Part shown: in pieces, positions 1 through 64,000 of the stretch
Layout of the letters: the number at the start of each line of letters is the position of its first letter
How positions within the stretch are numbered: position 1 is the first letter of the stretch
IMG/VR virus record: IMGVR_UViG_3300037311_000293
Strand: one strand, 5' to 3'
Origin: a virus
DNA length: 64,000 nucleotides
The notes under the pieces: model-generated
What the model saw: only the letters and a program-made list of their open reading frames with translations
What the model was told of the DNA's origin: nothing
Database searches by the model: none
Position numbers and translations under genes: made by a program

Positions 1-356
1 GCGTAGACCGTCGCGCCGTAGTACGTAGGGTAGCCGTAAGGCCAGTCCTTCCCCTGCATTTTGTCGGTCTCGTAATCCTGCCCAAAGGATTCTGGGGCGT
101 TGAGGAGACCGTTGAAGTCGAGCGGCGCGTTGTACCCGTACCAGTCTCGGTTCGAGTTCGATCCGTAGAACTCGGAGTACCCCATCGCGTTTACGAGGGT
201 GTAGGTGTACCGGGGATCAGGTTTCAACGAGTCGATGAAGCGCTGGACGGAGGGCACCAGGGGACTCGCCGTCTTCACCTGTTCACCAGGCGTGATGACG
301 CGTACCAGGGGCTCTCCGTCAGGCTCACCTTGGAGATATGCGCGCTTGATCAGCAT
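1..356 (-). CDS. Putative prohead (capsid maturation) protease, N-terminal part; runs off the window edge (missing from ORF track)
   Basis: Manual translation from ATG 356 is open to the edge for 118 codons: MLIKRAYLQGEPDGEPLVRVITPGEQVKTASPLVPSVQRFIDSLKPDPRYTYTLVNAMGYSEFYGSNSNRDWYGYN...GYPTYYGATVY. The start overlaps the stop of the upstream gene. The LVNAMG..E.YG.N.N.D....TYY...VY pattern recalls the N-terminus of HK97/herpes-fold prohead proteases. Catalytic residues lie outside the window. Confidence 0.5.
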   Translation of the reverse strand, partial: MLIKRAYLQGEPDGEPLVRVITPGEQVKTASPLVPSVQRFIDSLKPDPRYTYTLVNAMGYSEFYGSNSNRDWYGYNAPLDFNGLLNAPESFGQDYETDKMQGKDWPYGYPTYYGATVY

Positions 357-1051
357 CGCTTCCGGATCGCGGAGGACAGGCGCCGCGCCGCCGAGGTCTT
401 GAAAGCACCCTGAGCCACGGCCTCGAGAAGTTGCTTCTGGTCCATCCCATACTGCTGGGCGGCGTGGCCGAGGTTCCGGGCCACCCGATCGGCGTACGCC
501 GTGACCTTCTCCTGCGCCTGTCGCTCTTGTACGCCCTTGAGCTGGCCCTTCAGCGAGGCGATCTCGCCGTGCTCCTTGTCGACTTCGCGGTACCGCGTGA
601 TGCCGCGGTCGACAAGACGCTCCACCGCGGCCCCAGGGCCGGGCCCGGCTTCGGAACGCGCGGCCGAGGCCATCTGGGAACGAATGCCGCTGAGATCCTT
701 CACGGCGTCGAGGAGTGCGCGGCTCGATTGAACGGCGTCGAGCCCGCCGGACTCCACGATGGTGTCGACCCAAGCCCCAGCCACCATGGGGTCTTTCGCC
801 ATGGTGGGGTTGACGTTGTGGAGGCTGTTGTAGATCCGTCCCACCAGCACGGGATCACGGCCCTTGAGCTGTGGGTGGATGTTCAGCATCTCCTTGTACG
901 CCACGGCCTTCCGCTTGGCTTCGCGCATGCGGCCGATCGCGCCGGCCGCAGCCGTCACACCGAGACCAGCACCCGCAGCGGCCATGGGGCCCCAGAATCC
1001 AGGATCTTTGATGAGGCTCTTGAAAACCCCGTGCTGAGAGTACTTCGGCAT
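350..1051 (-). CDS. Putative internal head/ejection protein (Gly/Ala-zipper hydrophobic segment plus coiled coil)
   Basis: ATG 1051 has a GAGGAG RBS (the track's upstream extension is unlikely). Contains GPMAAAGAGLGVTAAAGAIG and a C-terminal KTSAA. Lies in the operon with the putative protease. Confidence 0.5.
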   Translation of the reverse strand: MPKYSQHGVFKSLIKDPGFWGPMAAAGAGLGVTAAAGAIGRMREAKRKAVAYKEMLNIHPQLKGRDPVLVGRIYNSLHNVNPTMAKDPMVAGAWVDTIVESGGLDAVQSSRALLDAVKDLSGIRSQMASAARSEAGPGPGAAVERLVDRGITRYREVDKEHGEIASLKGQLKGVQERQAQEKVTAYADRVARNLGHAAQQYGMDQKQLLEAVAQGAFKTSAARRLSSAIRKRC

Positions 1052-1058
1052 GAACTCC

Positions 1059-1322
1059 TCACGTGTAGAGAAGGCGGTACTTCGCCTCGTCGTACTTCTG
1101 CTTGGCCTTCCGGCCGCCCAAGTAGGTACCACCAGCCAGCGCGGCGTACCCCGCCACACGACCGGCCTTCTCGTTGGTCCCGAGGCCGCGGGCCAGCCCG
1201 GCACCGGCCTCGCCGCTGCCCTTGGCCACCCGACGAAGGAAGGCGCCCGCGGCTTCTGCCTTTTCGGCCGCGGACGCCGTCTTCAAGAGACCGATCGAAA
1301 GCGCGAGGGTCTTCGTCTTCAT
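1059..1322 (-). CDS. Small putative virion protein with KTAS motif and Gly zipper
   Basis: ATG 1322 overlaps the upstream stop (ATGA). Contains LLKTASAAEK and AGRVAGYAALAGGTYLGG. Confidence 0.55.
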   Translation of the reverse strand: MKTKTLALSIGLLKTASAAEKAEAAGAFLRRVAKGSGEAGAGLARGLGTNEKAGRVAGYAALAGGTYLGGRKAKQKYDEAKYRLLYT

Positions 1323-2131
1323 CGCTCTTCCTCCAGCCACGCCGTGACATCGGCGAGGTTCTTCTCCAGATCGCGGAGCGCGAGCTGGTGGGCCTGGTAG
1401 GTCTTGGCCTCCTTCACGAGTTCCGCGAAAGCAGACACGACCGGGGCGGCAGGATTGATGATCCGAGACGCCACCTTCTGATTGCTGGCCTTCATGAAAG
1501 GCGAGAACCGACGAAACGCGACCTTCGCGGATTCGGCGTCGACGAGACTCCAGGCCTCAAGAAGCTCGGAGGGCGAAGTACCCTGTGAAGTCGCAGAGAC
1601 CACGGCCTCCGCCAGCTTCTCCACGGCCATCGACATCCGCTCCTTGGCAGCCTCAGAGCTCTGTACGAGCTCGTCGTGTCCCGCAGCCAGCTTGCTGCGG
1701 AGCGACATGACGTCGCCCAACACCCCGGCACGGGTACGCTCGGATTCAGTGAAGGACGCCGCAGAAGACTTCGAGAAGTCCGGCGGCATGGAGTATTCGA
1801 GGGCGTCGATGGTGACCTCCCGAGGCCGTGCCTCTTTGTGCAGAGCCTGTAGCACTTCCACGGGGTCTGCGGGTCCGCCGTCGATGTGGACGTGGCGAAG
1901 ATGCCCCGAGGTCGAGGCGTACTTGCGCTGGAACGCTTCGATGTTGGCGAACTCCACGACGCGACGAACCTGCTCGGAGTTCAGTTTCTCGTGACCCACC
2001 GTTTGGACGACGGCGTCGGTGAGGCTGATTCCTGCGGTGTCTGCGAGGTGCGCGGCCTGCTTTCCCAGGTGCTCGAAGAGCCCGGGGTCGACTGACCGCC
2101 CGCGTACGTGGAGCGTGTCGTGGCGCGTCAT
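1319..2131 (-). CDS. Putative head scaffold/core protein
   Basis: ATG 2131 has a GGAG RBS. Helical/coiled-coil composition with GKQAA and QKVAS motifs. First gene of a head operon. Confidence 0.5.
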   Translation of the reverse strand: MTRHDTLHVRGRSVDPGLFEHLGKQAAHLADTAGISLTDAVVQTVGHEKLNSEQVRRVVEFANIEAFQRKYASTSGHLRHVHIDGGPADPVEVLQALHKEARPREVTIDALEYSMPPDFSKSSAASFTESERTRAGVLGDVMSLRSKLAAGHDELVQSSEAAKERMSMAVEKLAEAVVSATSQGTSPSELLEAWSLVDAESAKVAFRRFSPFMKASNQKVASRIINPAAPVVSAFAELVKEAKTYQAHQLALRDLEKNLADVTAWLEEER

Positions 2132-2162
2132 GGTATGGATCTCCAGCCGATCTGCCTGTGAG

Positions 2163-2169
2163 TAGGGTA
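2163..2169. promoter_or_regulatory. Symmetric TAnnnTA element: overlapping divergent -10 hexamers (TAGGGT on +, TACCCT on -)
   Basis: TAGGGTA lies in the 71-bp gap between divergent starts 2131(-) and 2203(+). The same pattern occurs at 54085 and 63181. Confidence 0.45.
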
Positions 2170-2202
2170 CCTTACGTGGCACCAGTAGGGGAATACATCG
2201 CA

Positions 2203-2715
2203 ATGATTCGTACACTGGATCGCGCGTTGCTACAAGCAAGAGTCGAAGACCTCGAGCGCCAGGTCGACGCCCTGAATGCTCAGATCGTCGGGCGAACCTC
2301 CGGGCTTTTCCGGCCTGAACAGCTTGTCACGCTCTACATGGACGCGGCGAAGACCCCGGCTTACGACGAGATGTCGGCGCGTCATTGGGCCCGGCAAATC
2401 TTCTGCCTCGATGTCCGCCAGTTCCTGTTCATGGCCCGGCTGTGCCGTGACCCCTTCCCCTGGCAGCCCTTTCTCCGCCTACTCGACCTCTACGTAGTCG
2501 AGGGCTTCGACTACCTCGTCGACGACGCCCACAGCCATGTGTTGTCCGTGGCTCAGGGCCTGTTGAACATCCAGGGTCTCCGTAAGATCGGCCCACGAGA
2601 TGTCATGGGCAACCCGCTGCGCATAAAAGCTGCGATCTCTACTATCAGAGATCGAGGAGGCTCTAGTGCAGCTAACCGTAAAGATCTCGGATCTGTGGAC
2701 GGCAACCGTCGATAA
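2203..2715 (+). CDS. Hypothetical protein (N-terminal coiled coil)
   Basis: ATG 2203 has a GGGGAA RBS-like element. First gene of the gyrB operon. Confidence 0.65.
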   Translation: MIRTLDRALLQARVEDLERQVDALNAQIVGRTSGLFRPEQLVTLYMDAAKTPAYDEMSARHWARQIFCLDVRQFLFMARLCRDPFPWQPFLRLLDLYVVEGFDYLVDDAHSHVLSVAQGLLNIQGLRKIGPRDVMGNPLRIKAAISTIRDRGGSSAANRKDLGSVDGNRR

Positions 2716-2881
2716 CGTCAGCGTCATTCTGACGGCCGGAAAATCCGGACTACGGATCAAGATCACACCACAGGCCGTGACGCTGACCGCGACGGGTGCG
2801 GACGACAGCGTCTTGGGCGAGCGTGTCTTCTCGATGGAAGAGGTTCTCAAGGCCGTCCCGGCCATCTTGGGGGTTCAATGA
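2666..2881 (+). CDS. Small hypothetical protein
   Basis: 71-aa beta-rich ORF whose stop overlaps the gyrB start (ATGA). Confidence 0.55.
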   Translation: MQLTVKISDLWTATVDNVSVILTAGKSGLRIKITPQAVTLTATGADDSVLGERVFSMEEVLKAVPAILGVQ

Positions 2882-4800
2882 GTAAGGGCAAGGCATACAA
2901 CGCCAGTGCGATTCGTCAGCTCAAGGGTCTCGAGGCCGTCCGAGAACGACCCGGCATGTATCTCGGCGACCCCACCAGCGGCGACGCCCTCCACCACCTC
3001 ATCAAGGAGGTCGTCGACAACAGCGTCGACGAACATCTCGCCGGGTACTGCAATGAGATCGAGGTCGAGCTCTTCACCAACGGGTTGTGTTCCGTTCGAG
3101 ACAATGGCCGTGGCATCCCCGTCGACATCCACCCCGAAGAAGGGGTCAGCGCCCTCCAGATGGTGATGTGCTCGTTGCACGCCGGAGGGAAGTTCGACCA
3201 CGACAGCTACGAGAAGTCGGCCGGTCTTCACGGTGTCGGCGTCTCCGCCGTCAACGCCGTTAGCGAGGAATGCGCCGCCCACATCTGGCGCGACGGTACC
3301 TACTGGACGCAGACCTACACCCGCGGTGTACCTGACGGTCCGGTACAGAAGATGGGCCCGTGGCCCGGTCCCACCGGCACGATGATCGTATGGAAGCGCG
3401 ACCTCGAGATCTTCCGTGACGTCATCGAGTACGACAGGAAGATCGTCGCAGACCGCCTTCGTGAGCTCGCCTTCCTGAACCCCGGGCTCAAGATCACGCT
3501 CAAGGACCATCGGGAGAAGAAGCCGGTGGTGGAGGTCTACGACTATCGAAACGGGATCGTCGACTACCTCAAGGAGGTCGTGGGCAACAAAGGCGCGCTG
3601 TTCCCCGTTCTGTACTTCACGGACTCCGCAGCAGTCGAGATGGCGTTCACCTGGACCGGAAAGCACGACGAAGACATCCGCTGCTACGCCAACAACACGC
3701 ACAACAGAGACGGCGGAACCCACCTCACTGGGTTCAAGAACGGGCTCACACGCCTGATCACAAACTACGCCAAGGAGCACAACATGCTCCGAGATCTTCC
3801 CGGCGACGGCCTGACTGGTGGCGACATCCGAGAGGGCATCGTGGCCATCGTGAACACCCGGTTGAAGGAAGTGGCCTTCAGCTCGCAGACCAAAGACAAG
3901 TTGGTCACGCCCAGAGCAAAGACGGTGGTCGAGGAGCTCTTCGTCGACCAAGTCGCCCACTACTTCGAGAAGGAGCCTGGTCTGGCCAAGAAGATCGCCG
4001 AGAAAGCGATCATCAATGCGAAGGCCAGAGAGGCGGCGCGGAAGGCCCGAGATCAGGTCCAGCGCAAGGAATGGATGGACCCGTTGAGCCTTCCGGGCAA
4101 GCTGGCCGACTGCCAGAGCAAGCGCCCGGACGAATGTGAGCTCTTCATCGTCGAAGGCGATTCTGCCGGTGGCTCAGCCAAGGGCGGACGCGATCGCCGA
4201 TTCCAAGCCATTCTCCCGCTGCGTGGCAAGGTGCTGAACGTCGAGCGCGCCGATGCCGAAAGCATCCTCGAGAACAAGGAGATCGGAACGCTCATCACCG
4301 CCATGGGTTGCGGTATCGAGCAGTCCAACACCTTCAACTCGAAGAAGCTGAGGTACGGCAAGATCATCATCATGACCGATGCAGATGTTGATGGCGCCCA
4401 CATCCGCACGCTGCTGCTGACCTTCTTCTACCGCTGCATGCCGCGGCTGCTCCACGACGGCCACATCTACATCGCGCAGCCCCCGCTTTACGGGGTTCAC
4501 ATGGGGAAGACCACGAAGTACTTCACAGATCCCGAAAGTCTCGAGGCCTTCCGGGCCACCTTGGACGTAGGCTCGCGGAAGTCGTACCGCATCACACGGT
4601 ACAAGGGTCTAGGTGAGATGAACGCCGAGGATCTGTGGCACACCACACTGAACCCGGATAACCGCGTGCTGCGTCAGGTGACGGTTGCAGATGCCGTCGA
4701 GGCCGAAGACTACTTCACGTTGCTCATGGGAGACGACGTCGACGATCGCAGGCGTTGGATCGACAACAACGCACAGTACGCCGGTGATCTGGATATCTGA
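2878..4800 (+). CDS. gyrB: Type IIA topoisomerase B subunit (GyrB/ParE family)
   Basis: GHKL motifs GLEAVRERPGMYLG, EVVDNSVDE, DNGRGIP, LHAGGKF and GLHGVGVSAVNA; TOPRIM motifs IVEGDSAGGS, PLRGKVLN, IMTDADVDG and RYKGLGEM. 640 aa. Confidence 0.95.
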   Translation: MSKGKAYNASAIRQLKGLEAVRERPGMYLGDPTSGDALHHLIKEVVDNSVDEHLAGYCNEIEVELFTNGLCSVRDNGRGIPVDIHPEEGVSALQMVMCSLHAGGKFDHDSYEKSAGLHGVGVSAVNAVSEECAAHIWRDGTYWTQTYTRGVPDGPVQKMGPWPGPTGTMIVWKRDLEIFRDVIEYDRKIVADRLRELAFLNPGLKITLKDHREKKPVVEVYDYRNGIVDYLKEVVGNKGALFPVLYFTDSAAVEMAFTWTGKHDEDIRCYANNTHNRDGGTHLTGFKNGLTRLITNYAKEHNMLRDLPGDGLTGGDIREGIVAIVNTRLKEVAFSSQTKDKLVTPRAKTVVEELFVDQVAHYFEKEPGLAKKIAEKAIINAKAREAARKARDQVQRKEWMDPLSLPGKLADCQSKRPDECELFIVEGDSAGGSAKGGRDRRFQAILPLRGKVLNVERADAESILENKEIGTLITAMGCGIEQSNTFNSKKLRYGKIIIMTDADVDGAHIRTLLLTFFYRCMPRLLHDGHIYIAQPPLYGVHMGKTTKYFTDPESLEAFRATLDVGSRKSYRITRYKGLGEMNAEDLWHTTLNPDNRVLRQVTVADAVEAEDYFTLLMGDDVDDRRRWIDNNAQYAGDLDI

Positions 4801-4823
4801 GTGCAAAAACCAGTCCGAAATCA

Positions 4824-4837
4824 CCTATTAGTAGATG
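4824..4837 (+). promoter_or_regulatory. CCTATYAGYARNTG motif copy (CCTATTAGTAGATG)
   Basis: Intergenic after gyrB; matches the copies at 18424, 28659 and 63208. Confidence 0.5.
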
Positions 4838-4866
4838 AAGAGGAACTATCCCTTCACAACACAAAC

Positions 4867-4895
4867 ACCCTGCATCAGTGATGCGGGTTTTTTTT
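4867..4895 (+). terminator. Intrinsic terminator
   Basis: ACCC(T)GCATC-AGT-GATGCGGGT hairpin followed by T8 (4888-4895). Confidence 0.75.
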
Positions 4896-4910
4896 CTGGA
4901 GGAGAGAACC

Positions 4911-5531
4911 ATGACGCAGACCACCGCCGCGAAGAAGACCGAGAAGAACAACGAGCAGCTCGACGCCGTCGTCGAGGCCGTCGAGAGCCGCATCGCCTCC
5001 TCGGAGGCGAAGGTGGCCGCCCACGTGGCGTCCGAGATGGAGGCCACGAAGAGTCAGATCAAGTTCCTGGCCCGCGGGCTCCAGCAGATCATCGACGGTG
5101 GGCCCGCGCCCACCGCCGGCCTGGTCATCCCGGCCTCGTCGCCGCGGCCGATCGAGGAGGGCCTCCTGGGCCTGCGCAAGCGGCCCGCCCCGGTGAAGGT
5201 GACGCTCACCGAGATGGAGGCGCTCGCTCGCGTGCCCAGCATCGCGGCGCACATGATGACCGGGGCCAGCGAGGACCCGGCGACGCAGGAGGTGCTCGAC
5301 ACCGCTGCCGCCGGCCTGCTGTCCGCCGCCGTCAAGGCCGCGTACGACGGCGGCCTCATCGAGGCGCCGAAGAAGCCGATGAGCACGGCCATGAAGGTCG
5401 GGCTCGCGGTCGGTGGGGTCGCGGTCGTCGGCGGCCTCGGCTACCTCGGCTACCGCGCCTACAAGGCGGCGGAGGCCACGGAAGCCGAGGACGAGCTGGT
5501 GGAGGCGGTGGACGCCGAGATCATCGTCTGA
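4911..5531 (+). CDS. Hypothetical tail-anchored membrane protein
   Basis: ATG 4911 has a GGAGGAG RBS. N-terminal coiled coil and C-terminal TM segment VGLAVGGVAVVGGLGYLGY. Very high GC3. Confidence 0.75.
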   Translation: MTQTTAAKKTEKNNEQLDAVVEAVESRIASSEAKVAAHVASEMEATKSQIKFLARGLQQIIDGGPAPTAGLVIPASSPRPIEEGLLGLRKRPAPVKVTLTEMEALARVPSIAAHMMTGASEDPATQEVLDTAAAGLLSAAVKAAYDGGLIEAPKKPMSTAMKVGLAVGGVAVVGGLGYLGYRAYKAAEATEAEDELVEAVDAEIIV

Positions 5532-5549
5532 CCCCGACCAGGGGTAAAA

Positions 5550-5596
5550 CAAAAGAATGGGGGACGGGCCGTAGGGCCTAGTCTCCCGCTCTTTTG
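5550..5596. terminator. Bidirectional intrinsic terminator between convergent genes
   Basis: CAAAAGA..GGGGGAC GGGCC gtag GGCCT a GTCTCCC..TCTTTTG: A-tract before and T-tract after the stem. Confidence 0.65.
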
Positions 5597-5597
5597 C

Positions 5598-7436
5598 TTA
5601 CATCGCGTAGTCCTGCGAAATCTTTGCTTCGATCTCTTCCATCGCGAAGTCTTCACTCCGACTTCGAGCCGCGTCATCCGTACTGTGCTCCTGAATCGGC
5701 GCGATGATGTCAGGCCGCCGGTGCTGCAAGAAGCTCGCGAGCATACAGTAGATGATCGAATGGAAGGTGTCGTCCGGAATACCCCGTGGTTTGTCGTATT
5801 TGATCATCTTCATCGAATCCGAGTACTCGGAATGGATCGACAAGATGTCATCGGCAAACGGGGTCTTGTAGACGTCCCAGTCGGGTAGGCGGATCTTCTT
5901 GGTCTTCAGTGCCATGAAGATGTCCGCCATGATGGGGGTGCGGAACACGATGTAGCGGTTGAGCGCGCTCTTGTACGTCACCTTCCGAGGGGATCGTGCC
6001 GCGTACTGGAACTGGTGGATACGCTTCGGGCCGAACACCGAGGTCAGCTTCTTGTTGGGGTGGAAGCCCATACCGTAGTCGACGCCAACGAACTTCAAGC
6101 GGAACTTCCGGATGAGCCGCATGATCTCTTCCATCTGCGGATCAGGATCTACAAGCTGACCATCGAAGCGCTTGGAATACAAGATCTGAAAGCTCGAGTC
6201 GTTTCGTACGTAACCGCCGACCGTGAGCACGGTGTAGGCGTGCTCACCAGTACCCCAGTCGATGCCGCCAAAGAGCTCGTGGCTCTGCGCCAACGTAGCC
6301 ACGGCATCTTCGTCCATGGTGTAGGTACTGGTCTCGTCGCAGGACATGACGAGTTCGGCGCGAGTGATCGGTTTGGTGCCGGCGTCGAAGCTCAGCGCCA
6401 TGACCTCGTTCATGAACTGCGCCGTGGGGTAGTTCTCCATGGCGTGGATGATCGAGCGCCACTTCGAATACGGATCTGGAGAGTCCATGTCGGGCTTCCA
6501 GAACCACGGCACCATGAGGCGGCAGATCCTATACCCCTCGAACTCTGCCCCTGGATTCATCTCAACCCAACGCGCCGCCGGATGCTCGGGGTTGATGGGG
6601 TGACCACAGCGGTCGCAGATCGGTCCTTTCTTGCCGATGTTCTTCGGACCCAACACGTTCCAGTGCCAGGTACCCGGCTGGTTCGGCGTACCGTGCCTGT
6701 CGCAGGGGATGCACCACTCGGCTTGGGTCGACTGCTTTGACCAAATGCTCTCGATCGTGTTGTCGAAGGTCTTCGGGGTCCCGCTGTACATGTAGAGCGG
6801 GTTCTTGAAGTGCGACGCCGTCTCCGCGATGACGGGCATGACGTCCTGCAAAAGATCCTGAACCTCATCGGCGAACACTGCGTTGTTCGACAAGCCGCGA
6901 ATACGGTCAGCGCTCAAGAAGGCATAGCGAAGGTAGATCTTCGACCGATTCAGGAACTCCTTCTCCAACAGGTTGTAAGTGAGGCTCTTGTGCGTAAGGG
7001 CCTTCACCATCGGCGACAGATCAATGATGTCGTCGATACGCGCAGTCGAAAACACCTTCGTCTGCATAGCGGACGGCGTGACGAACAACGCCGTGTACAT
7101 CGGATTCATGCCGACCAAGCTCAGCAGCCGGTTGCCGATCGTCGTCGACTTCTCGGTCTGACGACTCGTCATGAACAAGATCTTGCGCGCCTGTGTGTCG
7201 TAGACCCGGCGAAGATACTCGCGCTCCGAGAACTCGATGGGCTTGACTGCACCACGATCTCCGTCTTTGATACGGACGAAATGCTCAACCCATTGCGAGC
7301 TCTTGAGCTTGATCTTGGTTGTACGACGCCGAACCTTCTTCTTCGTGAACGGATCGTCGACCCGAGTGTTCGGCTCTCGACTGGCGTAAGCAGAGGGATC
7401 GATGTCTGAATCCGAAAAGATGGGCCTGCTCGGCAT
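5598..7436 (-). CDS. terL: Terminase large subunit (ATPase plus RNase H-like nuclease; GpA-like with Zn-ribbon linker)
   Basis: Walker A variant SRQTEKST, Walker B VFADEVQD, coupling motif GTPK, WCIPC..ICDRC, and nuclease GGIDWG...DDTFH. ATG 7436 has a GAGG RBS; GTG 7505 is an alternative start. Confidence 0.9.
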   Translation of the reverse strand: MPSRPIFSDSDIDPSAYASREPNTRVDDPFTKKKVRRRTTKIKLKSSQWVEHFVRIKDGDRGAVKPIEFSEREYLRRVYDTQARKILFMTSRQTEKSTTIGNRLLSLVGMNPMYTALFVTPSAMQTKVFSTARIDDIIDLSPMVKALTHKSLTYNLLEKEFLNRSKIYLRYAFLSADRIRGLSNNAVFADEVQDLLQDVMPVIAETASHFKNPLYMYSGTPKTFDNTIESIWSKQSTQAEWCIPCDRHGTPNQPGTWHWNVLGPKNIGKKGPICDRCGHPINPEHPAARWVEMNPGAEFEGYRICRLMVPWFWKPDMDSPDPYSKWRSIIHAMENYPTAQFMNEVMALSFDAGTKPITRAELVMSCDETSTYTMDEDAVATLAQSHELFGGIDWGTGEHAYTVLTVGGYVRNDSSFQILYSKRFDGQLVDPDPQMEEIMRLIRKFRLKFVGVDYGMGFHPNKKLTSVFGPKRIHQFQYAARSPRKVTYKSALNRYIVFRTPIMADIFMALKTKKIRLPDWDVYKTPFADDILSIHSEYSDSMKMIKYDKPRGIPDDTFHSIIYCMLASFLQHRRPDIIAPIQEHSTDDAARSRSEDFAMEEIEAKISQDYAM

Positions 7437-7476
7437 GACTGGCTTCTTCCTCGGCCTTCTAGGTTCTGCGGTCTCG

Positions 7477-7550
7477 GAGTCCCGTAGCGGCAGCGACGGT
7501 GCCACATGGTTCCGTTTCGGGATGGAACCGCTACCGCAGCTACGGGACTC
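7477..7550. repeat. Perfect 12-bp inverted repeat enclosing nested stems (structured terminase leader)
   Basis: GAGTCCCGTAGC (7477-7488) and GCTACGGGACTC (7539-7550). Inner stems GGCAGC/GCTACC (G.U pair on minus RNA) and GGTTCC/GGAACC. Confidence 0.7.
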
Positions 7551-7571
7551 AGCGAAGAAGTTCTTGAAAGC

Positions 7572-7625
7572 CTACAACGCAGAGCACGGCACGAAGTTCA
7601 CCGTCTCCTTTGCGCCGTACCGCAT
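7572..7625 (-). CDS. Possible 17-aa leader peptide (MRYGAKETVNFVPCSAL)
   Basis: ATG lies 5 nt after the stop of the 124-aa gene and the ORF ends just before the leader stem-loop. May be fortuitous. Confidence 0.2.
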   Translation of the reverse strand: MRYGAKETVNFVPCSAL

Positions 7626-7630
7626 GGTAC

Positions 7631-8005
7631 TCAGAGAGGGGCGTCGATCACCGAAAAAAAGCGCTCGACGATCGGCCAAGGGTCAGGGGACGCCCCGAGA
7701 TTCTTGACGATGATGCAGAAGCTGTTGAGCTCTTCGGTGAACACGGCCTTGAGATTCTCGAGGCGAAAGCACTGAGGCATCGCCTTCTCCAAGCGCTCGG
7801 GCATCTTGAACGAAGGGTCCCAGGAGCCGTTGCTGTCCTTCGTCCGGTCCGGTGGGAAGAACTGGAACACCATCGCGCCGTCGTCGTACCGGACGCCGTA
7901 CTCGGCGACGTAGTACGTTGTGACGCGTGCCAGGCGATTCGGAAGGGCTTCGCGCAGAGAGCTGCCTTCGACGGGCGCTCCTGCGAACTCGTTGATGTCA
8001 GTCAT
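7631..8005 (-). CDS. Hypothetical protein
   Basis: 124 aa, ATGA-coupled to the upstream gene, GAGGAG RBS. Confidence 0.75.
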   Translation of the reverse strand: MTDINEFAGAPVEGSSLREALPNRLARVTTYYVAEYGVRYDDGAMVFQFFPPDRTKDSNGSWDPSFKMPERLEKAMPQCFRLENLKAVFTEELNSFCIIVKNLGASPDPWPIVERFFSVIDAPL

Positions 8006-8973
8006 GCGATCTCCTCGTCAGGTTCCTTGTCAGCAGGAACTTCAGCGTAATCGGTTGCTGGAAGATCCACCACATTACCCGGCCTAAGTGCCGGGAGGTC
8101 TTTGACCGTGTCGATCTTTGTGGCGTCGTACGTCGTCTCGATACGACGGAACTCGTCGATCAGCTCAGACGTACTGCCACGATGGCGCGTGAGCTCCTCA
8201 TCGGCGCCGCGAACCATCTGAAAAGCCATGAAGGCTGCTTGTGTCCTCTGCAAGGACGGTCGCGTACTAAGCAACGCGTGCCCCATGAACATGTTGAAGC
8301 CTTGATCTCGAATGGCGGTGTACATCGCCACCGAGCTCAACGAGTCGGCACTACGGTCTGTAAGGGCAAGAACCAATGCCGCCCCAGCCGCAGAGCGCGG
8401 GGCATTGAGCGCCGCGAGGTAGTCAGAGTTGAGCTCAGCCGTTTCCTTGGGATCTTCGCCGTCGGCTCCGAGCCAGGACACCGCGATGCGTCGCCACTCC
8501 GGGATCGAGAGCGCCCCGGGATCCCAGTAGTAATGGGCAAAGGCGCGGACAACGCGGACGTTCATCGAGCGCTCTGGAAGACCGAAGCGTCCAGCGATTC
8601 GCGTCGCAATGGCCGCAGGGGTCAGCGGTCCCAACAGAAGGGCTTGAAGCACGCGACGAATCATGGGCTCGAACAGAAGGTCGGTCGCAGCCCCCACGAA
8701 CGGGTCGTTGGTCCACATGCCGTGGATGCCCATGCGCTCCAGGAACATCGAAGTCGCCTTCTCCATCGGCTTCTTCAACGGATCGAACTCCGGAGGCAGG
8801 AGTAGCTTGCGACGATAGCGGATGAGTTCTTCCGTGAACTTGATGAGCTCCTTCTCTTTTCGAGGCAGAGGCAAAGACAGATCATCGAGATGCTCGATGA
8901 TCTGTGCAGTGCTGTAGGCCCTCTTCGTGAGGAGGTAGTTGATGTAATGCCTACTGGGGTGCCGAAGCATCAC
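8002..8973 (-). CDS. Hypothetical helical protein; candidate terminase small subunit or DNA-binding protein
   Basis: 323 aa, upstream of terL in the same operon, with an HTH-like segment LTPAAIATRIAGRFG. Function is positional inference only. Confidence 0.4.
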   Translation of the reverse strand: MMLRHPSRHYINYLLTKRAYSTAQIIEHLDDLSLPLPRKEKELIKFTEELIRYRRKLLLPPEFDPLKKPMEKATSMFLERMGIHGMWTNDPFVGAATDLLFEPMIRRVLQALLLGPLTPAAIATRIAGRFGLPERSMNVRVVRAFAHYYWDPGALSIPEWRRIAVSWLGADGEDPKETAELNSDYLAALNAPRSAAGAALVLALTDRSADSLSSVAMYTAIRDQGFNMFMGHALLSTRPSLQRTQAAFMAFQMVRGADEELTRHRGSTSELIDEFRRIETTYDATKIDTVKDLPALRPGNVVDLPATDYAEVPADKEPDEEIA

Positions 8974-10994
8974 GTCCCCGAGAGATCGCGAAGCGAGAGC
9001 GCCTTGAGCCCCTGGATGACGTCGTCGAGTCCTCGAGCCGCGCGCGCCGCCGCGGCTTCCGGTACCTCACTGAGGCCCACACGAGAACCGAGAACGAGCT
9101 CGCACAGCATGGAAAGGCACTTCTCGAAGTACGGGATCCGGCTGATGTAGAGATGAACGTTCTCGGAGTTGATCAGCCCGAGGCTGAGGACTGCGTCCAC
9201 CGTCATCGACGACGGCATCGCCGCGGCTTCCTTCACGAGCTCTCGACGCAGACTCATGACCGCGGCGCTGTTCTCTGCTGCGATCTTCCGGGTACCGCTC
9301 GCGATGTCCCGGGCGAGCTTGACGTCGTTGAACCCCGTCACCGCTACGGGGTTGTCCATGGAAGCCGCGGCGATCTTGTTGGCGTGTGCTGCGTCGGCTC
9401 CGGCGAGGCAGAGGACGAACACCGCATCGTCGTAGCTCAGCGACTTCGACGTCACCGAGGCCAGCTTCGGAAGCCCGCGGAGCTCGAGCTGGAACGTTTC
9501 GCCATCCCATCCACCCAGGCGAATCGAGGCCCGACTCACCTCGGCCGCCGTCTTCGTAGCGGCTTCCGGTTCCTCGACCAAAGCAACGAGACTTTCGTTC
9601 TCGAGCGGCAAGAACTTCGCCGATGCCGGGAGAAGGAACTCACCCTTCAGCACCTGCATGACCTTGAGGCCCGGAACCATGCGGACGCGGGTGTGCTCTC
9701 CGGTCAGCGAACGGCACAACCAGGAATCACCACCACCGAGCTCGGCCTCACCTCCCTGCACCAGAAGCGGCACAGTGGCTTCCACGCCGCCCTGGCCTGC
9801 CATGTAGAAGCACCCGGTGCCCTTGGGAGGCGCCGAAGGCAGGTCGACACCCTCGGCGACCCGGGCACCCGCAATCTGGCCCTGTACGACCGCTGCGGCG
9901 CCGTTGGTGAACACCGCCATGGGTACGCGGGAGCCATCGAGATCGACGAGGTTGGGAAGTACCCAGCCCGTCATCTCCTTGCCATGAACGGTCTTGACCT
10001 TGTAGATGCCTGGGGTATCGACGCGTACCCACTTCGAGCTGTCGGTGTCGATCTTCATCGCACCACCGGCAACGGTCACGGTACCTTCGGTGTCGACACG
10101 ACGCGTCACGTCGTCACCAGCGAACTTGAGGAAGCGAGCTCGCGACATCAGAACAGGAGCCGTGTCGTGCAGCGCTGAGCGCGACGCCGCCTTGACCCAG
10201 TAGGATCCATCGGCGTAGCCGCACTGGACGACGTCTGCGGAGGCCGCAGACAGCGCGGTGTTGAAGACCTCATCGCTTCGGTGCGTCGCAGTCTTCTCGG
10301 CAGCGGAGAGCAGCAGCAACGCGTGAGTCATCACGGGATTGACGCCCTCGAGGATTGCCGGCTCCTTCTCCGCGATCTTGGCGAGGCCCGTGAGGTCGGG
10401 TCGCAGGAGCGTCGGAGCCACTGCCGAGAGCATGGGGTAGTCCGCAGCACTGAGCTTCATGCCGGGACCCTGGATCATCGTAACAGCGCCCTGGGTTCCA
10501 CCGCCCATGCCCTGCGAGATGCCGGCACCGAAGTCATTGTCACTCCGCCCCGGCGGATAGAACATGTTGTAGAGGTTCGTGTCGCCCCAGTCGTCGGTGA
10601 TCATCTCGAACGTCTCAGGGCGGAACAACGCCTCACGAAGACGCACGGCGTTAAGCGGGGCCATTTTGCCCGAGCGAGTCATCAGGATGTCGAGCGGGGA
10701 CAACTCGTGGTTCTTGATGACGATGGGGATCACGACACGGCGGGCGTTGGCTCCAGGACGAGCCACCGACAAGGCGCTATCGGTCGAGTTCTCGACGATG
10801 ATGACGCCGTAGCCGTACCCCTGTTCTTCGTCGACCTTCATCATCGCGACGCGGGGTGTGTAGTCCGATGCCTCCGGCAGCGTACGGAACAGCTCGACGA
10901 GAATCTGGCGCGGCCAGGCCTCGGGGTCCTCATCGAGGGTGACGGCTGCCGTCTTCTCGAACTTCAGGGAAGGCTTCTGGAGGAAAAGATCCAT
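8970..10994 (-). CDS. Putative head (core) protein with multiple K-x-A-[A/S] motifs
   Basis: ATG 10994 has an AAGGTG RBS. Contains KTAA x2, KAAS, KLAS, KIAA x2 and KEAA, plus variants KLSA and KTAT. Confidence 0.6.
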   Translation of the reverse strand: MDLFLQKPSLKFEKTAAVTLDEDPEAWPRQILVELFRTLPEASDYTPRVAMMKVDEEQGYGYGVIIVENSTDSALSVARPGANARRVVIPIVIKNHELSPLDILMTRSGKMAPLNAVRLREALFRPETFEMITDDWGDTNLYNMFYPPGRSDNDFGAGISQGMGGGTQGAVTMIQGPGMKLSAADYPMLSAVAPTLLRPDLTGLAKIAEKEPAILEGVNPVMTHALLLLSAAEKTATHRSDEVFNTALSAASADVVQCGYADGSYWVKAASRSALHDTAPVLMSRARFLKFAGDDVTRRVDTEGTVTVAGGAMKIDTDSSKWVRVDTPGIYKVKTVHGKEMTGWVLPNLVDLDGSRVPMAVFTNGAAAVVQGQIAGARVAEGVDLPSAPPKGTGCFYMAGQGGVEATVPLLVQGGEAELGGGDSWLCRSLTGEHTRVRMVPGLKVMQVLKGEFLLPASAKFLPLENESLVALVEEPEAATKTAAEVSRASIRLGGWDGETFQLELRGLPKLASVTSKSLSYDDAVFVLCLAGADAAHANKIAAASMDNPVAVTGFNDVKLARDIASGTRKIAAENSAAVMSLRRELVKEAAAMPSSMTVDAVLSLGLINSENVHLYISRIPYFEKCLSMLCELVLGSRVGLSEVPEAAAARAARGLDDVIQGLKALSLRDLSGT

Positions 10995-11005
10995 GTTGAT
11001 CACCT

Positions 11006-12148
11006 TTACTCGAGTAGAACTTTCTGAGACAGGATTCGCTGTAGAGCCTGGATCCACGCCGGTGAGGGAGAGGCTACCATAGCACCCCCGACTACGGTCA
11101 CTGGCCATACGGCTGACGACAGCAGTTGCACGAGCTCGCGTCCCTTGACGGCTGGGTTCGACGCCGACTCGCTGGCCAGCTTGACCTGAGAGCCGCCGAT
11201 TACGTGTACACGAGAGGCGATCTGTTTGATTCCACGATCAGATCGAAGCTCTACGTTACCTTTCACCCTTACGGTCTGATCCCCGTCGACATCGAGCACG
11301 TCGTTACCGGTGACGGTAACGGTACGATCAGCGCCGATGACCTCGGTCTTTGTACCATCGGTAGTGATGATCAGAGAATAGACTTCGTTCTCGACCTCGC
11401 CGGTATCGCGGTCAATGCCCTTGGGGGCGATGTGTACTTGCCAAGCCGTCTTGGTACCTCCGGGCGCGGCAAGTGGGAAATGACTGACGCGGACAGAAGC
11501 CTTCGCGTCTTGAGCGAACTCGTTGACGTGGAACACGTAGGACGCCGGAGCGTCGCCGCTGGGATCGTCCTCCTGACGCGCCACGGTCCAGGAGACATCT
11601 CCGCCGAAAGTCGAGAGCTCGTAGTTCTCTGCGAAGTCCTTGATGTAGTTCAAGACCGGAATGTAGATCCGTTGCGACAACGGAGTGCTTCCGATCTGAA
11701 GAACACCACCGCGCTTGAGGATGAGGAAGTTCTCGTCTCGAGTCGTGATGGCGATGTCGCCCGGGTTCAACTGCGGGCGCCGAGAACGAAAGCTCACGTC
11801 CGTAGCAGAGCCCTCCGCGGCAGCCGTAGAGCGTTCCGGACCTTCTTCTTCGTTCAGCGTCTGCAACGTCGACGCAGCGCCGAGATACCCCATGATGAAC
11901 GGCGGAGTGTTGTCGCTGGGGAAAGCGATCAAACAGATCGCACCGACCTCGGGGAGATGGTGAATGCCCTCGCCGCTGGAGAAGTGATGGTAAGGCGACA
12001 TCACTTGGATGTCTTCGACCGTCTTGCCGCTGTGTCTCGTATCCACGCGCACCGTGAAGGTCTTACGGTTCACGTCCGTGATCACGCCTTCTTCGCAGCG
12101 GAAGTAGGAGTAGCGGTTGTGCGACGGTGCGCCTTCTGTACGTGCCAT
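11006..12148 (-). CDS. Baseplate central spike (gp5/GpV/VgrG-like OB fold plus beta-helix)
   Basis: OB-fold pattern GVITDV..TFTVRV...HHLPEVGAICLIAFPSDNTPPFIMGYL and C-terminal gp5-type repeats IGADRTVTVTGNDVLDVDGDQTVRVKGNV. ATG overlaps the RNAP stop (TAATG). Confidence 0.7.
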   Translation of the reverse strand: MARTEGAPSHNRYSYFRCEEGVITDVNRKTFTVRVDTRHSGKTVEDIQVMSPYHHFSSGEGIHHLPEVGAICLIAFPSDNTPPFIMGYLGAASTLQTLNEEEGPERSTAAAEGSATDVSFRSRRPQLNPGDIAITTRDENFLILKRGGVLQIGSTPLSQRIYIPVLNYIKDFAENYELSTFGGDVSWTVARQEDDPSGDAPASYVFHVNEFAQDAKASVRVSHFPLAAPGGTKTAWQVHIAPKGIDRDTGEVENEVYSLIITTDGTKTEVIGADRTVTVTGNDVLDVDGDQTVRVKGNVELRSDRGIKQIASRVHVIGGSQVKLASESASNPAVKGRELVQLLSSAVWPVTVVGGAMVASPSPAWIQALQRILSQKVLLE

Positions 12149-15100
12149 TACGACCTCTTCAGCGGAGCGGCCGTACCCCAAGGTTTGGCGTCCGGCCCGG
12201 CGCCGACTGTAACACCTACAGCCAGAGCTGGGATCGGGTGCGGACCGGCCACCGAGGAACGCTGACCCGTCTGTGCGGCAGTCATCAAGTTCTGGCCCAG
12301 GCGCTCGCCCTGAAGGCGCGCCATCCAGTCGGTCTGACGACGCAGTGGGTTCTCCTTGGTCGGCACCAGCATCGATTCGTAGCGGATGGGCTTCTTCCCG
12401 TGGAGCACCGTACGGTTGACCTCGTCGATGACGGACTTCTGTACGGTGTCGCCGCGGATGTAGCTACCGTGGTCACCGGGATCTGTGATGCGAACGATAC
12501 CAGTGGCGCTGCGTACCGCGAGCTCGACGTGACGACGAAGCACGCCTTCGCGGCCGTAGATGGTTCCGACGCGATCGACCATGTGAGACTGGACTGCATC
12601 CAGACCCTTGGTCTTCAGAAGATCGTGGATGTTGGCCTCACCAGCCGTCAGCTTTTCGCCGCGCTCGACCATCACACCTGGGCGAATGTGAGGCATCGGC
12701 TTCTGCCGCGTCTTGATCGGCGTCGTCTTGCCCTCAAGCACGATGGCCCACCCGCCTTGCTGGAGCTCGCGGACTGAAACCACCTTTCCGGCCCGGGGCG
12801 CCAGAGCTGCGTCTTCGCGGCCGGGCTTTGCCGCGTCGAACAACCGCTGCACCTCTTCGAACTCAGATACCGACTGGCCTGCGGTGCTGACGATGCCGCC
12901 GCCATGCGTTTGCTTCAGCATGATCTGAGCAGCGCGTTCACCAAGGGCTTGCGCCGCGATGAGACCGACATTCTCACCAGAGCGATACTCCGCACCGTTG
13001 GGGTGGATACCCATGCACTTCGAGCACACGCCCTGCGGCATGCGGCACTTCAATGGACTTCGGACCACGAAACGATCGATGCGGCTTTCCTTCGCCTTGG
13101 CCAGCATGTCGGGAGTCACGACGGCACCAGCGGGGTAGGTGTGCCCGCCGAGCGTGACAGGTTGAGCCAAGTGACGATCGACCACGTCCTTGTCGGCTAC
13201 GGACAACGCCATCCCCTGCTGGGTGCCGCAATCGTCGCCAGAGATCGCCTGATCGATGTTGCTTTGCACCAGCAGCTTGGACATGTAGCCGGGCTTACGA
13301 ACCGAATCCGTCTTCTGAATCACACCACGGCGAGCACCGGCGGCCTGTAGGAAGTAGCCGCCGAGATCGACACCCTCAGCAAAGCTCTTGGTCACCGGCA
13401 CACGAGACGGCTTCCCCAGATGATCCTCTACCAGCATCGGAGCCATGATCAGGCCCTGGAACTGCTCACGCTTGGCCTTGATGCCAGAGCCCAAGGGAGC
13501 AGGGGCCATGTCGCTGACGTTCGTGGGCTTGGCCGCGAGCATCTTGTTGTAGACGTCGTGAATCCGACGCGTCGCCGCCAACCACTTGTCCGTCGCCTGA
13601 TCGCTATTCAACGAGGCAACGTCCTTCTTCGTCTCCGAAATGATCTTGTCGCGCTCTCGACGAAGCGGCTCGATGTCCTGAAGCGACACCGTATGCCCAG
13701 ACTCGTATGCCATCTGGAATCCCAGGCGGCTCATCCCATCGACTACCTCGACGAAGTGCTTGGGCTGCGTCTTGGCGACATCCTTGAGGATCTTCTCCTG
13801 GTACTTACGGTCCAGCGGCTTGCTGAGATTCGTGAGGATGTCGGAGCGGTACTTCTCCGGAACGATGAAGGCCATGCGAAGCCGCCCGAGCGTCGTGTTG
13901 CCGACGTTCTTGACGTGGATCTCATCGTTCAGATTGATCCTGTTCTCTCGGAACGCCTTCTCGGCTTCGTCCTTGCTGGCGAAGGTCCCACTGCGCTTCC
14001 CACGAGGAATCGACATCCGATACAGCGACAGCGCTGCTTCATTGGCCGGAGCGAAGATCACATCACCCGACGCTTCTGAGATGGTACGCGCGGACGGAAG
14101 AATCCGGTGTGCTTCGTCTACGGCCTCCCGAGTGAGAGGAACCATGAGGGCGACGGTGTCACCGTCGATGTCGCCGCCGATCGGAGGAAGAATCAGGGGG
14201 CTCACCTTGATGGCGGGATCGTCGGTCAGTCGGATGCGCTGAGCCACCAAGCCGTATTGATGAAGCACGGGGTCACGCTTCATCAGCACCGGGCGCGTCT
14301 CCACTTCCTTCTCGAGGGCCTTGATGGCCATCGGGTGCTTCTCGGAGATCATACGTTGCGCCATGTCCGGTCGAACGCGCGCAGCGAGTAGACGCTGAGC
14401 GACCATGGGGCGCATGAGCTCGAGGGCGATCTTCTTTGGTACACCCATCTCGTCAACACTGAGATTGGGGTCGACAACGATGGTGGCTCGAGCAGTGTAG
14501 TCCTGCTTCTTCGCGATCATCTTGTCTTGGAAGAAGCCATCCTTGGGCTTCTCACCAGAGATCATATGGATGATTCCGGGGAGCGTCTTGTCCGGATTCT
14601 CTTTGGTCCCACGCATGTCCAAGTCGAGAGCCTTCTTCCCCTTCGGCGTCGTACCAAGAAGGTTCTGGAGCTCCTGGTACAGGCCGGCACGCGTATCCAG
14701 CGTGTTGTTGTACGGGACCTTGCCCTCGCCCTTGGCCAGCGACTCATTCACCATCCCGAGACGCTTGTACAACGCGTTGAGCGGATTGTTCTTGATCGTA
14801 CCGTCGGGCAGCGTGGTCTGCGGACGGAAGACCGGAGGAAGTACCGGCACGGCCTGGATTGTCCAGGCCTCTGCGGGGGTCTTCTTGGCCTCCTTCAGTG
14901 TGAGGAGCGTCTTGTACTTGAAGTTCAGCTTGTTGAGCGTCGCGCCCTTGGTCTTGGGGTCGTTGATCTCCGCAAGAGTAGCCTTCAGCGCCTTGTCGAG
15001 ATCGACCTTGGCGAGTGCTGCCTTGATCCCCTTGCCGCCGTAGAGGCCACCCGGAAGGGTTTTCTTACCCTCGACGATCGCCGGAATGTCGGCCTCGGAG

Positions 15101-18100
15101 ATACCGAGGGTGTGTGCGATGGCGCGCGAGAACACCGGGTTGGGCATCGGCTCTACGAGCTCGATGTGCCCCCAATGGGTACCCGTGGGTCCGCCGGTGA
15201 CGTAGGGGTCGAAGATACCACCGGGTTCGGGCTTGTCGTCCTTGCCTCGGATCGAGCGCGTCGGGCGCTTGATGACGCCACGACTAAGACCTCGGGTCTC
15301 TGCGTCGCTTCGGGGCATCAGACGGATCTCAGCCCCGTTCTTCTGAACGTCCAGACCAAGTCCCGTCAGCATGGCCTCGAACTTCTTGAACACGAACGGG
15401 ATACGGGGCGCCGGGATGCGCTCACCGTTTGTCAGCGCACCCCAGACCTCTCGGGCCTGCGGCTGGTCGGACTTCAGAGTCTGCATCTCACGCAGATTGT
15501 CCTTGAGCCCGGCTGCGAGAGCGGCGTAGACGCCAAGAGAGCCGATGCTCTGCGCACCGGTGTGGTCTCCGCCCTTGGGGACTTTGGTGTCGGTGTCGTA
15601 ATGAATCTTTGGAGCGCCGTACTGCGTAACGATGGAGTCGTAGCCGCCACCACGGACATGCGTCTTCTTGTCGATCTGATGCTCGAGCTGGAAGGCGTAG
15701 TGCGGACCGGTCATCACCTCACCGAGCTTCCGACCGGTCTTCGGGTCGTACAGCGTCTCGGTGTCCTTGATGCCGTGCTTCTTGAGCTCGTCTTGGACCT
15801 TCTTGAGGTAGTCGACTCCACCCTGGAAGTTCTTCACCAGGTACGTCTTACCCGTCTTGTCCGCGATCTTGCCTGCCGCGGTCTCGAGAAGCTGACCCGG
15901 ATTCATACGACCCGGGACGGATACGGGGTTGATGAGCATCTCGACGGGCTTGCCCTTGCCGTCTACGGGCATCTCCTTGTCGTCCAAGATCGAGGTCACA
16001 ATACCCTTCGCGCTGTGCCGCGTAGAGATCTTCGACCCGATCTGAGCAGGCTCTACCGTGCGGACATGTACGACGACGTTCTTGCCCACACGTTCCGCAC
16101 GGATGACCTCACCCTCGTACTCGCTGTCCCAAATCATCGTGGCGTTGTTGAATCGGTTGCGGAGGCGCTTTCCGATCTTGTACTTCGCCGTGATGTCGGA
16201 CGATCCTGGAGTCTGTGATTCGTTGAGCGCAAGAACGAGAGGATCGCCAGGACGAACGCGCGTACCAGGACGCACGATACCGTCGTCTCCGATGTGCTTG
16301 AGCTTGTCGTTTCCGTAGACCGCTGGCTTAGCGATCAGAAACTCCTTCTTTCCGATACGGTGTGTGTCCGTCACAAGCATCGAAGGCTTGTACAGATGTT
16401 CGGATGCCAGACGCTGAGCCGCGCTGGCCGAGATCACAATACCGTCTTCGTGGTTCGACCCATTGGCCAGGTAAGCCGTGCGCAGATTGGTCCCGAGGGC
16501 CAGTGTGCCGTCCTTGGTGAAGTTGTTGTCGGCGACGAGCTGCCCAGCGCGCACCTTCTGTCCGGGCTTCACCGTGGGGTGGGAGTGGAGCTCGCCCTTG
16601 TCGTGGTTCGTTGGATAGTGGTGGTAGAGCGGGACGCTGTGCGCCTTGCCATCTGCGTCTTGGATCGTGATGGCGTCCTCCGTGACGGACTTCACTACGC
16701 CGTCGACAGGGGCTTTGTGCGCCAGGAAGCCACCACCAATGAGTCCTTCGAACGTCTTCCCCGCCCCGGCCTCCACCTGAACCTTCGGGGGTTCCCGGCC
16801 CACGACACTGATGGCCTGGGCCATGTGACGCGCCGACATCGTAGAACGACCAGCGGAGTCGTTCTGCATGAAGGGAACCAAGTTCGTTTCGATGGCAAAA
16901 ACCTGAGACGCATTCGGCATCACGTAGTCCGCCTTGGTCCACGGGATGTCGTCTCGCATGTGCCCGCTGCCGTCGGACATACGCACTGCCTTACCAAGGG
17001 GCTGGGGCTTTCCTGCCTTCCACTTCACCTGATCGGGGAGGATCACATTGCTCACCGCAGCCGTCGCGGCGTCGACATCTTCGAACTTCCCGGTCTTCAG
17101 ATTGTAGAGACGGACGTGCGGTTTGCGATCGCGAATCTCAACACCGAACGCAAGATGAGTGTTGACGCCGGCATTGGACTCCGGAGTGAACACGGGATCC
17201 AAGAAGCCGAGATGACTGGGATCGAGGGCGGTGTTCGACTTCGACAACGCATGCTGGTTCTGGATACCGCCAGGACCAGCGATGGTGACCATGCTGTGAT
17301 CCGCCAGCATTGCCAGCGGATTGGTTTGCTTGCCGTTCGAAGCCAACGATGTCGTGAAGGCGTGAAACAACGGCTTCTGCAAGAGGTCGGGCATGACGAC
17401 GTCACGAAGCACCGATGCATCGCCGGACATCAGACGCTGCTGCACCTTTGGGCGCCCGAGTACCTGTTGAATGCGGCGTTGAATCTCCGGGGAAGCCTTC
17501 TCCAAGCGATCTGCAAAGTGATCCTTGGCCGTCCACAGCTCCTTGTATCGAAGACTGTCGATGGGGTCGGGCTCCGCACGCTTCGCCGCGACGTCGAGCA
17601 GCTTCGTAGCGGCACGGAACAGAACATCACCGTTCACTTGCTCGGACTTCACCCCGACGTTGGCGTGCGCCACTGCGGGGTCCATCTTGGTCCCTTCGAA
17701 GATGGCACGGGTCTCGAGCAGCAGATTCGTCTTTGGCCCCGGAGGCTCCTTGCGCCAGGTCTCGTAGAGCGATCGAAGATCTTTGTCCAAGTTGGACTTC
17801 GCCTTGGACGCCTTGAAGGCATCCTCGCCCCACGACGCCTTCATCTTCTCGTCAGGCACACCCAGAGCGTGGAGCACGGAGTACAGAGGGATCTTTCGGT
17901 TACCCACCTTCATGTGGAGGTAACCGCTCATGTCCATCTGCATGTCGAAGCTGCGCCCCTTGGCGAGCTGAAACTGGGCCTCGAACTCTCCGGCACGCTC
18001 GGTGGCCTTGACGTAAACACCCGGGCGAAGACGCCACTGGTTCGAGATGAACTTCTCTTGACCGCCAACGATGTAGCTGTACTGCCGGGTCAACTTGGGG

Positions 18101-18381
18101 ATCTTGGCTAGCTGGGCCTTACGGCTAGTCAGCACCTTTCCCGAGCCGGTGTCTACGACCTCGACGACGCCGGTCAGGGAAGCAGCCCACGACCGCCCTT
18201 CCAGCTTCGCTTTGAACTGGTCGTGGATGTCGTCGACACCCAAACGATCGTCGACCTGTAGGTCGCGTACGCGCACCTCGAGGCGTCCAGTGCGGTCCTT
18301 CACGGGGAAGGTCGACTCGATCTGCCCGATGAGCTGCTGCTTGAGCTCGTCGAACTGGCGATGGGGGTCCGATGTCAGCAC
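12148..18381 (-). CDS. rpoBC: Phage multisubunit-type RNA polymerase, beta and beta' fused in one 2077-aa polypeptide
   Basis: Beta motifs: QTNPL..AGPGG, HLGFLDPVFTPE, GSNHEDGIVIS, GSKISTRHSAKG, NPVSVPGRMNPGQLLE, LTGLGLDV. Beta' motifs then follow in frame: GIFDP..WGHIEL, VPVLPPVFRP, KQDYTARATIV, KRDPVLH, GGDIDGD, bridge helix GARRGVIQKTDSVRKPGY, trigger loop GENVGLIAAQALGERAAQIMLKQTHGGG. Confidence 0.95.
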   Translation of the reverse strand: MLTSDPHRQFDELKQQLIGQIESTFPVKDRTGRLEVRVRDLQVDDRLGVDDIHDQFKAKLEGRSWAASLTGVVEVVDTGSGKVLTSRKAQLAKIPKLTRQYSYIVGGQEKFISNQWRLRPGVYVKATERAGEFEAQFQLAKGRSFDMQMDMSGYLHMKVGNRKIPLYSVLHALGVPDEKMKASWGEDAFKASKAKSNLDKDLRSLYETWRKEPPGPKTNLLLETRAIFEGTKMDPAVAHANVGVKSEQVNGDVLFRAATKLLDVAAKRAEPDPIDSLRYKELWTAKDHFADRLEKASPEIQRRIQQVLGRPKVQQRLMSGDASVLRDVVMPDLLQKPLFHAFTTSLASNGKQTNPLAMLADHSMVTIAGPGGIQNQHALSKSNTALDPSHLGFLDPVFTPESNAGVNTHLAFGVEIRDRKPHVRLYNLKTGKFEDVDAATAAVSNVILPDQVKWKAGKPQPLGKAVRMSDGSGHMRDDIPWTKADYVMPNASQVFAIETNLVPFMQNDSAGRSTMSARHMAQAISVVGREPPKVQVEAGAGKTFEGLIGGGFLAHKAPVDGVVKSVTEDAITIQDADGKAHSVPLYHHYPTNHDKGELHSHPTVKPGQKVRAGQLVADNNFTKDGTLALGTNLRTAYLANGSNHEDGIVISASAAQRLASEHLYKPSMLVTDTHRIGKKEFLIAKPAVYGNDKLKHIGDDGIVRPGTRVRPGDPLVLALNESQTPGSSDITAKYKIGKRLRNRFNNATMIWDSEYEGEVIRAERVGKNVVVHVRTVEPAQIGSKISTRHSAKGIVTSILDDKEMPVDGKGKPVEMLINPVSVPGRMNPGQLLETAAGKIADKTGKTYLVKNFQGGVDYLKKVQDELKKHGIKDTETLYDPKTGRKLGEVMTGPHYAFQLEHQIDKKTHVRGGGYDSIVTQYGAPKIHYDTDTKVPKGGDHTGAQSIGSLGVYAALAAGLKDNLREMQTLKSDQPQAREVWGALTNGERIPAPRIPFVFKKFEAMLTGLGLDVQKNGAEIRLMPRSDAETRGLSRGVIKRPTRSIRGKDDKPEPGGIFDPYVTGGPTGTHWGHIELVEPMPNPVFSRAIAHTLGISEADIPAIVEGKKTLPGGLYGGKGIKAALAKVDLDKALKATLAEINDPKTKGATLNKLNFKYKTLLTLKEAKKTPAEAWTIQAVPVLPPVFRPQTTLPDGTIKNNPLNALYKRLGMVNESLAKGEGKVPYNNTLDTRAGLYQELQNLLGTTPKGKKALDLDMRGTKENPDKTLPGIIHMISGEKPKDGFFQDKMIAKKQDYTARATIVVDPNLSVDEMGVPKKIALELMRPMVAQRLLAARVRPDMAQRMISEKHPMAIKALEKEVETRPVLMKRDPVLHQYGLVAQRIRLTDDPAIKVSPLILPPIGGDIDGDTVALMVPLTREAVDEAHRILPSARTISEASGDVIFAPANEAALSLYRMSIPRGKRSGTFASKDEAEKAFRENRINLNDEIHVKNVGNTTLGRLRMAFIVPEKYRSDILTNLSKPLDRKYQEKILKDVAKTQPKHFVEVVDGMSRLGFQMAYESGHTVSLQDIEPLRRERDKIISETKKDVASLNSDQATDKWLAATRRIHDVYNKMLAAKPTNVSDMAPAPLGSGIKAKREQFQGLIMAPMLVEDHLGKPSRVPVTKSFAEGVDLGGYFLQAAGARRGVIQKTDSVRKPGYMSKLLVQSNIDQAISGDDCGTQQGMALSVADKDVVDRHLAQPVTLGGHTYPAGAVVTPDMLAKAKESRIDRFVVRSPLKCRMPQGVCSKCMGIHPNGAEYRSGENVGLIAAQALGERAAQIMLKQTHGGGIVSTAGQSVSEFEEVQRLFDAAKPGREDAALAPRAGKVVSVRELQQGGWAIVLEGKTTPIKTRQKPMPHIRPGVMVERGEKLTAGEANIHDLLKTKGLDAVQSHMVDRVGTIYGREGVLRRHVELAVRSATGIVRITDPGDHGSYIRGDTVQKSVIDEVNRTVLHGKKPIRYESMLVPTKENPLRRQTDWMARLQGERLGQNLMTAAQTGQRSSVAGPHPIPALAVGVTVGAGPDAKPWGTAAPLKRS

Positions 18382-18387
18382 AGCGGC

Positions 18388-18417
18388 AGTCTACTTCCCC
18401 CTCAAGAAAAGGGTCAA
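18388..18417 (-). promoter_or_regulatory. Sigma70/sigmaA-type promoter giving leaderless RNAP mRNA
   Basis: On minus: TTGACC (18417-18412), N18, TAGACT (18393-18388), N6, GTG 18381. Confidence 0.7.
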
Positions 18418-18423
18418 CGCGCG

Positions 18424-18437
18424 CCTATCAGTAAGTG
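18424..18437 (+). promoter_or_regulatory. CCTATCAGTAAGTG motif (candidate phage-specific promoter or operator)
   Basis: Exact 14-bp match to 28659-28672, immediately followed by ATG 18438. Confidence 0.65.
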
Positions 18438-18599
18438 ATGGCCTCTATGCCCGATCCAAAGCAACCGAGAAGCGAAATACCCGATTCCATCACGGACTTC
18501 GAACGCTCTCTATCCGAGGCGCTGTACGCAAACCTCGACGAACAAGACGAACAGGAAGAGGACGATACCGAATGCTCTCCATCTTCGGATGGTCAATGA
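18438..18599 (+). CDS. Small acidic protein, 53 aa (missing from ORF track)
   Basis: MASMPDPKQPRSEIPDSITDFERSLSEALYANLDEQDEQEEDDTECSPSSDGQ. Starts directly after the motif. Confidence 0.55.
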   Translation: MASMPDPKQPRSEIPDSITDFERSLSEALYANLDEQDEQEEDDTECSPSSDGQ

Positions 18600-18676
18600 T
18601 CTCCGGGTTCATCCTCGGCGTGATCGACGCAATCAACACTAGCCGCGCATGGCGCTGGCTCAGAGGATGGCAATGA
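18572..18676 (+). CDS. Small hydrophobic peptide, 34 aa
   Basis: MLSIFGWSMISGFILGVIDAINTSRAWRWLRGWQ, with a purine-rich RBS. The stop overlaps the next ATG (ATGA). Confidence 0.45.
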   Translation: MLSIFGWSMISGFILGVIDAINTSRAWRWLRGWQ

Positions 18677-19038
18677 AAACCAAGGCACACGTGGATCTTC
18701 ATCCACACGACGAAGACGAGACATCCTTCGACGACATGACGCCGAACTGTCATGCGTGCGACACCGAGCCCGTGGGCGTCGTCACCGAGGTCTATCTCGT
18801 CGTCAAAGGGATGCTGTTCCCCAGCTCGGAATACGACGTCCCGGTGTTCATTCCGGATCCCGACGTGAGAATGACGGTGCTCACGATGCCGAATGGGCAA
18901 CTGGGGATCGTCACCGACCAAAGCATCACGAAGTACATGCACGCAGAGTGTTTGGATCAGCTCGTGAACGAAGCGGGTTCAACGTTCTGGGAAGACGCGG
19001 AAGAAGAGGAAGAGGAAGAGGAAGAGGACGACGAATGA
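18673..19038 (+). CDS. Hypothetical acidic protein with CxxC...HxxC
   Basis: NCHACD and HAEC motifs with a poly-E/D tail; ATGA-coupled at both ends. Confidence 0.7.
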   Translation: MKTKAHVDLHPHDEDETSFDDMTPNCHACDTEPVGVVTEVYLVVKGMLFPSSEYDVPVFIPDPDVRMTVLTMPNGQLGIVTDQSITKYMHAECLDQLVNEAGSTFWEDAEEEEEEEEEDDE

Positions 19039-20162
19039 GCTACGGGTATCTACAGGCGAAGATCCTAGTGGGCCGTGAACTGAAGGCGCAACACTCTCTG
19101 GCGGGCAAGACGGCGTCTGCGCTGAACGTGCCCCTCCTTCTGGGGCCGGTAGGGGGCGGTAAGACCGCCCTGGCTCGTGGGATGGCCGAAGAGCACGCAA
19201 TGTTCTACGCCCCCATCAACAGCGGGGAGAACAGCGACCCCACGGATGTCGCGGGCGTTCCCGTGCCCAGCATGATCCGCTCCCTTCTCCGTGACGGTAC
19301 GAGCTCCGAGAAGGCAGACGCCCGCGGCCAATACATGGAGTGGGTCCTCAATCGCTACGCCACCATGGCGTGTTCGGAGCCCGTGTTTCTGTTCTTCGAC
19401 GACCTCGACAAGGCGCCGCCGAAGGTCCAAGGCGCTCTCCTCGGGATCACGGGGAACAGGATGTTCCGCGATCGCCCGCTGCATCCCGGTACGCTGCTGA
19501 TGGGTGCTGGGAACCGTATCGATGATGACGCGTACGCCAACGAGATCAGCGAGTCGTTGCGTACGCGCATGACCATCATCGAGATGGTTCCTGATGTGCG
19601 TTCCTTCTCGCTGTATGGCACACAGACCGGTGAGATCAACCCGGCGTTCTTGGGCTACCTGCAATGGAAACCCGAACACCTCCACAAGTGGCAAGACGGC
19701 GTGAACCGCTTCCCCACACCGCGTGGGTGGTGGGAGGCGTCGAAGCAAACCGAGCTGTTCCCCGACCCGTTCGAGGATGTCTTCGGTAACGGCGTCGCCG
19801 AGAACTGGAAGGGGATCGTAGCCCGTAAACTCGGCGACCCCGTGGCCAATGACTTCTGGGCGTGGTTCGAGATCATCTCGAAGGTCGACGTCCAAGGAAT
19901 CTTGATCAACGGAACGCTCCCAGTACTCGCCGATCCAAAGAAAACGCGCATGACTCAGTTCGCCTGTGTGTATGCCGTGTCTCAGGTTCTCAACAAGGAC
20001 GGCGTATCGAAGAAGCACACGGGACTTGCTGTCCTTGTCGACAGCCTTGAGGCCGACATGCGCGTGGCCTTTCTGGTCCAGCTCTCCGGCAAGCTCAGGG
20101 CGGACATCGCGAAGCTCTTCCCACACGTCGCAAGCACAGTGATGAAGGATCTGGTTGGATGA
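19035..20162 (+). CDS. MoxR-family AAA+ ATPase
   Basis: Walker A GPVGGGKT, Walker B FLFFDDLDK, sensor GAGNR, arginine finger SLRTR, and FPTPRGW. Confidence 0.85.
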   Translation: MSYGYLQAKILVGRELKAQHSLAGKTASALNVPLLLGPVGGGKTALARGMAEEHAMFYAPINSGENSDPTDVAGVPVPSMIRSLLRDGTSSEKADARGQYMEWVLNRYATMACSEPVFLFFDDLDKAPPKVQGALLGITGNRMFRDRPLHPGTLLMGAGNRIDDDAYANEISESLRTRMTIIEMVPDVRSFSLYGTQTGEINPAFLGYLQWKPEHLHKWQDGVNRFPTPRGWWEASKQTELFPDPFEDVFGNGVAENWKGIVARKLGDPVANDFWAWFEIISKVDVQGILINGTLPVLADPKKTRMTQFACVYAVSQVLNKDGVSKKHTGLAVLVDSLEADMRVAFLVQLSGKLRADIAKLFPHVASTVMKDLVG

Positions 20163-21340
20163 TCGACGAAGCATCAGTTACCGACAGAGAAGCCTTGGAT
20201 CTGGTACGAGAAGCCCTCCGCGAGCTGATGCTTCGGTTCCCGCTGGCGGGTCTTTCCTACATGGGAGAGAACATCGTCGTACGCGAAGAGTCATCGATCA
20301 AGACGATGGACACCGATGGTCGCTTTGTCCGTTACTCACCTGAGTGGGTTCGCTCTTGTACAGACCGCGGGCGTGTGTTCGATCTTCTCCACGAGTGGCT
20401 TCACGTCTTCGGGAATCATCCGGCGCGCCTTGGCGGGCGCGATCCTTTCTTGTGGAACGTAGCGGTTGATATCGTGGTGGTACGTCAGGCATCCGAGATC
20501 CTGACCACCGCCACAGACAACTGGCCCCCACCAGATGACGGAATCATCCCGCCAGCATGGGCCAAGGACATGGACGCCGAGACGATTTACGACGTCTTGG
20601 CCAGCAACGCGAACAAGGTCCCGGCACCAAAGAGCGCAGAAGGCGTTCGTGGCGCCAATGACCTCAGACGAAGAGACCCCCAGGAGGCCGAGGCTTTTCG
20701 TGGGTCGTTTGCGAGTGAGCTCGCGCAAATCTGTGCTGTCCAGCAACAAGCCACAGGGCTCACACCAAAGGAGCTCTACGGCAGCGAGCTCTACAGCCGG
20801 CTGGATCAGATCCTGAAGGGCAATGTCCCGTGGTCGAAACTACTACGGGGCCAGCTCGTCAGCGAACTCGGTGCTGAGGAACACGGCTACGATCCGCCGA
20901 ATCGACGCTACTACCCCGATATCATCCTGCCGCAGGCCTTCGACACCACACAGCGTAAGTTGCTGATCGCTGTAGATGTTTCTGCCAGCGTCGGTCAGGA
21001 TCTACTGGACGAGTTCATCGGCAACGTCGTACCCGCGGCAGCTCGTGCAGCAGAAACCTGGGTAGTGACGTTCGACGCCGTGGTCCGCGAGACAGTAAAA
21101 ACCCGCCATCCACGCCGTGTCCTTCGTGAGGTCCGCTTTCTCGCAGGATCCCATAACCACACCAGTGTTCGAGAAGTGTTCGCCTTGGTCGATCAGATCA
21201 AACCTACGTCGACTGTCGTCCTGACAGATGGGCACGTGCTTCTTCCCGACGAGCCGTACCCCAAAACTCTATGGATCATCCCCAGGGGCGGAAAGAAGCA
21301 ACCCTGGGGACGCAACTACATCATGGAGGCTTCTTGGTGA
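20159..21340 (+). CDS. HExxH metallopeptidase-like plus vWA-domain protein (DUF2201-like), MoxR partner
   Basis: MDTDGRFVRYSP..LLHEWLHV at the N-terminus; MIDAS-like VDVSASV and VVLTDG at the C-terminus. Confidence 0.8.
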   Translation: MIDEASVTDREALDLVREALRELMLRFPLAGLSYMGENIVVREESSIKTMDTDGRFVRYSPEWVRSCTDRGRVFDLLHEWLHVFGNHPARLGGRDPFLWNVAVDIVVVRQASEILTTATDNWPPPDDGIIPPAWAKDMDAETIYDVLASNANKVPAPKSAEGVRGANDLRRRDPQEAEAFRGSFASELAQICAVQQQATGLTPKELYGSELYSRLDQILKGNVPWSKLLRGQLVSELGAEEHGYDPPNRRYYPDIILPQAFDTTQRKLLIAVDVSASVGQDLLDEFIGNVVPAAARAAETWVVTFDAVVRETVKTRHPRRVLREVRFLAGSHNHTSVREVFALVDQIKPTSTVVLTDGHVLLPDEPYPKTLWIIPRGGKKQPWGRNYIMEASW

Positions 21341-22644
21341 GTGATCTTCTACAAGCCGCGGCGCGTCAGATCCTGGACGAGCGCCTGAGTCACAGCCTCA
21401 ACGACCACGACAGACACTGCCTGTTGTTTCTCTACGGCTACGAAATCGTAGAGCGCCTCCGCGAGGTCAAGGGGTACGGGTCCTTGTCGGCATCGGCATA
21501 CGATCTCATCAGTCTCGGACTGCTCCCACACAAGGCCCGCGCGGCAGGCATCAACGTCCGGGTTCCGTACACGCCGGATTCAGGTTCCGCCGCTGAGCGC
21601 GCGAAGAACCACCCGCTGTTCTTGGCCGACGCGCTGTACAACGCCGGAGATGCCGAAGGCGTCGAAGACGTGTTGCTGTGGCGTGAAGAACTAAACAAGC
21701 AATGGGCTACGCCAGCAAGAAACAACTGGTGGCCGCCCCACGAGTACATGGCGTACGTACTGACCAACCGCCCAAGTACGCTGGTGCACCGATACACCTA
21801 CGAGCCCCATACATACCTGCACTGGTACACCACAAAGGACATCGTAGATCTGATCCAACGCACCAGCGCGGGCCCCTTTGGGCTACGCACTCTTCAGGCC
21901 GTGGTCAACAACAACCCCAGCCTCGAGCCAGAAGTTCACACCGCGCTTAGGAAGCGTTGCCGCGACGCCGCCTACTCCCTTCTGACCGCCGGGCGCCCGG
22001 ACTACAGCACTCTGATCGAGAGCTTACGTCTCGTGGACCCCGAAGACAGACCAGAGCTCCTGGAAGATGCAGGTCCACGGGTGGCGCTGTGGTTGACACT
22101 GGATTCCGCCACCACAGAGCAGTTCATCGCCGGACTCTCAGCGCTGGCCAAGAACAGCTCCCAGGACATCCGGCGGCAGGTGTTGTCCGAGCTCACGCGG
22201 GTACCTACCGTAGAAGAACTTCGTGCAGTGCGCTCCAACGGCCTGCTCAGGGTGATCTACGACATGCCATACACCTTCATCGAGCGCCTCGATGAGAAGG
22301 CCGTCGACCACGTACACGCGTTGAGCTTCAAAATCGGTGCCTCCGATTTCGAGCTCATGCGGGGTGCTCTGCTGCGACGTGCAGATCGCGTCGAAGTAGC
22401 AAGCCCACCGGTTCGCCCAGGAGGCAACGACATCAACATCTTTGGCGGACGTTGGGTCGGTGACTCCATGATCGCCTCGCGTAGACGCGCACCAGAGATG
22501 CGTCAGAAACTGATCGATACCTGCGGGTCGCGAGATATCGCATTCCTGGTACTGACCAAGAGAACACCAAACATCGACGCACTCCTCAAGACGCACCCAA
22601 CAGTGGATCGCATCGAAGGGGCAAGACTGCCTTTCGAGACCTAG
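21337..22644 (+). CDS. Hypothetical helical protein
   Basis: GTG 21337 overlaps the vWA stop (GTGA); about 435 aa. Confidence 0.7.
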   Translation: MSDLLQAAARQILDERLSHSLNDHDRHCLLFLYGYEIVERLREVKGYGSLSASAYDLISLGLLPHKARAAGINVRVPYTPDSGSAAERAKNHPLFLADALYNAGDAEGVEDVLLWREELNKQWATPARNNWWPPHEYMAYVLTNRPSTLVHRYTYEPHTYLHWYTTKDIVDLIQRTSAGPFGLRTLQAVVNNNPSLEPEVHTALRKRCRDAAYSLLTAGRPDYSTLIESLRLVDPEDRPELLEDAGPRVALWLTLDSATTEQFIAGLSALAKNSSQDIRRQVLSELTRVPTVEELRAVRSNGLLRVIYDMPYTFIERLDEKAVDHVHALSFKIGASDFELMRGALLRRADRVEVASPPVRPGGNDINIFGGRWVGDSMIASRRRAPEMRQKLIDTCGSRDIAFLVLTKRTPNIDALLKTHPTVDRIEGARLPFET

Positions 22645-22675
22645 AAGAAAGCCCCCGAAAGGGGGCTGCCTTCTT
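22645..22675. terminator. Intrinsic terminator between convergent operons
   Basis: AGCCCCC-GAAA-GGGGGCT flanked by AAGAA and CTTCTT; reads hairpin plus TTCTT on the minus strand. Confidence 0.75.
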
Positions 22676-24576
22676 CAGCTTTGCCCCGCCCGCCGGAGAG
22701 GTAGCTGCTCCGGCAGCGGTCGCATATCCACTGCACCTTGCTGGCCTTGTTGAGGCGGCGGCTGCGCTCCTGGCCCCGTTGCCTGTGGCATCTCGGGAGG
22801 CACCATCTGTTGCTGCACCATGCCGGCCATTTCGGGGCTGGCGTCACGGAGCTGAGCAAAAGCGATCTCTTGTTCGTCAGGCGGAAGAGTTTTGATCTTC
22901 TGCGCATACGCCGCGGCAAGGGCGTCGAGAGGCACGCCGGCAGGCTGAGACAGCGATTGTTGCGATTCTGCAAAGGGATCGTTCTTCGGCTGCTGCTCCC
23001 GTACCTGCGCCGTAGCAATCGCTGCCTGGGCCTTGGCCTGGTACTTCGCCGCAACGAGTTGGGCCTCACCCATGATCTGCGCGTTCTGCAACTGCTGCCC
23101 GCGAAGTGTCTCGGCCTTCAGCTTCGACTCCGCCGCCATGAGCTCAAGTTCGTCCTCGACCTTCAAGTCGGCGTAGCTCAGCAACGTGGCGTCAGAGATC
23201 TTGTTCATGCTGTTGAGCTGCGCCATGAACGCCTGGCGTTGTAGATCATCAGCCATCCGGAACGGCTTGAAGCGGCCCTCGGGTACCGGAAGGTTCAGGT
23301 AGGCGCCCAGACGCTTCATTACCCAGTCGAGCAGCCTGTGATGGGCGTGCACGTTGCTGAGGAAGAAGTTCTCAAGCATGCGCATCGAAACCGACGAGCC
23401 CGCGTAGGTGCCGCGACCGAACACGAGGTCCACGGGGAAGCCCATACCAGCGACCATGACCTCGAGGGCCTGTTGGATCTCCGGCATCAGCAGAAGGCTG
23501 CGGCCGTTCTCACCGATGGTTTGGTGGCCCAGCGGGAACGGAAGGATGCCGTAGTACGCGGGATCTGCGCGTTGACGCGCGAGCTCTCGGCGGATGTGGT
23601 CGCGCCAGTTCGACAGATCAACAGTCGTGAAGGGGTCGGCGCCGGCAGTGGCGGGCTGCGGGAACAGGAAGATCTGAGGCACCAAGTGAGTCAGAAGGAC
23701 TGCTTCTTGCGCCTTGCGCATGACCTGGACGTAGAACGCTTCCTTCAGCACAGGCATCAGAAGCGGGATGCCCCATCCGCGCGACATCGTAGACAGGCTC
23801 GGACGTCGAAGATGGAAGACCTCGGAACGATCGAAGACGAGACTGCGCTTCGTACGAACGGCCTCCAGGAAAATCTCGGGCGTCGTCGCTACGAGATCTT
23901 TGCGCCCCATCATGACTTGCGAACGGAAGTCCGGAGACAGGTCGAGGCCGTAATCCATACGGCCAGTGGCTTCGTTGTAGAAGATGTGGACGTTCTCCGG
24001 GTTCCATCGGATCAGATTGATCTCGGAGTACTTGGGGTAGTAGTCGTCTCGGCTTTCCGCCCAATGGGCCTGTCCGCACTTCGTGCATTCCAGCCAGAAA
24101 CGGTGATTCGTGTAGCGCCACGACGGGCGGCTCTGCAACGCGTCGTGGACCTCGCCGCAGTTCGAGCACTTCAGCTTCTTCCGGAACGGGAAGCTGACAG
24201 ACACGAAGGCGTTGCCGTACACGAAGTAGTCGAGATTGATCTCGAACTGTTGAACGCGATAGTTCAGCACCCCGTTCATCAGGGTGTCCCACTTCTTGAC
24301 GACCCCGTTGTCCTTGTGCTGGAGCACCAAGTCGGTGACCGGATACTCCGCAGCCCGAGTCACCACGCTGTTGATGATCCCATGCGTCAGGTAATAGAAC
24401 CGACAGAACCCGAACAGCGCCTTGATCGAGGGCGGCGTGTACGTGCTGGCCTGGTCGAAGAACGGATTGGAGAAGGGCTGGTACTTGCGCCCCAAGATCT
24501 GCCCGCGGTCGGCATTGCCGCCCAGCGCAGAACCCCGAGCTCCACCGAAGGCACTACCGCCTCCAAAGAACGTCAT
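22675..24576 (-). CDS. Portal protein with Zn-ribbon insertion
   Basis: YYLTHGIINSVVTRAAEYPVTDL, DYFVYGNAFVSV and RGWGIPLLMPVL are portal-like segments. CSNC..CTKC insert and Q/P-rich C-terminus. Confidence 0.75.
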   Translation of the reverse strand: MTFFGGGSAFGGARGSALGGNADRGQILGRKYQPFSNPFFDQASTYTPPSIKALFGFCRFYYLTHGIINSVVTRAAEYPVTDLVLQHKDNGVVKKWDTLMNGVLNYRVQQFEINLDYFVYGNAFVSVSFPFRKKLKCSNCGEVHDALQSRPSWRYTNHRFWLECTKCGQAHWAESRDDYYPKYSEINLIRWNPENVHIFYNEATGRMDYGLDLSPDFRSQVMMGRKDLVATTPEIFLEAVRTKRSLVFDRSEVFHLRRPSLSTMSRGWGIPLLMPVLKEAFYVQVMRKAQEAVLLTHLVPQIFLFPQPATAGADPFTTVDLSNWRDHIRRELARQRADPAYYGILPFPLGHQTIGENGRSLLLMPEIQQALEVMVAGMGFPVDLVFGRGTYAGSSVSMRMLENFFLSNVHAHHRLLDWVMKRLGAYLNLPVPEGRFKPFRMADDLQRQAFMAQLNSMNKISDATLLSYADLKVEDELELMAAESKLKAETLRGQQLQNAQIMGEAQLVAAKYQAKAQAAIATAQVREQQPKNDPFAESQQSLSQPAGVPLDALAAAYAQKIKTLPPDEQEIAFAQLRDASPEMAGMVQQQMVPPEMPQATGPGAQPPPQQGQQGAVDMRPLPEQLPLRRAGQS

Positions 24577-25475
24577 ACCGAACCTCCGGGAGCCTTCGGC
24601 TTCCGCCGAAGCGAGATGCCTGACGCGCTCTCCAGCGCACCACCGGCGAGTATCTGAGGGGCGAAGGGTAGACCAGCCGTGGCGACACCGCCTGCGATGT
24701 TTCCGCCGAGGCGACGCAGCTTCTGCCCCACCGTGCGACCGCCCTCGGCGCTTTCGTCGCCTCGAAGAACCTCCGGCGCCGCGAAGGCTACAGGCACACC
24801 CACTGCCATCATAGCGTTTGCGTTGCTGCCGCCGACGACCTCGTCCTTGAGCGCCTTCGCCGTGGCGCCTGGTTTCTTGATCAAGCCCTTGACCACACCA
24901 GGGATGCTGGTGATCCCCGCTGCATCCGCCGCATCACCGCGCTGCCCCCACTGTTGGAGCTCTTTCTTACTGTCGGCGAGTTCGCGCTTGAGACCCTCCG
25001 TCGACTTGCCCATCGACTTTGCGTGAGCTGCTTCGTCGGCAAAGCGCTTCTCCAGCAGATCGATGCGGCGACCGGCTTCTTCGCTGCTGCGCATGCCGAT
25101 GGCCCCGGGCTTCCCGGTATGAGAACCCGTGAACCCGTGGAGCTGGCGTTGCCCGAAGCGCTTGATTCCCTGTCCGGCACGCCTGAGCGTACCCACCACC
25201 GCGCCCCCAGCCGACGCCGTAGGGTCGAGTAGGCGGGTATCGCGGTATCCGCGGCCCACAGCAGCTACGCCGCCGGCAAGGGCGCCGCCTCGAAGGGCAC
25301 CGCGTACGCCGGCCGACCAGCCAGACTCGCCTTCTTGGCGCGTCGCCACACCATGTGCAGCACCAGCGGCGGCGCCGAGAACCGCGGTGCGGCCCACGCG
25401 ATCGGTGAGGTAACGCGCGAGGTGTGCTGGGCCGGCTTCTTTGACGATCTCAAGGAAGACGTCTGTAGGATTCAT
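24573..25475 (-). CDS. Putative internal virion protein with Gly zippers
   Basis: N-terminus MNPTDVFLEIVKEAG; hydrophobic Gly/Ala repeats such as GAAAGAAHG, GGALAGG and GNIAGGVATAG. Confidence 0.55.
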   Translation of the reverse strand: MNPTDVFLEIVKEAGPAHLARYLTDRVGRTAVLGAAAGAAHGVATRQEGESGWSAGVRGALRGGALAGGVAAVGRGYRDTRLLDPTASAGGAVVGTLRRAGQGIKRFGQRQLHGFTGSHTGKPGAIGMRSSEEAGRRIDLLEKRFADEAAHAKSMGKSTEGLKRELADSKKELQQWGQRGDAADAAGITSIPGVVKGLIKKPGATAKALKDEVVGGSNANAMMAVGVPVAFAAPEVLRGDESAEGGRTVGQKLRRLGGNIAGGVATAGLPFAPQILAGGALESASGISLRRKPKAPGGSV

Positions 25476-26410
25476 CGTTTACCGCCGATCATCCTGAGCT
25501 GCTGGAGTAGCTGGGACTGCACGGTGTCGGCGTAGTCCCATTCGACCAGCAACCGGTATACCGCACTCCCTACCCCGCTGTCAGGAAGACCTTCGACGGC
25601 CTTTTCGAGAGGCAGAGCTCGTCGCTTCTCGAACAACTCGAGGCATTGCGTCTTGAGCTCCTCGAACTCGTACGGTTCTTTGATCAACTCACGGCTGCTG
25701 CACGAAATGCAGCGTACATCGTTGTCGTCACGATGGATGGCACCGCAGTTCTTGCAGCGCAGCTTTCGTTCCTCGAGTTCACGCTGCGCGAAATCGAGAG
25801 GAGACGGCACCACGGGGATGCCCTCGTGCTTGAACGCCGCAGCGATGTACTTGTCGACTTCGATGCCTGTCGGCCGCTTCTTGTCGAGGGCCTTCATGAT
25901 CTGATACCCGACCACGAGATGACCGAGCTCGGGCTCTTCGAGGAAGACGAAGTTCGGGGTCTCTCCTGCCAGACCGCGACAGACCCAGTGGAAGACCTCC
26001 CACTGCCGCCATGGTGACGGGGACTCCAGTACCACGCGTCCGGCGCAGATCTTGTTCCACACCCGATTCGACACGGCGAGACCATCGCGCTCCATGGTGA
26101 GCTTGAGAGTCTCTACCTCCCACTCTGTGAACTCGGTGCCGTAGCGCTCAAGCAGGAGAAGGAGAAGAGCAATGGGATGTGCATCGGCATGACGCCAGAT
26201 GTCCTTGAGCGTCGGCGCTGAGGTGTGTAGATCTTTCCGCAGCGCCGACGTCTTCTCCCCGCCAAAGGCCTCTAGTACGTCATCGACGATACCGCCGAGA
26301 GTGGGAGGTGTGTATTCCGGGGGAGATTCTCCTCTCTCCTCCGGGAATGACGATCCGGCCCCACTAGGGGGCCAGACACGTACATGATTCGGATCGAAGA
26401 GGATGGACAT
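25472..26410 (-). CDS. Hypothetical head-associated protein with Zn ribbon
   Basis: Pro/acidic N-terminus ending in EKTSA; CKNC..CISC. Confidence 0.65.
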   Translation of the reverse strand: MSILFDPNHVRVWPPSGAGSSFPEERGESPPEYTPPTLGGIVDDVLEAFGGEKTSALRKDLHTSAPTLKDIWRHADAHPIALLLLLLERYGTEFTEWEVETLKLTMERDGLAVSNRVWNKICAGRVVLESPSPWRQWEVFHWVCRGLAGETPNFVFLEEPELGHLVVGYQIMKALDKKRPTGIEVDKYIAAAFKHEGIPVVPSPLDFAQRELEERKLRCKNCGAIHRDDNDVRCISCSSRELIKEPYEFEELKTQCLELFEKRRALPLEKAVEGLPDSGVGSAVYRLLVEWDYADTVQSQLLQQLRMIGGKR

Positions 26411-26413
26411 GGA

Positions 26414-27100
26414 TCAGCCGTTGGGATCGGCGATGTAGACGACGGCGAAGTCCCGGATTCCGTCCGGCGCGGCAGCCGACGTGTACTTGCGGCCAGAGAA
26501 CGTGCCGGTCGTGACGACCGCGCCCACGGCGACCTCGCGAAGAGGAGTCGCCACACCCGCGAGAGCACGAATCGGACGGAACAGCACCATGAGGGCGCCG
26601 AAGCCGATGTCGAAGGTCCCGAGAGCGCTGACCTGGGGCGGAATGACGACTTCCGTGATCTCGTCGAGACCGAGATTCTCGGTGGATTGAATCGTGTCGC
26701 CACCATCGGCGTCGGCCGGGGTGAACGTGAGGGTCACGTCCTCACCGTAGGCCTTGCCCTTGATGATGATGGGATCCGTCGTGTAGGCGCCGACCGACGC
26801 CGAACGCGTGACGGTGATGCTGCGCGCGCCCGTGGCGATCGCGGTCTGCAAGAAGTCCCCCGCCGACGCACGAAGGATCTGTTCCGACGTCGAACCGGCA
26901 CGACCGTCGAGGAAGTAGTCGACGTCCGCGACCGGCGGGTTGGTCCAGGTGTCGACGCGCACGAGCCCGTTGTTCTCGAGAGTCTCGAACGCTTCGTCGA
27001 CGTCGTTTCGGAGGTCTTCGACCTCACCCGCGGCGCCGCGCTTGCCCTGCACGAGATGGGGCCGACGCGGGCCCTTCGAACCGAAGTATTGACTCGACAT
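26414..27100 (-). CDS. Putative virion decoration/structural protein (beta-rich)
   Basis: GAGGAAG RBS; Thr/Val/Gly-rich beta composition; in the portal operon. Confidence 0.5.
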   Translation of the reverse strand: MSSQYFGSKGPRRPHLVQGKRGAAGEVEDLRNDVDEAFETLENNGLVRVDTWTNPPVADVDYFLDGRAGSTSEQILRASAGDFLQTAIATGARSITVTRSASVGAYTTDPIIIKGKAYGEDVTLTFTPADADGGDTIQSTENLGLDEITEVVIPPQVSALGTFDIGFGALMVLFRPIRALAGVATPLREVAVGAVVTTGTFSGRKYTSAAAPDGIRDFAVVYIADPNG

Positions 27101-27117
27101 GTTCTCTTCCTCCTAGA

Positions 27118-28617
27118 TCAGGTTGCCGCAGCAAGGCGGGACAGTACCACCTTTTGCGGATCCGGCATCGACTTGAAGATTCCGACGGGGTCCTTTGCGA
27201 AGCTGCTGGCGAAGCCATCGCCGAACAACTCATCGAGTTTCGCGGTGCGCTCTGAGAGCGACTTGAGCTGCATGCCGCTGACGTAGTCGTTCCCCGCGGA
27301 CCACGAGTAGGTCTCGCACTCGTCGGCCGCATGCTTCGTTCCGTAGACCGCGGCGTATGGGTCGAGGAACCCGACACCCGGCCGGTTGTAGCTACCGGAC
27401 GCACCGGTCTCCACATCGGCTCCCATGATCATGTTGACCATGACCATGGGATCGATCTCCGCCTTCTTCTCGAGCAAGAGCTCGTACACCTCTTCGTGTC
27501 CGGTGCCCATGAAAGCCGTGATACGAGCGTGAAGCTGGGCTTCGACGTTCTCCCCGTACTCGGTGCCGGCGTAGTTCATGACGGCGCCAGAGAGCTTGAC
27601 TCCGAGCTCATCGGCGCGCTGAGCCACGGACACCGCGTATGCGCGGCGTTCTTCGAGCGGGAACGAGTGCAGATGATCGTCGAAGTACGCCGCGGCCTGC
27701 TTGACCTGTGCGGTGGTGTCGATGGGATAGCGCTCGAGGTGGGGAAGTGCGTAGTGAACCGCGCTTGCTTGCTTCTTCTTGACGTGACCATCGAACAGAG
27801 TGAGATCACCGCAGTGAGCCCACTCCGCAGACGCCAGGAGTGCAGAAGTCTTCTGGGGGAGGTCGAGGCTCTTACTGGGCGAAGAGCGGACAGGATGATT
27901 GCGCAGAGTACCCTGCGGCATGATCTCGGTACCCGTGAGGTCTGCCTTCTTCGCCATCACGGGGTCGATCTGGTCCCTCTTCTCGAGCTGCTTGTCCAGC
28001 TTCTTGTGCGTCGAGTCGAGCTTGGAGAACAGATCGAACAACCCGAAAATGTGGCCGGACTCCGGACCATCCCCGCGTTGCATCGCGTTGTCTTGTTCCT
28101 TCGTGAGCTCGACTGTGCGACCAGAGGCCGTCTTGGTTCCTGAAGCCTGCGCGGCGCGGAACTCGTCCATGCGCTCATGGGCCTTCTCGCTTCCGCTTCT
28201 TGCGCGATGCGCCATGTCCATGGCACCGAAGCCGACGGTGAGAGCCTTTCCGATCATCGCCTTCTTGATCAGATCTGTCGGAGGCTGAAGGTCATACCAC
28301 GAACACCCCACCACAAGGTTCGACGCAACCTTTGCCTGGACGTCATCGGGCAGTAGGTGCCCACACTCCAGGAAGTAGAGGATGGAGATCGTGGTGTGCT
28401 CGGGGTCGTGCATCGCGTACTTGCGAAGCACGTTCCCATGGTTCGTGGCCACCAGCCCGAACAGGCGGTCGGGAAGCTCCTCGAGCTCGTCGGTCGTCAA
28501 CAAACGCGACGCCGCCAGCTTGGTCGGTAGCTTCTGCTTGAGGGCAGCCAGCTTGTTGCGGAGGACGAGACCACGAGGGTCGTCGTAGATGTCGAGCACG
28601 ATCCCGGCGATTCGCAT
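27118..28617 (-). CDS. Putative head assembly protein with multiple K-x-A-[A/S] motifs
   Basis: ATG 28617 (leaderless). Contains KLAA, KTAS, KQAS, KQAA and KHAA, plus variant KTSA. Confidence 0.6.
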   Translation of the reverse strand: MRIAGIVLDIYDDPRGLVLRNKLAALKQKLPTKLAASRLLTTDELEELPDRLFGLVATNHGNVLRKYAMHDPEHTTISILYFLECGHLLPDDVQAKVASNLVVGCSWYDLQPPTDLIKKAMIGKALTVGFGAMDMAHRARSGSEKAHERMDEFRAAQASGTKTASGRTVELTKEQDNAMQRGDGPESGHIFGLFDLFSKLDSTHKKLDKQLEKRDQIDPVMAKKADLTGTEIMPQGTLRNHPVRSSPSKSLDLPQKTSALLASAEWAHCGDLTLFDGHVKKKQASAVHYALPHLERYPIDTTAQVKQAAAYFDDHLHSFPLEERRAYAVSVAQRADELGVKLSGAVMNYAGTEYGENVEAQLHARITAFMGTGHEEVYELLLEKKAEIDPMVMVNMIMGADVETGASGSYNRPGVGFLDPYAAVYGTKHAADECETYSWSAGNDYVSGMQLKSLSERTAKLDELFGDGFASSFAKDPVGIFKSMPDPQKVVLSRLAAAT

Positions 28618-28623
28618 GCACGA

Positions 28624-28653
28624 ATCGTACTGCGTGCAAGGGAAGTGGGTCAA
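28624..28653 (-). promoter_or_regulatory. Sigma70/sigmaA-type promoter giving leaderless mRNA for the portal operon
   Basis: On minus: TTGACC (28653-28648), N18, TACGAT (28629-28624), N6, ATG 28617. Geometry identical to the RNAP promoter. Confidence 0.7.
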
Positions 28654-28658
28654 ACCGT

Positions 28659-28672
28659 CCTATCAGTAAGTG
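28659..28672 (+). promoter_or_regulatory. CCTATCAGTAAGTG motif (candidate phage-specific promoter or operator)
   Basis: Exact copy of 18424-18437, followed by a GGAGG RBS and ATG 28681. Confidence 0.65.
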
Positions 28673-28680
28673 GAGGTGCA

Positions 28681-29322
28681 ATGCATCGTCAGACGGGTCC
28701 TCAACAACCAAGCCCGATCCCGGGCAAGAAGAAGAACTGCAACGAATGGGCGGTATTCGAAGCCGCAGGATCTTCACCCACCGCGGCTTTGTGCAACGGC
28801 GGGTGGTACGACGGCAGCTTCTACCACGAATGTCCGGTACGGGCTGAGTGCGTAGTTGCCACCAGGCAGAAGGCCGGCAAGACCCATCTACCCGTTACGC
28901 ACCAGGCGAGGCCGCTCCTCGGGGCCCCGAGATCGTTCACAGTAGCGTCAACCCCAAACCTAGGAGCGCAACCGCCGGTCCAGAAATCGTGGGCCGATCA
29001 GTTCAGAGCGCGACCGCCGGTACCGACGACCGTGCCTCAAGTGCCCATGCGGGCTCCCGAAGGACTACCGACACCAGCAACCGTTCCGGCACCGCTCCCC
29101 TATCCCGTAGCACCGCCGAAGGAATGGCCGGCCGCGATGACGACGCCGTACGCAGGGCCCGTGGCCCCGCCGAGCGTTGGTATCACGCCGACGTTTCTTC
29201 CAGGTGAGGAGGAAGACGTGTTCTCACGTCTCCTCAAGAACATCGCACAAGGCGCTGTCGGCTCAACAGGCTGGCACATCTTCGACTACGCCCGTACCGT
29301 AGACCTGTTCGGGCGGCGCTGA
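28681..29322 (+). CDS. Cys4 (WhiB-reminiscent) plus proline-rich protein
   Basis: C-x17-C-x12-CPVRAEC, then a long Pro-rich region and an amphipathic C-terminus. First gene of the replication block. Confidence 0.55.
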   Translation: MHRQTGPQQPSPIPGKKKNCNEWAVFEAAGSSPTAALCNGGWYDGSFYHECPVRAECVVATRQKAGKTHLPVTHQARPLLGAPRSFTVASTPNLGAQPPVQKSWADQFRARPPVPTTVPQVPMRAPEGLPTPATVPAPLPYPVAPPKEWPAAMTTPYAGPVAPPSVGITPTFLPGEEEDVFSRLLKNIAQGAVGSTGWHIFDYARTVDLFGRR

Positions 29323-29325
29323 TCA

Positions 29326-29355
29326 GATGCGGGCGCACAACGCCCGCATCCTTTG
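29326..29355 (+). terminator. Perfect 10-bp hairpin with weak U tail (attenuator or processing site)
   Basis: GATGCGGGCG-CACAA-CGCCCGCATC followed by CTTTG; the stem ends 7 nt before the helicase ATG. Confidence 0.5.
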
Positions 29356-29357
29356 CT

Positions 29358-30758
29358 ATGCAGTTCATCAAACGCCTACCGGGTGTGGGATACCTCGACA
29401 ACTGGCTCTGGTTGCCGAAGACCCACGTGAGCCAAACGCAGATCGAGTCGGCCTTCACCTTTGAAGGCCCCAAGATCGTAGAGGCATGGCATGCCGAGGA
29501 GCACCATTTCAGGGTGCCCAGGAACTACCTGGCACAAGAGACGCTTGAGAAGATGCCGTTCCAAGTATTCGATCTGCGATCTCGGCGGTTCCCTCGAGTA
29601 CATCTGAAGAGCTCGGTCGTACTCGACTACAAGGAGCCGCACAAGGATTACCAGAGACGGGGCAGTGCTGCACTACTTGAGACGTTCGATGGGATTCTGT
29701 GCTTGCGCTGCGGGGCGGGCAAAACCGTCGTAGGTCTACATTCTGCGGCACAGCTCAACGTTCCTGTGATCATAACAGTCACAGACGAAGGCCTTGCAGA
29801 GCAGTGGGTGGAGGAGATCGTCGCCCATCTTGGGGTGCCTGAGTCCGACATCGGCATGATCGGTGGCAAGAGAGCAAAGGGAAAGATGAACTGGGAGCAC
29901 GCCATCGCGGTGGCCCACGTTCAAACACTCGCCCGGCGACAAGAAGAGGGCCTGCTGCCGCCAGAGATGCTGAACCACTTCGGTCTTCTGATCTGCGACG
30001 AGGCTCACGTCATGGGTGCTCCGTACTTCAACACGGCGATACCGCCTTTCCGCGGCCGGAGGTGGGGGCTCTCCGCCACTCCAGTGCGTGAAGACGGATA
30101 CGATCCTCTTCTTCGCTACACCCTCGGGCCTGTTGTCTACACCTACTTGACGCCTGACCTGATCCCGAAGGTGTACTTCCGCCAACTACCTACCCGACTG
30201 GATCTCGACAACCCGAAGGTTGTAGCTGAAACGCACGACGCCACCGGCCAGTTCCACTACGGCATGACCTACGGATATCTGTCACGCGAACGTAAAGATC
30301 GTACCGAGCGTATCGTGAAGGACATCCAAGACGGCCTAGACAGTGGACGCCAGATCCTCGTACTCACGCACAGCAAAGACATGACCGACGTCCTCGGTTC
30401 GTATTTCCCCGGAGCCGGAGTGGTGAACGGTGAGGTGAAAGGACAGGAGCGCAGACGGCGTATCAGAGAGTGCAACCCAGTCATCGCCATCATGCAGCTC
30501 GGCAAGCAAGCGCTGAACAAGCCGAGTCTCGATACGCTCTACGTCCTCGAGCCCTTCTCCAAGGCCGGCATGCTCCAGCAAACCATGGGCCGCGTGCTCC
30601 GTCTGTTCGCCGGCAAGAAGAACCCACTCGTCATCTTCTTCGAAGACATCGGCATCCGACCGATGTCACGGCTCTGCGGCAAGCTACGGATGAAGCTCAA
30701 TCGATGGCCCGCAGCAAAGGGCGGGCAGATCCCACACACCACGGTAAAACCATCATGA
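29358..30758 (+). CDS. Superfamily 2 DNA helicase (UvsW/XPB-like)
   Basis: Motif I CGAGKT, motif II LICDEAH, motif III GLSATP, motif VI QQTMGRVLR. Confidence 0.88.
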   Translation: MQFIKRLPGVGYLDNWLWLPKTHVSQTQIESAFTFEGPKIVEAWHAEEHHFRVPRNYLAQETLEKMPFQVFDLRSRRFPRVHLKSSVVLDYKEPHKDYQRRGSAALLETFDGILCLRCGAGKTVVGLHSAAQLNVPVIITVTDEGLAEQWVEEIVAHLGVPESDIGMIGGKRAKGKMNWEHAIAVAHVQTLARRQEEGLLPPEMLNHFGLLICDEAHVMGAPYFNTAIPPFRGRRWGLSATPVREDGYDPLLRYTLGPVVYTYLTPDLIPKVYFRQLPTRLDLDNPKVVAETHDATGQFHYGMTYGYLSRERKDRTERIVKDIQDGLDSGRQILVLTHSKDMTDVLGSYFPGAGVVNGEVKGQERRRRIRECNPVIAIMQLGKQALNKPSLDTLYVLEPFSKAGMLQQTMGRVLRLFAGKKNPLVIFFEDIGIRPMSRLCGKLRMKLNRWPAAKGGQIPHTTVKPS

Positions 30759-31183
30759 TCAAGATCGAAACACACCGAACGTTCTATACCCTCGACCAAG
30801 GAGCACCGGCGGAAGAACGCAGGATCTGGGAAGAACAACTCGCTCTGGTGCATTGCGGGACCAAAGAACCGCTCGTCGGCATCCTCGAGTACTCCGAGAC
30901 CGACGAATACGACTGGGCCCTCTACGGTGCCCTGACCTACCTCATCCATGTCGAGTTCGCCGTCGACCCCAACAACAACGCCCTTCGTCTTCACGTACCG
31001 CTTCGAACGCTGATCCCCTTTGGCGTCATGTCCCCGGCAAACATCAAGTTCCCAACACCCCCTACGGCGGTCATGTGGATCAAGGACCAGCCCGAGACCG
31101 TGAAGAAGTGGTTCTGCGACACCTACCTCGCAGTGTTCGATCCCCCGCGCATCATCACATCCGCCGTTCTTCCGCCCCGCTGA
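30755..31183 (+). CDS. Hypothetical protein
   Basis: ATG 30755 overlaps the helicase stop (ATGA); 142 aa. Confidence 0.65.
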   Translation: MIKIETHRTFYTLDQGAPAEERRIWEEQLALVHCGTKEPLVGILEYSETDEYDWALYGALTYLIHVEFAVDPNNNALRLHVPLRTLIPFGVMSPANIKFPTPPTAVMWIKDQPETVKKWFCDTYLAVFDPPRIITSAVLPPR

Positions 31184-31186
31184 ATC

Positions 31187-31867
31187 ATGGACGCCGTACA
31201 ACGACTCCGCGTACTCCGAGACAACTGGCGGGAGTGCAAGAAGTGCGAGCTCTCCAAGTTGCGCGGAGACAACCGCGTCGTGTTCGGCTCCGGTAACGCC
31301 GGGGCCGACATTCTTCTTGTCCTGCCGCCACCGACACAAGCCGATGTTCAGGAGAACATGGGCCTCAGCGACGCGGCCGGTCAGTTGATCGAAGACATGC
31401 TGATGGAGGCGGGCCTCGATCCCGTCAAGGATGTGTTCCGCACAAACGTCGTCGGCTGCCGGCCCTACGTCGTGCTTCCGGCAACTGAAGAACAAGAAGA
31501 GCGCATCCAAGACCGAAAGGTCGTCAAGGCAGAAGTATCCGCCTGTTCCCCTAGGGTCGAAGAGATCATTTACCTCGTCGACCCCAAACTCATCCTCGCC
31601 TTCGGTGAGGAAGCATGGGAAGCCCTCGTCATCCCAAAGGTCCGCGCCCCAGAAACCACGATCACAGCCGCCGCGGGGAAGCTGTACTACACCTACGTTC
31701 CTGGCCGCTTCCGTCCGATCCGGTACCCGGTCATGGCACTCGAGGCTCCGCTGAAACTGGTGGCCAACCCGAGCGCGGCAGCGCACGGGCCGATCGCCAC
31801 GACGCTGAAGTACATCATGCAGGCAAAGAAGTACGTCGATCTGATCAACAAGGACGAAGCAAGATGA
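31187..31867 (+). CDS. Family-4 uracil-DNA glycosylase-like Fe-S protein with degenerate catalytic motifs
   Basis: WRECKKCELS..VVFGSGN, FRTNVVGCRP, ACSP..EEIIYLVDPKLILAFG. The GE(A/G)PG motif is replaced by LPPPT and the HP motif by AP. Confidence 0.75.
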   Translation: MDAVQRLRVLRDNWRECKKCELSKLRGDNRVVFGSGNAGADILLVLPPPTQADVQENMGLSDAAGQLIEDMLMEAGLDPVKDVFRTNVVGCRPYVVLPATEEQEERIQDRKVVKAEVSACSPRVEEIIYLVDPKLILAFGEEAWEALVIPKVRAPETTITAAAGKLYYTYVPGRFRPIRYPVMALEAPLKLVANPSAAAHGPIATTLKYIMQAKKYVDLINKDEAR

Positions 31868-32274
31868 GCAAGCAAGTTCCTGTCGCCGTGACCGCTGCGG
31901 TGTCGAAGTTCGAGACCGCCCGTGAGGCGCTCAACGGATTCCGCACCCAGCATGCGAAGATCCTCGAGACCTTCGAGAACCTCAAGGAGCAGTACAACCA
32001 GTCGCTGAACGAAGTGAAGGCGCTGTACAAGGAACACCACGAGGTCATCGGCGGAAAGCTCGGTGACTTCTCGGCGCGAAGCCGCGTGATGGTCGACGCA
32101 GAGCTCTTGCTGAAGCTCATGGGGCCCACGGTGGATCCGATCATCACCATCAAGTACGGTGTCGAACGGAAGTACTACGACGAGGCCGTCAGCCGAGGGA
32201 TCATCCCGTCGGAGGTCGTTCGCCAAGTCGAGAAGCGAACCGAGCCCTCGATCTACGGACCCAAGGAACAGTGA
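31864..32274 (+). CDS. Hypothetical coiled-coil protein
   Basis: ATGA-coupled; 136 aa. Confidence 0.7.
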   Translation: MSKQVPVAVTAAVSKFETAREALNGFRTQHAKILETFENLKEQYNQSLNEVKALYKEHHEVIGGKLGDFSARSRVMVDAELLLKLMGPTVDPIITIKYGVERKYYDEAVSRGIIPSEVVRQVEKRTEPSIYGPKEQ

Positions 32275-32651
32275 AGCCGAACATCGAGATCAAGATCCTC
32301 GCGGACTTCAAAGACAGAGACGGGGCGCCCTTGCTGGACAGTGAGGGCGCTTCTGTTTCCTACAAAAGGAGCGTTGTGCGTACCAAAGACGAGATCAAGA
32401 TGCTCATTGGAGACGCGAATGCTCGCGTGTCCGTGAGCTTGTCGGAGACGGTGCCCGGACCTTACGGGTACAGCAACCTCAAGGTGTCGGTGACTGTCAC
32501 ACTGAACTGCGATCAGAACCAGAAGACGATCGAACAGGCAGAGAACGCGGCTCTCCAGGAGTGCATCGCATTTCTCGATACCAGCGTCGACACCGGCTAC
32601 GCGTTGTTGACCTCTCACCTGAAGCGCCACCTGGGAGACCCCAATGGCTAA
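32271..32651 (+). CDS. Hypothetical protein
   Basis: GTGA-coupled; 126 aa. Confidence 0.7.
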   Translation: MKPNIEIKILADFKDRDGAPLLDSEGASVSYKRSVVRTKDEIKMLIGDANARVSVSLSETVPGPYGYSNLKVSVTVTLNCDQNQKTIEQAENAALQECIAFLDTSVDTGYALLTSHLKRHLGDPNG

Positions 32652-32973
32652 CTCTGGCTTCAAGGGCCGCGTCCTCCAGTTGAGCAACCTGCTCATCCAA
32701 GGAGGAAGCACCGGCCCTTCGGTGTCCTTCAACGTCTTGTTCATGGATGGCGACGGCGTCGTCCACGCCCAGACCAAACACGTCGTGTCGCTGACGGACG
32801 ATCCACAGATCAAGCAAGCATCCAAGGCTCTGCTCGATGCCTGCCTTGCGCACGCCGAGCGTCTTCACTTCGACGCGCCCAACGACCCCCTGAAGATGGA
32901 AGAGATCCGTCGTGGAATCGCAGAGACCTTTGTTCAAGACGATGCCGATAGCGACCCTGGCGAGCAGGGTTGA
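32644..32973 (+). CDS. Hypothetical protein
   Basis: GGAG RBS; 109 aa in the operon. Confidence 0.65.
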   Translation: MANSGFKGRVLQLSNLLIQGGSTGPSVSFNVLFMDGDGVVHAQTKHVVSLTDDPQIKQASKALLDACLAHAERLHFDAPNDPLKMEEIRRGIAETFVQDDADSDPGEQG

Positions 32974-33949
32974 CGCTTTTGCAGAGAGATGCCTGCCTGA
33001 TCATGTGGTGGATGATGCGAACCCCGTGTCGTTCGCTGACATCGACGCAAAGAACTACTACGACGGCCTCGCGCGAAAGTTTGCCGTAGGGATTCGTTGC
33101 CACGGCAGCGATGCTCCTCATGTGTTCACGAAGTGGAGCCGCTCTCAGCTCCTGGCGCATTTGGGTACACGCGAAAAGTGGTTCGATCACGTCAGCATCG
33201 ACACACAAGCCGACGAGCTCAACACACGTCGGTCATCGCTGAACGGCTTCATGGTGCGAACCATGAAGTCTTTCGACCACGACGATCTACGAATCGTACG
33301 CGGCATCGTCTCCTCTTCGTACGCCGACATCCCAGACACCGACATCATGCGGGCCCTCCGTGAAGTTCTGCCGAACGGAGACGCGCTGTCGTACTCGGGG
33401 AAGACAGACCGTGCCTTTTACGCCTACGTGCTATCCGAGGACATGATCCGAATCCCAGGAACCAGCTTCGAGGGCTACCCCGGAATGCTGGTTCGGAACA
33501 GCGAAGTTGGTTTCACCTCGCTCTGGGTGATCCCTACGCTCACTGTAGTCGGTTGGTCGTATCCGATTATCCTGCAACGCGACCCGCTTCTCCGTAAGGT
33601 ACACCGAGGCAGCTTCGACGAGCTCCGTACGTCGTTCGATGATGCGTTGGGCAAGGCGAGGATCTACTGGAGACCGATGGAGGAGAAGCTGAACAAGTTG
33701 TACTCCATCACCTACGCTACGGAAGACGAAGCGATCAATCAAGTCGTGACGCTTCTGTCGCGTGCTGGTGCGATGAAGGGGATGATTCAGCAGTGCTGCA
33801 CGGCGTATCGTAACGCGCGGCATTCGTTCCACACCGCGTATTGCATCTTTGCCGCGGTGCTCGAGGTGGCATCCTCGCATGCCAACCAAGACGCCTCCTA
33901 CATCGGCGCTACCGTTGCTGGCGCCGTGCTCTACGGACTCATTGGGTAG
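32912..33949 (+). CDS. DUF932-like phage protein
   Basis: RGIVSSSYADIPDTDI and GMLVRNSEVGFTSL resemble DUF932/DUF945 signatures. Start is uncertain. Confidence 0.5.
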   Translation: MESQRPLFKTMPIATLASRVDAFAERCLPDHVVDDANPVSFADIDAKNYYDGLARKFAVGIRCHGSDAPHVFTKWSRSQLLAHLGTREKWFDHVSIDTQADELNTRRSSLNGFMVRTMKSFDHDDLRIVRGIVSSSYADIPDTDIMRALREVLPNGDALSYSGKTDRAFYAYVLSEDMIRIPGTSFEGYPGMLVRNSEVGFTSLWVIPTLTVVGWSYPIILQRDPLLRKVHRGSFDELRTSFDDALGKARIYWRPMEEKLNKLYSITYATEDEAINQVVTLLSRAGAMKGMIQQCCTAYRNARHSFHTAYCIFAAVLEVASSHANQDASYIGATVAGAVLYGLIG

Positions 33950-33960
33950 TGGTGGTCATC

Positions 33961-34025
33961 GGCGGCCCCCACTACCCCTAGTGGTAGCCGCCACGCCCCG
34001 TTGCGCCTACCAGGCGCGTGGGCGT
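33961..34025 (+). other. Tandem GC-rich hairpins upstream of the replicative helicase
   Basis: GGCGGC-cc-CCACTA-cccc-TAGTGG-ta-GCCGCC (33961-33992) and ACGCCC..GCGCCT-acc-AGGCGC..GGGCGT (33993-34025). Confidence 0.5.
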
Positions 34026-34047
34026 ACAACAATCGACCCGAGGTACG

Positions 34048-35559
34048 ATGATCAACGTTGAACTTAGGCTCCTGACGAAGATGCTACACAGCGGGAACTT
34101 CGCCCCGATACAACAAGGGGAGATCACGAAGGAGCACTTCGTAACCGAGCAAGGATCGATCCTTTTCAACTTCATCACCAACTACCGAAGCGATAGCGAC
34201 GGGCGTGCTCGCTTCCCTTCACTATCGATCGTCCGTTCTAGATTCGAGGGTCGATCGGCCATCGAGCTCCCTGACCCCGATCCCGGAGACACTCTTGAGG
34301 CGCTGGTCTACGAGACCAATGTGCAGCGCATAAAAGCGCGCATGTCGACCATCGCAAAGCAGCTCGAGGAGTCAGCGCTGAATGCGTCGAATCCAGCAGA
34401 CGCGCTCTCAGCATCGATCGGCACGCTTCGAACGCTCAACGAGGGTCTTCACCGTGCCAGACACCTCAGTCTGTCACACGCGATCCAAGACATCGTTGCG
34501 GACTACGACATCGGCAACATCCTGCCCCTCGGTATCCCTTGGCGTTGGCCTTCCTATCAAGAGGTCACGCGAGGGATGCACAAGAAAGAGTTCTACGTGA
34601 TCGCGGGGAGGCCGAAGTCTCGAAAGACGTTCGTAACCCTCGCTGCCGTAGTTCACGCCTTCATGATGTTCGGTAGCCGCATACTAGTGTTCTCGCCAGA
34701 GATGCCGGCGAAACAGATCATGCTTCGTTCGATCGCCATGATGGCGCATCTACGCTACATGGAGTTCAAACGAAGCGATCTAGATCAGGCCGAAACCATG
34801 CGCCTCATCGAGGCCGCACGGACCTACGGTCGTCTCGACGTCAACGAGAAAGACGATCAATACTACCAGCGCTTCCGTCAATATCGTTCGGACATGGACC
34901 CCGAGGCCCAGCCTACCTTCGACGTCATCGAAAGCACCGGCAAGTCTATCGGGTGGATGGAAGCACAGATCGAAGCGTTTGCGCCTGACATCGTCATGGC
35001 AGACTCGTTCTACCGCCAGCACTACGACGGCAAGAAGAACGACTCGGATTGGAAGGCGGTGACGTCGACCAGTCGAGGTATCAAGGATCTGGCCATGTCG
35101 ACGAACACGTGCGTCATCGGTACACACCAGATGAACCGCGGTGCCGACAAGGACGTCGGTACGCTGAGCAATCTGTCGCTGGCCGATGCGATTGGTCAGG
35201 ACGCCGACATGATCGTGCGCGTCATCACGGGCGTTCTCGAAGGCGCCCAGGTCTCGGCCTTGGTGAACCTTGGCGGGCGCGAGGTACCGTTCGACGGTGT
35301 GCTGATCAACAACGTTCCGTGTTCGGATTTCAGCGAGATCGCCCCCATCACGAACAAGAAAACTCTGGAAACACTCATGGCAAAGGAAGGGGAAGCCGAC
35401 GCCGAAGAGGAGAAGAGATCGATGAAGAAGAAGGCCCTTCGACGCCACACCGCTGATCACGCATCCTCGAAGGAGCTCCAAGAACGGACGCAGTTTGAGA
35501 GCATCCTCGACGCAGACGTCGAAGACGAACGTGAGCTCATCGAGGGCGAAGAGGAATGA
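34048..35559 (+). CDS. dnaB: DnaB-like replicative helicase
   Basis: Walker A GRPKSRKT, FSPEM, MADSFY, HQMNR and DAIGQDAD. GAGG RBS before ATG 34048. Confidence 0.85.
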   Translation: MINVELRLLTKMLHSGNFAPIQQGEITKEHFVTEQGSILFNFITNYRSDSDGRARFPSLSIVRSRFEGRSAIELPDPDPGDTLEALVYETNVQRIKARMSTIAKQLEESALNASNPADALSASIGTLRTLNEGLHRARHLSLSHAIQDIVADYDIGNILPLGIPWRWPSYQEVTRGMHKKEFYVIAGRPKSRKTFVTLAAVVHAFMMFGSRILVFSPEMPAKQIMLRSIAMMAHLRYMEFKRSDLDQAETMRLIEAARTYGRLDVNEKDDQYYQRFRQYRSDMDPEAQPTFDVIESTGKSIGWMEAQIEAFAPDIVMADSFYRQHYDGKKNDSDWKAVTSTSRGIKDLAMSTNTCVIGTHQMNRGADKDVGTLSNLSLADAIGQDADMIVRVITGVLEGAQVSALVNLGGREVPFDGVLINNVPCSDFSEIAPITNKKTLETLMAKEGEADAEEEKRSMKKKALRRHTADHASSKELQERTQFESILDADVEDERELIEGEEE

Positions 35560-36575
35560 ACGACATCGCGACGGCGCTGTTCAACTTGGAGCCAAGACTT
35601 CGTGAGCGCGCCAAGTTCGGAACAGACTACGTCCTGATCCAATGCCCGTTCCACGGCGACGGCCAGGAGAAGACACCGTCGTGCTCCGTAAGCCTTGAGA
35701 AGCCTGTGTTCCACTGCCACGCCTGTCAGACCTCTGGCCACGTGAGCCGGCTGTTCCGCTCTCTAGGCATGGATCCGCAATCCGTAGACGTCGTGCTGCG
35801 CATGACGGGGATGGATGCACGGAAGCAAGAAACCGCGATCTACGGAAAAGGCAAGCTCGCGGTACGAATGGTCAACGGGGGCTACAACCCCTACCGCGGA
35901 AAGTTCATCCTCGATGAAGATCTTCTGGACGCCTACCGCCACGCCCCCAAGGCGCTGCTACAGGCCGGGTTCAAGAAGAAGACACTCCACCACTTCGAGG
36001 TGGGGTACGACTTCCAGAATCTTAGGATCACATTCCCCTTGCGCAACGTGTACGGCGACCTCGTCGGTATCTCTGGGCGAGCCGCCTACGACGGCGATGA
36101 GCCGCGTTACAAGATCTACGACCAAGAGCTCCGTTTTCGTGAAGGATTCTCGGTACCTGAGAACTACACGATGGAGTCGGTCAAGGACGCCATCTTGTGG
36201 CACGGGCACATTGTCAGACCCTTCCTGTACAAGGACGACAGTGAAGCCCTGGTCGTCACCGAGGGGTTCAAGGCTTGCATGTGGACCTGGCAAGCCGGCT
36301 ATGAGAACACGGTAGCCCTTGTTGGCGCGTATCTGTCAGATCTACACGCCGAGATGATCGCCACCGTAGTGAAGTACGTAGTGCTGTTCTTGGACAACAA
36401 CGAAGCCGGAATCCGCGGCACCTACCACGCTGGCTGGAGACTTGCCCAGCGCGGTGTACATGTACTCGTGGTCCCCTACCCCGATGAGCGCGAACAGCCC
36501 GACGCTCTGACACCCGAAGAAATCAAACTCGCTTTTCGATCCTTGAAGCCTTTTCACGTCTGGAGAACATCATGA
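35556..36575 (+). CDS. dnaG: DnaG-like primase
   Basis: Zn-binding CPFH..CHAC; TOPRIM VTEGFKA and FLDNNEAG; QPD. Confidence 0.88.
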   Translation: MNDIATALFNLEPRLRERAKFGTDYVLIQCPFHGDGQEKTPSCSVSLEKPVFHCHACQTSGHVSRLFRSLGMDPQSVDVVLRMTGMDARKQETAIYGKGKLAVRMVNGGYNPYRGKFILDEDLLDAYRHAPKALLQAGFKKKTLHHFEVGYDFQNLRITFPLRNVYGDLVGISGRAAYDGDEPRYKIYDQELRFREGFSVPENYTMESVKDAILWHGHIVRPFLYKDDSEALVVTEGFKACMWTWQAGYENTVALVGAYLSDLHAEMIATVVKYVVLFLDNNEAGIRGTYHAGWRLAQRGVHVLVVPYPDEREQPDALTPEEIKLAFRSLKPFHVWRTS

Positions 36576-37801
36576 ACAAAGATCTAATGCGCCACCGCCA
36601 GACCCCCTCGTTCGCCGCCCAGGGTGCCGCCCGGAATCTCGGCCCCAGCGCGCGTGCCGGCGGCGGTCCTGGGGGAGGAAGCAAGATCGTGGAGGGCCGC
36701 TACGAGGCCTTCTACCCCCGAGATACCCCGATCTGGCTCCGCATCAGCCCGGCGTCGTCATACACCTACGAGGTCTACGACCGCGTCGAGAAGGAAGTCG
36801 TCGAAGTCACGACGACGTGGCTCGAGTACCGGAAGCACTACATCCCGGGCAACAAGAACCGGACGGGCCAGAACGGAAAGCGTCTGCAACAGGACTTCTT
36901 CTGCTCCTGCGGTCCTCGCCGCGAACAGCCGTGCTGGGGATGCGCGATTCGCACTGCGCACTACGAGAAGCTCGACGCCATCGAGGCCCGTACCGGTATC
37001 CGACCGGACGACGAGCCGCCGGTGAGCGCTTCTACGCAGTTCGCTCTCGCCATCACGGTGGCGGAGTGGATCTACAACATCCCGGTTCGAGACTCCAATG
37101 GTTCGATCCGGAAGACCCGTGGTGGTGAGCTGATCTACCGCCACATCCCCGCACCCTTCGCCGAGGAGAACTCGGAGGTCTCCGAGCTCGAAGGCTTCGA
37201 CCGGACGTTCGGGCACCGCATGCACTGGTCCATGGGCAGCCAGCACCTCGGGCAGCTTCTTGCCGTCGACGAGCGCCTGCGCTCGCACTGCGGCAACTGC
37301 GCCGGGGAAATGGTGGCCGACACCATGGTCTGCCCGTCGTGCGAGACCTCCCACAAGCTGCCTGGTGCAGTGAAGGGCATCGACCTCGACAAGGCCCGGC
37401 AGAAGAAGCGGAAGTGCTCGGCTTGCGGAGAGACCAACACGTTCGTTCCGCTCTACCAGTGCCCGGACTGCGGAGACCCCAAGGAGGGCAGCCTGCTGTC
37501 CTTCGATCTTCGCGTGATGAAGGAAAACATCGGAGACAACAAGTCGATCATCCACGTCGTCGACATCCGGATGCCGGGCTCTCCGGACCCCAACATCCAG
37601 ACCCGTCTGGACGAGATGAACAACAACCCCCTGAAGCTGGACGCCATCTTCGCCCCGACGGACCTGAAGTACCAGAAGTCGGCGCTGGGCGACCGGCTCA
37701 CCAAGGGACTCAGTCCCGTACTCGAACGCAAGGACGAGTCGGAGACCACGGAATCCTACTCCGAGGATGACGAGGACTCCGAAGACAAGATCGCGTTCTG
37801 A
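36572..37801 (+). CDS. Putative single-stranded DNA-binding protein with multiple Zn ribbons
   Basis: Lies between primase and polymerase. Contains CSC..CWGC plus CGNC, CPSC, CSAC and CPDC. The acidic tail ends in Phe (EDDEDSEDKIAF), as in T4 gp32 and T7 gp2.5. Confidence 0.6.
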   Translation: MNKDLMRHRQTPSFAAQGAARNLGPSARAGGGPGGGSKIVEGRYEAFYPRDTPIWLRISPASSYTYEVYDRVEKEVVEVTTTWLEYRKHYIPGNKNRTGQNGKRLQQDFFCSCGPRREQPCWGCAIRTAHYEKLDAIEARTGIRPDDEPPVSASTQFALAITVAEWIYNIPVRDSNGSIRKTRGGELIYRHIPAPFAEENSEVSELEGFDRTFGHRMHWSMGSQHLGQLLAVDERLRSHCGNCAGEMVADTMVCPSCETSHKLPGAVKGIDLDKARQKKRKCSACGETNTFVPLYQCPDCGDPKEGSLLSFDLRVMKENIGDNKSIIHVVDIRMPGSPDPNIQTRLDEMNNNPLKLDAIFAPTDLKYQKSALGDRLTKGLSPVLERKDESETTESYSEDDEDSEDKIAF

Positions 37802-37803
37802 TC

Positions 37804-39813
37804 ATGCCGCGTCTCCGTTTGCTCCCGCCCGTAGAATCGGCGGAAACACCGGAGGAGGCCGCCCCGATCTTCAACTACTTGATGAATCGGGGCGGCCACA
37901 TCGCGATCGACACCGAGACGACTGGTATCCAGAAGCTCGAGTCTCGCGTTTTGTTTTGGTCTATGGCCACTGAAGATCGCCGGTTCTTCCTGACCGACAA
38001 TCTTCTCGGGTACTTCCGCCCTCTTCTTGAGCGCAAAGACGTCACCTGGCGGCTGGCAAACGCCAAGTTCGATCGTCACATGCTCGCGAACATGGGCTAC
38101 GAGTTCCAGGGCCCAACCTGGGACATCATCGACATGGACGCCATGATCGATGACACGCGGCCCCACGGTCTCAAAGACCAGGCTTGGTTGTCGTACCAGG
38201 CGAAGTGGGGCGAGTTCAAGGAGCTGTTCCTCGATCCCTGGACGGTCGCAGAGGAGCTGGGTTTCGACAAATCGTTCTACGCCCAGTTCAAGCAACTCGA
38301 TGTTGGGCAAAAGCTGCTCGAGGTCTACAACCAGCGGCCAGACATCGTAGAGGACTACGCGAGCTGTGACGCCTTCTTCACGTACATGCGTGCCGAAGAC
38401 CTAGCCACACAACTCGCGGCCACTACGCTGCCCACGGAAGTCGTGCCGGGCTTCAAGACGCTCTCCGACTACTACGAGACCATCGAAGTACCGCTGACGC
38501 GCTCGCTCTGGCGCATGGAGCGCGCCGGCTTCGCTGTCGACCGCGATTGGGTGAAGCAGATCGACATTCCGATGCGGGACGGCATCGCGGCTCTGAACAA
38601 GGAACTCCGACAGATCATCGGATACGAGTTCAATCCGAAGTCGTCTGCGGACATCGCGTCGATCCTCTACGACAAGAGCCAGTTCGCCATGAAGCCGCTG
38701 AAGTACACCAGCGGTGGTGGCGGCGAACCAAAGCCCTCAACCGACGAAGCAACCCTCAAGACCCTCAAGCTACGATGCAGCGACATCCAGTCGCCGCAGT
38801 TCAAGTTCCTTGATGCGCTGCTGCGCTTCAAGAAGCTGACGAAGCTGCACGGCACCTACGTCAAGAACATCGACAAGGTGATCGCCAGCGACGGACGCGT
38901 CCACTGCCGCCTGAACCAGAGCGGTGCCAGGACATCTCGTCTGTCGTCGTCAGACCCCAACATGCAGAACATCCCGATCCGAAATGATCCCTACAAGATT
39001 CGCGGCTGCTTTGTCGCAGATCCAGGAACACTTCTGATCGACTACGACTATCCCCAGATCGAGTTCCGAATCGCCGCCGCTCTTGCTGGTGAGAAGGACA
39101 TGATCGAGGCCATCAAGCGTGGCTGGGATATCCACACCGCGAATGCGGCCAACATGTACAAGAGCGATTCGCGCGTTACCTACGACGCGATCATGGAGGC
39201 TCGGCGTAAGAAAGACGCCAAGGAGCCGATGAGCGACATCGACAAGTACCTGCTGTCTCGCCGTGATGGAGCCAAGACCGTTGGTCTTGGAACTCTGTAC
39301 GGCGAGGGTACGGCGAAGATGGCTCAAGAGCTCAAGATCTCGAGACAAGAGGCCGAAGAGCTCCGAGATGCGTTCTTCACCACGTACCCGTCGATCGCCA
39401 ATCAGATCGACTACATGCATGGGTACGCCCATACGTACGAGCACACTCACACGATGCTCGGGCGTATGCGGCGTCTGCACCGGATCAACAACCTGTACAA
39501 CAGCGGTCTGGTAGCCGCCGAAGAACGCCAGGCGTACAACTCCTTGATCCAGGGATCTGGTGCCGAGATGATGAAGCTCGCGCTTCTTCGTATCGACAAC
39601 AACCCCGACTTCATCGCACTTGGTGGCCGGCTGGTCCTGACGGTGCACGACGAGCTCATCGCGCGTGCTCCCAAGGACACTGCGCACGAGGTCGCCGGGA
39701 TCATGAAGGAGATGATGTCCGACCCCTACAACTGGGGGCCGATTCGCCTGAACTACCCCGTACCTGTAGACCCCGATGGCTCCATTGGTGAGCGCTGGAG
39801 TGACGTGAAATGA
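37804..39813 (+). CDS. polA: Family A DNA polymerase (3'-5' exonuclease plus polymerase, no 5' nuclease)
   Basis: Exo motifs AIDTETTG, NAKFD and YASCD; motif A DYPQIEFR; motif B RRDGAKTVGLGTLYG; motif C TVHDEL. Confidence 0.95.
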   Translation: MPRLRLLPPVESAETPEEAAPIFNYLMNRGGHIAIDTETTGIQKLESRVLFWSMATEDRRFFLTDNLLGYFRPLLERKDVTWRLANAKFDRHMLANMGYEFQGPTWDIIDMDAMIDDTRPHGLKDQAWLSYQAKWGEFKELFLDPWTVAEELGFDKSFYAQFKQLDVGQKLLEVYNQRPDIVEDYASCDAFFTYMRAEDLATQLAATTLPTEVVPGFKTLSDYYETIEVPLTRSLWRMERAGFAVDRDWVKQIDIPMRDGIAALNKELRQIIGYEFNPKSSADIASILYDKSQFAMKPLKYTSGGGGEPKPSTDEATLKTLKLRCSDIQSPQFKFLDALLRFKKLTKLHGTYVKNIDKVIASDGRVHCRLNQSGARTSRLSSSDPNMQNIPIRNDPYKIRGCFVADPGTLLIDYDYPQIEFRIAAALAGEKDMIEAIKRGWDIHTANAANMYKSDSRVTYDAIMEARRKKDAKEPMSDIDKYLLSRRDGAKTVGLGTLYGEGTAKMAQELKISRQEAEELRDAFFTTYPSIANQIDYMHGYAHTYEHTHTMLGRMRRLHRINNLYNSGLVAAEERQAYNSLIQGSGAEMMKLALLRIDNNPDFIALGGRLVLTVHDELIARAPKDTAHEVAGIMKEMMSDPYNWGPIRLNYPVPVDPDGSIGERWSDVK

Positions 39814-40241
39814 TGAACGTGAGTGTGATCCATCCTGTGCTACCGTGGTACGGGATCTTCTTCATCTCTTCGAAGAAACCCGCCCCTGGGGTGGCCTACT
39901 CGATGTTGTCTGCAACAGAGAACACCGAGAACCACTACATCGACGTGGTGTCACGGCCGCTTCTGTGCTGGACGCTCGCCTACGGCGGGGCACCGGAAGC
40001 TCTGTACTACTGGAGCAAGCGCTCGCGCCCAGCAACTGCCCTTGAGATCTGCGCGTACCTCGGCGATGCCGAGGACATCCAACACCATCTCGGGGACTTG
40101 GAACACGGAGATGTGCAGCTCGGTGCCCAGCGTCTTGCTGTCTCCGAGAAGCTGGAAGTGTTGATCAAGCTCCATCAACAGGAGGCTGCGGTTTACCTGT
40201 CGAAGGACGCACGCGACGTGCTGACCCTGCTGGAGGATTGA
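39810..40241 (+). CDS. Hypothetical protein
   Basis: ATGA-coupled to polA; 143 aa. Confidence 0.65.
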   Translation: MMNVSVIHPVLPWYGIFFISSKKPAPGVAYSMLSATENTENHYIDVVSRPLLCWTLAYGGAPEALYYWSKRSRPATALEICAYLGDAEDIQHHLGDLEHGDVQLGAQRLAVSEKLEVLIKLHQQEAAVYLSKDARDVLTLLED

Positions 40242-40243
40242 AC

Positions 40244-41515
40244 ATGGCGAGCAAGAAGACGGCGAAGAAGAAGGCACCTGCCAGCAAGAGCCAAACCACG
40301 AGGGCGGCAAGGGCCAGAGCAGAAGCCACGACCAAGAACAAAGCCCAACCCAAGGCTGACATCGACGATGTGATCGCAGCAGTCAACAAGGAGATGAAGG
40401 GCTCCGTGGTGCGTCGTGCGTCCGACATGGACACATTGTACCTGCTGCGGCGACCCACCGGGATTCCCACGCTCGACATCGCCATGGGTGGTGGCTTTCC
40501 GGCGTCTGCGACCTCAGTGCTCGTCGGGCCCGACGGCGCCGGCAAGGACTACTTGTTGTGGAGAACCTGTGCCGAGACCCAAAAGATCTACGGTGACGAG
40601 TTCTGCATGGTGGCCTTCCTGACTGAGTTTCGCGCCGACAAGCCGTTCATGCGCAACATGTGCGGGTTGAAGGTCGCGTTCTCCGACGCCGAGATCGAGT
40701 CCTACAACGAGGCCCGTGAGAAGTCCGGCGTCGAGCCCCTCACCGAAGAGGAGATCGAGGAGCTCAAGACCGAGGTCGGCAAGATCTACATCATCGACGG
40801 CGTGACGGCCGAACAAGGCTTCGACGCGTTGATCCGCATCATCGCATCGAACACCTGTCAGATTGCTGTGATCAACAGCATCGGTTTCCTGCAAACCGAA
40901 GCAAAGGAAGCGACGGAGAGCTTCACCGAGTTCCCGCAACAGCGGAACGAGGCGATGCTGCTGTCGAAGTTCATGCCGAAGCTGGCGATGACCCTCAACA
41001 ACGACGACAACGGCAGGAACGAAACCTCGCTGCTGATCGTCAACCAAGTCCGCTCCAAGGACAACGCCCAAGCCGTACGCGGACGTCCGACCCAGGAACG
41101 CGACAAGTACGAGGCCGGCTCGAAGTCCTACGCCCTGAAGCACGGCAAGGCCATCGAGGTCTTCGTTCACAAGGGACCGAAGTACCGGGACGCCGTGGAC
41201 AACACGGTCATCGGACGCAAGACGCCGTGGGAGCTCACCAAGGGCAAACTCGGCACCCACGACGGCAAGGCAGGGTCGTTCGACTTCTTCTACGACGGTG
41301 GCGCCGACATCCTTGGCGACCTTCACGCGGCGTGCTTGCTGTACGACGTCTTCGAGACCGCAGGTGCTTGGGTGACCTACGACGACGAAGAGTTCGGCTT
41401 CAAGGCACAGGGCAAGGAAGGTGTGCGTCGTCAGCTCATGGACAACCCAGAGCTCGTCGCCCACCTCAAAGAGCGTGTGCTCCAGGCTGCCAACGTGGTG
41501 TGTAGGTACCGCTGA
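40244..41515 (+). CDS. recA: RecA/UvsX-like recombinase with atypical Walker motifs
   Basis: PTGIPTLDIAMGGGFP, GPDGAGKD, FLTE, VINSIG, LIVNQVR, YALKH and AGAWVTY. GGAGG RBS before ATG 40244. Confidence 0.85.
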   Translation: MASKKTAKKKAPASKSQTTRAARARAEATTKNKAQPKADIDDVIAAVNKEMKGSVVRRASDMDTLYLLRRPTGIPTLDIAMGGGFPASATSVLVGPDGAGKDYLLWRTCAETQKIYGDEFCMVAFLTEFRADKPFMRNMCGLKVAFSDAEIESYNEAREKSGVEPLTEEEIEELKTEVGKIYIIDGVTAEQGFDALIRIIASNTCQIAVINSIGFLQTEAKEATESFTEFPQQRNEAMLLSKFMPKLAMTLNNDDNGRNETSLLIVNQVRSKDNAQAVRGRPTQERDKYEAGSKSYALKHGKAIEVFVHKGPKYRDAVDNTVIGRKTPWELTKGKLGTHDGKAGSFDFFYDGGADILGDLHAACLLYDVFETAGAWVTYDDEEFGFKAQGKEGVRRQLMDNPELVAHLKERVLQAANVVCRYR

Positions 41516-41516
41516 C

Positions 41517-42071
41517 GTGGCTACGCAGAAGCAGCGCAAGCGGCGGTCTGCTCGAGTGGAGAGGGCGGTGGCTGCCGATCTTGGTGGCCACCGCACCTTC
41601 AACTCCGGTGCCGGCGATGAAAAGGGCGACGCCGTCGTCCCTCACCGCGTCACCCAAACCGGGGGCTCACTGAGAGAAGTCACCAAGCTCGCTCTCAGGA
41701 TCGAAAGCAAGACAACCGAGGCAGCGTCGTACACGTTTCACGTGCTCGACTGGATCAAGCTCGTAGACGCCGCTCTTGCGAACGGCGAGCTACCCGTCTT
41801 CCACATCCAAGTGCTTACGCGGAGCACTCCTGTGGACTTCGTAGTGATCCAGAGTTCGTTCTTTCGCGAGCTCTTTCCAGGGCACGTGCCTCCGCTTTCT
41901 CGTGCGCGTGTGCGGTCTGTAAAGATCGATTACGAAAAGATGAAGGAGTGGGATGACCTCGAACCCGCCATGGCTTTCGAGTTCGACCTATCACCCTCAC
42001 GAGGCTACGTCACAGCGGTGTCTTACGATGCCTTCCTGACGAAACTGAAGCACTACGAGACAACGCTATGA
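41517..42071 (+). CDS. Hjc-like PD-(D/E)xK Holliday junction resolvase
   Basis: SARVERAVAADLGGHRTFNSGA..KGDAV...IESKTT. Confidence 0.65.
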   Translation: MATQKQRKRRSARVERAVAADLGGHRTFNSGAGDEKGDAVVPHRVTQTGGSLREVTKLALRIESKTTEAASYTFHVLDWIKLVDAALANGELPVFHIQVLTRSTPVDFVVIQSSFFRELFPGHVPPLSRARVRSVKIDYEKMKEWDDLEPAMAFEFDLSPSRGYVTAVSYDAFLTKLKHYETTL

Positions 42072-42880
42072 AGACAGCGGTAACACTGGCGGATGCCGTC
42101 GGGCTCACCAAGGACGACATCTTCGATCTCGAAGGCGCTTACGTCGGTATGTTGAAGACGACGGTGCGCGACCAAGATCGTCAGGGCTACTTTCATCCAA
42201 GTAGCGTTGGGAGCTGCGGACGAAAGAACGTCTACGAGTACATCCGTGCGCCTGCCATCCAAACCATCGAGCCCGAAAGTCTAGAGATCTTCGATCTCGG
42301 GCATGCGATCCATGAGCTCGTCGGGAACAAGTTGCTGAAGACAGGTACGTACCTGAAGGAAAGCAACGTCGGATACAACCTCCGCCTGGAGGTACCCTTT
42401 GATCCCGCCACAGATCAGTTGTTCGTCGACTTTGGTGTCGGCGGCACGACGGATGGTGTACTCGACATCTGGGCAGCCACCTGGCGTCAACGGGCTGTAG
42501 TGGAGACGAAGTCGATCGGCCTCAAGTACTTCGAGACACTGACTGGGCCCAAAGAAGATCATCTCGAGCAAGCACACATCTACGCGTATCGATTCGACGC
42601 ACCGATCATCTACGTCTGGTACTACTGCAAGAACGACTCTCGACGTAAGGTGTATCGGGTGCCCTACGATCACTCGATCTTGATGCGGGCGCTCAAGAAG
42701 TTCGAAACCTGGCTCGAGCACGTCAGAAACAACACCCTGCCCGATCGCAGCGAGGACTGGTTCGCTTGTCCGCGCTGCGAGTACCGCCTGGTGTGCCAAC
42801 CTTCGATCATTCGAAACCAGTCGTCGCGGACCCACGGCAAGAAGCTGAACGTGATCCGTAAGAACGGCCAGATGAGGTAG
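42068..42880 (+). CDS. Cas4/AddB-like PD-(D/E)xK exonuclease with Fe-S cysteines
   Basis: FHPSSVGSCGRK, GTTDG, VETKS, QAHIY and CPRCEYRLVC. Confidence 0.8.
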   Translation: MKTAVTLADAVGLTKDDIFDLEGAYVGMLKTTVRDQDRQGYFHPSSVGSCGRKNVYEYIRAPAIQTIEPESLEIFDLGHAIHELVGNKLLKTGTYLKESNVGYNLRLEVPFDPATDQLFVDFGVGGTTDGVLDIWAATWRQRAVVETKSIGLKYFETLTGPKEDHLEQAHIYAYRFDAPIIYVWYYCKNDSRRKVYRVPYDHSILMRALKKFETWLEHVRNNTLPDRSEDWFACPRCEYRLVCQPSIIRNQSSRTHGKKLNVIRKNGQMR

Positions 42881-42882
42881 CC

Positions 42883-43494
42883 GTGAGCGGTCTGAAACTG
42901 AAAGACAAAGCAATCGTGCCCCAGACCAAGGGGCAGGAGAGTCTCGTGGGCTTCACTGCCCAAGAGATCATGGACGAAGTGTCGGCGCGCACCCACGAGC
43001 TCGGGCTGCCGGCGTACCCGCGCCCCACAAACACACCGGTGCCCCTCACCGATGTTGACGTCGAGACCTTGACCAATCACCAGCTCGGGGCGTTGTACAC
43101 GCAGTACACCGCCTTTGCGCAGTTCGTGAACGGACAGCTCGCAGAGGCAGAGGCGGGTTACAAGATCGCGTCGTCTCGGTTGAAGATGCTGGACGCCCGA
43201 CTACGCGCCGAGCTGTTCGCGCAGAACGTACCGAAGACCGAGGTGCCCGTGCGCGTCAAAGAGAACGGCGCGCTTCAGGATGCCGAGTTCGAGCTGGTCA
43301 AGTTGTTCGCGATGAAGACCATCCTCGAGGCCCACTACAAGGCATACGACAAACAGGCCTCGGCGCTGTCGCGCATCATCACCCTCCGCGAGCTCGAGTT
43401 CGAGAAGGAGATGCGGGACAACGGGATCCACGGCCGAAAGCCCCGGGCCCGAACGGCTCAGCGTCCTGGGAGGGACTTCGCGCGTGAGGACTAG
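42883..43494 (+). CDS. Helical protein, possible UvsY-like recombination mediator
   Basis: Long amphipathic helices, located in the recombination cluster; the similarity is impressionistic. Confidence 0.4.
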   Translation: MSGLKLKDKAIVPQTKGQESLVGFTAQEIMDEVSARTHELGLPAYPRPTNTPVPLTDVDVETLTNHQLGALYTQYTAFAQFVNGQLAEAEAGYKIASSRLKMLDARLRAELFAQNVPKTEVPVRVKENGALQDAEFELVKLFAMKTILEAHYKAYDKQASALSRIITLRELEFEKEMRDNGIHGRKPRARTAQRPGRDFARED

Positions 43495-43963
43495 TGAACG
43501 CTACGCCTTGCTCAAGCTCGAGGTCGAGTTACGTGAGAAGCCGATCAGCATCAACGCGGCGTACAGCACTTCGCGAGGACGCCGCTTCCTGACCTCAGAG
43601 GGAAAGGCTTTCACGGCACGCCTTTCCTCTGTGATCGCGAAAGCTACGTTGACGGCTAACGCGTCATGGAAAGATGTCGTCGACACTGTCTATAAGAATG
43701 GGGGAGGCATTCATCTGATGATCGACTTGTACCTCGACGACCTGCACAACCCGCATTGGGTCGTCGGCGGCAACAAAACGGCGTCAGGTGCGCCTCGTCC
43801 TCCGTACAAAGTCTTCGACGGCTCGAACTACATCAAGCTGATCGAGGATGCCGTCGTCAAGGGGACTGGTATCGACGATAGCTGCCATTTGTTCACAGGA
43901 ATCGAAAAGCATCACGATCCGGATGACCCGCGCATCGGGATCGTGTATACGGTGCTCGAATGA
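43484..43963 (+). CDS. rusA: RusA-like Holliday junction resolvase
   Basis: KPISINAAY..GRRFLTSEGKAF and DGSNYIKLIEDAV..GIDDS. Confidence 0.7.
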   Translation: MRTSERYALLKLEVELREKPISINAAYSTSRGRRFLTSEGKAFTARLSSVIAKATLTANASWKDVVDTVYKNGGGIHLMIDLYLDDLHNPHWVVGGNKTASGAPRPPYKVFDGSNYIKLIEDAVVKGTGIDDSCHLFTGIEKHHDPDDPRIGIVYTVLE

Positions 43964-44196
43964 GTAAAACCACTGAACTCGTAGCTCTAGCCAAGGACAA
44001 GTGCGAGGATCCTCGATTCGCCGTGTGCTATGCGCGAGGATCAGTGTTCAAGGCTGAGGGACACTTCCATCGTGTGGAGAAAGGCAAGCGCAGCCTCGTG
44101 AGTCGCGCGCTCTGTCTTTCCGAGCACTACGGAAAGCGTTGCCAGATCTGTCCCAATCGGGACTTTACTGTAACGTTGGTCGCACATGGGACTTGA
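43960..44196 (+). CDS. Small Cys-rich protein
   Basis: 78 aa with five Cys, including CQICP; ATGA-coupled. Confidence 0.6.
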   Translation: MSKTTELVALAKDKCEDPRFAVCYARGSVFKAEGHFHRVEKGKRSLVSRALCLSEHYGKRCQICPNRDFTVTLVAHGT

Positions 44197-44512
44197 CGAT
44201 CTCAACCTGAGCGAGCTAGTCCTGCTGGCCCAGGAAACGAACGACAAGGCTCATCGCGGCCTCGGGCGAGACGCGCTCATCAAGCTCGCTCTCGGAGAAG
44301 ACTTCGTGATCCATGAACGGCAGGTGGACAAGACACGCCTGACCATCATGGAGTTTGTCGAGACCCACTGGGATCAGGTGAGGCCTCTGCTCTCCTGCCC
44401 AGCGAAAACCCGAGACTCACGAGCGTGCTTCCAGTGCACGGACATCCAGGTGCTGGAGTGCGCTACGTCGAACGACATCATCTTCGTCTGGAAACGCAAC
44501 AAGGATCGATAG
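44186..44512 (+). CDS. Rho-N-like (helix-extended-helix) domain plus Cys-rich domain protein
   Basis: LDDLNLSELVLLAQE..AHRGLGRDALIKLA, then CPA..ACFQC..EC. Confidence 0.5.
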   Translation: MGLDDLNLSELVLLAQETNDKAHRGLGRDALIKLALGEDFVIHERQVDKTRLTIMEFVETHWDQVRPLLSCPAKTRDSRACFQCTDIQVLECATSNDIIFVWKRNKDR

Positions 44513-44520
44513 GAGATACA

Positions 44521-44976
44521 ATGGCACTTCCGAACGAGTTCGCCGAGTACGAGAGCTTCAGCAAGGAACAGTGGATGGAGGTCGCGTCAAGCACGGACCC
44601 CATCCGCCGCAAGGTCGTCGCGAACTGTCTCCGTGAGCTCGGCGTGGCTCCCGCGGACTACATGGGCTGGGACGCCGCGACCCGCGTCGACTTCATCATG
44701 AGCAAGGCGGAGCCCAAGAAGGCCGACACCGGCTCGGGCAAGACCTCGGGCAAGGGCAAGGCGGCGGCGACTCCGTCGGCTTCGGCGGCGCCGGCTGCGG
44801 CCGTCGGCGGCATCGACCCCGCGGTCATCGCCGAGCTCCAGGAGAAGGTCGAGTACAACTCGAAGCTCCTCACGAAGGTCCACGACCTTCTCGTCGTTCT
44901 CATCTACTCGAACCCCGCGGCGAAGGCGAACGCCGAGGAGCTCGACGTCGACGTGAACCTCCTGGGAAACGGCTGA
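44521..44976 (+). CDS. Hypothetical protein with K/A-rich linker and coiled coil
   Basis: AGGAG RBS before ATG 44521; high GC3. Confidence 0.75.
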   Translation: MALPNEFAEYESFSKEQWMEVASSTDPIRRKVVANCLRELGVAPADYMGWDAATRVDFIMSKAEPKKADTGSGKTSGKGKAAATPSASAAPAAAVGGIDPAVIAELQEKVEYNSKLLTKVHDLLVVLIYSNPAAKANAEELDVDVNLLGNG

Positions 44977-45038
44977 GCTCCCCTGTAGGCCCGGCGACTC
45001 GGCTTCTCGGGGTTGAGTCGCTGCCTCGCGGCTCGGTC

Positions 45039-45188
45039 GTGGAATACTCGGCAGCACATCTCAGACAGATGTCGCTGTCCGAGCTCCTCGGTCTGGCAGC
45101 GAGCCTTGGGCTGGATATGTCTGGTCTCGAGGACAAGCGATCAGCGGTGTACACCAAGCTGATCCAAACGGCCTACAGCGTGGAGTGA
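45039..45188 (+). CDS. 49-aa stand-alone Rho-N-like protein (missing from ORF track)
   Basis: MEYSAAHLRQMSLSELLGLAASLGLDMSGLEDKRSAVYTKLIQTAYSVE. Ends just before a terminator. Confidence 0.55.
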   Translation: MEYSAAHLRQMSLSELLGLAASLGLDMSGLEDKRSAVYTKLIQTAYSVE

Positions 45189-45191
45189 GAG

Positions 45192-45218
45192 AAGGGGCCC
45201 TCTGGCCCCTTTTCTTTT
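45192..45218 (+). terminator. Intrinsic terminator ending the replication/recombination block
   Basis: AAGGGGCC-CTCT-GGCCCCTT followed by TTCTTTT. Confidence 0.85.
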
Positions 45219-45231
45219 GCCCCGATACCAT
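45202..45231 (+). promoter_or_regulatory. Sigma70-type promoter for a leaderless mRNA, overlapping the terminator
   Basis: CTGGCC (45202-45207), N18, TACCAT (45226-45231), N6, ATG 45238; no SD. Confidence 0.5.
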
Positions 45232-45237
45232 GGCGGC

Positions 45238-45762
45238 ATGAAACGCATCATCTACCGCATCCTGTCGTGTCTCAGCCTGATCCTGGGATACGGCTTCCTC
45301 TTCCTCGCCACAGCACTGCTGTTCGCCCACAAGGTGAAGCTCCGGTCCGCGACCGCGCAATGGCGGCCGTGGTTTGCTGCCCGGCTCAAGTACAGCACGA
45401 CCATCGGCTCAGCCGTGATCTTCAACCCCAACCACCTCGGGGACGAGCAAGAACTCAGAATCCGAGCTCACGAGAAGGTACACGTCCGCCAGTTCGAGGA
45501 TGACGCCGTCTTCTTCGTTCTGCTCGCTGCCTGGGAAGTCGTCGCCGTGCTGTCCCCGCTCTGGGTGCGCGTCGTCTTCACCGTGCCAGTCCTCTGGCTC
45601 ATGCTTTACATCGCGAAGTGGCTCAACGCCTGGCTCCGAGGCGGCCACGTCTACCGCGACGCCGAACACGAACGCAGCGCCTACGCCCAGACCGACACCC
45701 ACCACACCGCCAGCGGAAAGAGCTGGCTCGACGACCACCTATCCCGGCCGCGGGACTGGTAA
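45238..45762 (+). CDS. Membrane-associated HExxH Zn metalloprotease-like protein
   Basis: AHEKVHVRQFE with a downstream Glu (DAEHERSAY); N-terminal and central hydrophobic helices. Confidence 0.65.
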   Translation: MKRIIYRILSCLSLILGYGFLFLATALLFAHKVKLRSATAQWRPWFAARLKYSTTIGSAVIFNPNHLGDEQELRIRAHEKVHVRQFEDDAVFFVLLAAWEVVAVLSPLWVRVVFTVPVLWLMLYIAKWLNAWLRGGHVYRDAEHERSAYAQTDTHHTASGKSWLDDHLSRPRDW

Positions 45763-45765
45763 GGA

Positions 45766-45794
45766 AAAAGGCGGGTCACCCCGCCTTTTCTTTT
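45766..45794. terminator. Bidirectional intrinsic terminator
   Basis: AAAAGGCGGG-TCAC-CCCGCCTTTT followed by CTTTT. Confidence 0.85.
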
Positions 45795-45796
45795 GA

Positions 45797-46237
45797 TCAG
45801 TTCGCCACCCAAGCGACTAAACCAACGACAACACCCACCAACACGACACCTAGGACAAGACCGAAGCCAAAGGTGTCGTAGAACGGTCGGCGCCTCGAAC
45901 GCTCGAACACCTGGGCTTGTTCACGGATGTCGCCGCGAAGACCTTCGATCTCCCGCCCCATGCTCTGCCTGACCACCTCGAGCTCGGCGTCACAGCTCTG
46001 CCGCACCGCCAACATCGAAGCATCGAAGCGCTCGACCTGAAGCCGCAGTTCCTCGCGGTACCAGCGCAACCGGTTCGTCCAACGCAATGCTGTGTCGATG
46101 TCGAGCAGCATGCCCTGGTAGGGCGCCCGCTCATTGGGGTCCAGCGCTTCGATACGGTCTTCCCCCGGCGGGATGTCCGGGGGTTGCGCCAGCGCTGTGG
46201 AGCACAACACGCAGAGCAGTGCAGTGATCGTTTTCAT
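45797..46237 (-). CDS. Signal peptide plus coiled coil plus C-terminal TM protein (spanin-like?)
   Basis: MKTITALLCVLCSTALA signal, a coiled coil, and a C-terminal FGLVLGVVLVGVVVGLVAWV segment. Confidence 0.45.
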   Translation of the reverse strand: MKTITALLCVLCSTALAQPPDIPPGEDRIEALDPNERAPYQGMLLDIDTALRWTNRLRWYREELRLQVERFDASMLAVRQSCDAELEVVRQSMGREIEGLRGDIREQAQVFERSRRRPFYDTFGFGLVLGVVLVGVVVGLVAWVAN

Positions 46238-46590
46238 CGGCCTTGCCCGGTTTCCAGCATCAACTGTCGCAGTCGTTCGGGGTCCTTCCGGAGCGCCTCG
46301 ACTTCTTCAGCCAAGCGCTCCTCGAACTTCTCCATGAGGGCACGGCTTGTGGCTTCGAGCTCTGTGAGACTGCGCTGGAGCCTTGCACGCTCGGCTTCAA
46401 GCTGTTTGATGCGCAGCTCGGCTTCGGTACGTGCGCGCTCATCAGCAGGCCCGGTGGGGTCGACTACAACGACCTCACGGCGGTACAGCCGCATACCGAT
46501 GGCGACGAGCAGCATGACCGGGAGGATCAAAAGAACCCACCAGTTCGCCTTCAACCACGGCCATCCCGTAGTGAGCCACCAGGACTTCAT
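46234..46590 (-). CDS. N-terminal TM plus coiled-coil protein (Rz/i-spanin-like)
   Basis: MKSWWLTTGWPWLKANWWVLLILPVMLLVAIG then a heptad coiled coil; ATGA-coupled at both ends. Confidence 0.5.
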   Translation of the reverse strand: MKSWWLTTGWPWLKANWWVLLILPVMLLVAIGMRLYRREVVVVDPTGPADERARTEAELRIKQLEAERARLQRSLTELEATSRALMEKFEERLAEEVEALRKDPERLRQLMLETGQGR

Positions 46591-47165
46591 GCCGCGGCCT
46601 TTCGTCGGATGCCGCTGCGCGGAGTCGCCGCGGTGATACCGGTGCCGCCAGCCGGAGCTCCGGTACCCGGAATCAGCGGAATGGCTCCAGATGACGAAAG
46701 AGCGACCGGGTTGGCCCGTGTCGTTGCCTGCGCGGCCTGAAGGGTGCCCTCGCCCGCCATGAAGCCCTGGGCCGCCGGGGAGTACCCGCGACGAAGCGCC
46801 GTGCCCCCTACGATGGGTGAGGTGACAGAGGACGGATCTGAAGCGATTGCTCCGGACATCGCATCGGCGCGTGCCTTGAACGCACGGTGCTGCGGGGCGA
46901 CACCAAGGCGCTGCGGCAACGCCGCCGCTGCGCGGGCATCGCGACCACCAGCGACGACGCCTTGAAGACGGTGTTTCCCGAGACCGCCGAGCTGGCCCAT
47001 GACCTGGCGTGAGGTCGTGGCACCGCCGGCAGCGGCTTGGGCGACGCCACGGCCCAGAGCAGCGGCTCCGCCGACGCCCTGTGCGGCGCGGCCGGCGAGG
47101 AAGCGCTGCATCAGAGCGGGACTGACAGCGACCTTCTCGAGGAAGGCTTGGTAGGTCGGGTTCAT
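46587..47165 (-). CDS. Putative internal virion protein (Gly/Ala-rich)
   Basis: N-terminus MNPTYQAFLEKVA resembles that of the 24573-25475 protein. Confidence 0.55.
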   Translation of the reverse strand: MNPTYQAFLEKVAVSPALMQRFLAGRAAQGVGGAAALGRGVAQAAAGGATTSRQVMGQLGGLGKHRLQGVVAGGRDARAAAALPQRLGVAPQHRAFKARADAMSGAIASDPSSVTSPIVGGTALRRGYSPAAQGFMAGEGTLQAAQATTRANPVALSSSGAIPLIPGTGAPAGGTGITAATPRSGIRRKAAA

Positions 47166-47560
47166 CGCATCGACGGGGGTGCGAGGTCATCGGGGGAGGA
47201 CAGACGGCGTTCACGTACATCGACAAACGCCGCCTTGGCCTTGGTGAAGGTGTAGTCGGCGAACTGCCCGCAGGCGCCGCCCCACAGAGCATACGTCGAC
47301 AGCTCGCCCCAGGTGTTGTTGACGCGGGCACTGACGTAGTCGATCAGCACCTCGGGTCGTACGGGGATGAGAACGGCGACGAGGACTCCGACGACGATCG
47401 GCATCATCGGGAGAACGAAGCGCGTGAGGACGACGCTGTCCTTTCGGCGTTCCTTCCCCATGGTCGAGTCGATGAGGGTTTTCGCGAGCTGGGTGATACC
47501 GACGCAAGCGACGGCGACCAAGAGCGCTTGCCAGCAGTAGATCAGATCGAGCGGGTTCAT
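47162..47560 (-). CDS. Putative holin
   Basis: 132 aa with 2-3 TM helices and a basic C-terminus; GAGG RBS; next to spanin-like genes. Confidence 0.55.
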   Translation of the reverse strand: MNPLDLIYCWQALLVAVACVGITQLAKTLIDSTMGKERRKDSVVLTRFVLPMMPIVVGVLVAVLIPVRPEVLIDYVSARVNNTWGELSTYALWGGACGQFADYTFTKAKAAFVDVRERRLSSPDDLAPPSMR

Positions 47561-47568
47561 GATGTACC

Positions 47569-49743
47569 TCAGAAGTTGCGGGGACCAGGATCACGGAAGG
47601 TGTAGCGGACGGCACGGATGGTGACAGCGCCTTGGGGCGCGTACGCGACCTGGTAGGTATTCGCGGAGTTGTCGACGACCTCGGACAACCCGGACACCGT
47701 AACGATCTCGTGAGTCGGTGATGCCGCCGTTGCCGATGCGCTACCGAGATTGGTCACCGTGCGCGCCCCAGGGGTGCCCCAGTTGGATGCGAGCCTGCGA
47801 ACGAACAGCACATCGCTGTCGTCAGTGACCACCATGATCTGCACGCTGACGAGCGTTGCCCCATTTGGCAGATCGATCGGGAAGTGAATCATCTCGCTGG
47901 AACCAAGACCGGTCCACAACCCAGCACCAGGTGACGCCGAGTTGTAGGTCCAGCCTTGTCCAACACCGAGCTCGAGGTTGATCTCCTTGGTTCGCAGGGG
48001 CAGCACGGAAGTGCCGTAGGTATTGGGGCCGTAGAGGAAGTCGCCGCGGACCCGGAGATTGCCGCCGGAATCCAGGCTTCCGATCTCCTCGGCGAACTGC
48101 TCACCCATCGCCAGAGCGCGCCAGGCATGGTGTCGTCGTGAACCTTCGTCCGACGGAGTCACGAACACGCCGGCTGCGCTGTCGTCGTACCGCGGATTCG
48201 CAGTCAACAGACTCGCTGGCGTAACCGTCCCGGTTGCTCCGATCTCTAGGCTGTCCACCGCAAGCTGCGGTAGGCGGCCCAAAGCACTCAACGTGTGAAC
48301 CCGCGCGGTACCGGTACCCGACGTCGGGAAGGCCGGGACTGCCCCATCCAGGCGCATTAGCTGAATGTCGTCTGGATTGTGTGTCTCGATCGACGACACC
48401 ATGTAAAAACCAGCGCGGCTCGTAGGAGTCAGGATCTCTACTACCGCACCAGGACCCAGGTGGCTTTCGTTACCAAACGAAATACCAGAGTTGATGCTGA
48501 TCGTGCCATCAAGCGGACTATTGGTGTCGAAGCCAAAGCCCAACGAGCCCACGAGCGCGGTCTCGGCCCCGAGAAGGCTCGCGATGTCGAGGCGATGACG
48601 CCCGCCACCGGTGTCGTAACCGGCTACGACGAGACCGGTTTCGTAGGTGTTGTCGACCTGACCTGTTTTGTCGATGTAGACGGCGTAGTTACCGAAACGC
48701 TCGACCTGCTCGCGATTGGCCTCGAGCTCGTCCGCGAATGCTGGTGTTTCGAACGACAGTCTGCCGAAGGTGTCGAACTCCGTTGCCGTAGAGACCGCGC
48801 CGGTGAGGGCGCGATAACCGATTCGGAGTGCTCGGGTAGATCCGCCGTACTCCCGGCCACCAGACGTATTCAAGATACCGCTGGCACCACCGATCACGAG
48901 CAACGCAGGCTGACTGGCCTCTGGCGCACCAGCAAAGAAACCACCGTTCACCACGGGCTGAGATGTTCCCTGATCACCCGTGGCGAAAGTCGGCCGGTAA
49001 GGCGTGTAGGTACACGCCGTATTCGCCGGGAACACCGGACTGCTGCCGTCGAGACGACGGAGCTCAGCGGTGGTATCCGTAGGCCCAAGGGCGTGGATGA
49101 TGTAGAGACCGTTGTATCCCGGCGCTCCGCTGATCTCCAACATGTCGACACCGAGCATGAGCTCCGTGGCGCCGCTGACGTGGAAGAAAGTACCCGGGGT
49201 CGTCGTGGTGATTCGGGTCGCACCGGCACCGCCGACGTTCAGAGTGGCGCCACCGACACCAGACAGATCAGTGGTATCTCCGGCACCGCCTCCACGACGC
49301 CTCCCCAGGAAATGGGAGTATGCGCCTCCATTGGAGACGTGCTCGACACCAACTACACCGTTGATCGAAGCCCCAGTATTCGAGACCCGAAGACCCGCAT
49401 TCGCGATGTCTTGGCCGTACATCGCGGTGTTGGCGACGTTGAGTGCTACGGCGCCGGCATCGATCGTGATGGAGCGCCCACCGCCCGCCGGACCCAAGGT
49501 ACCGAGGTCGTAAGCCGCGTTGAGGCCTCCGGTCTCGAACGACGCAAGTCGCATGTTCAGATCTTCGTCGTTGAGTGCGAGGGCGTAGTGCGGGCGGTTC
49601 GAGATCGCAGCCGTAAGCTGTTCGCCGAACTGGATACCGCGATTGCCCGCGCTGGTTCCCGGGGGATTTGCCGTGCTGTACGGCACGGCGGGGCCGAACC
49701 CGCCACCATCCCCGAACATCTCTGCTGCGGTCTTGATCGCCAT
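47569..49743 (-). CDS. Tail fibre-like structural protein
   Basis: Gly/Thr/Ser-rich 724 aa starting MAIKTAA, with two copies of an E(I/L)..G.Y.I...L.RLDG..P.FP module and a beta-sandwich C-terminus. Confidence 0.6.
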   Translation of the reverse strand: MAIKTAAEMFGDGGGFGPAVPYSTANPPGTSAGNRGIQFGEQLTAAISNRPHYALALNDEDLNMRLASFETGGLNAAYDLGTLGPAGGGRSITIDAGAVALNVANTAMYGQDIANAGLRVSNTGASINGVVGVEHVSNGGAYSHFLGRRRGGGAGDTTDLSGVGGATLNVGGAGATRITTTTPGTFFHVSGATELMLGVDMLEISGAPGYNGLYIIHALGPTDTTAELRRLDGSSPVFPANTACTYTPYRPTFATGDQGTSQPVVNGGFFAGAPEASQPALLVIGGASGILNTSGGREYGGSTRALRIGYRALTGAVSTATEFDTFGRLSFETPAFADELEANREQVERFGNYAVYIDKTGQVDNTYETGLVVAGYDTGGGRHRLDIASLLGAETALVGSLGFGFDTNSPLDGTISINSGISFGNESHLGPGAVVEILTPTSRAGFYMVSSIETHNPDDIQLMRLDGAVPAFPTSGTGTARVHTLSALGRLPQLAVDSLEIGATGTVTPASLLTANPRYDDSAAGVFVTPSDEGSRRHHAWRALAMGEQFAEEIGSLDSGGNLRVRGDFLYGPNTYGTSVLPLRTKEINLELGVGQGWTYNSASPGAGLWTGLGSSEMIHFPIDLPNGATLVSVQIMVVTDDSDVLFVRRLASNWGTPGARTVTNLGSASATAASPTHEIVTVSGLSEVVDNSANTYQVAYAPQGAVTIRAVRYTFRDPGPRNF

Positions 49744-49752
49744 CGCTCTCTC

Positions 49753-50397
49753 CTAGAACCGGAACTCCCAACGAACCTCGATCGAGAAGAAGCCGGTCTT
49801 GTGGATGGTATCGAACGTATCGTACGCCACGAGATGGCCGCCGGCACCAGGATACACGCCGGCGCTCCCGTTGGGGAGAGACGGGTCGGCTGTACCCTTG
49901 TAGATGCCGATCTCCGAAAGTGGAACCGAAGTGAAAGATCCGAAATTGATGTCTGACTGCGAGAACACCGCGACGAAGCGGGTGCTCGTACTCGTTGGAA
50001 ATACGCCGGGAGTCGAAATCTCCCGCATCCACAACGGGGCTGCGGTGACCTGTACCGGACGCTCGAGGATACCGACAGTCACGTCCGTGTCGGTTTGCAG
50101 ATTCGTCCCGGCGTACCCCGCCGGATAGGCGTCGGAGTACGGCGAGGCGCTGGCGTCTGCGCTGTTCTGCCTCGTACCGCCAATACCGAAGCCGATGTAG
50201 CGGATGACGTTGTCCTGGTGCCTCACGAAGCTCGGGGGACCCAAGGACTGCGGGGTGATCACTTCGCAGAAGAACTGCCGCCCGGTGTTGACGATGATGT
50301 TGTGGGTCCGCTGGTGCCAGCGTCGCCTCTTACCACGGTCGTAGAGATCGATCTCCAGATTCCACTTGAGCTCGATCTCTTGGTTGATTCGCATCAT
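49753..50397 (-). CDS. Baseplate/tail-fibre attachment protein (P2 gpH N-terminal-like)
   Basis: IVNTGRQF..IRYIGFGIGG..LSEIGIY..YDTFDTIHK..IEVRWEFRF pattern. Confidence 0.55.
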   Translation of the reverse strand: MMRINQEIELKWNLEIDLYDRGKRRRWHQRTHNIIVNTGRQFFCEVITPQSLGPPSFVRHQDNVIRYIGFGIGGTRQNSADASASPYSDAYPAGYAGTNLQTDTDVTVGILERPVQVTAAPLWMREISTPGVFPTSTSTRFVAVFSQSDINFGSFTSVPLSEIGIYKGTADPSLPNGSAGVYPGAGGHLVAYDTFDTIHKTGFFSIEVRWEFRF

Positions 50398-53300
50398 GGC
50401 AACACTACTCCTCCGCTCTTGATCACTGCCGTTATCTCGTAGGTACCGGCAGGGAGCGTCATATCATAGGTCGGGGTAAAGCTGTCGCCTGCTGCGACGT
50501 AAGTACCGAGCACGTCCACCACATCAGTGTCGAAGAAGAAGGCCGAATCGAGCGTCAAGACCCCTCCGGGCCAATCGATCGTCAACACGAACTCGATGAC
50601 GTCGAGGGGGCAGTCGACGATGCCATCGTAGAACGAGGCGCCGTCGTCGTAGAGCGACCAGATCGTACCATCACCCCTGTAGTCGTCGTACATGAAAGCG
50701 CGAGGCGAACCGCACACGGTATCAACGAGATTCATCGTGAGACCGGCGCCCACATCGTCGATCACGTCGATGTTGTCGACAACAGAACGTCGGCCCACCA
50801 ACAAGGGGTACGTGTACGTGGGCTTCACGCGCGTCACGAACTGGAACAGCAAGCTGAGGTTCGTGAGAGTCACTAGATCGAGATTGAAGCGGACCACGAA
50901 GTGGTGAAACTTCTCGATCTCGGTCAGAAGGCCAGCACGTACCCAAGGGATGTACCACTTGGGGTCGTTGTACAGATCGATGATGTCGACACCCGCCCCG
51001 ATAGGTGAGAACTGGGGCACCACGTCCCCAAGAGCCCAAGGCGCCTGTGTCTGGGGGTTCCTGGCGAGGCCGCTGGAGGGGCTCAGATCGAGCGGGTCTT
51101 TCTTGTAGTAGTACGTCCTGATGACTTCCGACACGACATCTGGATTGCTGGTGGTGTCGCGCAACAAAATGCGCCCAGTGGTCGGGCTGTAGTCGTCTCT
51201 GATCTCCTCGACTGTACCCTCGACCTCCGCGAAGGGCTGACCCAGTAGAATCTGTGCGCCCGTACGTACGGCCTCCACCGACGGCCCGCCTTGGTAGGCG
51301 TACAGCAAGCCGGCAACACCAGCGTTGTAGTTGAAGTCCGGTAGTTCTCGTACATCTTCGCGGTACAGACCAGCGAGCCGGCCAAAAAGATCTTCTGTGT
51401 TCTGATCATTACTGAAGATCGTCAACTCGGCCCAGAGGATGTCAGGAGGCTCGGTGTCGGAGACAATGAATACGTCATCCCTAAACAGCAAGAACGGCAG
51501 CGGCTCTCCTCCGGACTCGCGGTACAGCGGCTCAAGGATGTAGTCCACGTTCTCCTGCCAGATCGTAGGTGTCTGACTCTGCGGAATCAGATCCTGCAAC
51601 CGAGGGATACCCACGGTGTCGGGGTAGATGGGGACAGCCTTCCTCCGCTTCACGCCCAGCATTCGGAGCTCGAAGCGCGAGCTATCGAGAACGTGACTGA
51701 AGACCTCCATGTCGACGGCTAGCTGGGAGCCGCGTTGAGCGACCACGACACCCCTGGCATCGGAAACCGAAGAATCAGCGGTGTCGAACACCTCGAACTT
51801 CACGAGGTCGCCGGGATAGGCGCCTTCGTATTCGTAGTCGGCGCCGCCGCGAACAACTGAAGGCACAGCCCAGGTCTCAGAAGCGTCGAACGGGAGCGGG
51901 TCGCTGAGTAGCAGTCGCTGGAAGTCCATGGGGTCGTCTGCACCCGTTTGGGCTCGATCGATCCGAAAGGACTGACCGTTGTTGAGCACCAGTAGATCGC
52001 CGCGGCGAACTTCGGGTAGCGATACACCGTCCCCGGCGTAGTAGACGCGGTCTGTCACAAGGGCGCCGGCATCACCGCGCAACGAAGCCCACACATCGGT
52101 GACGAATCCCAACCCGGCAGAGGACATCGACGACACCTGGAACCCACGCGTCGACGACCGCAGGCCGAGGCGGCACGTCCGATAGATGTAGAACGCGCCG
52201 GCAAAATTGTCGGGCACGTCCCCGCCGACCACGGTGAGCTCGCCAAGCGCGTTGTTCACCGAGGCCACGACGTGGCGTTCGCCGTTGATGGCTACGACGT
52301 CACCTGCGGCTGCCCATGACGGCAACGAGAGCGCCGGGAAGGAGATCAGATCTGTGAATCCGTCACCATCACCATCATCCGTAGTGGAGGCCCCAGTGAT
52401 CTCCCTGCGGTAAGTGGGATCGTCTCGGCGTACACCGAAGCCGTAGGCTTCGATACCCGTGCCCATCAACGCAGTGTTGATGTCAGAGATGATCGTAGAC
52501 AACGAGTTTCCAGTGAACACGATGTCTCGCGTATCGGTCGCCAACGCCCCATCGGGCGTTGCGTACTCGACAGAGAGCGTGAATCCCGCCACAGAGGGCA
52601 CACCGCTCTCGAACGGGTGGGACGACAGCAAAACACCAAACCGCTGATCGACAACGACGTCATCCGGGGCGGGCTCAGCAATCAGCGTTCGGTACGCGAT
52701 CCACTTCTTCTGGAACGTTCTCTGAGAATCCCGGACGCTGTGGTTGTAGTGATGCTGCCAGACCTCGAGCATCTGCGCCGAGACGATCTGAGCGACGCCA
52801 CGCCACGCTTCCTCGAAGACTCCCCTGTTCTCTACCAAGCGCCATTCGTCGCCGAGAGCTTTCCATAGCGGAGATACATCGGGTTCAACGCCCAGGGGCG
52901 CCCGGGCTGCGACGACATTCGCCAAGACCTCTGCTGGCTCCGAGTCCGACTCTCCATCGTTGACCACGAGCTCGAGACGGTAGATGCCCTGGACATCGGG
53001 AACGATGTACGGAGTTTCGGTATCTGCGCCAACGATCAACGACTGCCTGATGATACGAAACGGAGCACCGGTCAGATCATCCGGAAGCGAATCCGTAGTA
53101 ATCGCGAGAGTACCCCCTGGGTTGTTCACCGAAGCGATGATGTAGCGCTCGGCGCCAATACGAAGAACATCACCCGGGCTCACCCACGCTGGAAGTGAAG
53201 CCGGAGTGAACGACAGCGTAGTCGTCACGGCATCGGCGTCGCCGTCGTCGACGGTGGACCCAGAGCTGTTGTCTGCGGCGTACTGGCTTCCGAATGGCGC

Positions 53301-54077
53301 ATCGAAAGCTCTCCAGGTGTACGTCAGGGCCGCGCCCTCGACGTCATAGCTCGCGCGTCCATCAAAGCGGACGGCCTGCCCCACGGGCGTCACACGATCG
53401 GCTCCTGCATCGGCGACAGGAGGAATGTTGGGGAATCGCAGATCTGAAGCCAGGCGCAGCGCCCTGATCTCCATGCCAGCGGGTTCTGTAGAGCTTCCGC
53501 GCACAAAGACACGAAAGGTATCCACCACTGAGGGCGGAGTCGCCTCGACCGGAAGCACGTAGCGGACTTCCGAACCCGCAGAGTCACCGTCTCCGATCAA
53601 CACGTAAGCCCGGCCGGTGCCGCTATCGACAGCGATACGGAACGTCTTGTAGGTCCTGTTGATCTCTCTCACCAACTCAGCCGTGCCGGGTAGCGCCGTG
53701 ACACTGCCGAAGTCATCGACGCGCGAGATGGCGAGGCCGCTCGAGGAGAAGTAGACAGCGATACCGCGCCCGCCGTCGTCTGCGATCATGAATCCTGCGC
53801 GGCGGCGGCTGAGATCGGAGAAGTTGTGAGGCAGCTCTGGGAACCGAAGTGTAGCTTCGAAGGTGAAGCGGGACGGAATAGCAGAGACGAAGTCGAGCTG
53901 TGCTGCCACACCATCCGCAGATCGGGCGTTCAGGACCGAAAAGTCGGTGTTGTACGAAAAGTACGGAGACGTCGACGGCGAAATCGTAAGATCTCCTGGA
54001 CCCAACGACAATGCGCCGCCCAACGTGGTTCCGCTGAAGTCAGCCAGGTCCCAAGACGGTGTGGTGGGGAGTGCCAT
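50394..54077 (-). CDS. Large baseplate wedge-like protein with PKD domain and internal duplication
   Basis: PPVADAGAD..VRFDGRASYD..LTYTW...YRLELVVNDG is a PKD domain. The C-terminal HHFVVRF..VTRVKPTYT resembles wedge/gpI proteins. Confidence 0.6.
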   Translation of the reverse strand: MALPTTPSWDLADFSGTTLGGALSLGPGDLTISPSTSPYFSYNTDFSVLNARSADGVAAQLDFVSAIPSRFTFEATLRFPELPHNFSDLSRRRAGFMIADDGGRGIAVYFSSSGLAISRVDDFGSVTALPGTAELVREINRTYKTFRIAVDSGTGRAYVLIGDGDSAGSEVRYVLPVEATPPSVVDTFRVFVRGSSTEPAGMEIRALRLASDLRFPNIPPVADAGADRVTPVGQAVRFDGRASYDVEGAALTYTWRAFDAPFGSQYAADNSSGSTVDDGDADAVTTTLSFTPASLPAWVSPGDVLRIGAERYIIASVNNPGGTLAITTDSLPDDLTGAPFRIIRQSLIVGADTETPYIVPDVQGIYRLELVVNDGESDSEPAEVLANVVAARAPLGVEPDVSPLWKALGDEWRLVENRGVFEEAWRGVAQIVSAQMLEVWQHHYNHSVRDSQRTFQKKWIAYRTLIAEPAPDDVVVDQRFGVLLSSHPFESGVPSVAGFTLSVEYATPDGALATDTRDIVFTGNSLSTIISDINTALMGTGIEAYGFGVRRDDPTYRREITGASTTDDGDGDGFTDLISFPALSLPSWAAAGDVVAINGERHVVASVNNALGELTVVGGDVPDNFAGAFYIYRTCRLGLRSSTRGFQVSSMSSAGLGFVTDVWASLRGDAGALVTDRVYYAGDGVSLPEVRRGDLLVLNNGQSFRIDRAQTGADDPMDFQRLLLSDPLPFDASETWAVPSVVRGGADYEYEGAYPGDLVKFEVFDTADSSVSDARGVVVAQRGSQLAVDMEVFSHVLDSSRFELRMLGVKRRKAVPIYPDTVGIPRLQDLIPQSQTPTIWQENVDYILEPLYRESGGEPLPFLLFRDDVFIVSDTEPPDILWAELTIFSNDQNTEDLFGRLAGLYREDVRELPDFNYNAGVAGLLYAYQGGPSVEAVRTGAQILLGQPFAEVEGTVEEIRDDYSPTTGRILLRDTTSNPDVVSEVIRTYYYKKDPLDLSPSSGLARNPQTQAPWALGDVVPQFSPIGAGVDIIDLYNDPKWYIPWVRAGLLTEIEKFHHFVVRFNLDLVTLTNLSLLFQFVTRVKPTYTYPLLVGRRSVVDNIDVIDDVGAGLTMNLVDTVCGSPRAFMYDDYRGDGTIWSLYDDGASFYDGIVDCPLDVIEFVLTIDWPGGVLTLDSAFFFDTDVVDVLGTYVAAGDSFTPTYDMTLPAGTYEITAVIKSGGVVLP

Positions 54078-54084
54078 GCTGCCG

Positions 54085-54091
54085 TAGAGTA
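54085..54091. promoter_or_regulatory. Symmetric TAnnnTA bidirectional -10 (TAGAGT on +, TACTCT on -)
   Basis: Lies in the 20-bp gap between divergent ATGs 54077(-) and 54098(+), neither of which has an SD. Confidence 0.55.
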
Positions 54092-54097
54092 CCCAAG

Positions 54098-54409
54098 ATG
54101 AAGTTCCGACCGCTACCCCCAGGACTGGCGCAACGCATGATCCAGGGTGAAACCGATGTACTCACCCCTCTCATGGACCAGCGCCTGAGCTCCATCAAGT
54201 CGATGCCGTGCCCGCGCTGCCACTCCTCGATGGCCCCTCACATGGACCCCGCTCACATGTACCGCGACGGGGACCTTCTTCCTCGAGTAGTCGGTAAGTG
54301 CCAAGAGTGCGGTGCCCAAGTCGATCCAAGCAACGGGATTGTGATCGACAGAGGGGACTCCCGACTCGTCGAAGATCCCCTCCCGATCATCAAGCCCAAG
54401 TCATCGTAG
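54098..54409 (+). CDS. Small Zn-ribbon protein, antisense to the baseplate operon
   Basis: MKFRPLPPG...CPRC..CQEC; 103 aa; convergent overlap with the baseplate J stop. Confidence 0.7.
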   Translation: MKFRPLPPGLAQRMIQGETDVLTPLMDQRLSSIKSMPCPRCHSSMAPHMDPAHMYRDGDLLPRVVGKCQECGAQVDPSNGIVIDRGDSRLVEDPLPIIKPKSS

Positions 54410-57400
54410 AGTTCCGGCGCTGACCCGGAGTACGCGGATGTTGTCGGGGATGTAGCGTTGCGTACGAACCGTGGTCACGAAGTCCCTGACGATCTGTGCG
54501 CGGATACGTCGACTCTCGTCGTGGTACACCACAACGAACAGCGGGGCCGCACGCCCAGTAAGACTGGCCGTGTCCGTGACGTACACCGAAGATGCGCCGC
54601 GCTTCGTGAGCACGGATGTCAGATCGGTCACCTCGAGTGCCTCGTTGGGTTCGATTTCATCGAGCAGCGTTTCGAAGGCCCGACGCATGACGGCCTCCGC
54701 GGAGCCGCCGAGATAGTTCCACGTCAGCGATACGTAGTGCGGGAACAGATGACGCACCAAGATCTCTTCGTTCAGCACCCGGTGTAGATCGGAGTCGCAG
54801 AAGCTCTGGACCTCATCGACAAGCTGACTCCTGTCGTAAGTGACCTGTACGTTCTGCTGGCTGAGCTGAACGTATTCCTCGGGACTGTCCGAGGATCCCA
54901 CCAACAGAATCGAACGACTGATCTCGGCAAACAGAACCTCTGCACGGCTGTAGGACAAGACAGGGTTCTCGGTGCTCAAGCGGAAACCATCAGCGGCATG
55001 ACCGGTGATCTCCATCTCCACCCCGGTGTTGAGGTTGTAGACGTCGCCGGGCCCCTCCGACACCATCTGAACATCGGCGTAGTACAGCCCCGTGGCGTCC
55101 TGGTTCTCGTTCATTTCCGTGGACGACACGCGCTGTACGTAGCGCAGCACGCGGTAGGCCGAGAGCGGCTGTGAAACACCAACCAGCCCCGGTGTGCGCG
55201 TCGACAGCGTCAGCGTGTTCTCTGCGACCGAGCGGATGATGTAGATCCCACTATCCGGGTGTTCGTTGGACAAACTGAGGATCGAAAGCGTGCCAAGAGC
55301 ATTCGGGGGCGTGTCGTCCAGAAGAATCGGCCGATTCGCCTGAAGCTGTAGTGCCCCCGACAGATCGAGCGACGCCACCGTCTCGCCGACTTGCTCATTG
55401 ATGTAGTCGACGACGTCCTGTCTGGGCATGTCGAAGGGGAACGTGATTGTAATGAACGGATCGGTTCCCAGGCGGATACGCATCGACAACCCGCCCACAG
55501 CGATGTTCCCGACAGACGACAGCGGCGCGGTGCCCGTGATGGGGATGTACAGCAGCTCGAGAAGATCTCCGGGCTTCACTCCTTGAAGCAAGAAGTTGAC
55601 GGTCGTGTCGTTGAGCGAATCGGGCGCCGAAGAAGTCCCTTGATGTGTGAGCTCGGTGAGGGGCGGCGCCGGAACAACCACTCGCTGGTTCTCGGGATCT
55701 GGCACGTAAGACAGCTCTGAAGAACCCTGGCGAGCCGTGAGTCGTGTCGAGCCGTACCGGAACTCCGCACTGGTCGGAGCCAAGAAGTAAGCGCGCGCCG
55801 ACCCCACACTGGGGCGGCCAATGCGCACGCGGGCCGACACGTCGGGGTTGAACACGACGTTGTCGTACAGCGACGTCTGACCCGTAGTGTCCTCGGGCCC
55901 TACAGGACCGCGGCCAACGATGACCTCGTCGAAAGCCGAACCCGTTGTAGGACCAAAAATCACGCGCCCGCGTGTACCGGCATTGGTCCCGTCGACGACT
56001 TCGACGACGTCACCGATGCGCACGGCGAACTGACTGAAGTCCGTACCCGCAGCGACAAGCCTGGCGTTGCTCGAGCCGATGACCCACCCAAGCTCGGCGA
56101 GCGCAGAACCACCGGAAATGCGTACATGACGAGCCGAGACGATGCCGACATATTCGCGTCCGTCCTTTGTGATCACAAGAGCACGAACACCAGCAGCAAC
56201 GAGCGGGGCATCACCGTTGATCTCCGCTGCCACCTGTGCCGCGGTCTTGACACCGGGAGTGAAGGTGAACACCGAAGGCGAAGGGACGGCGGCCCAGACG
56301 GCCGTGGGATCGAGCACTTCCCAGAAGAAGTCGAGCGTCCCTACGGCGTACGTACCAACAGTAGGTACAACAGAACGCGTCACCAAGCCCGTGATCACCC
56401 GCCCGTCGAAGCGGACGCCAGTACCTTCGTTCTGAAAGGCATTGCTGACCACGGCTACGGGATCGCGGAACGGGATCTGCGTACCACTGGGAGCCCCGGA
56501 GCTGTCCAGCAGTTCCATCGAGGTGATGCGCACAACAGGGGTGTCGACACCCTCGGAGCGCCTGAAGATGCGGTAGGCCACGCTACCGAGAGTCCGCACC
56601 AACACGGGCTCTACGACCAAGCTGACGGCATTGACCTCCGTGACGGTGTACTCGCCGCCGTACTCATCATCGAGCACCTCCAGGACGTCACCTGCGACGA
56701 CATTTGCATCGATGAAGTTGACGGCGCCGGCAGTCGTAACCACGCCGCTGTCGGCGACCGTGATGAGGTCGGATCCCGTGAGCTTGATGGCCTTCGGGTC
56801 AGTGAGCTCGACGTCGATTTCGTCGACCACTCGCCACGACAGACCACCCTGCGCACCCGTCATGGCCGTGGCCAGCCGAACCGTATACGGGCTCGTACTG
56901 GTGATGGCGATGATGCGGTAGCTCCCGGCGTCCACGCCTTCTTCGAGGACAAGACTCATACCGGGCTCGGGCGCGCGGTCCCCGGGCACATAACCGGAGA
57001 GCTCGACAGTATCTTCGAGCCCAGGCGTAGACCCCTGAGTCAGTGCATTGTTGCCGCGGGCGAGTGGATTCTGATCGGTGAGGCCCTCGATCTGCGCTGT
57101 TGCCGTTTCGGTCTCGCCAGCTAGATAGATGTCTGTTTTGCCGCCGATGTGGATGGTGTCGTTCGGGAGCTCGAGCGTTCCAGCGGTGCTGTCGGGCAAC
57201 GTGATCCCACCAGGAATGTCACTCAACGTGATTCCCCGACGCCGAAGCATCCACGTCAACGATGTCGCAGGAGACGTCACCGGTAGATCATGATCCACGC
57301 GAATCTGCGTGTTCGACAAGACCTCGAGGACAGCGGCGTCGACGACACGAAGTGCCGGCGTAGTGTCGGTGTAGACGAGCGTGACGAACCACTCGGCAGG

Positions 57401-58402
57401 TACGGTACCGACCGCCCCAAGGCGGGATACGAAAGACCCCGAAGGGGCATCTACGATTCGGGTGGTCGTGTTGGCGTCCAGATCGTCCGGGGCCGTGCCG
57501 GCACCGAAGAAGTTGCCGTCGACGTCCGGAGAAGGAATCGGACCGAGGCCAGCGCCCTTCACGACGTCGCGTTGCATCTCGGGGTCACGGAAGCCAACAG
57601 AGAAAATCCTACGAATCGCAGGGAAGCTCTCGGGGAGCACGGCTACGATGCCGCGGTCGGTGTTGAGTGTCTTGTCCCCGAGGGACCTCTCGACGCGCGC
57701 CACAAACTCGTTGTTGGTCTCCCGTGGTGCGCCGAACCGGAAGCGCCTCGGATTCCGCACACGTACCGCGGTCGGTACGTTCGCGATGCTCACGATCTCT
57801 CGCGGCTCCACGTTGTACTCATCACCCCGACGCTCTGCGGTGTAGTTGGCGTCGAAGTAGTACTCAGATCCCTCAATGTTGAGGAGCATCTGGTCGGCAG
57901 TGATCTGTTGGGGCCTCGTCGGCAGAAAGCGAAGCCCAGAACGCGTCGTCGCCGGATTGACCGCAGACAACGTGATGCTCTGTGGGGTCGAGAAGTAGAG
58001 ACGCACCACCCCCACGGCGAAGCCACCGCCAATGCGATTGGCGAAGAAGTTGCCCATCAAGGCATCGACCTCGTCATCGCTCATGCTGTCGACGTTCCGT
58101 AGAGAACGCCGCAGCTTCACGAGCTTGGTCTCGCGAATCACCGGCTCGAGCAGCACACGCATCGGGTCGATGAGCACGTCCGTGAGCTCGTCGACCTCAG
58201 TGATGGCCAGATCCGGAAACGCTTGTCGAACGCGACTCTGCACGAAGGTCGCAACGTCCTGGTCGAACGGATCGATCCCGATGCGCTCGATGATGGGCTC
58301 GACGAGCTCGGCGTTGGCGCGACTACCCTCGCTCAAGTCGATGTCTGGGTCGTAGCGGAGTAGCGCGTCTTCGAGGAATCGTCGGAGGTCGGAGCTAGCC
58401 AT
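54401..58402 (-). CDS. Baseplate J/gp6-like wedge protein with large beta-rich insertion
   Basis: N-terminal DIDLSEGS..MSDDEVDALMGNFF..GVVRLYFS and GAPRETNNEFVAR are baseplate-J signatures; 1333 aa. Confidence 0.75.
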   Translation of the reverse strand: MASSDLRRFLEDALLRYDPDIDLSEGSRANAELVEPIIERIGIDPFDQDVATFVQSRVRQAFPDLAITEVDELTDVLIDPMRVLLEPVIRETKLVKLRRSLRNVDSMSDDEVDALMGNFFANRIGGGFAVGVVRLYFSTPQSITLSAVNPATTRSGLRFLPTRPQQITADQMLLNIEGSEYYFDANYTAERRGDEYNVEPREIVSIANVPTAVRVRNPRRFRFGAPRETNNEFVARVERSLGDKTLNTDRGIVAVLPESFPAIRRIFSVGFRDPEMQRDVVKGAGLGPIPSPDVDGNFFGAGTAPDDLDANTTTRIVDAPSGSFVSRLGAVGTVPAEWFVTLVYTDTTPALRVVDAAVLEVLSNTQIRVDHDLPVTSPATSLTWMLRRRGITLSDIPGGITLPDSTAGTLELPNDTIHIGGKTDIYLAGETETATAQIEGLTDQNPLARGNNALTQGSTPGLEDTVELSGYVPGDRAPEPGMSLVLEEGVDAGSYRIIAITSTSPYTVRLATAMTGAQGGLSWRVVDEIDVELTDPKAIKLTGSDLITVADSGVVTTAGAVNFIDANVVAGDVLEVLDDEYGGEYTVTEVNAVSLVVEPVLVRTLGSVAYRIFRRSEGVDTPVVRITSMELLDSSGAPSGTQIPFRDPVAVVSNAFQNEGTGVRFDGRVITGLVTRSVVPTVGTYAVGTLDFFWEVLDPTAVWAAVPSPSVFTFTPGVKTAAQVAAEINGDAPLVAAGVRALVITKDGREYVGIVSARHVRISGGSALAELGWVIGSSNARLVAAGTDFSQFAVRIGDVVEVVDGTNAGTRGRVIFGPTTGSAFDEVIVGRGPVGPEDTTGQTSLYDNVVFNPDVSARVRIGRPSVGSARAYFLAPTSAEFRYGSTRLTARQGSSELSYVPDPENQRVVVPAPPLTELTHQGTSSAPDSLNDTTVNFLLQGVKPGDLLELLYIPITGTAPLSSVGNIAVGGLSMRIRLGTDPFITITFPFDMPRQDVVDYINEQVGETVASLDLSGALQLQANRPILLDDTPPNALGTLSILSLSNEHPDSGIYIIRSVAENTLTLSTRTPGLVGVSQPLSAYRVLRYVQRVSSTEMNENQDATGLYYADVQMVSEGPGDVYNLNTGVEMEITGHAADGFRLSTENPVLSYSRAEVLFAEISRSILLVGSSDSPEEYVQLSQQNVQVTYDRSQLVDEVQSFCDSDLHRVLNEEILVRHLFPHYVSLTWNYLGGSAEAVMRRAFETLLDEIEPNEALEVTDLTSVLTKRGASSVYVTDTASLTGRAAPLFVVVYHDESRRIRAQIVRDFVTTVRTQRYIPDNIRVLRVSAGTLR

Positions 58403-58409
58403 GGTGATC

Positions 58410-59051
58410 CTACAAGGTGAGGGTAGCCGCGCCCGTCTGACCCGAGTGGCTGGTCAGCAGGATGGTCACGTAAATCGAGGTGCTTCGTGGGTCGGCGGTC
58501 AGTGCTTGGATGTCTGCCGAGAGTAGTCTTTCGCTAGGCGGGATATTGCGATCCTGGGTCTGGGCGTTGATCACGTACTGGCGTGCCGCTGCCACGGCGA
58601 TCGCTACATCAGCCGCCGCTTGCTGGGAAGTGATACCACCGACCCGCTTGATCATTCCGCCGCCCGAGCGCGGATGAAAGATGTTGGTTCCCTGAGTACG
58701 AAGTAGTTGACGAAGAAAGACTTGGATCAGGCGTAGCGTGCCCGTCACCTTCTTCGGTCGTGTACCCAGGGTGAGCTCGACGAGGCTGCGTTCCGTGAAC
58801 GTCAGCGACGTAGAAAGGACGGTCACGCCCGTGATGATTGCATCCTCGATTCCCTCTGGGACCTGGGCGATGAGCGCTGTCTCTGAGTACGCAACGAACT
58901 CAGGAGAGGTGAAACCGTTGATCAACACAGACTCGACGTTACGGAAGTCACGCCCACGAACAATCAGACTGCGCGGAACGACACCAGGAGCGTTCGAGAA
59001 CGACGACGTCGGCAGCACGTCGAGCAAGCGTACTAGTTGAATACCGATCAT
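58410..59051 (-). CDS. gp25-like baseplate/sheath initiator with N-terminal IPT/TIG-like domain
   Basis: LIVRGRDF..VESVLING..(IPT-like), then VTGTLRLIQVFLRQLLRTQGTNIFHPRSGGG..ERLLSADI. Confidence 0.65.
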   Translation of the reverse strand: MIGIQLVRLLDVLPTSSFSNAPGVVPRSLIVRGRDFRNVESVLINGFTSPEFVAYSETALIAQVPEGIEDAIITGVTVLSTSLTFTERSLVELTLGTRPKKVTGTLRLIQVFLRQLLRTQGTNIFHPRSGGGMIKRVGGITSQQAAADVAIAVAAARQYVINAQTQDRNIPPSERLLSADIQALTADPRSTSIYVTILLTSHSGQTGAATLTL

Positions 59052-59368
59052 TGGTCGTCCCCTGGCGGCGTGTTGACGTCGCCCTCAGCATCCGCTCTGC
59101 GGAAGAACTCAGGAGGCGTGTCCTTCATAGCGTCGATCTTTGAAGACAGCTCTTCTCGGATCTTACGTACGCGTTCCAGCCGACTCGGACTCGTGGGGTC
59201 CGTCCCGCCCTCAAGACGCTCGATGTTTTGGTCCACGAGCTCCTCGAGGCTAAGACTGACGTAGGAATCTCGGATTTCCGCAGACCGAAGCTCCCCCACG
59301 GCGTCGGATACGACGCGTCTGAACTCGCGTAGCTGCTCTCGAGCTGATGTGCGCGGTGTGTCGGCCAC
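59048..59368 (-). CDS. Hypothetical helical protein
   Basis: 106 aa, GTG start with no SD. Confidence 0.65.
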   Translation of the reverse strand: MADTPRTSAREQLREFRRVVSDAVGELRSAEIRDSYVSLSLEELVDQNIERLEGGTDPTSPSRLERVRKIREELSSKIDAMKDTPPEFFRRADAEGDVNTPPGDDQ

Positions 59369-59374
59369 GGCGCA

Positions 59375-59380
59375 ACTGTA
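59375..59380 (-). promoter_or_regulatory. -10 element for a leaderless mRNA
   Basis: TACAGT, N6, GTG 59368; no matching -35. Confidence 0.35.
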
Positions 59381-59382
59381 AC

Positions 59383-61950
59383 TCAGGGGTCCGCGTCTTC
59401 GCTATTCGGGTCGAACGGGTCGGGCTGGAAGCTCACTGGGCGCCATTCCTGAAGGATACGGGTCGACGCCGCGTTCTTAGACACCGGAGCGACCTCTCGC
59501 GCTGTCGTGGCGGCTTGGCGGACGAGCCACGTGGTGTACGACACCCCATCAGGCTCCATCGAAAAGAGCTCTTCGATACGGAGACCAAGTAGCAGATCCA
59601 AAGCGCGATCGAAACCTTGCTCCTGCATAGTACGGACGACGTTGTCGATCGGGCGCTCTCTCGACACCACATAGCCGCCCAACGCGTCCCGCAAACCGAC
59701 CAATGCGGCGCGGTAGCCGTCGAGGATGCTGGTGAGCTCAGCGCTGTAACGCGCACCTCGGGAAAGGCTACCAATGGCTTGGTCTACAAGACGCACATCG
59801 GGATACGCCGCCAAGAACTGATTGATCGAAGGTTGAAGGTCAGCGTAGGCCGTAGCTCTCGCGCTTCGGATCTGGTAGGACCAGTTACCGACCTCGTATG
59901 GGATCAGCAGATCTAGGACCAGACGAGACGTAGTGACTTCTGTGATGACGGCGTCGTAAGACACGGCGGAAGGGCTAGTGAGGCTGATCAAGTCACCTAC
60001 CCGTACGCCGCGCAGAAGGAAGTCGCCAGTAACCTGGAACTCCGTCAACGCCGCGTACACAGGAGTAGCGGTCACAGCAAAACCAAGTGCTGTTGCCCCC
60101 GTGCTGGGGGCCGAAACACCGATGCTGCCGGTAGTACTTGTGCTGGGGGACAACAAAACCAACCGGTCGTCTGTGATCGTAGCGAATAGCGCAATGTCTT
60201 CTTCGGGGATGACGCGATCAAGCACAATACGCGCTACGCCCGCGGACAGCACACGGTAGAAGCCTGTGTTGGTGGGGTTGGCTGCACTTGTGAGCTGGAC
60301 CCGTGCGCCGGCAGGCACATCGCGGTAGTCGCCTCCGATGTAGTAGGTCAGCGCCCCCGAAGGCGGTGCAGGCGACAAAGTGAGCACAGGCCCGTCCACG
60401 GCAGTGATCTCGTAGTCCGCCACACCAGGAGCTGTGGTGTGAACAAACATACCGGGGAGCACACCGAGGGCCTCGAGGTTCTTCGAAGCGCTAGTTGCCT
60501 GGTTACCTGATGCGACCAGATCTGCGCCTTGGTCAACGCGCTCCCACAGTACGCTCTCTTCTCCGATGACCGCGGTGCGTTGACCCACGAAAGAGCCAAG
60601 TGGGGAGCGCACCGTGTCTAGTCTGACTGCGGGGTAGTTCGCCAACTCGGCCACAACAAGATCGATAGGCACGGGCGTGCCCGATGCTTCGGAAGAGAGA
60701 ACCTCTGTCGGAGGAAACGCCCAGACCCAGAAGTTCTCACGCGGTGCCGTATCGAACAGGGTCTTGAGCCTAGATGCGTCACCCGGATCTTCAGACTGAA
60801 ACACGAGCTGGTTCGTTCCAGCGTCCCATGTCACTGAGATCCCAGGAAGGTTGGCGTCTAGATCTAGGGCCGCCGCGGGACCATCGACGTGCGGCAACGG
60901 CACCACGTACGAAACCACGCCACCACCGTTGAGCTCGAAAGCGACCTCGTCCGCGGCAGCCAACGAAACCCAAGGCGTGATCGGTCGTGTACGCAACTCC
61001 GCACGTGAAGAGCCGGGAAGCACAACTGGGCCCACAGGGGCGCCATCGACCTCGAACGTGAACGATGTCCCAGGATCGTAGTTGTACGGGGCCGACAACA
61101 CCGACGAGATGCGGGGCTGTTCGCCTGGGGAATCCAAAAGCACACCCGTAGTCGGGTCCCCAGTCTTCGGCATCAGTTCGAGCTCTGGGTTCTGAAACGA
61201 CGATGCCTTCGTCAGAAGTGTTCGCATCGTCAGGAGCTCAAGCATGGCCATTCGGCTTTCGGCCTGTGCACTTGAGCCCTCCATTACGGTGCGGAGCTCT
61301 GACAGTCGTGTGGAGATCCGTGAAGCAATGTCCCGGACCGCAGTCTCGGGAAGACGAACGCGCTCCAACGAAGACAGCGCACCAGCGACAGCAGTACCCA
61401 GCGTGAGGATGGTATCATGCCTTGAAGGGCCATCGATCCACGCTTGTTTGATCTTCTCTCTGAGTTCCTCTCCTGTCTCGACTACGGAAGAACCGGACAC
61501 CACGTTTTTGATCAACTCCGTGGATACGAAACGCGACACGCTTCGGCGAAAGCGATCTACCGCAGGACCAATCGAACCCCGGATGCCGCTAGTACGAGCC
61601 CCAAGCCCCGCATTGAGGTCGAGAATGGCGGCCTGAGCGTTGGCCAGGTCCGTAGTGGAGTCTACGAGCTTCGACGGTCTGGAAGCCAAAGGAGCGGATT
61701 CTCTGATGACGTCGAGAGCCTCGAGCTGGCGTGTGACCTCTGCGCTCAGCCGGTTCGCCGCAAGCCGCACCAGATAGAAGTAGGCATCCGGGCGAAGAAG
61801 TAGCGCCGTGGTCAGTAGATCGAACACACGATCCTTGACCACAAGTACGGCCCGCGCGCCTGTCTTCAGGCGAGGTACCTCGACGCGCTTCAGCAAGAAG
61901 CGATCAACTACGTCTTGAACTTCCTCGTCGGTAAACCCGGGCATGATCAT
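59383..61950 (-). CDS. Large baseplate-associated structural protein
   Basis: 855 aa: helical ends and a beta-rich middle with repeated G(D/M/A)x(V/I)..Y.(I/V) modules; upstream of the gp25-like gene. Confidence 0.6.
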   Translation of the reverse strand: MIMPGFTDEEVQDVVDRFLLKRVEVPRLKTGARAVLVVKDRVFDLLTTALLLRPDAYFYLVRLAANRLSAEVTRQLEALDVIRESAPLASRPSKLVDSTTDLANAQAAILDLNAGLGARTSGIRGSIGPAVDRFRRSVSRFVSTELIKNVVSGSSVVETGEELREKIKQAWIDGPSRHDTILTLGTAVAGALSSLERVRLPETAVRDIASRISTRLSELRTVMEGSSAQAESRMAMLELLTMRTLLTKASSFQNPELELMPKTGDPTTGVLLDSPGEQPRISSVLSAPYNYDPGTSFTFEVDGAPVGPVVLPGSSRAELRTRPITPWVSLAAADEVAFELNGGGVVSYVVPLPHVDGPAAALDLDANLPGISVTWDAGTNQLVFQSEDPGDASRLKTLFDTAPRENFWVWAFPPTEVLSSEASGTPVPIDLVVAELANYPAVRLDTVRSPLGSFVGQRTAVIGEESVLWERVDQGADLVASGNQATSASKNLEALGVLPGMFVHTTAPGVADYEITAVDGPVLTLSPAPPSGALTYYIGGDYRDVPAGARVQLTSAANPTNTGFYRVLSAGVARIVLDRVIPEEDIALFATITDDRLVLLSPSTSTTGSIGVSAPSTGATALGFAVTATPVYAALTEFQVTGDFLLRGVRVGDLISLTSPSAVSYDAVITEVTTSRLVLDLLIPYEVGNWSYQIRSARATAYADLQPSINQFLAAYPDVRLVDQAIGSLSRGARYSAELTSILDGYRAALVGLRDALGGYVVSRERPIDNVVRTMQEQGFDRALDLLLGLRIEELFSMEPDGVSYTTWLVRQAATTAREVAPVSKNAASTRILQEWRPVSFQPDPFDPNSEDADP

Positions 61951-62291
61951 CCAAGGTGAGTGTTCATCTTCTGAATGTCAGCCCGTGTAAGACGAAGCGC
62001 GTGATCGCGCACCTTCTTCGGGTCGATCCCCAGAATCGAGCAGATATACAAGAAGGAGTAGCGTCCTTCTTCGTCTTCTTCTTCCTGGCCGTCCCAGAAA
62101 AGCCAACCCGCAGCATCTACGGCGAGCTCATGATTCGAAGCGGTCGGGTCCTTGTACAGAACGAAGTCCCACACTGCTCTTCTCACCACCGCAAGAAGAA
62201 GCCGCTGGGTAGGATCAGTGCTTTGACGCTGCTCCACCCAGTCTTGGTCGACCGAAAGGTCAAGACACAACGATAGATGTAACCGCTCCAT
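61947..62291 (-). CDS. Small conserved-looking helical protein (possible regulator)
   Basis: RLLLAVVRRAVWDF..AAGWLF..SFLYICSILGIDPKKVR; start uncertain (ATG 62291). Confidence 0.55.
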   Translation of the reverse strand: MERLHLSLCLDLSVDQDWVEQRQSTDPTQRLLLAVVRRAVWDFVLYKDPTASNHELAVDAAGWLFWDGQEEEDEEGRYSFLYICSILGIDPKKVRDHALRLTRADIQKMNTHLG

Positions 62292-63174
62292 CGATCCCCG
62301 GATCTGGAATGTAGACGATTGACGTGTCTCGTCGAGAGACTCTAAGAGTCGTTGTTCCTGCGGCAATCCCATAGATCACGACCTTGTCCGAGCGAATCTC
62401 TACGCTCGCGATGGACGGGTCGTCCGTAGAGTACACGACATCTTCATGCGCCGTACCCTCAAGTACTCGAAAGTCGGTAGCCGTGATCGTAGGGGTCAAC
62501 TTGAGCGAAGAACCGACGGACACTGTGAACGGGCCAGCAGGATCGTATGCGACTGCCCCGATGATGGGGAACAGGAGATGCATGATGTTGATGGACGCTC
62601 GATCAGGTACAACGATCTGACGTTGCGTATCCTCGAGGCTCTCTATGGTGACCAGGTAAAGGCCACTACGGAGTAGATCAACTTGGATGTACCCGTTTGC
62701 GTCCGTCCTCACGTTCACGCGCTCGCCCAGGATGCCGTGACCGTCGACTACGAGAGGCCTGAAGCACGGGATGAACGCGACATCCACTCCCTTGTTCGGT
62801 CTACCGTCCGCGCGCCAGATGTAACCCGAAGCACGGCACAGTCTGGGATTGGCAGAAGTCGGAAGATCCAGCAACTCGGCCGTGATCTCAAAGTTGTTCG
62901 CCCCGGTTGGTGCCAACGCCGGCGGAGAGTAGACCTCGATGTACTGTGGCGATGGAATGGCCCCTCCAGCAATGTAGAAGCGCAACTGGTACAGCACTGC
63001 TGGATCGTCGCCGTTCAGCGTGAACTCCACTGTGCCCGATAGGACGTCACCTGTCGTCGCCTGCGTGATCAGCGTAGTACCCGTGGCGTCGTAGACGCGC
63101 ACGACCACACCGTCTACGGAGTCTGAGCCGACGCTGTCGTCTACGACGCTGATCTGTACGGTCTCGAGCGGCAT
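62260..63174 (-). CDS. Virion surface protein with prealbumin-like and Ig-like (Big_2) domains
   Basis: GVVVRVYD..ATTG and VVYSTDDPSIASV..IYGIAAGTTTLRVS. Confidence 0.6.
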   Translation of the reverse strand: MPLETVQISVVDDSVGSDSVDGVVVRVYDATGTTLITQATTGDVLSGTVEFTLNGDDPAVLYQLRFYIAGGAIPSPQYIEVYSPPALAPTGANNFEITAELLDLPTSANPRLCRASGYIWRADGRPNKGVDVAFIPCFRPLVVDGHGILGERVNVRTDANGYIQVDLLRSGLYLVTIESLEDTQRQIVVPDRASINIMHLLFPIIGAVAYDPAGPFTVSVGSSLKLTPTITATDFRVLEGTAHEDVVYSTDDPSIASVEIRSDKVVIYGIAAGTTTLRVSRRDTSIVYIPDPGIDGAVTSIVVS

Positions 63175-63180
63175 GTCGGC

Positions 63181-63187
63181 TAGCTTA
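63181..63187. promoter_or_regulatory. Symmetric TAnnnTA element; extended -10 (TGnTAAGCT) for the leaderless minus-strand gene
   Basis: TAGCTTA. On minus: TGG-TAAGCT, N7, ATG 63174. Confidence 0.5.
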
Positions 63188-63207
63188 CCAAAACACCGGC
63201 CTTCTCG

Positions 63208-63221
63208 CCTATCAGCAGTTG
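63208..63221 (+). promoter_or_regulatory. CCTATYAGYARNTG motif copy (CCTATCAGCAGTTG)
   Basis: Intergenic, 27 nt before ATG 63249, which has a GGAGG RBS. Confidence 0.55.
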
Positions 63222-63248
63222 AGCGGGAGAAACCGCATTGGAGGAATC

Positions 63249-63857
63249 ATGGAACAGAAGACCGAAGATCACACCGCCGCCGGTGAGCCCACACTCACGG
63301 ACAGTGAAAAGGCTTACGCCATGCTGGCGGAGCTGATGACCACCACGATCGGGTTGCTGAGCTTCAACGGGCCTGGCGAGAAGGACATCGCCGATGCCGT
63401 GGAGACCGCGTGTCTCCTCCACGGCATCGGCACCAAATCGAAGGACGCCGTGATGCGAACACTGGCGTCGAAAAGACTCCACATCCTGAACACTCACCAC
63501 GCCGTCGGCACCCTGAACGAGGCCGAGAACGGCTCGTGGATGAACGCGGGCTGTGCCTGCATGCGCTGTCAGATCCTCCTGCGCGCCAAGCTGTCGGACC
63601 GCCCTGAGGTTCCGGACGTCGAGGGCGGTCACGTTCTCGCACATCAGATCCGAAAGCGCCCCGACGCCGAGACCGTCACGGACGAGGCGACGAAGCGCGG
63701 TGAGCTGATGCACGGCTTGCTGCGCAACATCACGGGGGACGACTCCTCGTCAGGCGGCGGGCTGGAGCAGCTCCTCAACACGCTGCGCTCCTCCGGCATC
63801 GAGATGACCATCATCAACGCCAACGAGCTCTTCGGGCCGCCCGAGAGCGAAGGATGA
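63249..63857 (+). CDS. Hypothetical protein
   Basis: GGAGG RBS, CACMRC motif, high GC3. Confidence 0.7.
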   Translation: MEQKTEDHTAAGEPTLTDSEKAYAMLAELMTTTIGLLSFNGPGEKDIADAVETACLLHGIGTKSKDAVMRTLASKRLHILNTHHAVGTLNEAENGSWMNAGCACMRCQILLRAKLSDRPEVPDVEGGHVLAHQIRKRPDAETVTDEATKRGELMHGLLRNITGDDSSSGGGLEQLLNTLRSSGIEMTIINANELFGPPESEG

Positions 63858-63867
63858 AGCCAGAAGA

Positions 63868-63892
63868 GGGGGGGGGGGGGGGGGGGGGGGGG
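63868..63892. repeat. Poly-G homopolymer (25 G)
   Basis: Directly visible. The sequence beyond it changes character. Confidence 0.9.
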
Positions 63893-64000
63893 CCCCCTGT
63901 CCCGCCGCCCTATCGCCCGGGGGGCGGCGAGGTCGCGCTCGACCTCCATCGCGCCGAGGACCTTGCCGTCGAGGAGGACGACCTGGATCTCGCGGCCGAG

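Follow-up and report, generated by a model that had tools for sequence, protein, structure and literature searches.

A single-chain beta-beta' RNA polymerase and a FliA-like sigma factor encoded by an uncultured tailed phage

An open reading frame of 2077 codons in the genome of an uncultured tailed phage raises the question of whether a whole bacterial-type RNA polymerase core is carried here on one polypeptide, and if so, what directs it to promoters and at what stage of infection it is used. The gene lies on the minus strand (12148..18381) of the analysed window, a stretch of 64,000 nucleotides (IMG/VR record IMGVR_UViG_3300037311_000293) from a complete genome of 177,453 bp, which carries a single RNA polymerase gene, in one set. 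It was delimited from the ORF list and its translation, Pfam matches and full-length homologues, starts with GTG at 18381 and ends with TAA at 12150-12148. The original prediction of a single-chain fusion of beta and beta' is borne out, as the frame runs without an internal stop and the domains follow one another in one chain: RNA_pol_Rpb2_3 and Rpb2_6 (residues 351-920), then Rpb1_1/2/3/5 (1148-1972). The profile search proposed at the time thus finds bacterial-type Rpb2 and Rpb1 domains above the Pfam cut-offs, with PF00562 at 181.6 bits (cut-off 23.4; E 3e-53 for the Rpb2_6 model), PF00623 at 65.5, PF04998 at 64.9, PF04983 at 29.0 and PF04565 at 22.5; a match to PF04997 falls under its cut-off.

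The beta moiety (residues 1-1013; 15343..18381, minus strand), recognised by blastp and by alignment of the family with E. coli, terminates in LTGLGLDVQK at residue 1013. It is followed by the junction residues NGA (1014-1016; 15334..15342, minus strand, placed by alignment with E. coli) and then by EIRLMPRSD, within the beta' moiety (1014-2077; 12151..15342, minus strand) identified by blastp, alignments and a PDB sequence search. Both the end of beta and the tripeptide are as first described. In an alignment of 68 family members with E. coli, the last residues of E. coli beta directly abut the first residues of beta' at this point, so there is effectively no linker, and the length of the junction is conserved across the family.

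The enzyme is 672 aa shorter than E. coli beta and beta' together (1342 + 1407 = 2749 aa), in agreement with the earlier figure of about 670, and lies ~180 aa below the summed length of the smallest bacterial beta and beta' chains of solved structure retrieved by a PDB sequence search (1100 + 1161 aa). The best-matching structures in that search are those of bacterial beta' (E 8e-82) and bacterial beta (E 1e-68). The description of the polymerase as minimised holds as regards length, but what is missing is mostly insertions specific to the E. coli lineage, plus the zinc ribbon and some loop tips. With blastp, the beta moiety aligns to E. coli beta 39-220, 360-884 and 1046-1338, and the beta' moiety to E. 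coli beta' 181-939 and 1141-1346. Alignment to E. coli shows SI1, SI2 and the beta 1128-1188 insertion to be absent from the beta moiety, and SI3, the C-terminal tail and the zinc ribbon (E. coli 64-88) to be absent from beta'. The stretch aligned with the zinc ribbon (E. coli C70, C72, C85, C88) is free of cysteine in both the query and the family consensus.

The catalytic and sigma-docking parts are retained. The beta moiety has the lysine pair, the fork loop and the flap-tip helix, and beta' has the clamp coiled-coil, bridge helix, trigger-loop helix and second zinc site, so that both sigma-docking elements (clamp coiled-coil and flap-tip helix) are kept. The bridge helix and trigger loop map to E. 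coli beta' 769-805 and 913-942, the C-terminal arm of the trigger loop being poorly aligned, and the second zinc site aligns with E. coli C814/C888/C895/C898, in columns where cysteine is at least 90% conserved. The catalytic loop GGDIDGD (residues 1402-1408; 14158..14178, minus strand) was placed by alignments and invariant columns. D1404, D1406, G1407, D1408, K784 and K792 show no variation among 25 diverse members (30-66% identity); D1404/D1406/D1408 align with E. coli D460/462/464, and K784/K792 with K1065/K1073. In the loop, the subclade of this phage has G in place of the N found in bacteria and in the family consensus (NADFDGD).

The same fused architecture recurs in over 150 clusters of proteins, with identities of 30-92%. 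Among the homologues listed, more than 110 clusters are 2040-2150 aa long, with 36-92% identity and about 99% coverage. In nearly all of the best 150 representatives (50% clustering) the beta' part begins at residue ~990-1020, the protein being ~2050 aa or lengthened by an intein, and six relatives on MAG contigs are each a single ORF. Sharing of the architecture across so many clusters and independent assemblies means that the fusion is not an assembly artefact, the error for which a check of the junction had been suggested, and, judged from these sequences, the fusion is old and conserved. Nor is the polymerase a rarity; it belongs to a very large family known from metagenomes, which has cultured relatives with partly split enzymes in phages such as Arash and D69. 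Several relatives are deposited within bacterial or archaeal MAGs.

To place the family, a tree of 55 taxa, including 21 bacteria from diverse phyla and 31 fused sequences (archaea and mReC absent), was inferred by a quick LG+G4 search on a query-anchored alignment. In this tree a branch with SH-aLRT 100 separates the 21 bacteria from all 31 fused sequences. The fused sequences form a clade of their own (SH-aLRT 95), and the partly split polymerases of Arash and D69 appear as its sister group (support 89). A position outside the sampled cellular rpoB and rpoC, rather than nested among them, is therefore supported. In GTDB genomes, phage-like contigs have 29-36% identity to the polymerase, against 24-29% at every real rpoBC locus, and no bacterial locus exceeds 29%.

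The closest cultured relatives are Salmonella phage Arash (OQ632216; PMC10585845) and Vibrio phages D69, D148 and D181 (OZ195729 and related records), whose polymerases are 28-31% identical over 69-94% of the fused protein. They share the beta-beta' junction, the absence of the same insertions, a gene position just past the portal and a homologous sigma factor. They differ in a break within beta', close to residue 1490 of the fused protein, which leaves a ~1525-aa beta plus beta' N-part and a separate ~610-aa gene for the C-part. Between the pieces there are two small ORFs in D69 and about 4.7 kb of genes in Arash, and homing endonucleases occur in D148 and D181. The fused-clade members examined have no beta' split and an uninterrupted ORF. 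The Arash polymerase genes were annotated when that phage was described, with the enzyme left unanalysed (PMC10585845).

More distant comparisons can be made with other phage polymerases. The mReC enzymes (Weinheimer and Aylward 2020, PMC7481178) likewise come from uncultured tailed phages, are recognisable with cellular HMMs for beta and beta', fall outside the cellular clades in trees and have subunits slimmer than those of bacteria. However, in parts 9-10 of the accompanying Supplementary Data 2 their beta and beta' are separate (about 1000 + 905 or 1365 + 1005 aa), with two sets in some genomes and a ~2070-aa fusion in none; the 2077-aa chain is longer than the ~1000 + ~905 aa pairs given there. 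The mReC markers, compared by description, are TerL PF03237 and MCP PF07068, versus a GpA-type TerL, PF05876, here. The phiKZ and AR9 enzymes are also phage two-barrel polymerases without alpha or omega, one set of which is packaged for early genes (PMC7598289; PMC7824862), but their beta and beta' are divided among four or five polypeptides in two paralogous sets. In those phages no sigma has been found and gp68-type factors are used (PMC7824862), whereas this phage has a sigma and one set. The jumbo-phage enzymes are also far more divergent: the sequence of YerA41, of that type, matches with E 7e-17 across 40% of the query, whereas bacterial loci reach 1e-54 to 1e-92. The crAss-like gp66, YonO and the tape-measure-fused polymerase of P23-45 also have both barrels on one polypeptide, and gp66 and the P23-45 enzyme are delivered by the virion; in contrast to the present enzyme they are undetectable by cellular beta/beta' profiles (PMC7481178) and are not known to use sigma-70-family factors. 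Cobetia phage Carin-5 (PV155638) is cultured and has a slim, bacterial-like beta (1083 aa), a similarly slim, bacterial-like beta' (927 aa) and an annotated sigma. It differs in having adjacent separate genes, located in the replication module and not the particle module, and in its very long branch in the tree; its sigma has no detectable relation to the sigma family of this phage (hhalign probability 0.13). No published description was found of a two-protein machine composed of a single-chain beta-beta' and a sigma.

The sigma of this phage bears on where promoter specificity comes from. The original prediction, having seen no alpha, omega or sigma gene, looked to an unknown phage factor or to host sigma. 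None of the three is indeed present within the window, and for alpha (PF01000, PF01193) and omega (PF01192) the absence extends to the whole 177,453-bp genome (0 matches, with 14/14 control genomes positive). For sigma it does not: profiles and a structural model identify a 271-aa sigma-70-family gene at G000:C1:167912-168727, outside the window and ~100 kb from the polymerase gene. Its product is homologous to Arash gp10 (E 9e-24) and has 80 homologues, several of them on contigs matching in size those of polymerase matches. A profile of the family aligns with RpoD, SigA and RpoS over regions 2 to 4 (E 1e-12; RpoD 411-599). The AF2 model (pLDDT 85.7) retrieves sigma chains in Foldseek with probability 1.0, and the top 50 matches are all sigma factors, nearly all of them chains from RNA polymerase complexes. 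Pfam matches to region 2, region 3 and the HTH are weak and under the family cut-offs, although colinear. The best NCBIfam match is FliA/WhiG (TIGR02479, 37.3 bits versus a cut-off of 189.6); the protein thus resembles FliA more nearly than other sigmas, yet stands outside that family by NCBI's threshold. The sigma was found in 4/4 polymerase-bearing records tested, covering the fused and Arash-like clades and including Arash and Vibrio phage D69. With polymerase and sigma in the same genome, the phage probably runs a two-protein transcription machine of its own.

Two distinctive promoter classes accompany the polymerase, as had been anticipated. A sigma-70-like promoter (TTGACC, 18 nt, TAGACT; 18388..18417, minus strand), located by a scan and by its conservation, heads the polymerase operon, with 6 nt from TAGACT to the GTG start, and the operon mRNA is predicted to be leaderless. 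By footprinting, the hexamers and their spacing are kept in related loci L008-L015 while the flanking sequence varies. Only four sites of this type occur in the genome, and the leaderless class heads both the polymerase and the portal operons. A phage-type promoter, CCTATCAGTAAGTG (18424..18437, plus strand), diverges from it, has a CTATCAG element conserved in relatives and is followed directly by the ATG of a 53-aa acidic ORF (18438-18599). Scans revealed a second divergent pair at 28617..28681. Its leftward promoter (TTGACC, 18 nt, TACGAT, 6 nt, ATG) heads the operon ending in the portal gene, and its rightward one, a perfect CCTATCAGTAAGTG with GGAGG, heads a large plus-strand structural block. 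The phage class, AAAAC-N14-CTATcAG, lies upstream of no fewer than 23 genes or operons, the sigma gene among them, and 23 of the 31 CTATNAG sites in the genome precede a Shine-Dalgarno sequence and start codon. It resembles the promoters of sigma-28: GCCTATCA agrees at 6/8 positions with the sigma-28 -10 element GCCGATAA (PMC12784957), while the A-tract stands about 2 nt closer to the -10-like element than in sigma-28 promoters.

The neighbours of the polymerase gene are particle genes. Its stop overlaps the ATG of a gpV-type baseplate spike gene (380 aa; 11006..12148, minus strand; Phage_base_V at 26.6 bits, cut-off 23.8, and PHROGs baseplate) as TAATG, and spike homologues lie downstream of the polymerase in related loci L019, L020, L027 and L028. 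The remainder of the operon (5598..11108, minus strand), traced by overlapping junctions, Pfam/PHROGs matches and synteny with L019, L027 and L028, encodes a 712-aa K-x-A-rich protein, then 323-aa and 124-aa products with overlapping stop/start junctions, and a GpA-type large terminase (5598-7505, minus strand; PF05876 GpA_ATPase, phrog_675). The polymerase is thus the first gene of a predicted operon with the spike and large terminase, translational coupling being read from the TAATG overlap. A portal-like gene (633 aa; 22675..24576, minus strand) has a weak PHROGs portal match, and its product shares 29% identity (E 2e-75) with gp204, the portal protein annotated in Arash. In eight related loci the portal homologue is directly upstream of the polymerase on the same strand, with spike and 712-aa homologues downstream; the portal-RNAP-spike order is conserved over very deep divergence.

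The explanation that best accounts for these observations, with a probability of roughly 0.6, is that the ORF is a complete catalytic core, a phage-lineage two-barrel polymerase of bacterial type in one chain, which pairs with the phage's sigma and is packaged. The covalent link of beta to beta' would replace the alpha-dimer assembly platform. The core, we infer, assembles without alpha; host alpha could possibly still be used. The fused core would join the 271-aa FliA-like sigma in a two-protein holoenzyme reading AAAAC-N14-CTATcAG promoters, while the host holoenzyme presumably reads the sigma-70-like leaderless promoter of the polymerase gene. A point against this scheme is that the sigma gene itself lies behind a phage-type promoter, so that its first molecules require a source. 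The polymerase would be made alongside particle proteins, packaged with its sigma and start transcription in the next host. Packaging itself is the likelier fate of the enzyme on genomic grounds, namely its place first in the spike and terminase operon and the conserved portal-RNAP-spike order; expression with morphogenesis genes is evident from the TAATG coupling, the TerL operon and the promoter class common to the portal operon. The virion proteome of Arash suggests the same: Gp206 and Gp216 are among the most-detected proteins of the virion preparation, and sigma Gp10 has 100% coverage (PMC10585845). That list is long, however, with 116 of about 270 proteins and ribonucleotide reductases included, and its authors allow for lysate carry-over (PMC10585845).

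Other readings of the locus have to be weighed against this. That it is an ordinary cellular rpoBC, mis-assembled or recently captured and still dependent on host alpha, is very improbable. Cellular fusions of rpoB and rpoC are known in Helicobacter and Wolbachia and one has been engineered in E. coli, with the same order and the same end-to-start join; they show that the end of beta and start of beta' tolerate a covalent link, and the deposition of relatives in MAGs would also fit. But the subunits in these fusions are ordinary bacterial ones that group within the phyla of their hosts; they have the full set of insertions as well as the zinc ribbon, add up to about 2900 aa and function alongside alpha2, omega and cellular sigmas, whereas the phage genome has no alpha or omega. 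Moreover, the identical architecture is shared by hundreds of independent assemblies of varied origin, the contig, a complete phage, includes genes for terminase, portal and spike, and the protein stands apart from all 21 sampled bacteria, with 24-29% identity to any bacterial sequence. The MAG contigs of the relatives are phage-sized, are assigned to unrelated phyla, one even archaeal, and have the same portal and spike neighbours. It is also rather unlikely that the partners are crossed, the phage sigma redirecting the host core to CTATnAG, as T4 gp55 or SPO1 sigmas do, and the fused core using host sigma-A or another factor or starting without sigma. As docking sites, the clamp helices and flap tip are generic and would allow this. 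However, the residues aligned to E. coli beta' R275, E295 and A302, clamp-helix positions that we take to be important for sigma-70 binding, differ in the fused enzyme, which argues against simple use of the host primary sigma. Reprogramming of the host core by phage sigmas is well established (for jumbo phages, see PMC7824862), but here every polymerase-bearing record tested, in both clades, also has a member of this sigma family, and the Arash virion preparation contains both proteins (PMC10585845).

A relay like that of T7, outside the virion, is a more serious alternative, though still an unlikely one. Here host sigma-A holoenzyme would transcribe the polymerase gene, phage polymerase and sigma would take over the CTATnAG promoters, and the enzyme would go unpackaged, its place among particle genes being historical. 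The T7 RNA polymerase gene is expressed early by the host polymerase, and TTGACC-N18-TAGACT, near the host-type consensus and strictly conserved in relatives, would permit such early transcription and remove the need for packaging. The scarcity of sigma-70-like sites in the genome, the single polymerase gene, compared with separate virion and non-virion sets in phiKZ-type phages, and an Arash virion list long enough for contaminants fit as well. On the other hand, the same promoter class heads the portal operon, and since the polymerase shares its transcript with the terminase and is translationally coupled to the spike, "early" expression would extend to typical late genes. In both Arash and D69 the polymerase gene directly follows the portal gene and a small ORF, with no promoter gap, and the gene order is kept across very deep divergence. 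Finally, the sigma gene has to be read from a phage-type promoter.

Returning to the packaged single-chain core, its fullest form is more tentative, with chances somewhat short of even: a self-sufficient beta-beta' chain with a FliA-like sigma and without alpha or omega, packaged and injected, with a sigma-28-like promoter code and leaderless or near-leaderless mRNAs. If true, this would be the simplest known sigma-dependent polymerase of the multisubunit type, and such a machine would be widespread among uncultured 160-200 kb phages.

The arrangement between portal and polymerase varies within the family. In the present phage the two are separated by a plus-strand block headed by a MoxR-like AAA+ ATPase gene (18756..20162, plus strand; Pfam AAA_5, PHROGs ATPase), and in related locus L021 a bpMoxR/VWA pair is likewise divergent from the polymerase gene.

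The polymerase gene is a single open reading frame of 2077 codons (12148-18381, minus strand) with a GTG start and no internal stops. By Pfam, residues 351-920 hold RNA_pol_Rpb2 domains 3 and 6, and residues 1148-1972 of that chain hold Rpb1 domains 1, 2, 3 and 5. The window is the reverse complement of the first 63,907 bases of a 177,453-bp IMG/VR virus record, rated complete by CheckV. In a 68-member alignment with E. coli, the last residues of beta are followed directly by the first residues of beta'. The junction lies where the original prediction had put it, with the beta part ending at residue 1013 and NGA (nt 15334-15342) leading into the beta' part, and, as also claimed, E. coli beta plus beta' exceed the chain in length, by 672 aa.

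Among 5.8 billion proteins, a word-indexed search recovered more than 110 clusters of 2040-2150 aa (36-92% identity, ~99% coverage), many of them on contigs of 160-200 kb (JGI, ENA, NCBI and Logan assemblies), and with some members lengthened by inteins. An exhaustive HMMER search of 1.84 billion representatives with the beta' moiety gave 9642 matches; in nearly all of the best 150 of these (30-76% identity), the beta' part begins at about residue 990-1020 of a ~2050-aa or intein-lengthened protein. The family is very diverse, and its best matches alone fall into more than 150 clusters at 50% identity. Six relatives in species-representative genomes are uninterrupted open reading frames of 1998-2873 aa. 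An assembly error at the junction, the outcome that would have spoken against the fusion, is thus ruled out, as the same architecture recurs across hundreds of independent assemblies. The fused polymerase is genuine, and the family to which it belongs is very large. Many family members reach 2400-4700 aa through inteins or homing-endonuclease domains (PF14528, PF05204 and PF14890), with three or four matched stretches in some of them; long homologues include the proteins P0012, P0014, P0036, P0042, P0058 and P0093, and many others among the listed HMMER matches.

Among solved structures, ordinary bacterial beta' and beta come closest, at ~26% identity. When one genome per prokaryotic species was searched, six phage-sized contigs (L027-L032) matched over the full length at 29-36% identity, and genuine rpoB-rpoC loci each at 24-29%. 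On these six contigs, the fused polymerase again has portal and spike genes as its neighbours. They were deposited within MAGs of Leptolyngbyaceae (a cyanobacterium), Dependentiae, Bacteroidales, Desulfurellales, Aenigmatarchaeota and an "uncultured bacterium", a placement that is probably binning contamination and not evidence of host. In a tree of 55 taxa (1394 columns of a query-anchored alignment, quick IQ-TREE search, LG+G4), one branch (SH-aLRT support 100%) has all 21 bacteria on the same side, and the 31 fused sequences form one clade (SH-aLRT 95) with Salmonella phage Arash and Vibrio phage D69 as its sister (support 89). Cobetia phage Carin-5 is on a long branch. The bacteria and the fused clade are separate in this tree; therefore, for the taxa sampled, which include few bacteria and leave out archaea and the multisubunit-RNAP-encoding Caudovirales (mReC), nesting among cellular rpoBC sequences is rejected, in agreement with the gap in identity. 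A cellular or artefactual origin of the fused polymerase is effectively excluded.

Scored against E. coli, the beta moiety lacks residues 3-30, 225-358 (SI1), 935-1038 (SI2) and 1128-1188, and the beta' moiety lacks residues 14-31, 117-141, 950-1098 (SI3) and the C-terminal tail. The beta' zinc ribbon (E. coli beta' 64-88) is missing, with no Cys in the aligned stretch, and several loop tips and part of the jaw are also gone. The only insertion of its own is 13 aa long. Beta keeps its Lys pair and flap-tip helix; beta' keeps its Asp triad, bridge helix and clamp coiled-coil, an R425 equivalent, the N-terminal helix of the trigger loop with its His, and a second zinc site with all four Cys. All of these are conserved in the family. 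In bacteria, sigma regions 2 and 4 dock on the beta' clamp coiled-coil and the beta flap-tip helix. The description of the enzyme as minimised is correct for chain length, but the reduction is largely freedom from lineage-specific insertions. Combined, the shortest bacterial beta and beta' chains with a solved structure (1100 and 1161 aa) exceed the fused chain by ~180 aa, and the mReC pairs (~1000 + ~905 aa) in the part of that source covered here are shorter than it.

The catalytic loop reads GGDIDGD (14158-14178, minus strand) throughout the query's subclade (52-92% identity), against NADFDGD in bacteria and in the consensus of the wider family. In E. coli, the replaced Asn takes part in ribose recognition, and sugar discrimination by this subclade may differ. 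In the rifampicin-pocket region (17160-17360, minus strand, residues 341-410), S, K, D and T align with E. coli Q513, D516, H526 and S531. Because these residues differ from those of E. coli, the fused polymerase is probably insensitive to rifampicin.

Phage-encoded bacterial-type multisubunit polymerases are an already known kind, represented by mReC and Arash. In the mReC paper (PMC7481178), which describes phage bacterial-like polymerases, beta and beta' are separate proteins in all supplementary-table rows examined, in contrast to the fusion here. Those rows hold no fused entry, and sample numbers of related IMG/VR contigs occur in the tables only as non-RNAP reference rows. Arash and D69 have a ~1525-aa chain in which beta continues into the N-terminal part of beta', with the remainder of beta' as a gene of its own (~610 aa). 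The cultured phage Carin-5 (L108, PV155638) has adjacent separate genes for beta (1083 aa), beta' (927 aa) and an annotated sigma, located between dCMP deaminase/topoisomerase and DNA polymerase I. It is a split version, in the replication module, of a phage bacterial-like polymerase. Fully fused, partly split and fully split forms make a natural series for the evolution of polymerase subunit architecture. Reviews describe jumbo-phage polymerases as split, without sigma and in two sets (PMC7824862, PMC7598289). No description of a fused phage beta-beta' enzyme was found in the literature searched, whose coverage excluded subscription journals. The system is new in its complete fusion, loss of the zinc ribbon, paired FliA-like sigma and morphogenesis-operon setting.

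The window carries no sigma gene, as originally stated, but the complete genome does: a 271-aa sigma-70-family protein is encoded at G000:C1:167912-168727 of the full genome record. Pfam finds sigma-70 regions 2 and 3 plus an HTH at the C-terminus, weakly yet in colinear order, and the family profile aligns with RpoD, SigA and RpoS from region 2 through region 4.2 (E ~1e-12). The AlphaFold model has a mean pLDDT of 85.7, and the top Foldseek matches are sigma factors, nearly all in RNAP complexes. The best NCBIfam matches are FliA/WhiG models, with scores far under the cut-offs. The protein is 29% identical to the Arash sigma Gp10 (E 9e-24) and has 80 homologues, several on contigs matching in length those with the fused polymerase. 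Four polymerase-bearing records were searched (Arash, D69 and two close relatives), and each has a homologue; no relation to the annotated sigma of Carin-5 was detectable. A second weak sigma-like match (L005, 259 aa) is only a generic HTH protein. Homologues of alpha or omega, or of a second polymerase, are absent from the whole 177,453-bp genome. The single chain is a conserved and apparently functional catalytic core that belongs to a phage lineage, and the sigma is inherited along with it.

Two classes of promoter were found. The polymerase gene has a sigma-70-like class 1 promoter (18417-18388, minus strand: TTGACC, 18 nt, TAGACT, 6 nt, GTG start), of which the hexamers and spacing are strictly kept in relatives with 73-76% identical polymerases, while the flanks have diverged. 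By consensus scan (TTGAC-N17/18-TANNNT) the genome has four such sites, against ~0.5 expected by chance on a rough estimate: 18388-18417 and ~28620-28653 (both minus strand), G000:C1:119229 and G000:C1:149382. The start codon, GTG at two sites, follows the -10 hexamer by 6-7 nt at all four, a gap short enough to imply leaderless mRNAs. These sites head the RNAP-terminase operon and the operon ending in the portal gene; with only four genome-wide, the strict sigma-70 consensus was rejected as the main promoter class. The class 2 promoter is AAAAC-N14-CTATcAG-N3-gTGAGGAG. The genome has 31 CTATNAG sites, 23 of which are closely followed by a ribosome-binding site and start codon, although intergenic DNA makes up ~11% of the genome. 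The genome scan places them at 18424-18437, ~28659-28672, 4825 and 63209 in the window and at 19 further positions in G000:C1 82-168 kb, often directly after a terminator hairpin. Most non-structural operons have such a promoter at their head, as do the sigma gene, the MoxR block (18424-18437) and the large plus-strand structural block (~28660). GCCTATCA matches the sigma-28 -10 consensus GCCGATAA at 6 of 8 positions, and the A-rich upstream element resembles the TCTAAAG of sigma-28 promoters (PMC12784957). A start 8 nt downstream, as at sigma-28 promoters, would fall exactly on the A of the ATG in the two copies without a ribosome-binding site. We infer that this pattern fits a FliA-like phage sigma.

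The stop codon of the polymerase and the start codon of a gpV-type spike gene overlap in the sequence TAATG. The operon continues with a 712-aa protein, two small genes and a GpA-type large terminase, with overlapping stop/start junctions from spike to terminase. Homologues of the spike and 712-aa protein lie downstream of the polymerase in four loci, and a homologue of the portal-like gene (22675-24576, minus strand) is directly upstream on the same strand in eight, including Arash and D69. In this phage, a divergent plus-strand block with a MoxR-type AAA+ ATPase first (18756-22644) sits between portal and polymerase. A bpMoxR + VWA pair is likewise divergent from the polymerase in a 30%-identical relative (L021:2613-5385); in most other relatives the portal gene immediately precedes the polymerase with no such block between. 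Preceding the block, directly after the 14-mer promoter and without a ribosome-binding site, is a very acidic 53-aa open reading frame (18438-18599, plus strand), the mRNA of which is predicted to be leaderless. K-x-A tripeptides are strongly enriched in neighbouring head-module proteins: the 712-aa protein (8970-11108, minus strand; 12 found, 3.8 expected, z = 4.5) and the product of the first portal-operon gene (27118-28653, minus strand; z = 4.1). The polymerase shows a mild depletion (8 found, 15 expected, z = -2.0). The pattern is compatible with a prohead-protease code avoided by the polymerase; it was not used as a packaging signature, as the depletion fits several readings.

Taken together, the sequence evidence favours a holoenzyme of fused core and phage sigma acting on class 2 promoters, in which the covalent link would take the place of the alpha platform (probability roughly 0.6-0.7). 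A crossed combination, in which the phage sigma would work with the host core, is improbable. By analogy with Arash, the polymerase would be made alongside the particle proteins and then packaged, which we consider somewhat the better supported course. In the Arash virion preparation, the polymerase piece Gp206 was the most-detected protein, the second piece Gp216 was in the top five and the sigma Gp10 had 100% coverage, but the authors regard carry-over of abundant enzymes as possible (PMC10585845). Such carry-over would suit the main rival, a T7-like relay without packaging in which the host polymerase reads the class 1 promoter early. The conserved sigma-70-like hexamers at the polymerase gene are as this relay would have them, and the placement of the gene among particle genes is as packaging would have it; the relay seems rather unlikely.

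Bacterial-type RNA polymerases are normally five-subunit assemblies, which one chain and one sigma may replace here. The holoenzyme of fused core and phage sigma could be a compact, genetically simple model for sigma-dependent initiation, alpha-free assembly, and structural and engineering work. The gene is also a marker for phages of 160-200 kb, a large group that is uncharacterised and often mis-binned into MAGs. The questions of packaging and promoters are directly testable in the cultured relatives Arash and Vibrio phages D69, D148 and D181. In D148 and D181, the polymerase region is interrupted by free-standing homing endonuclease genes.
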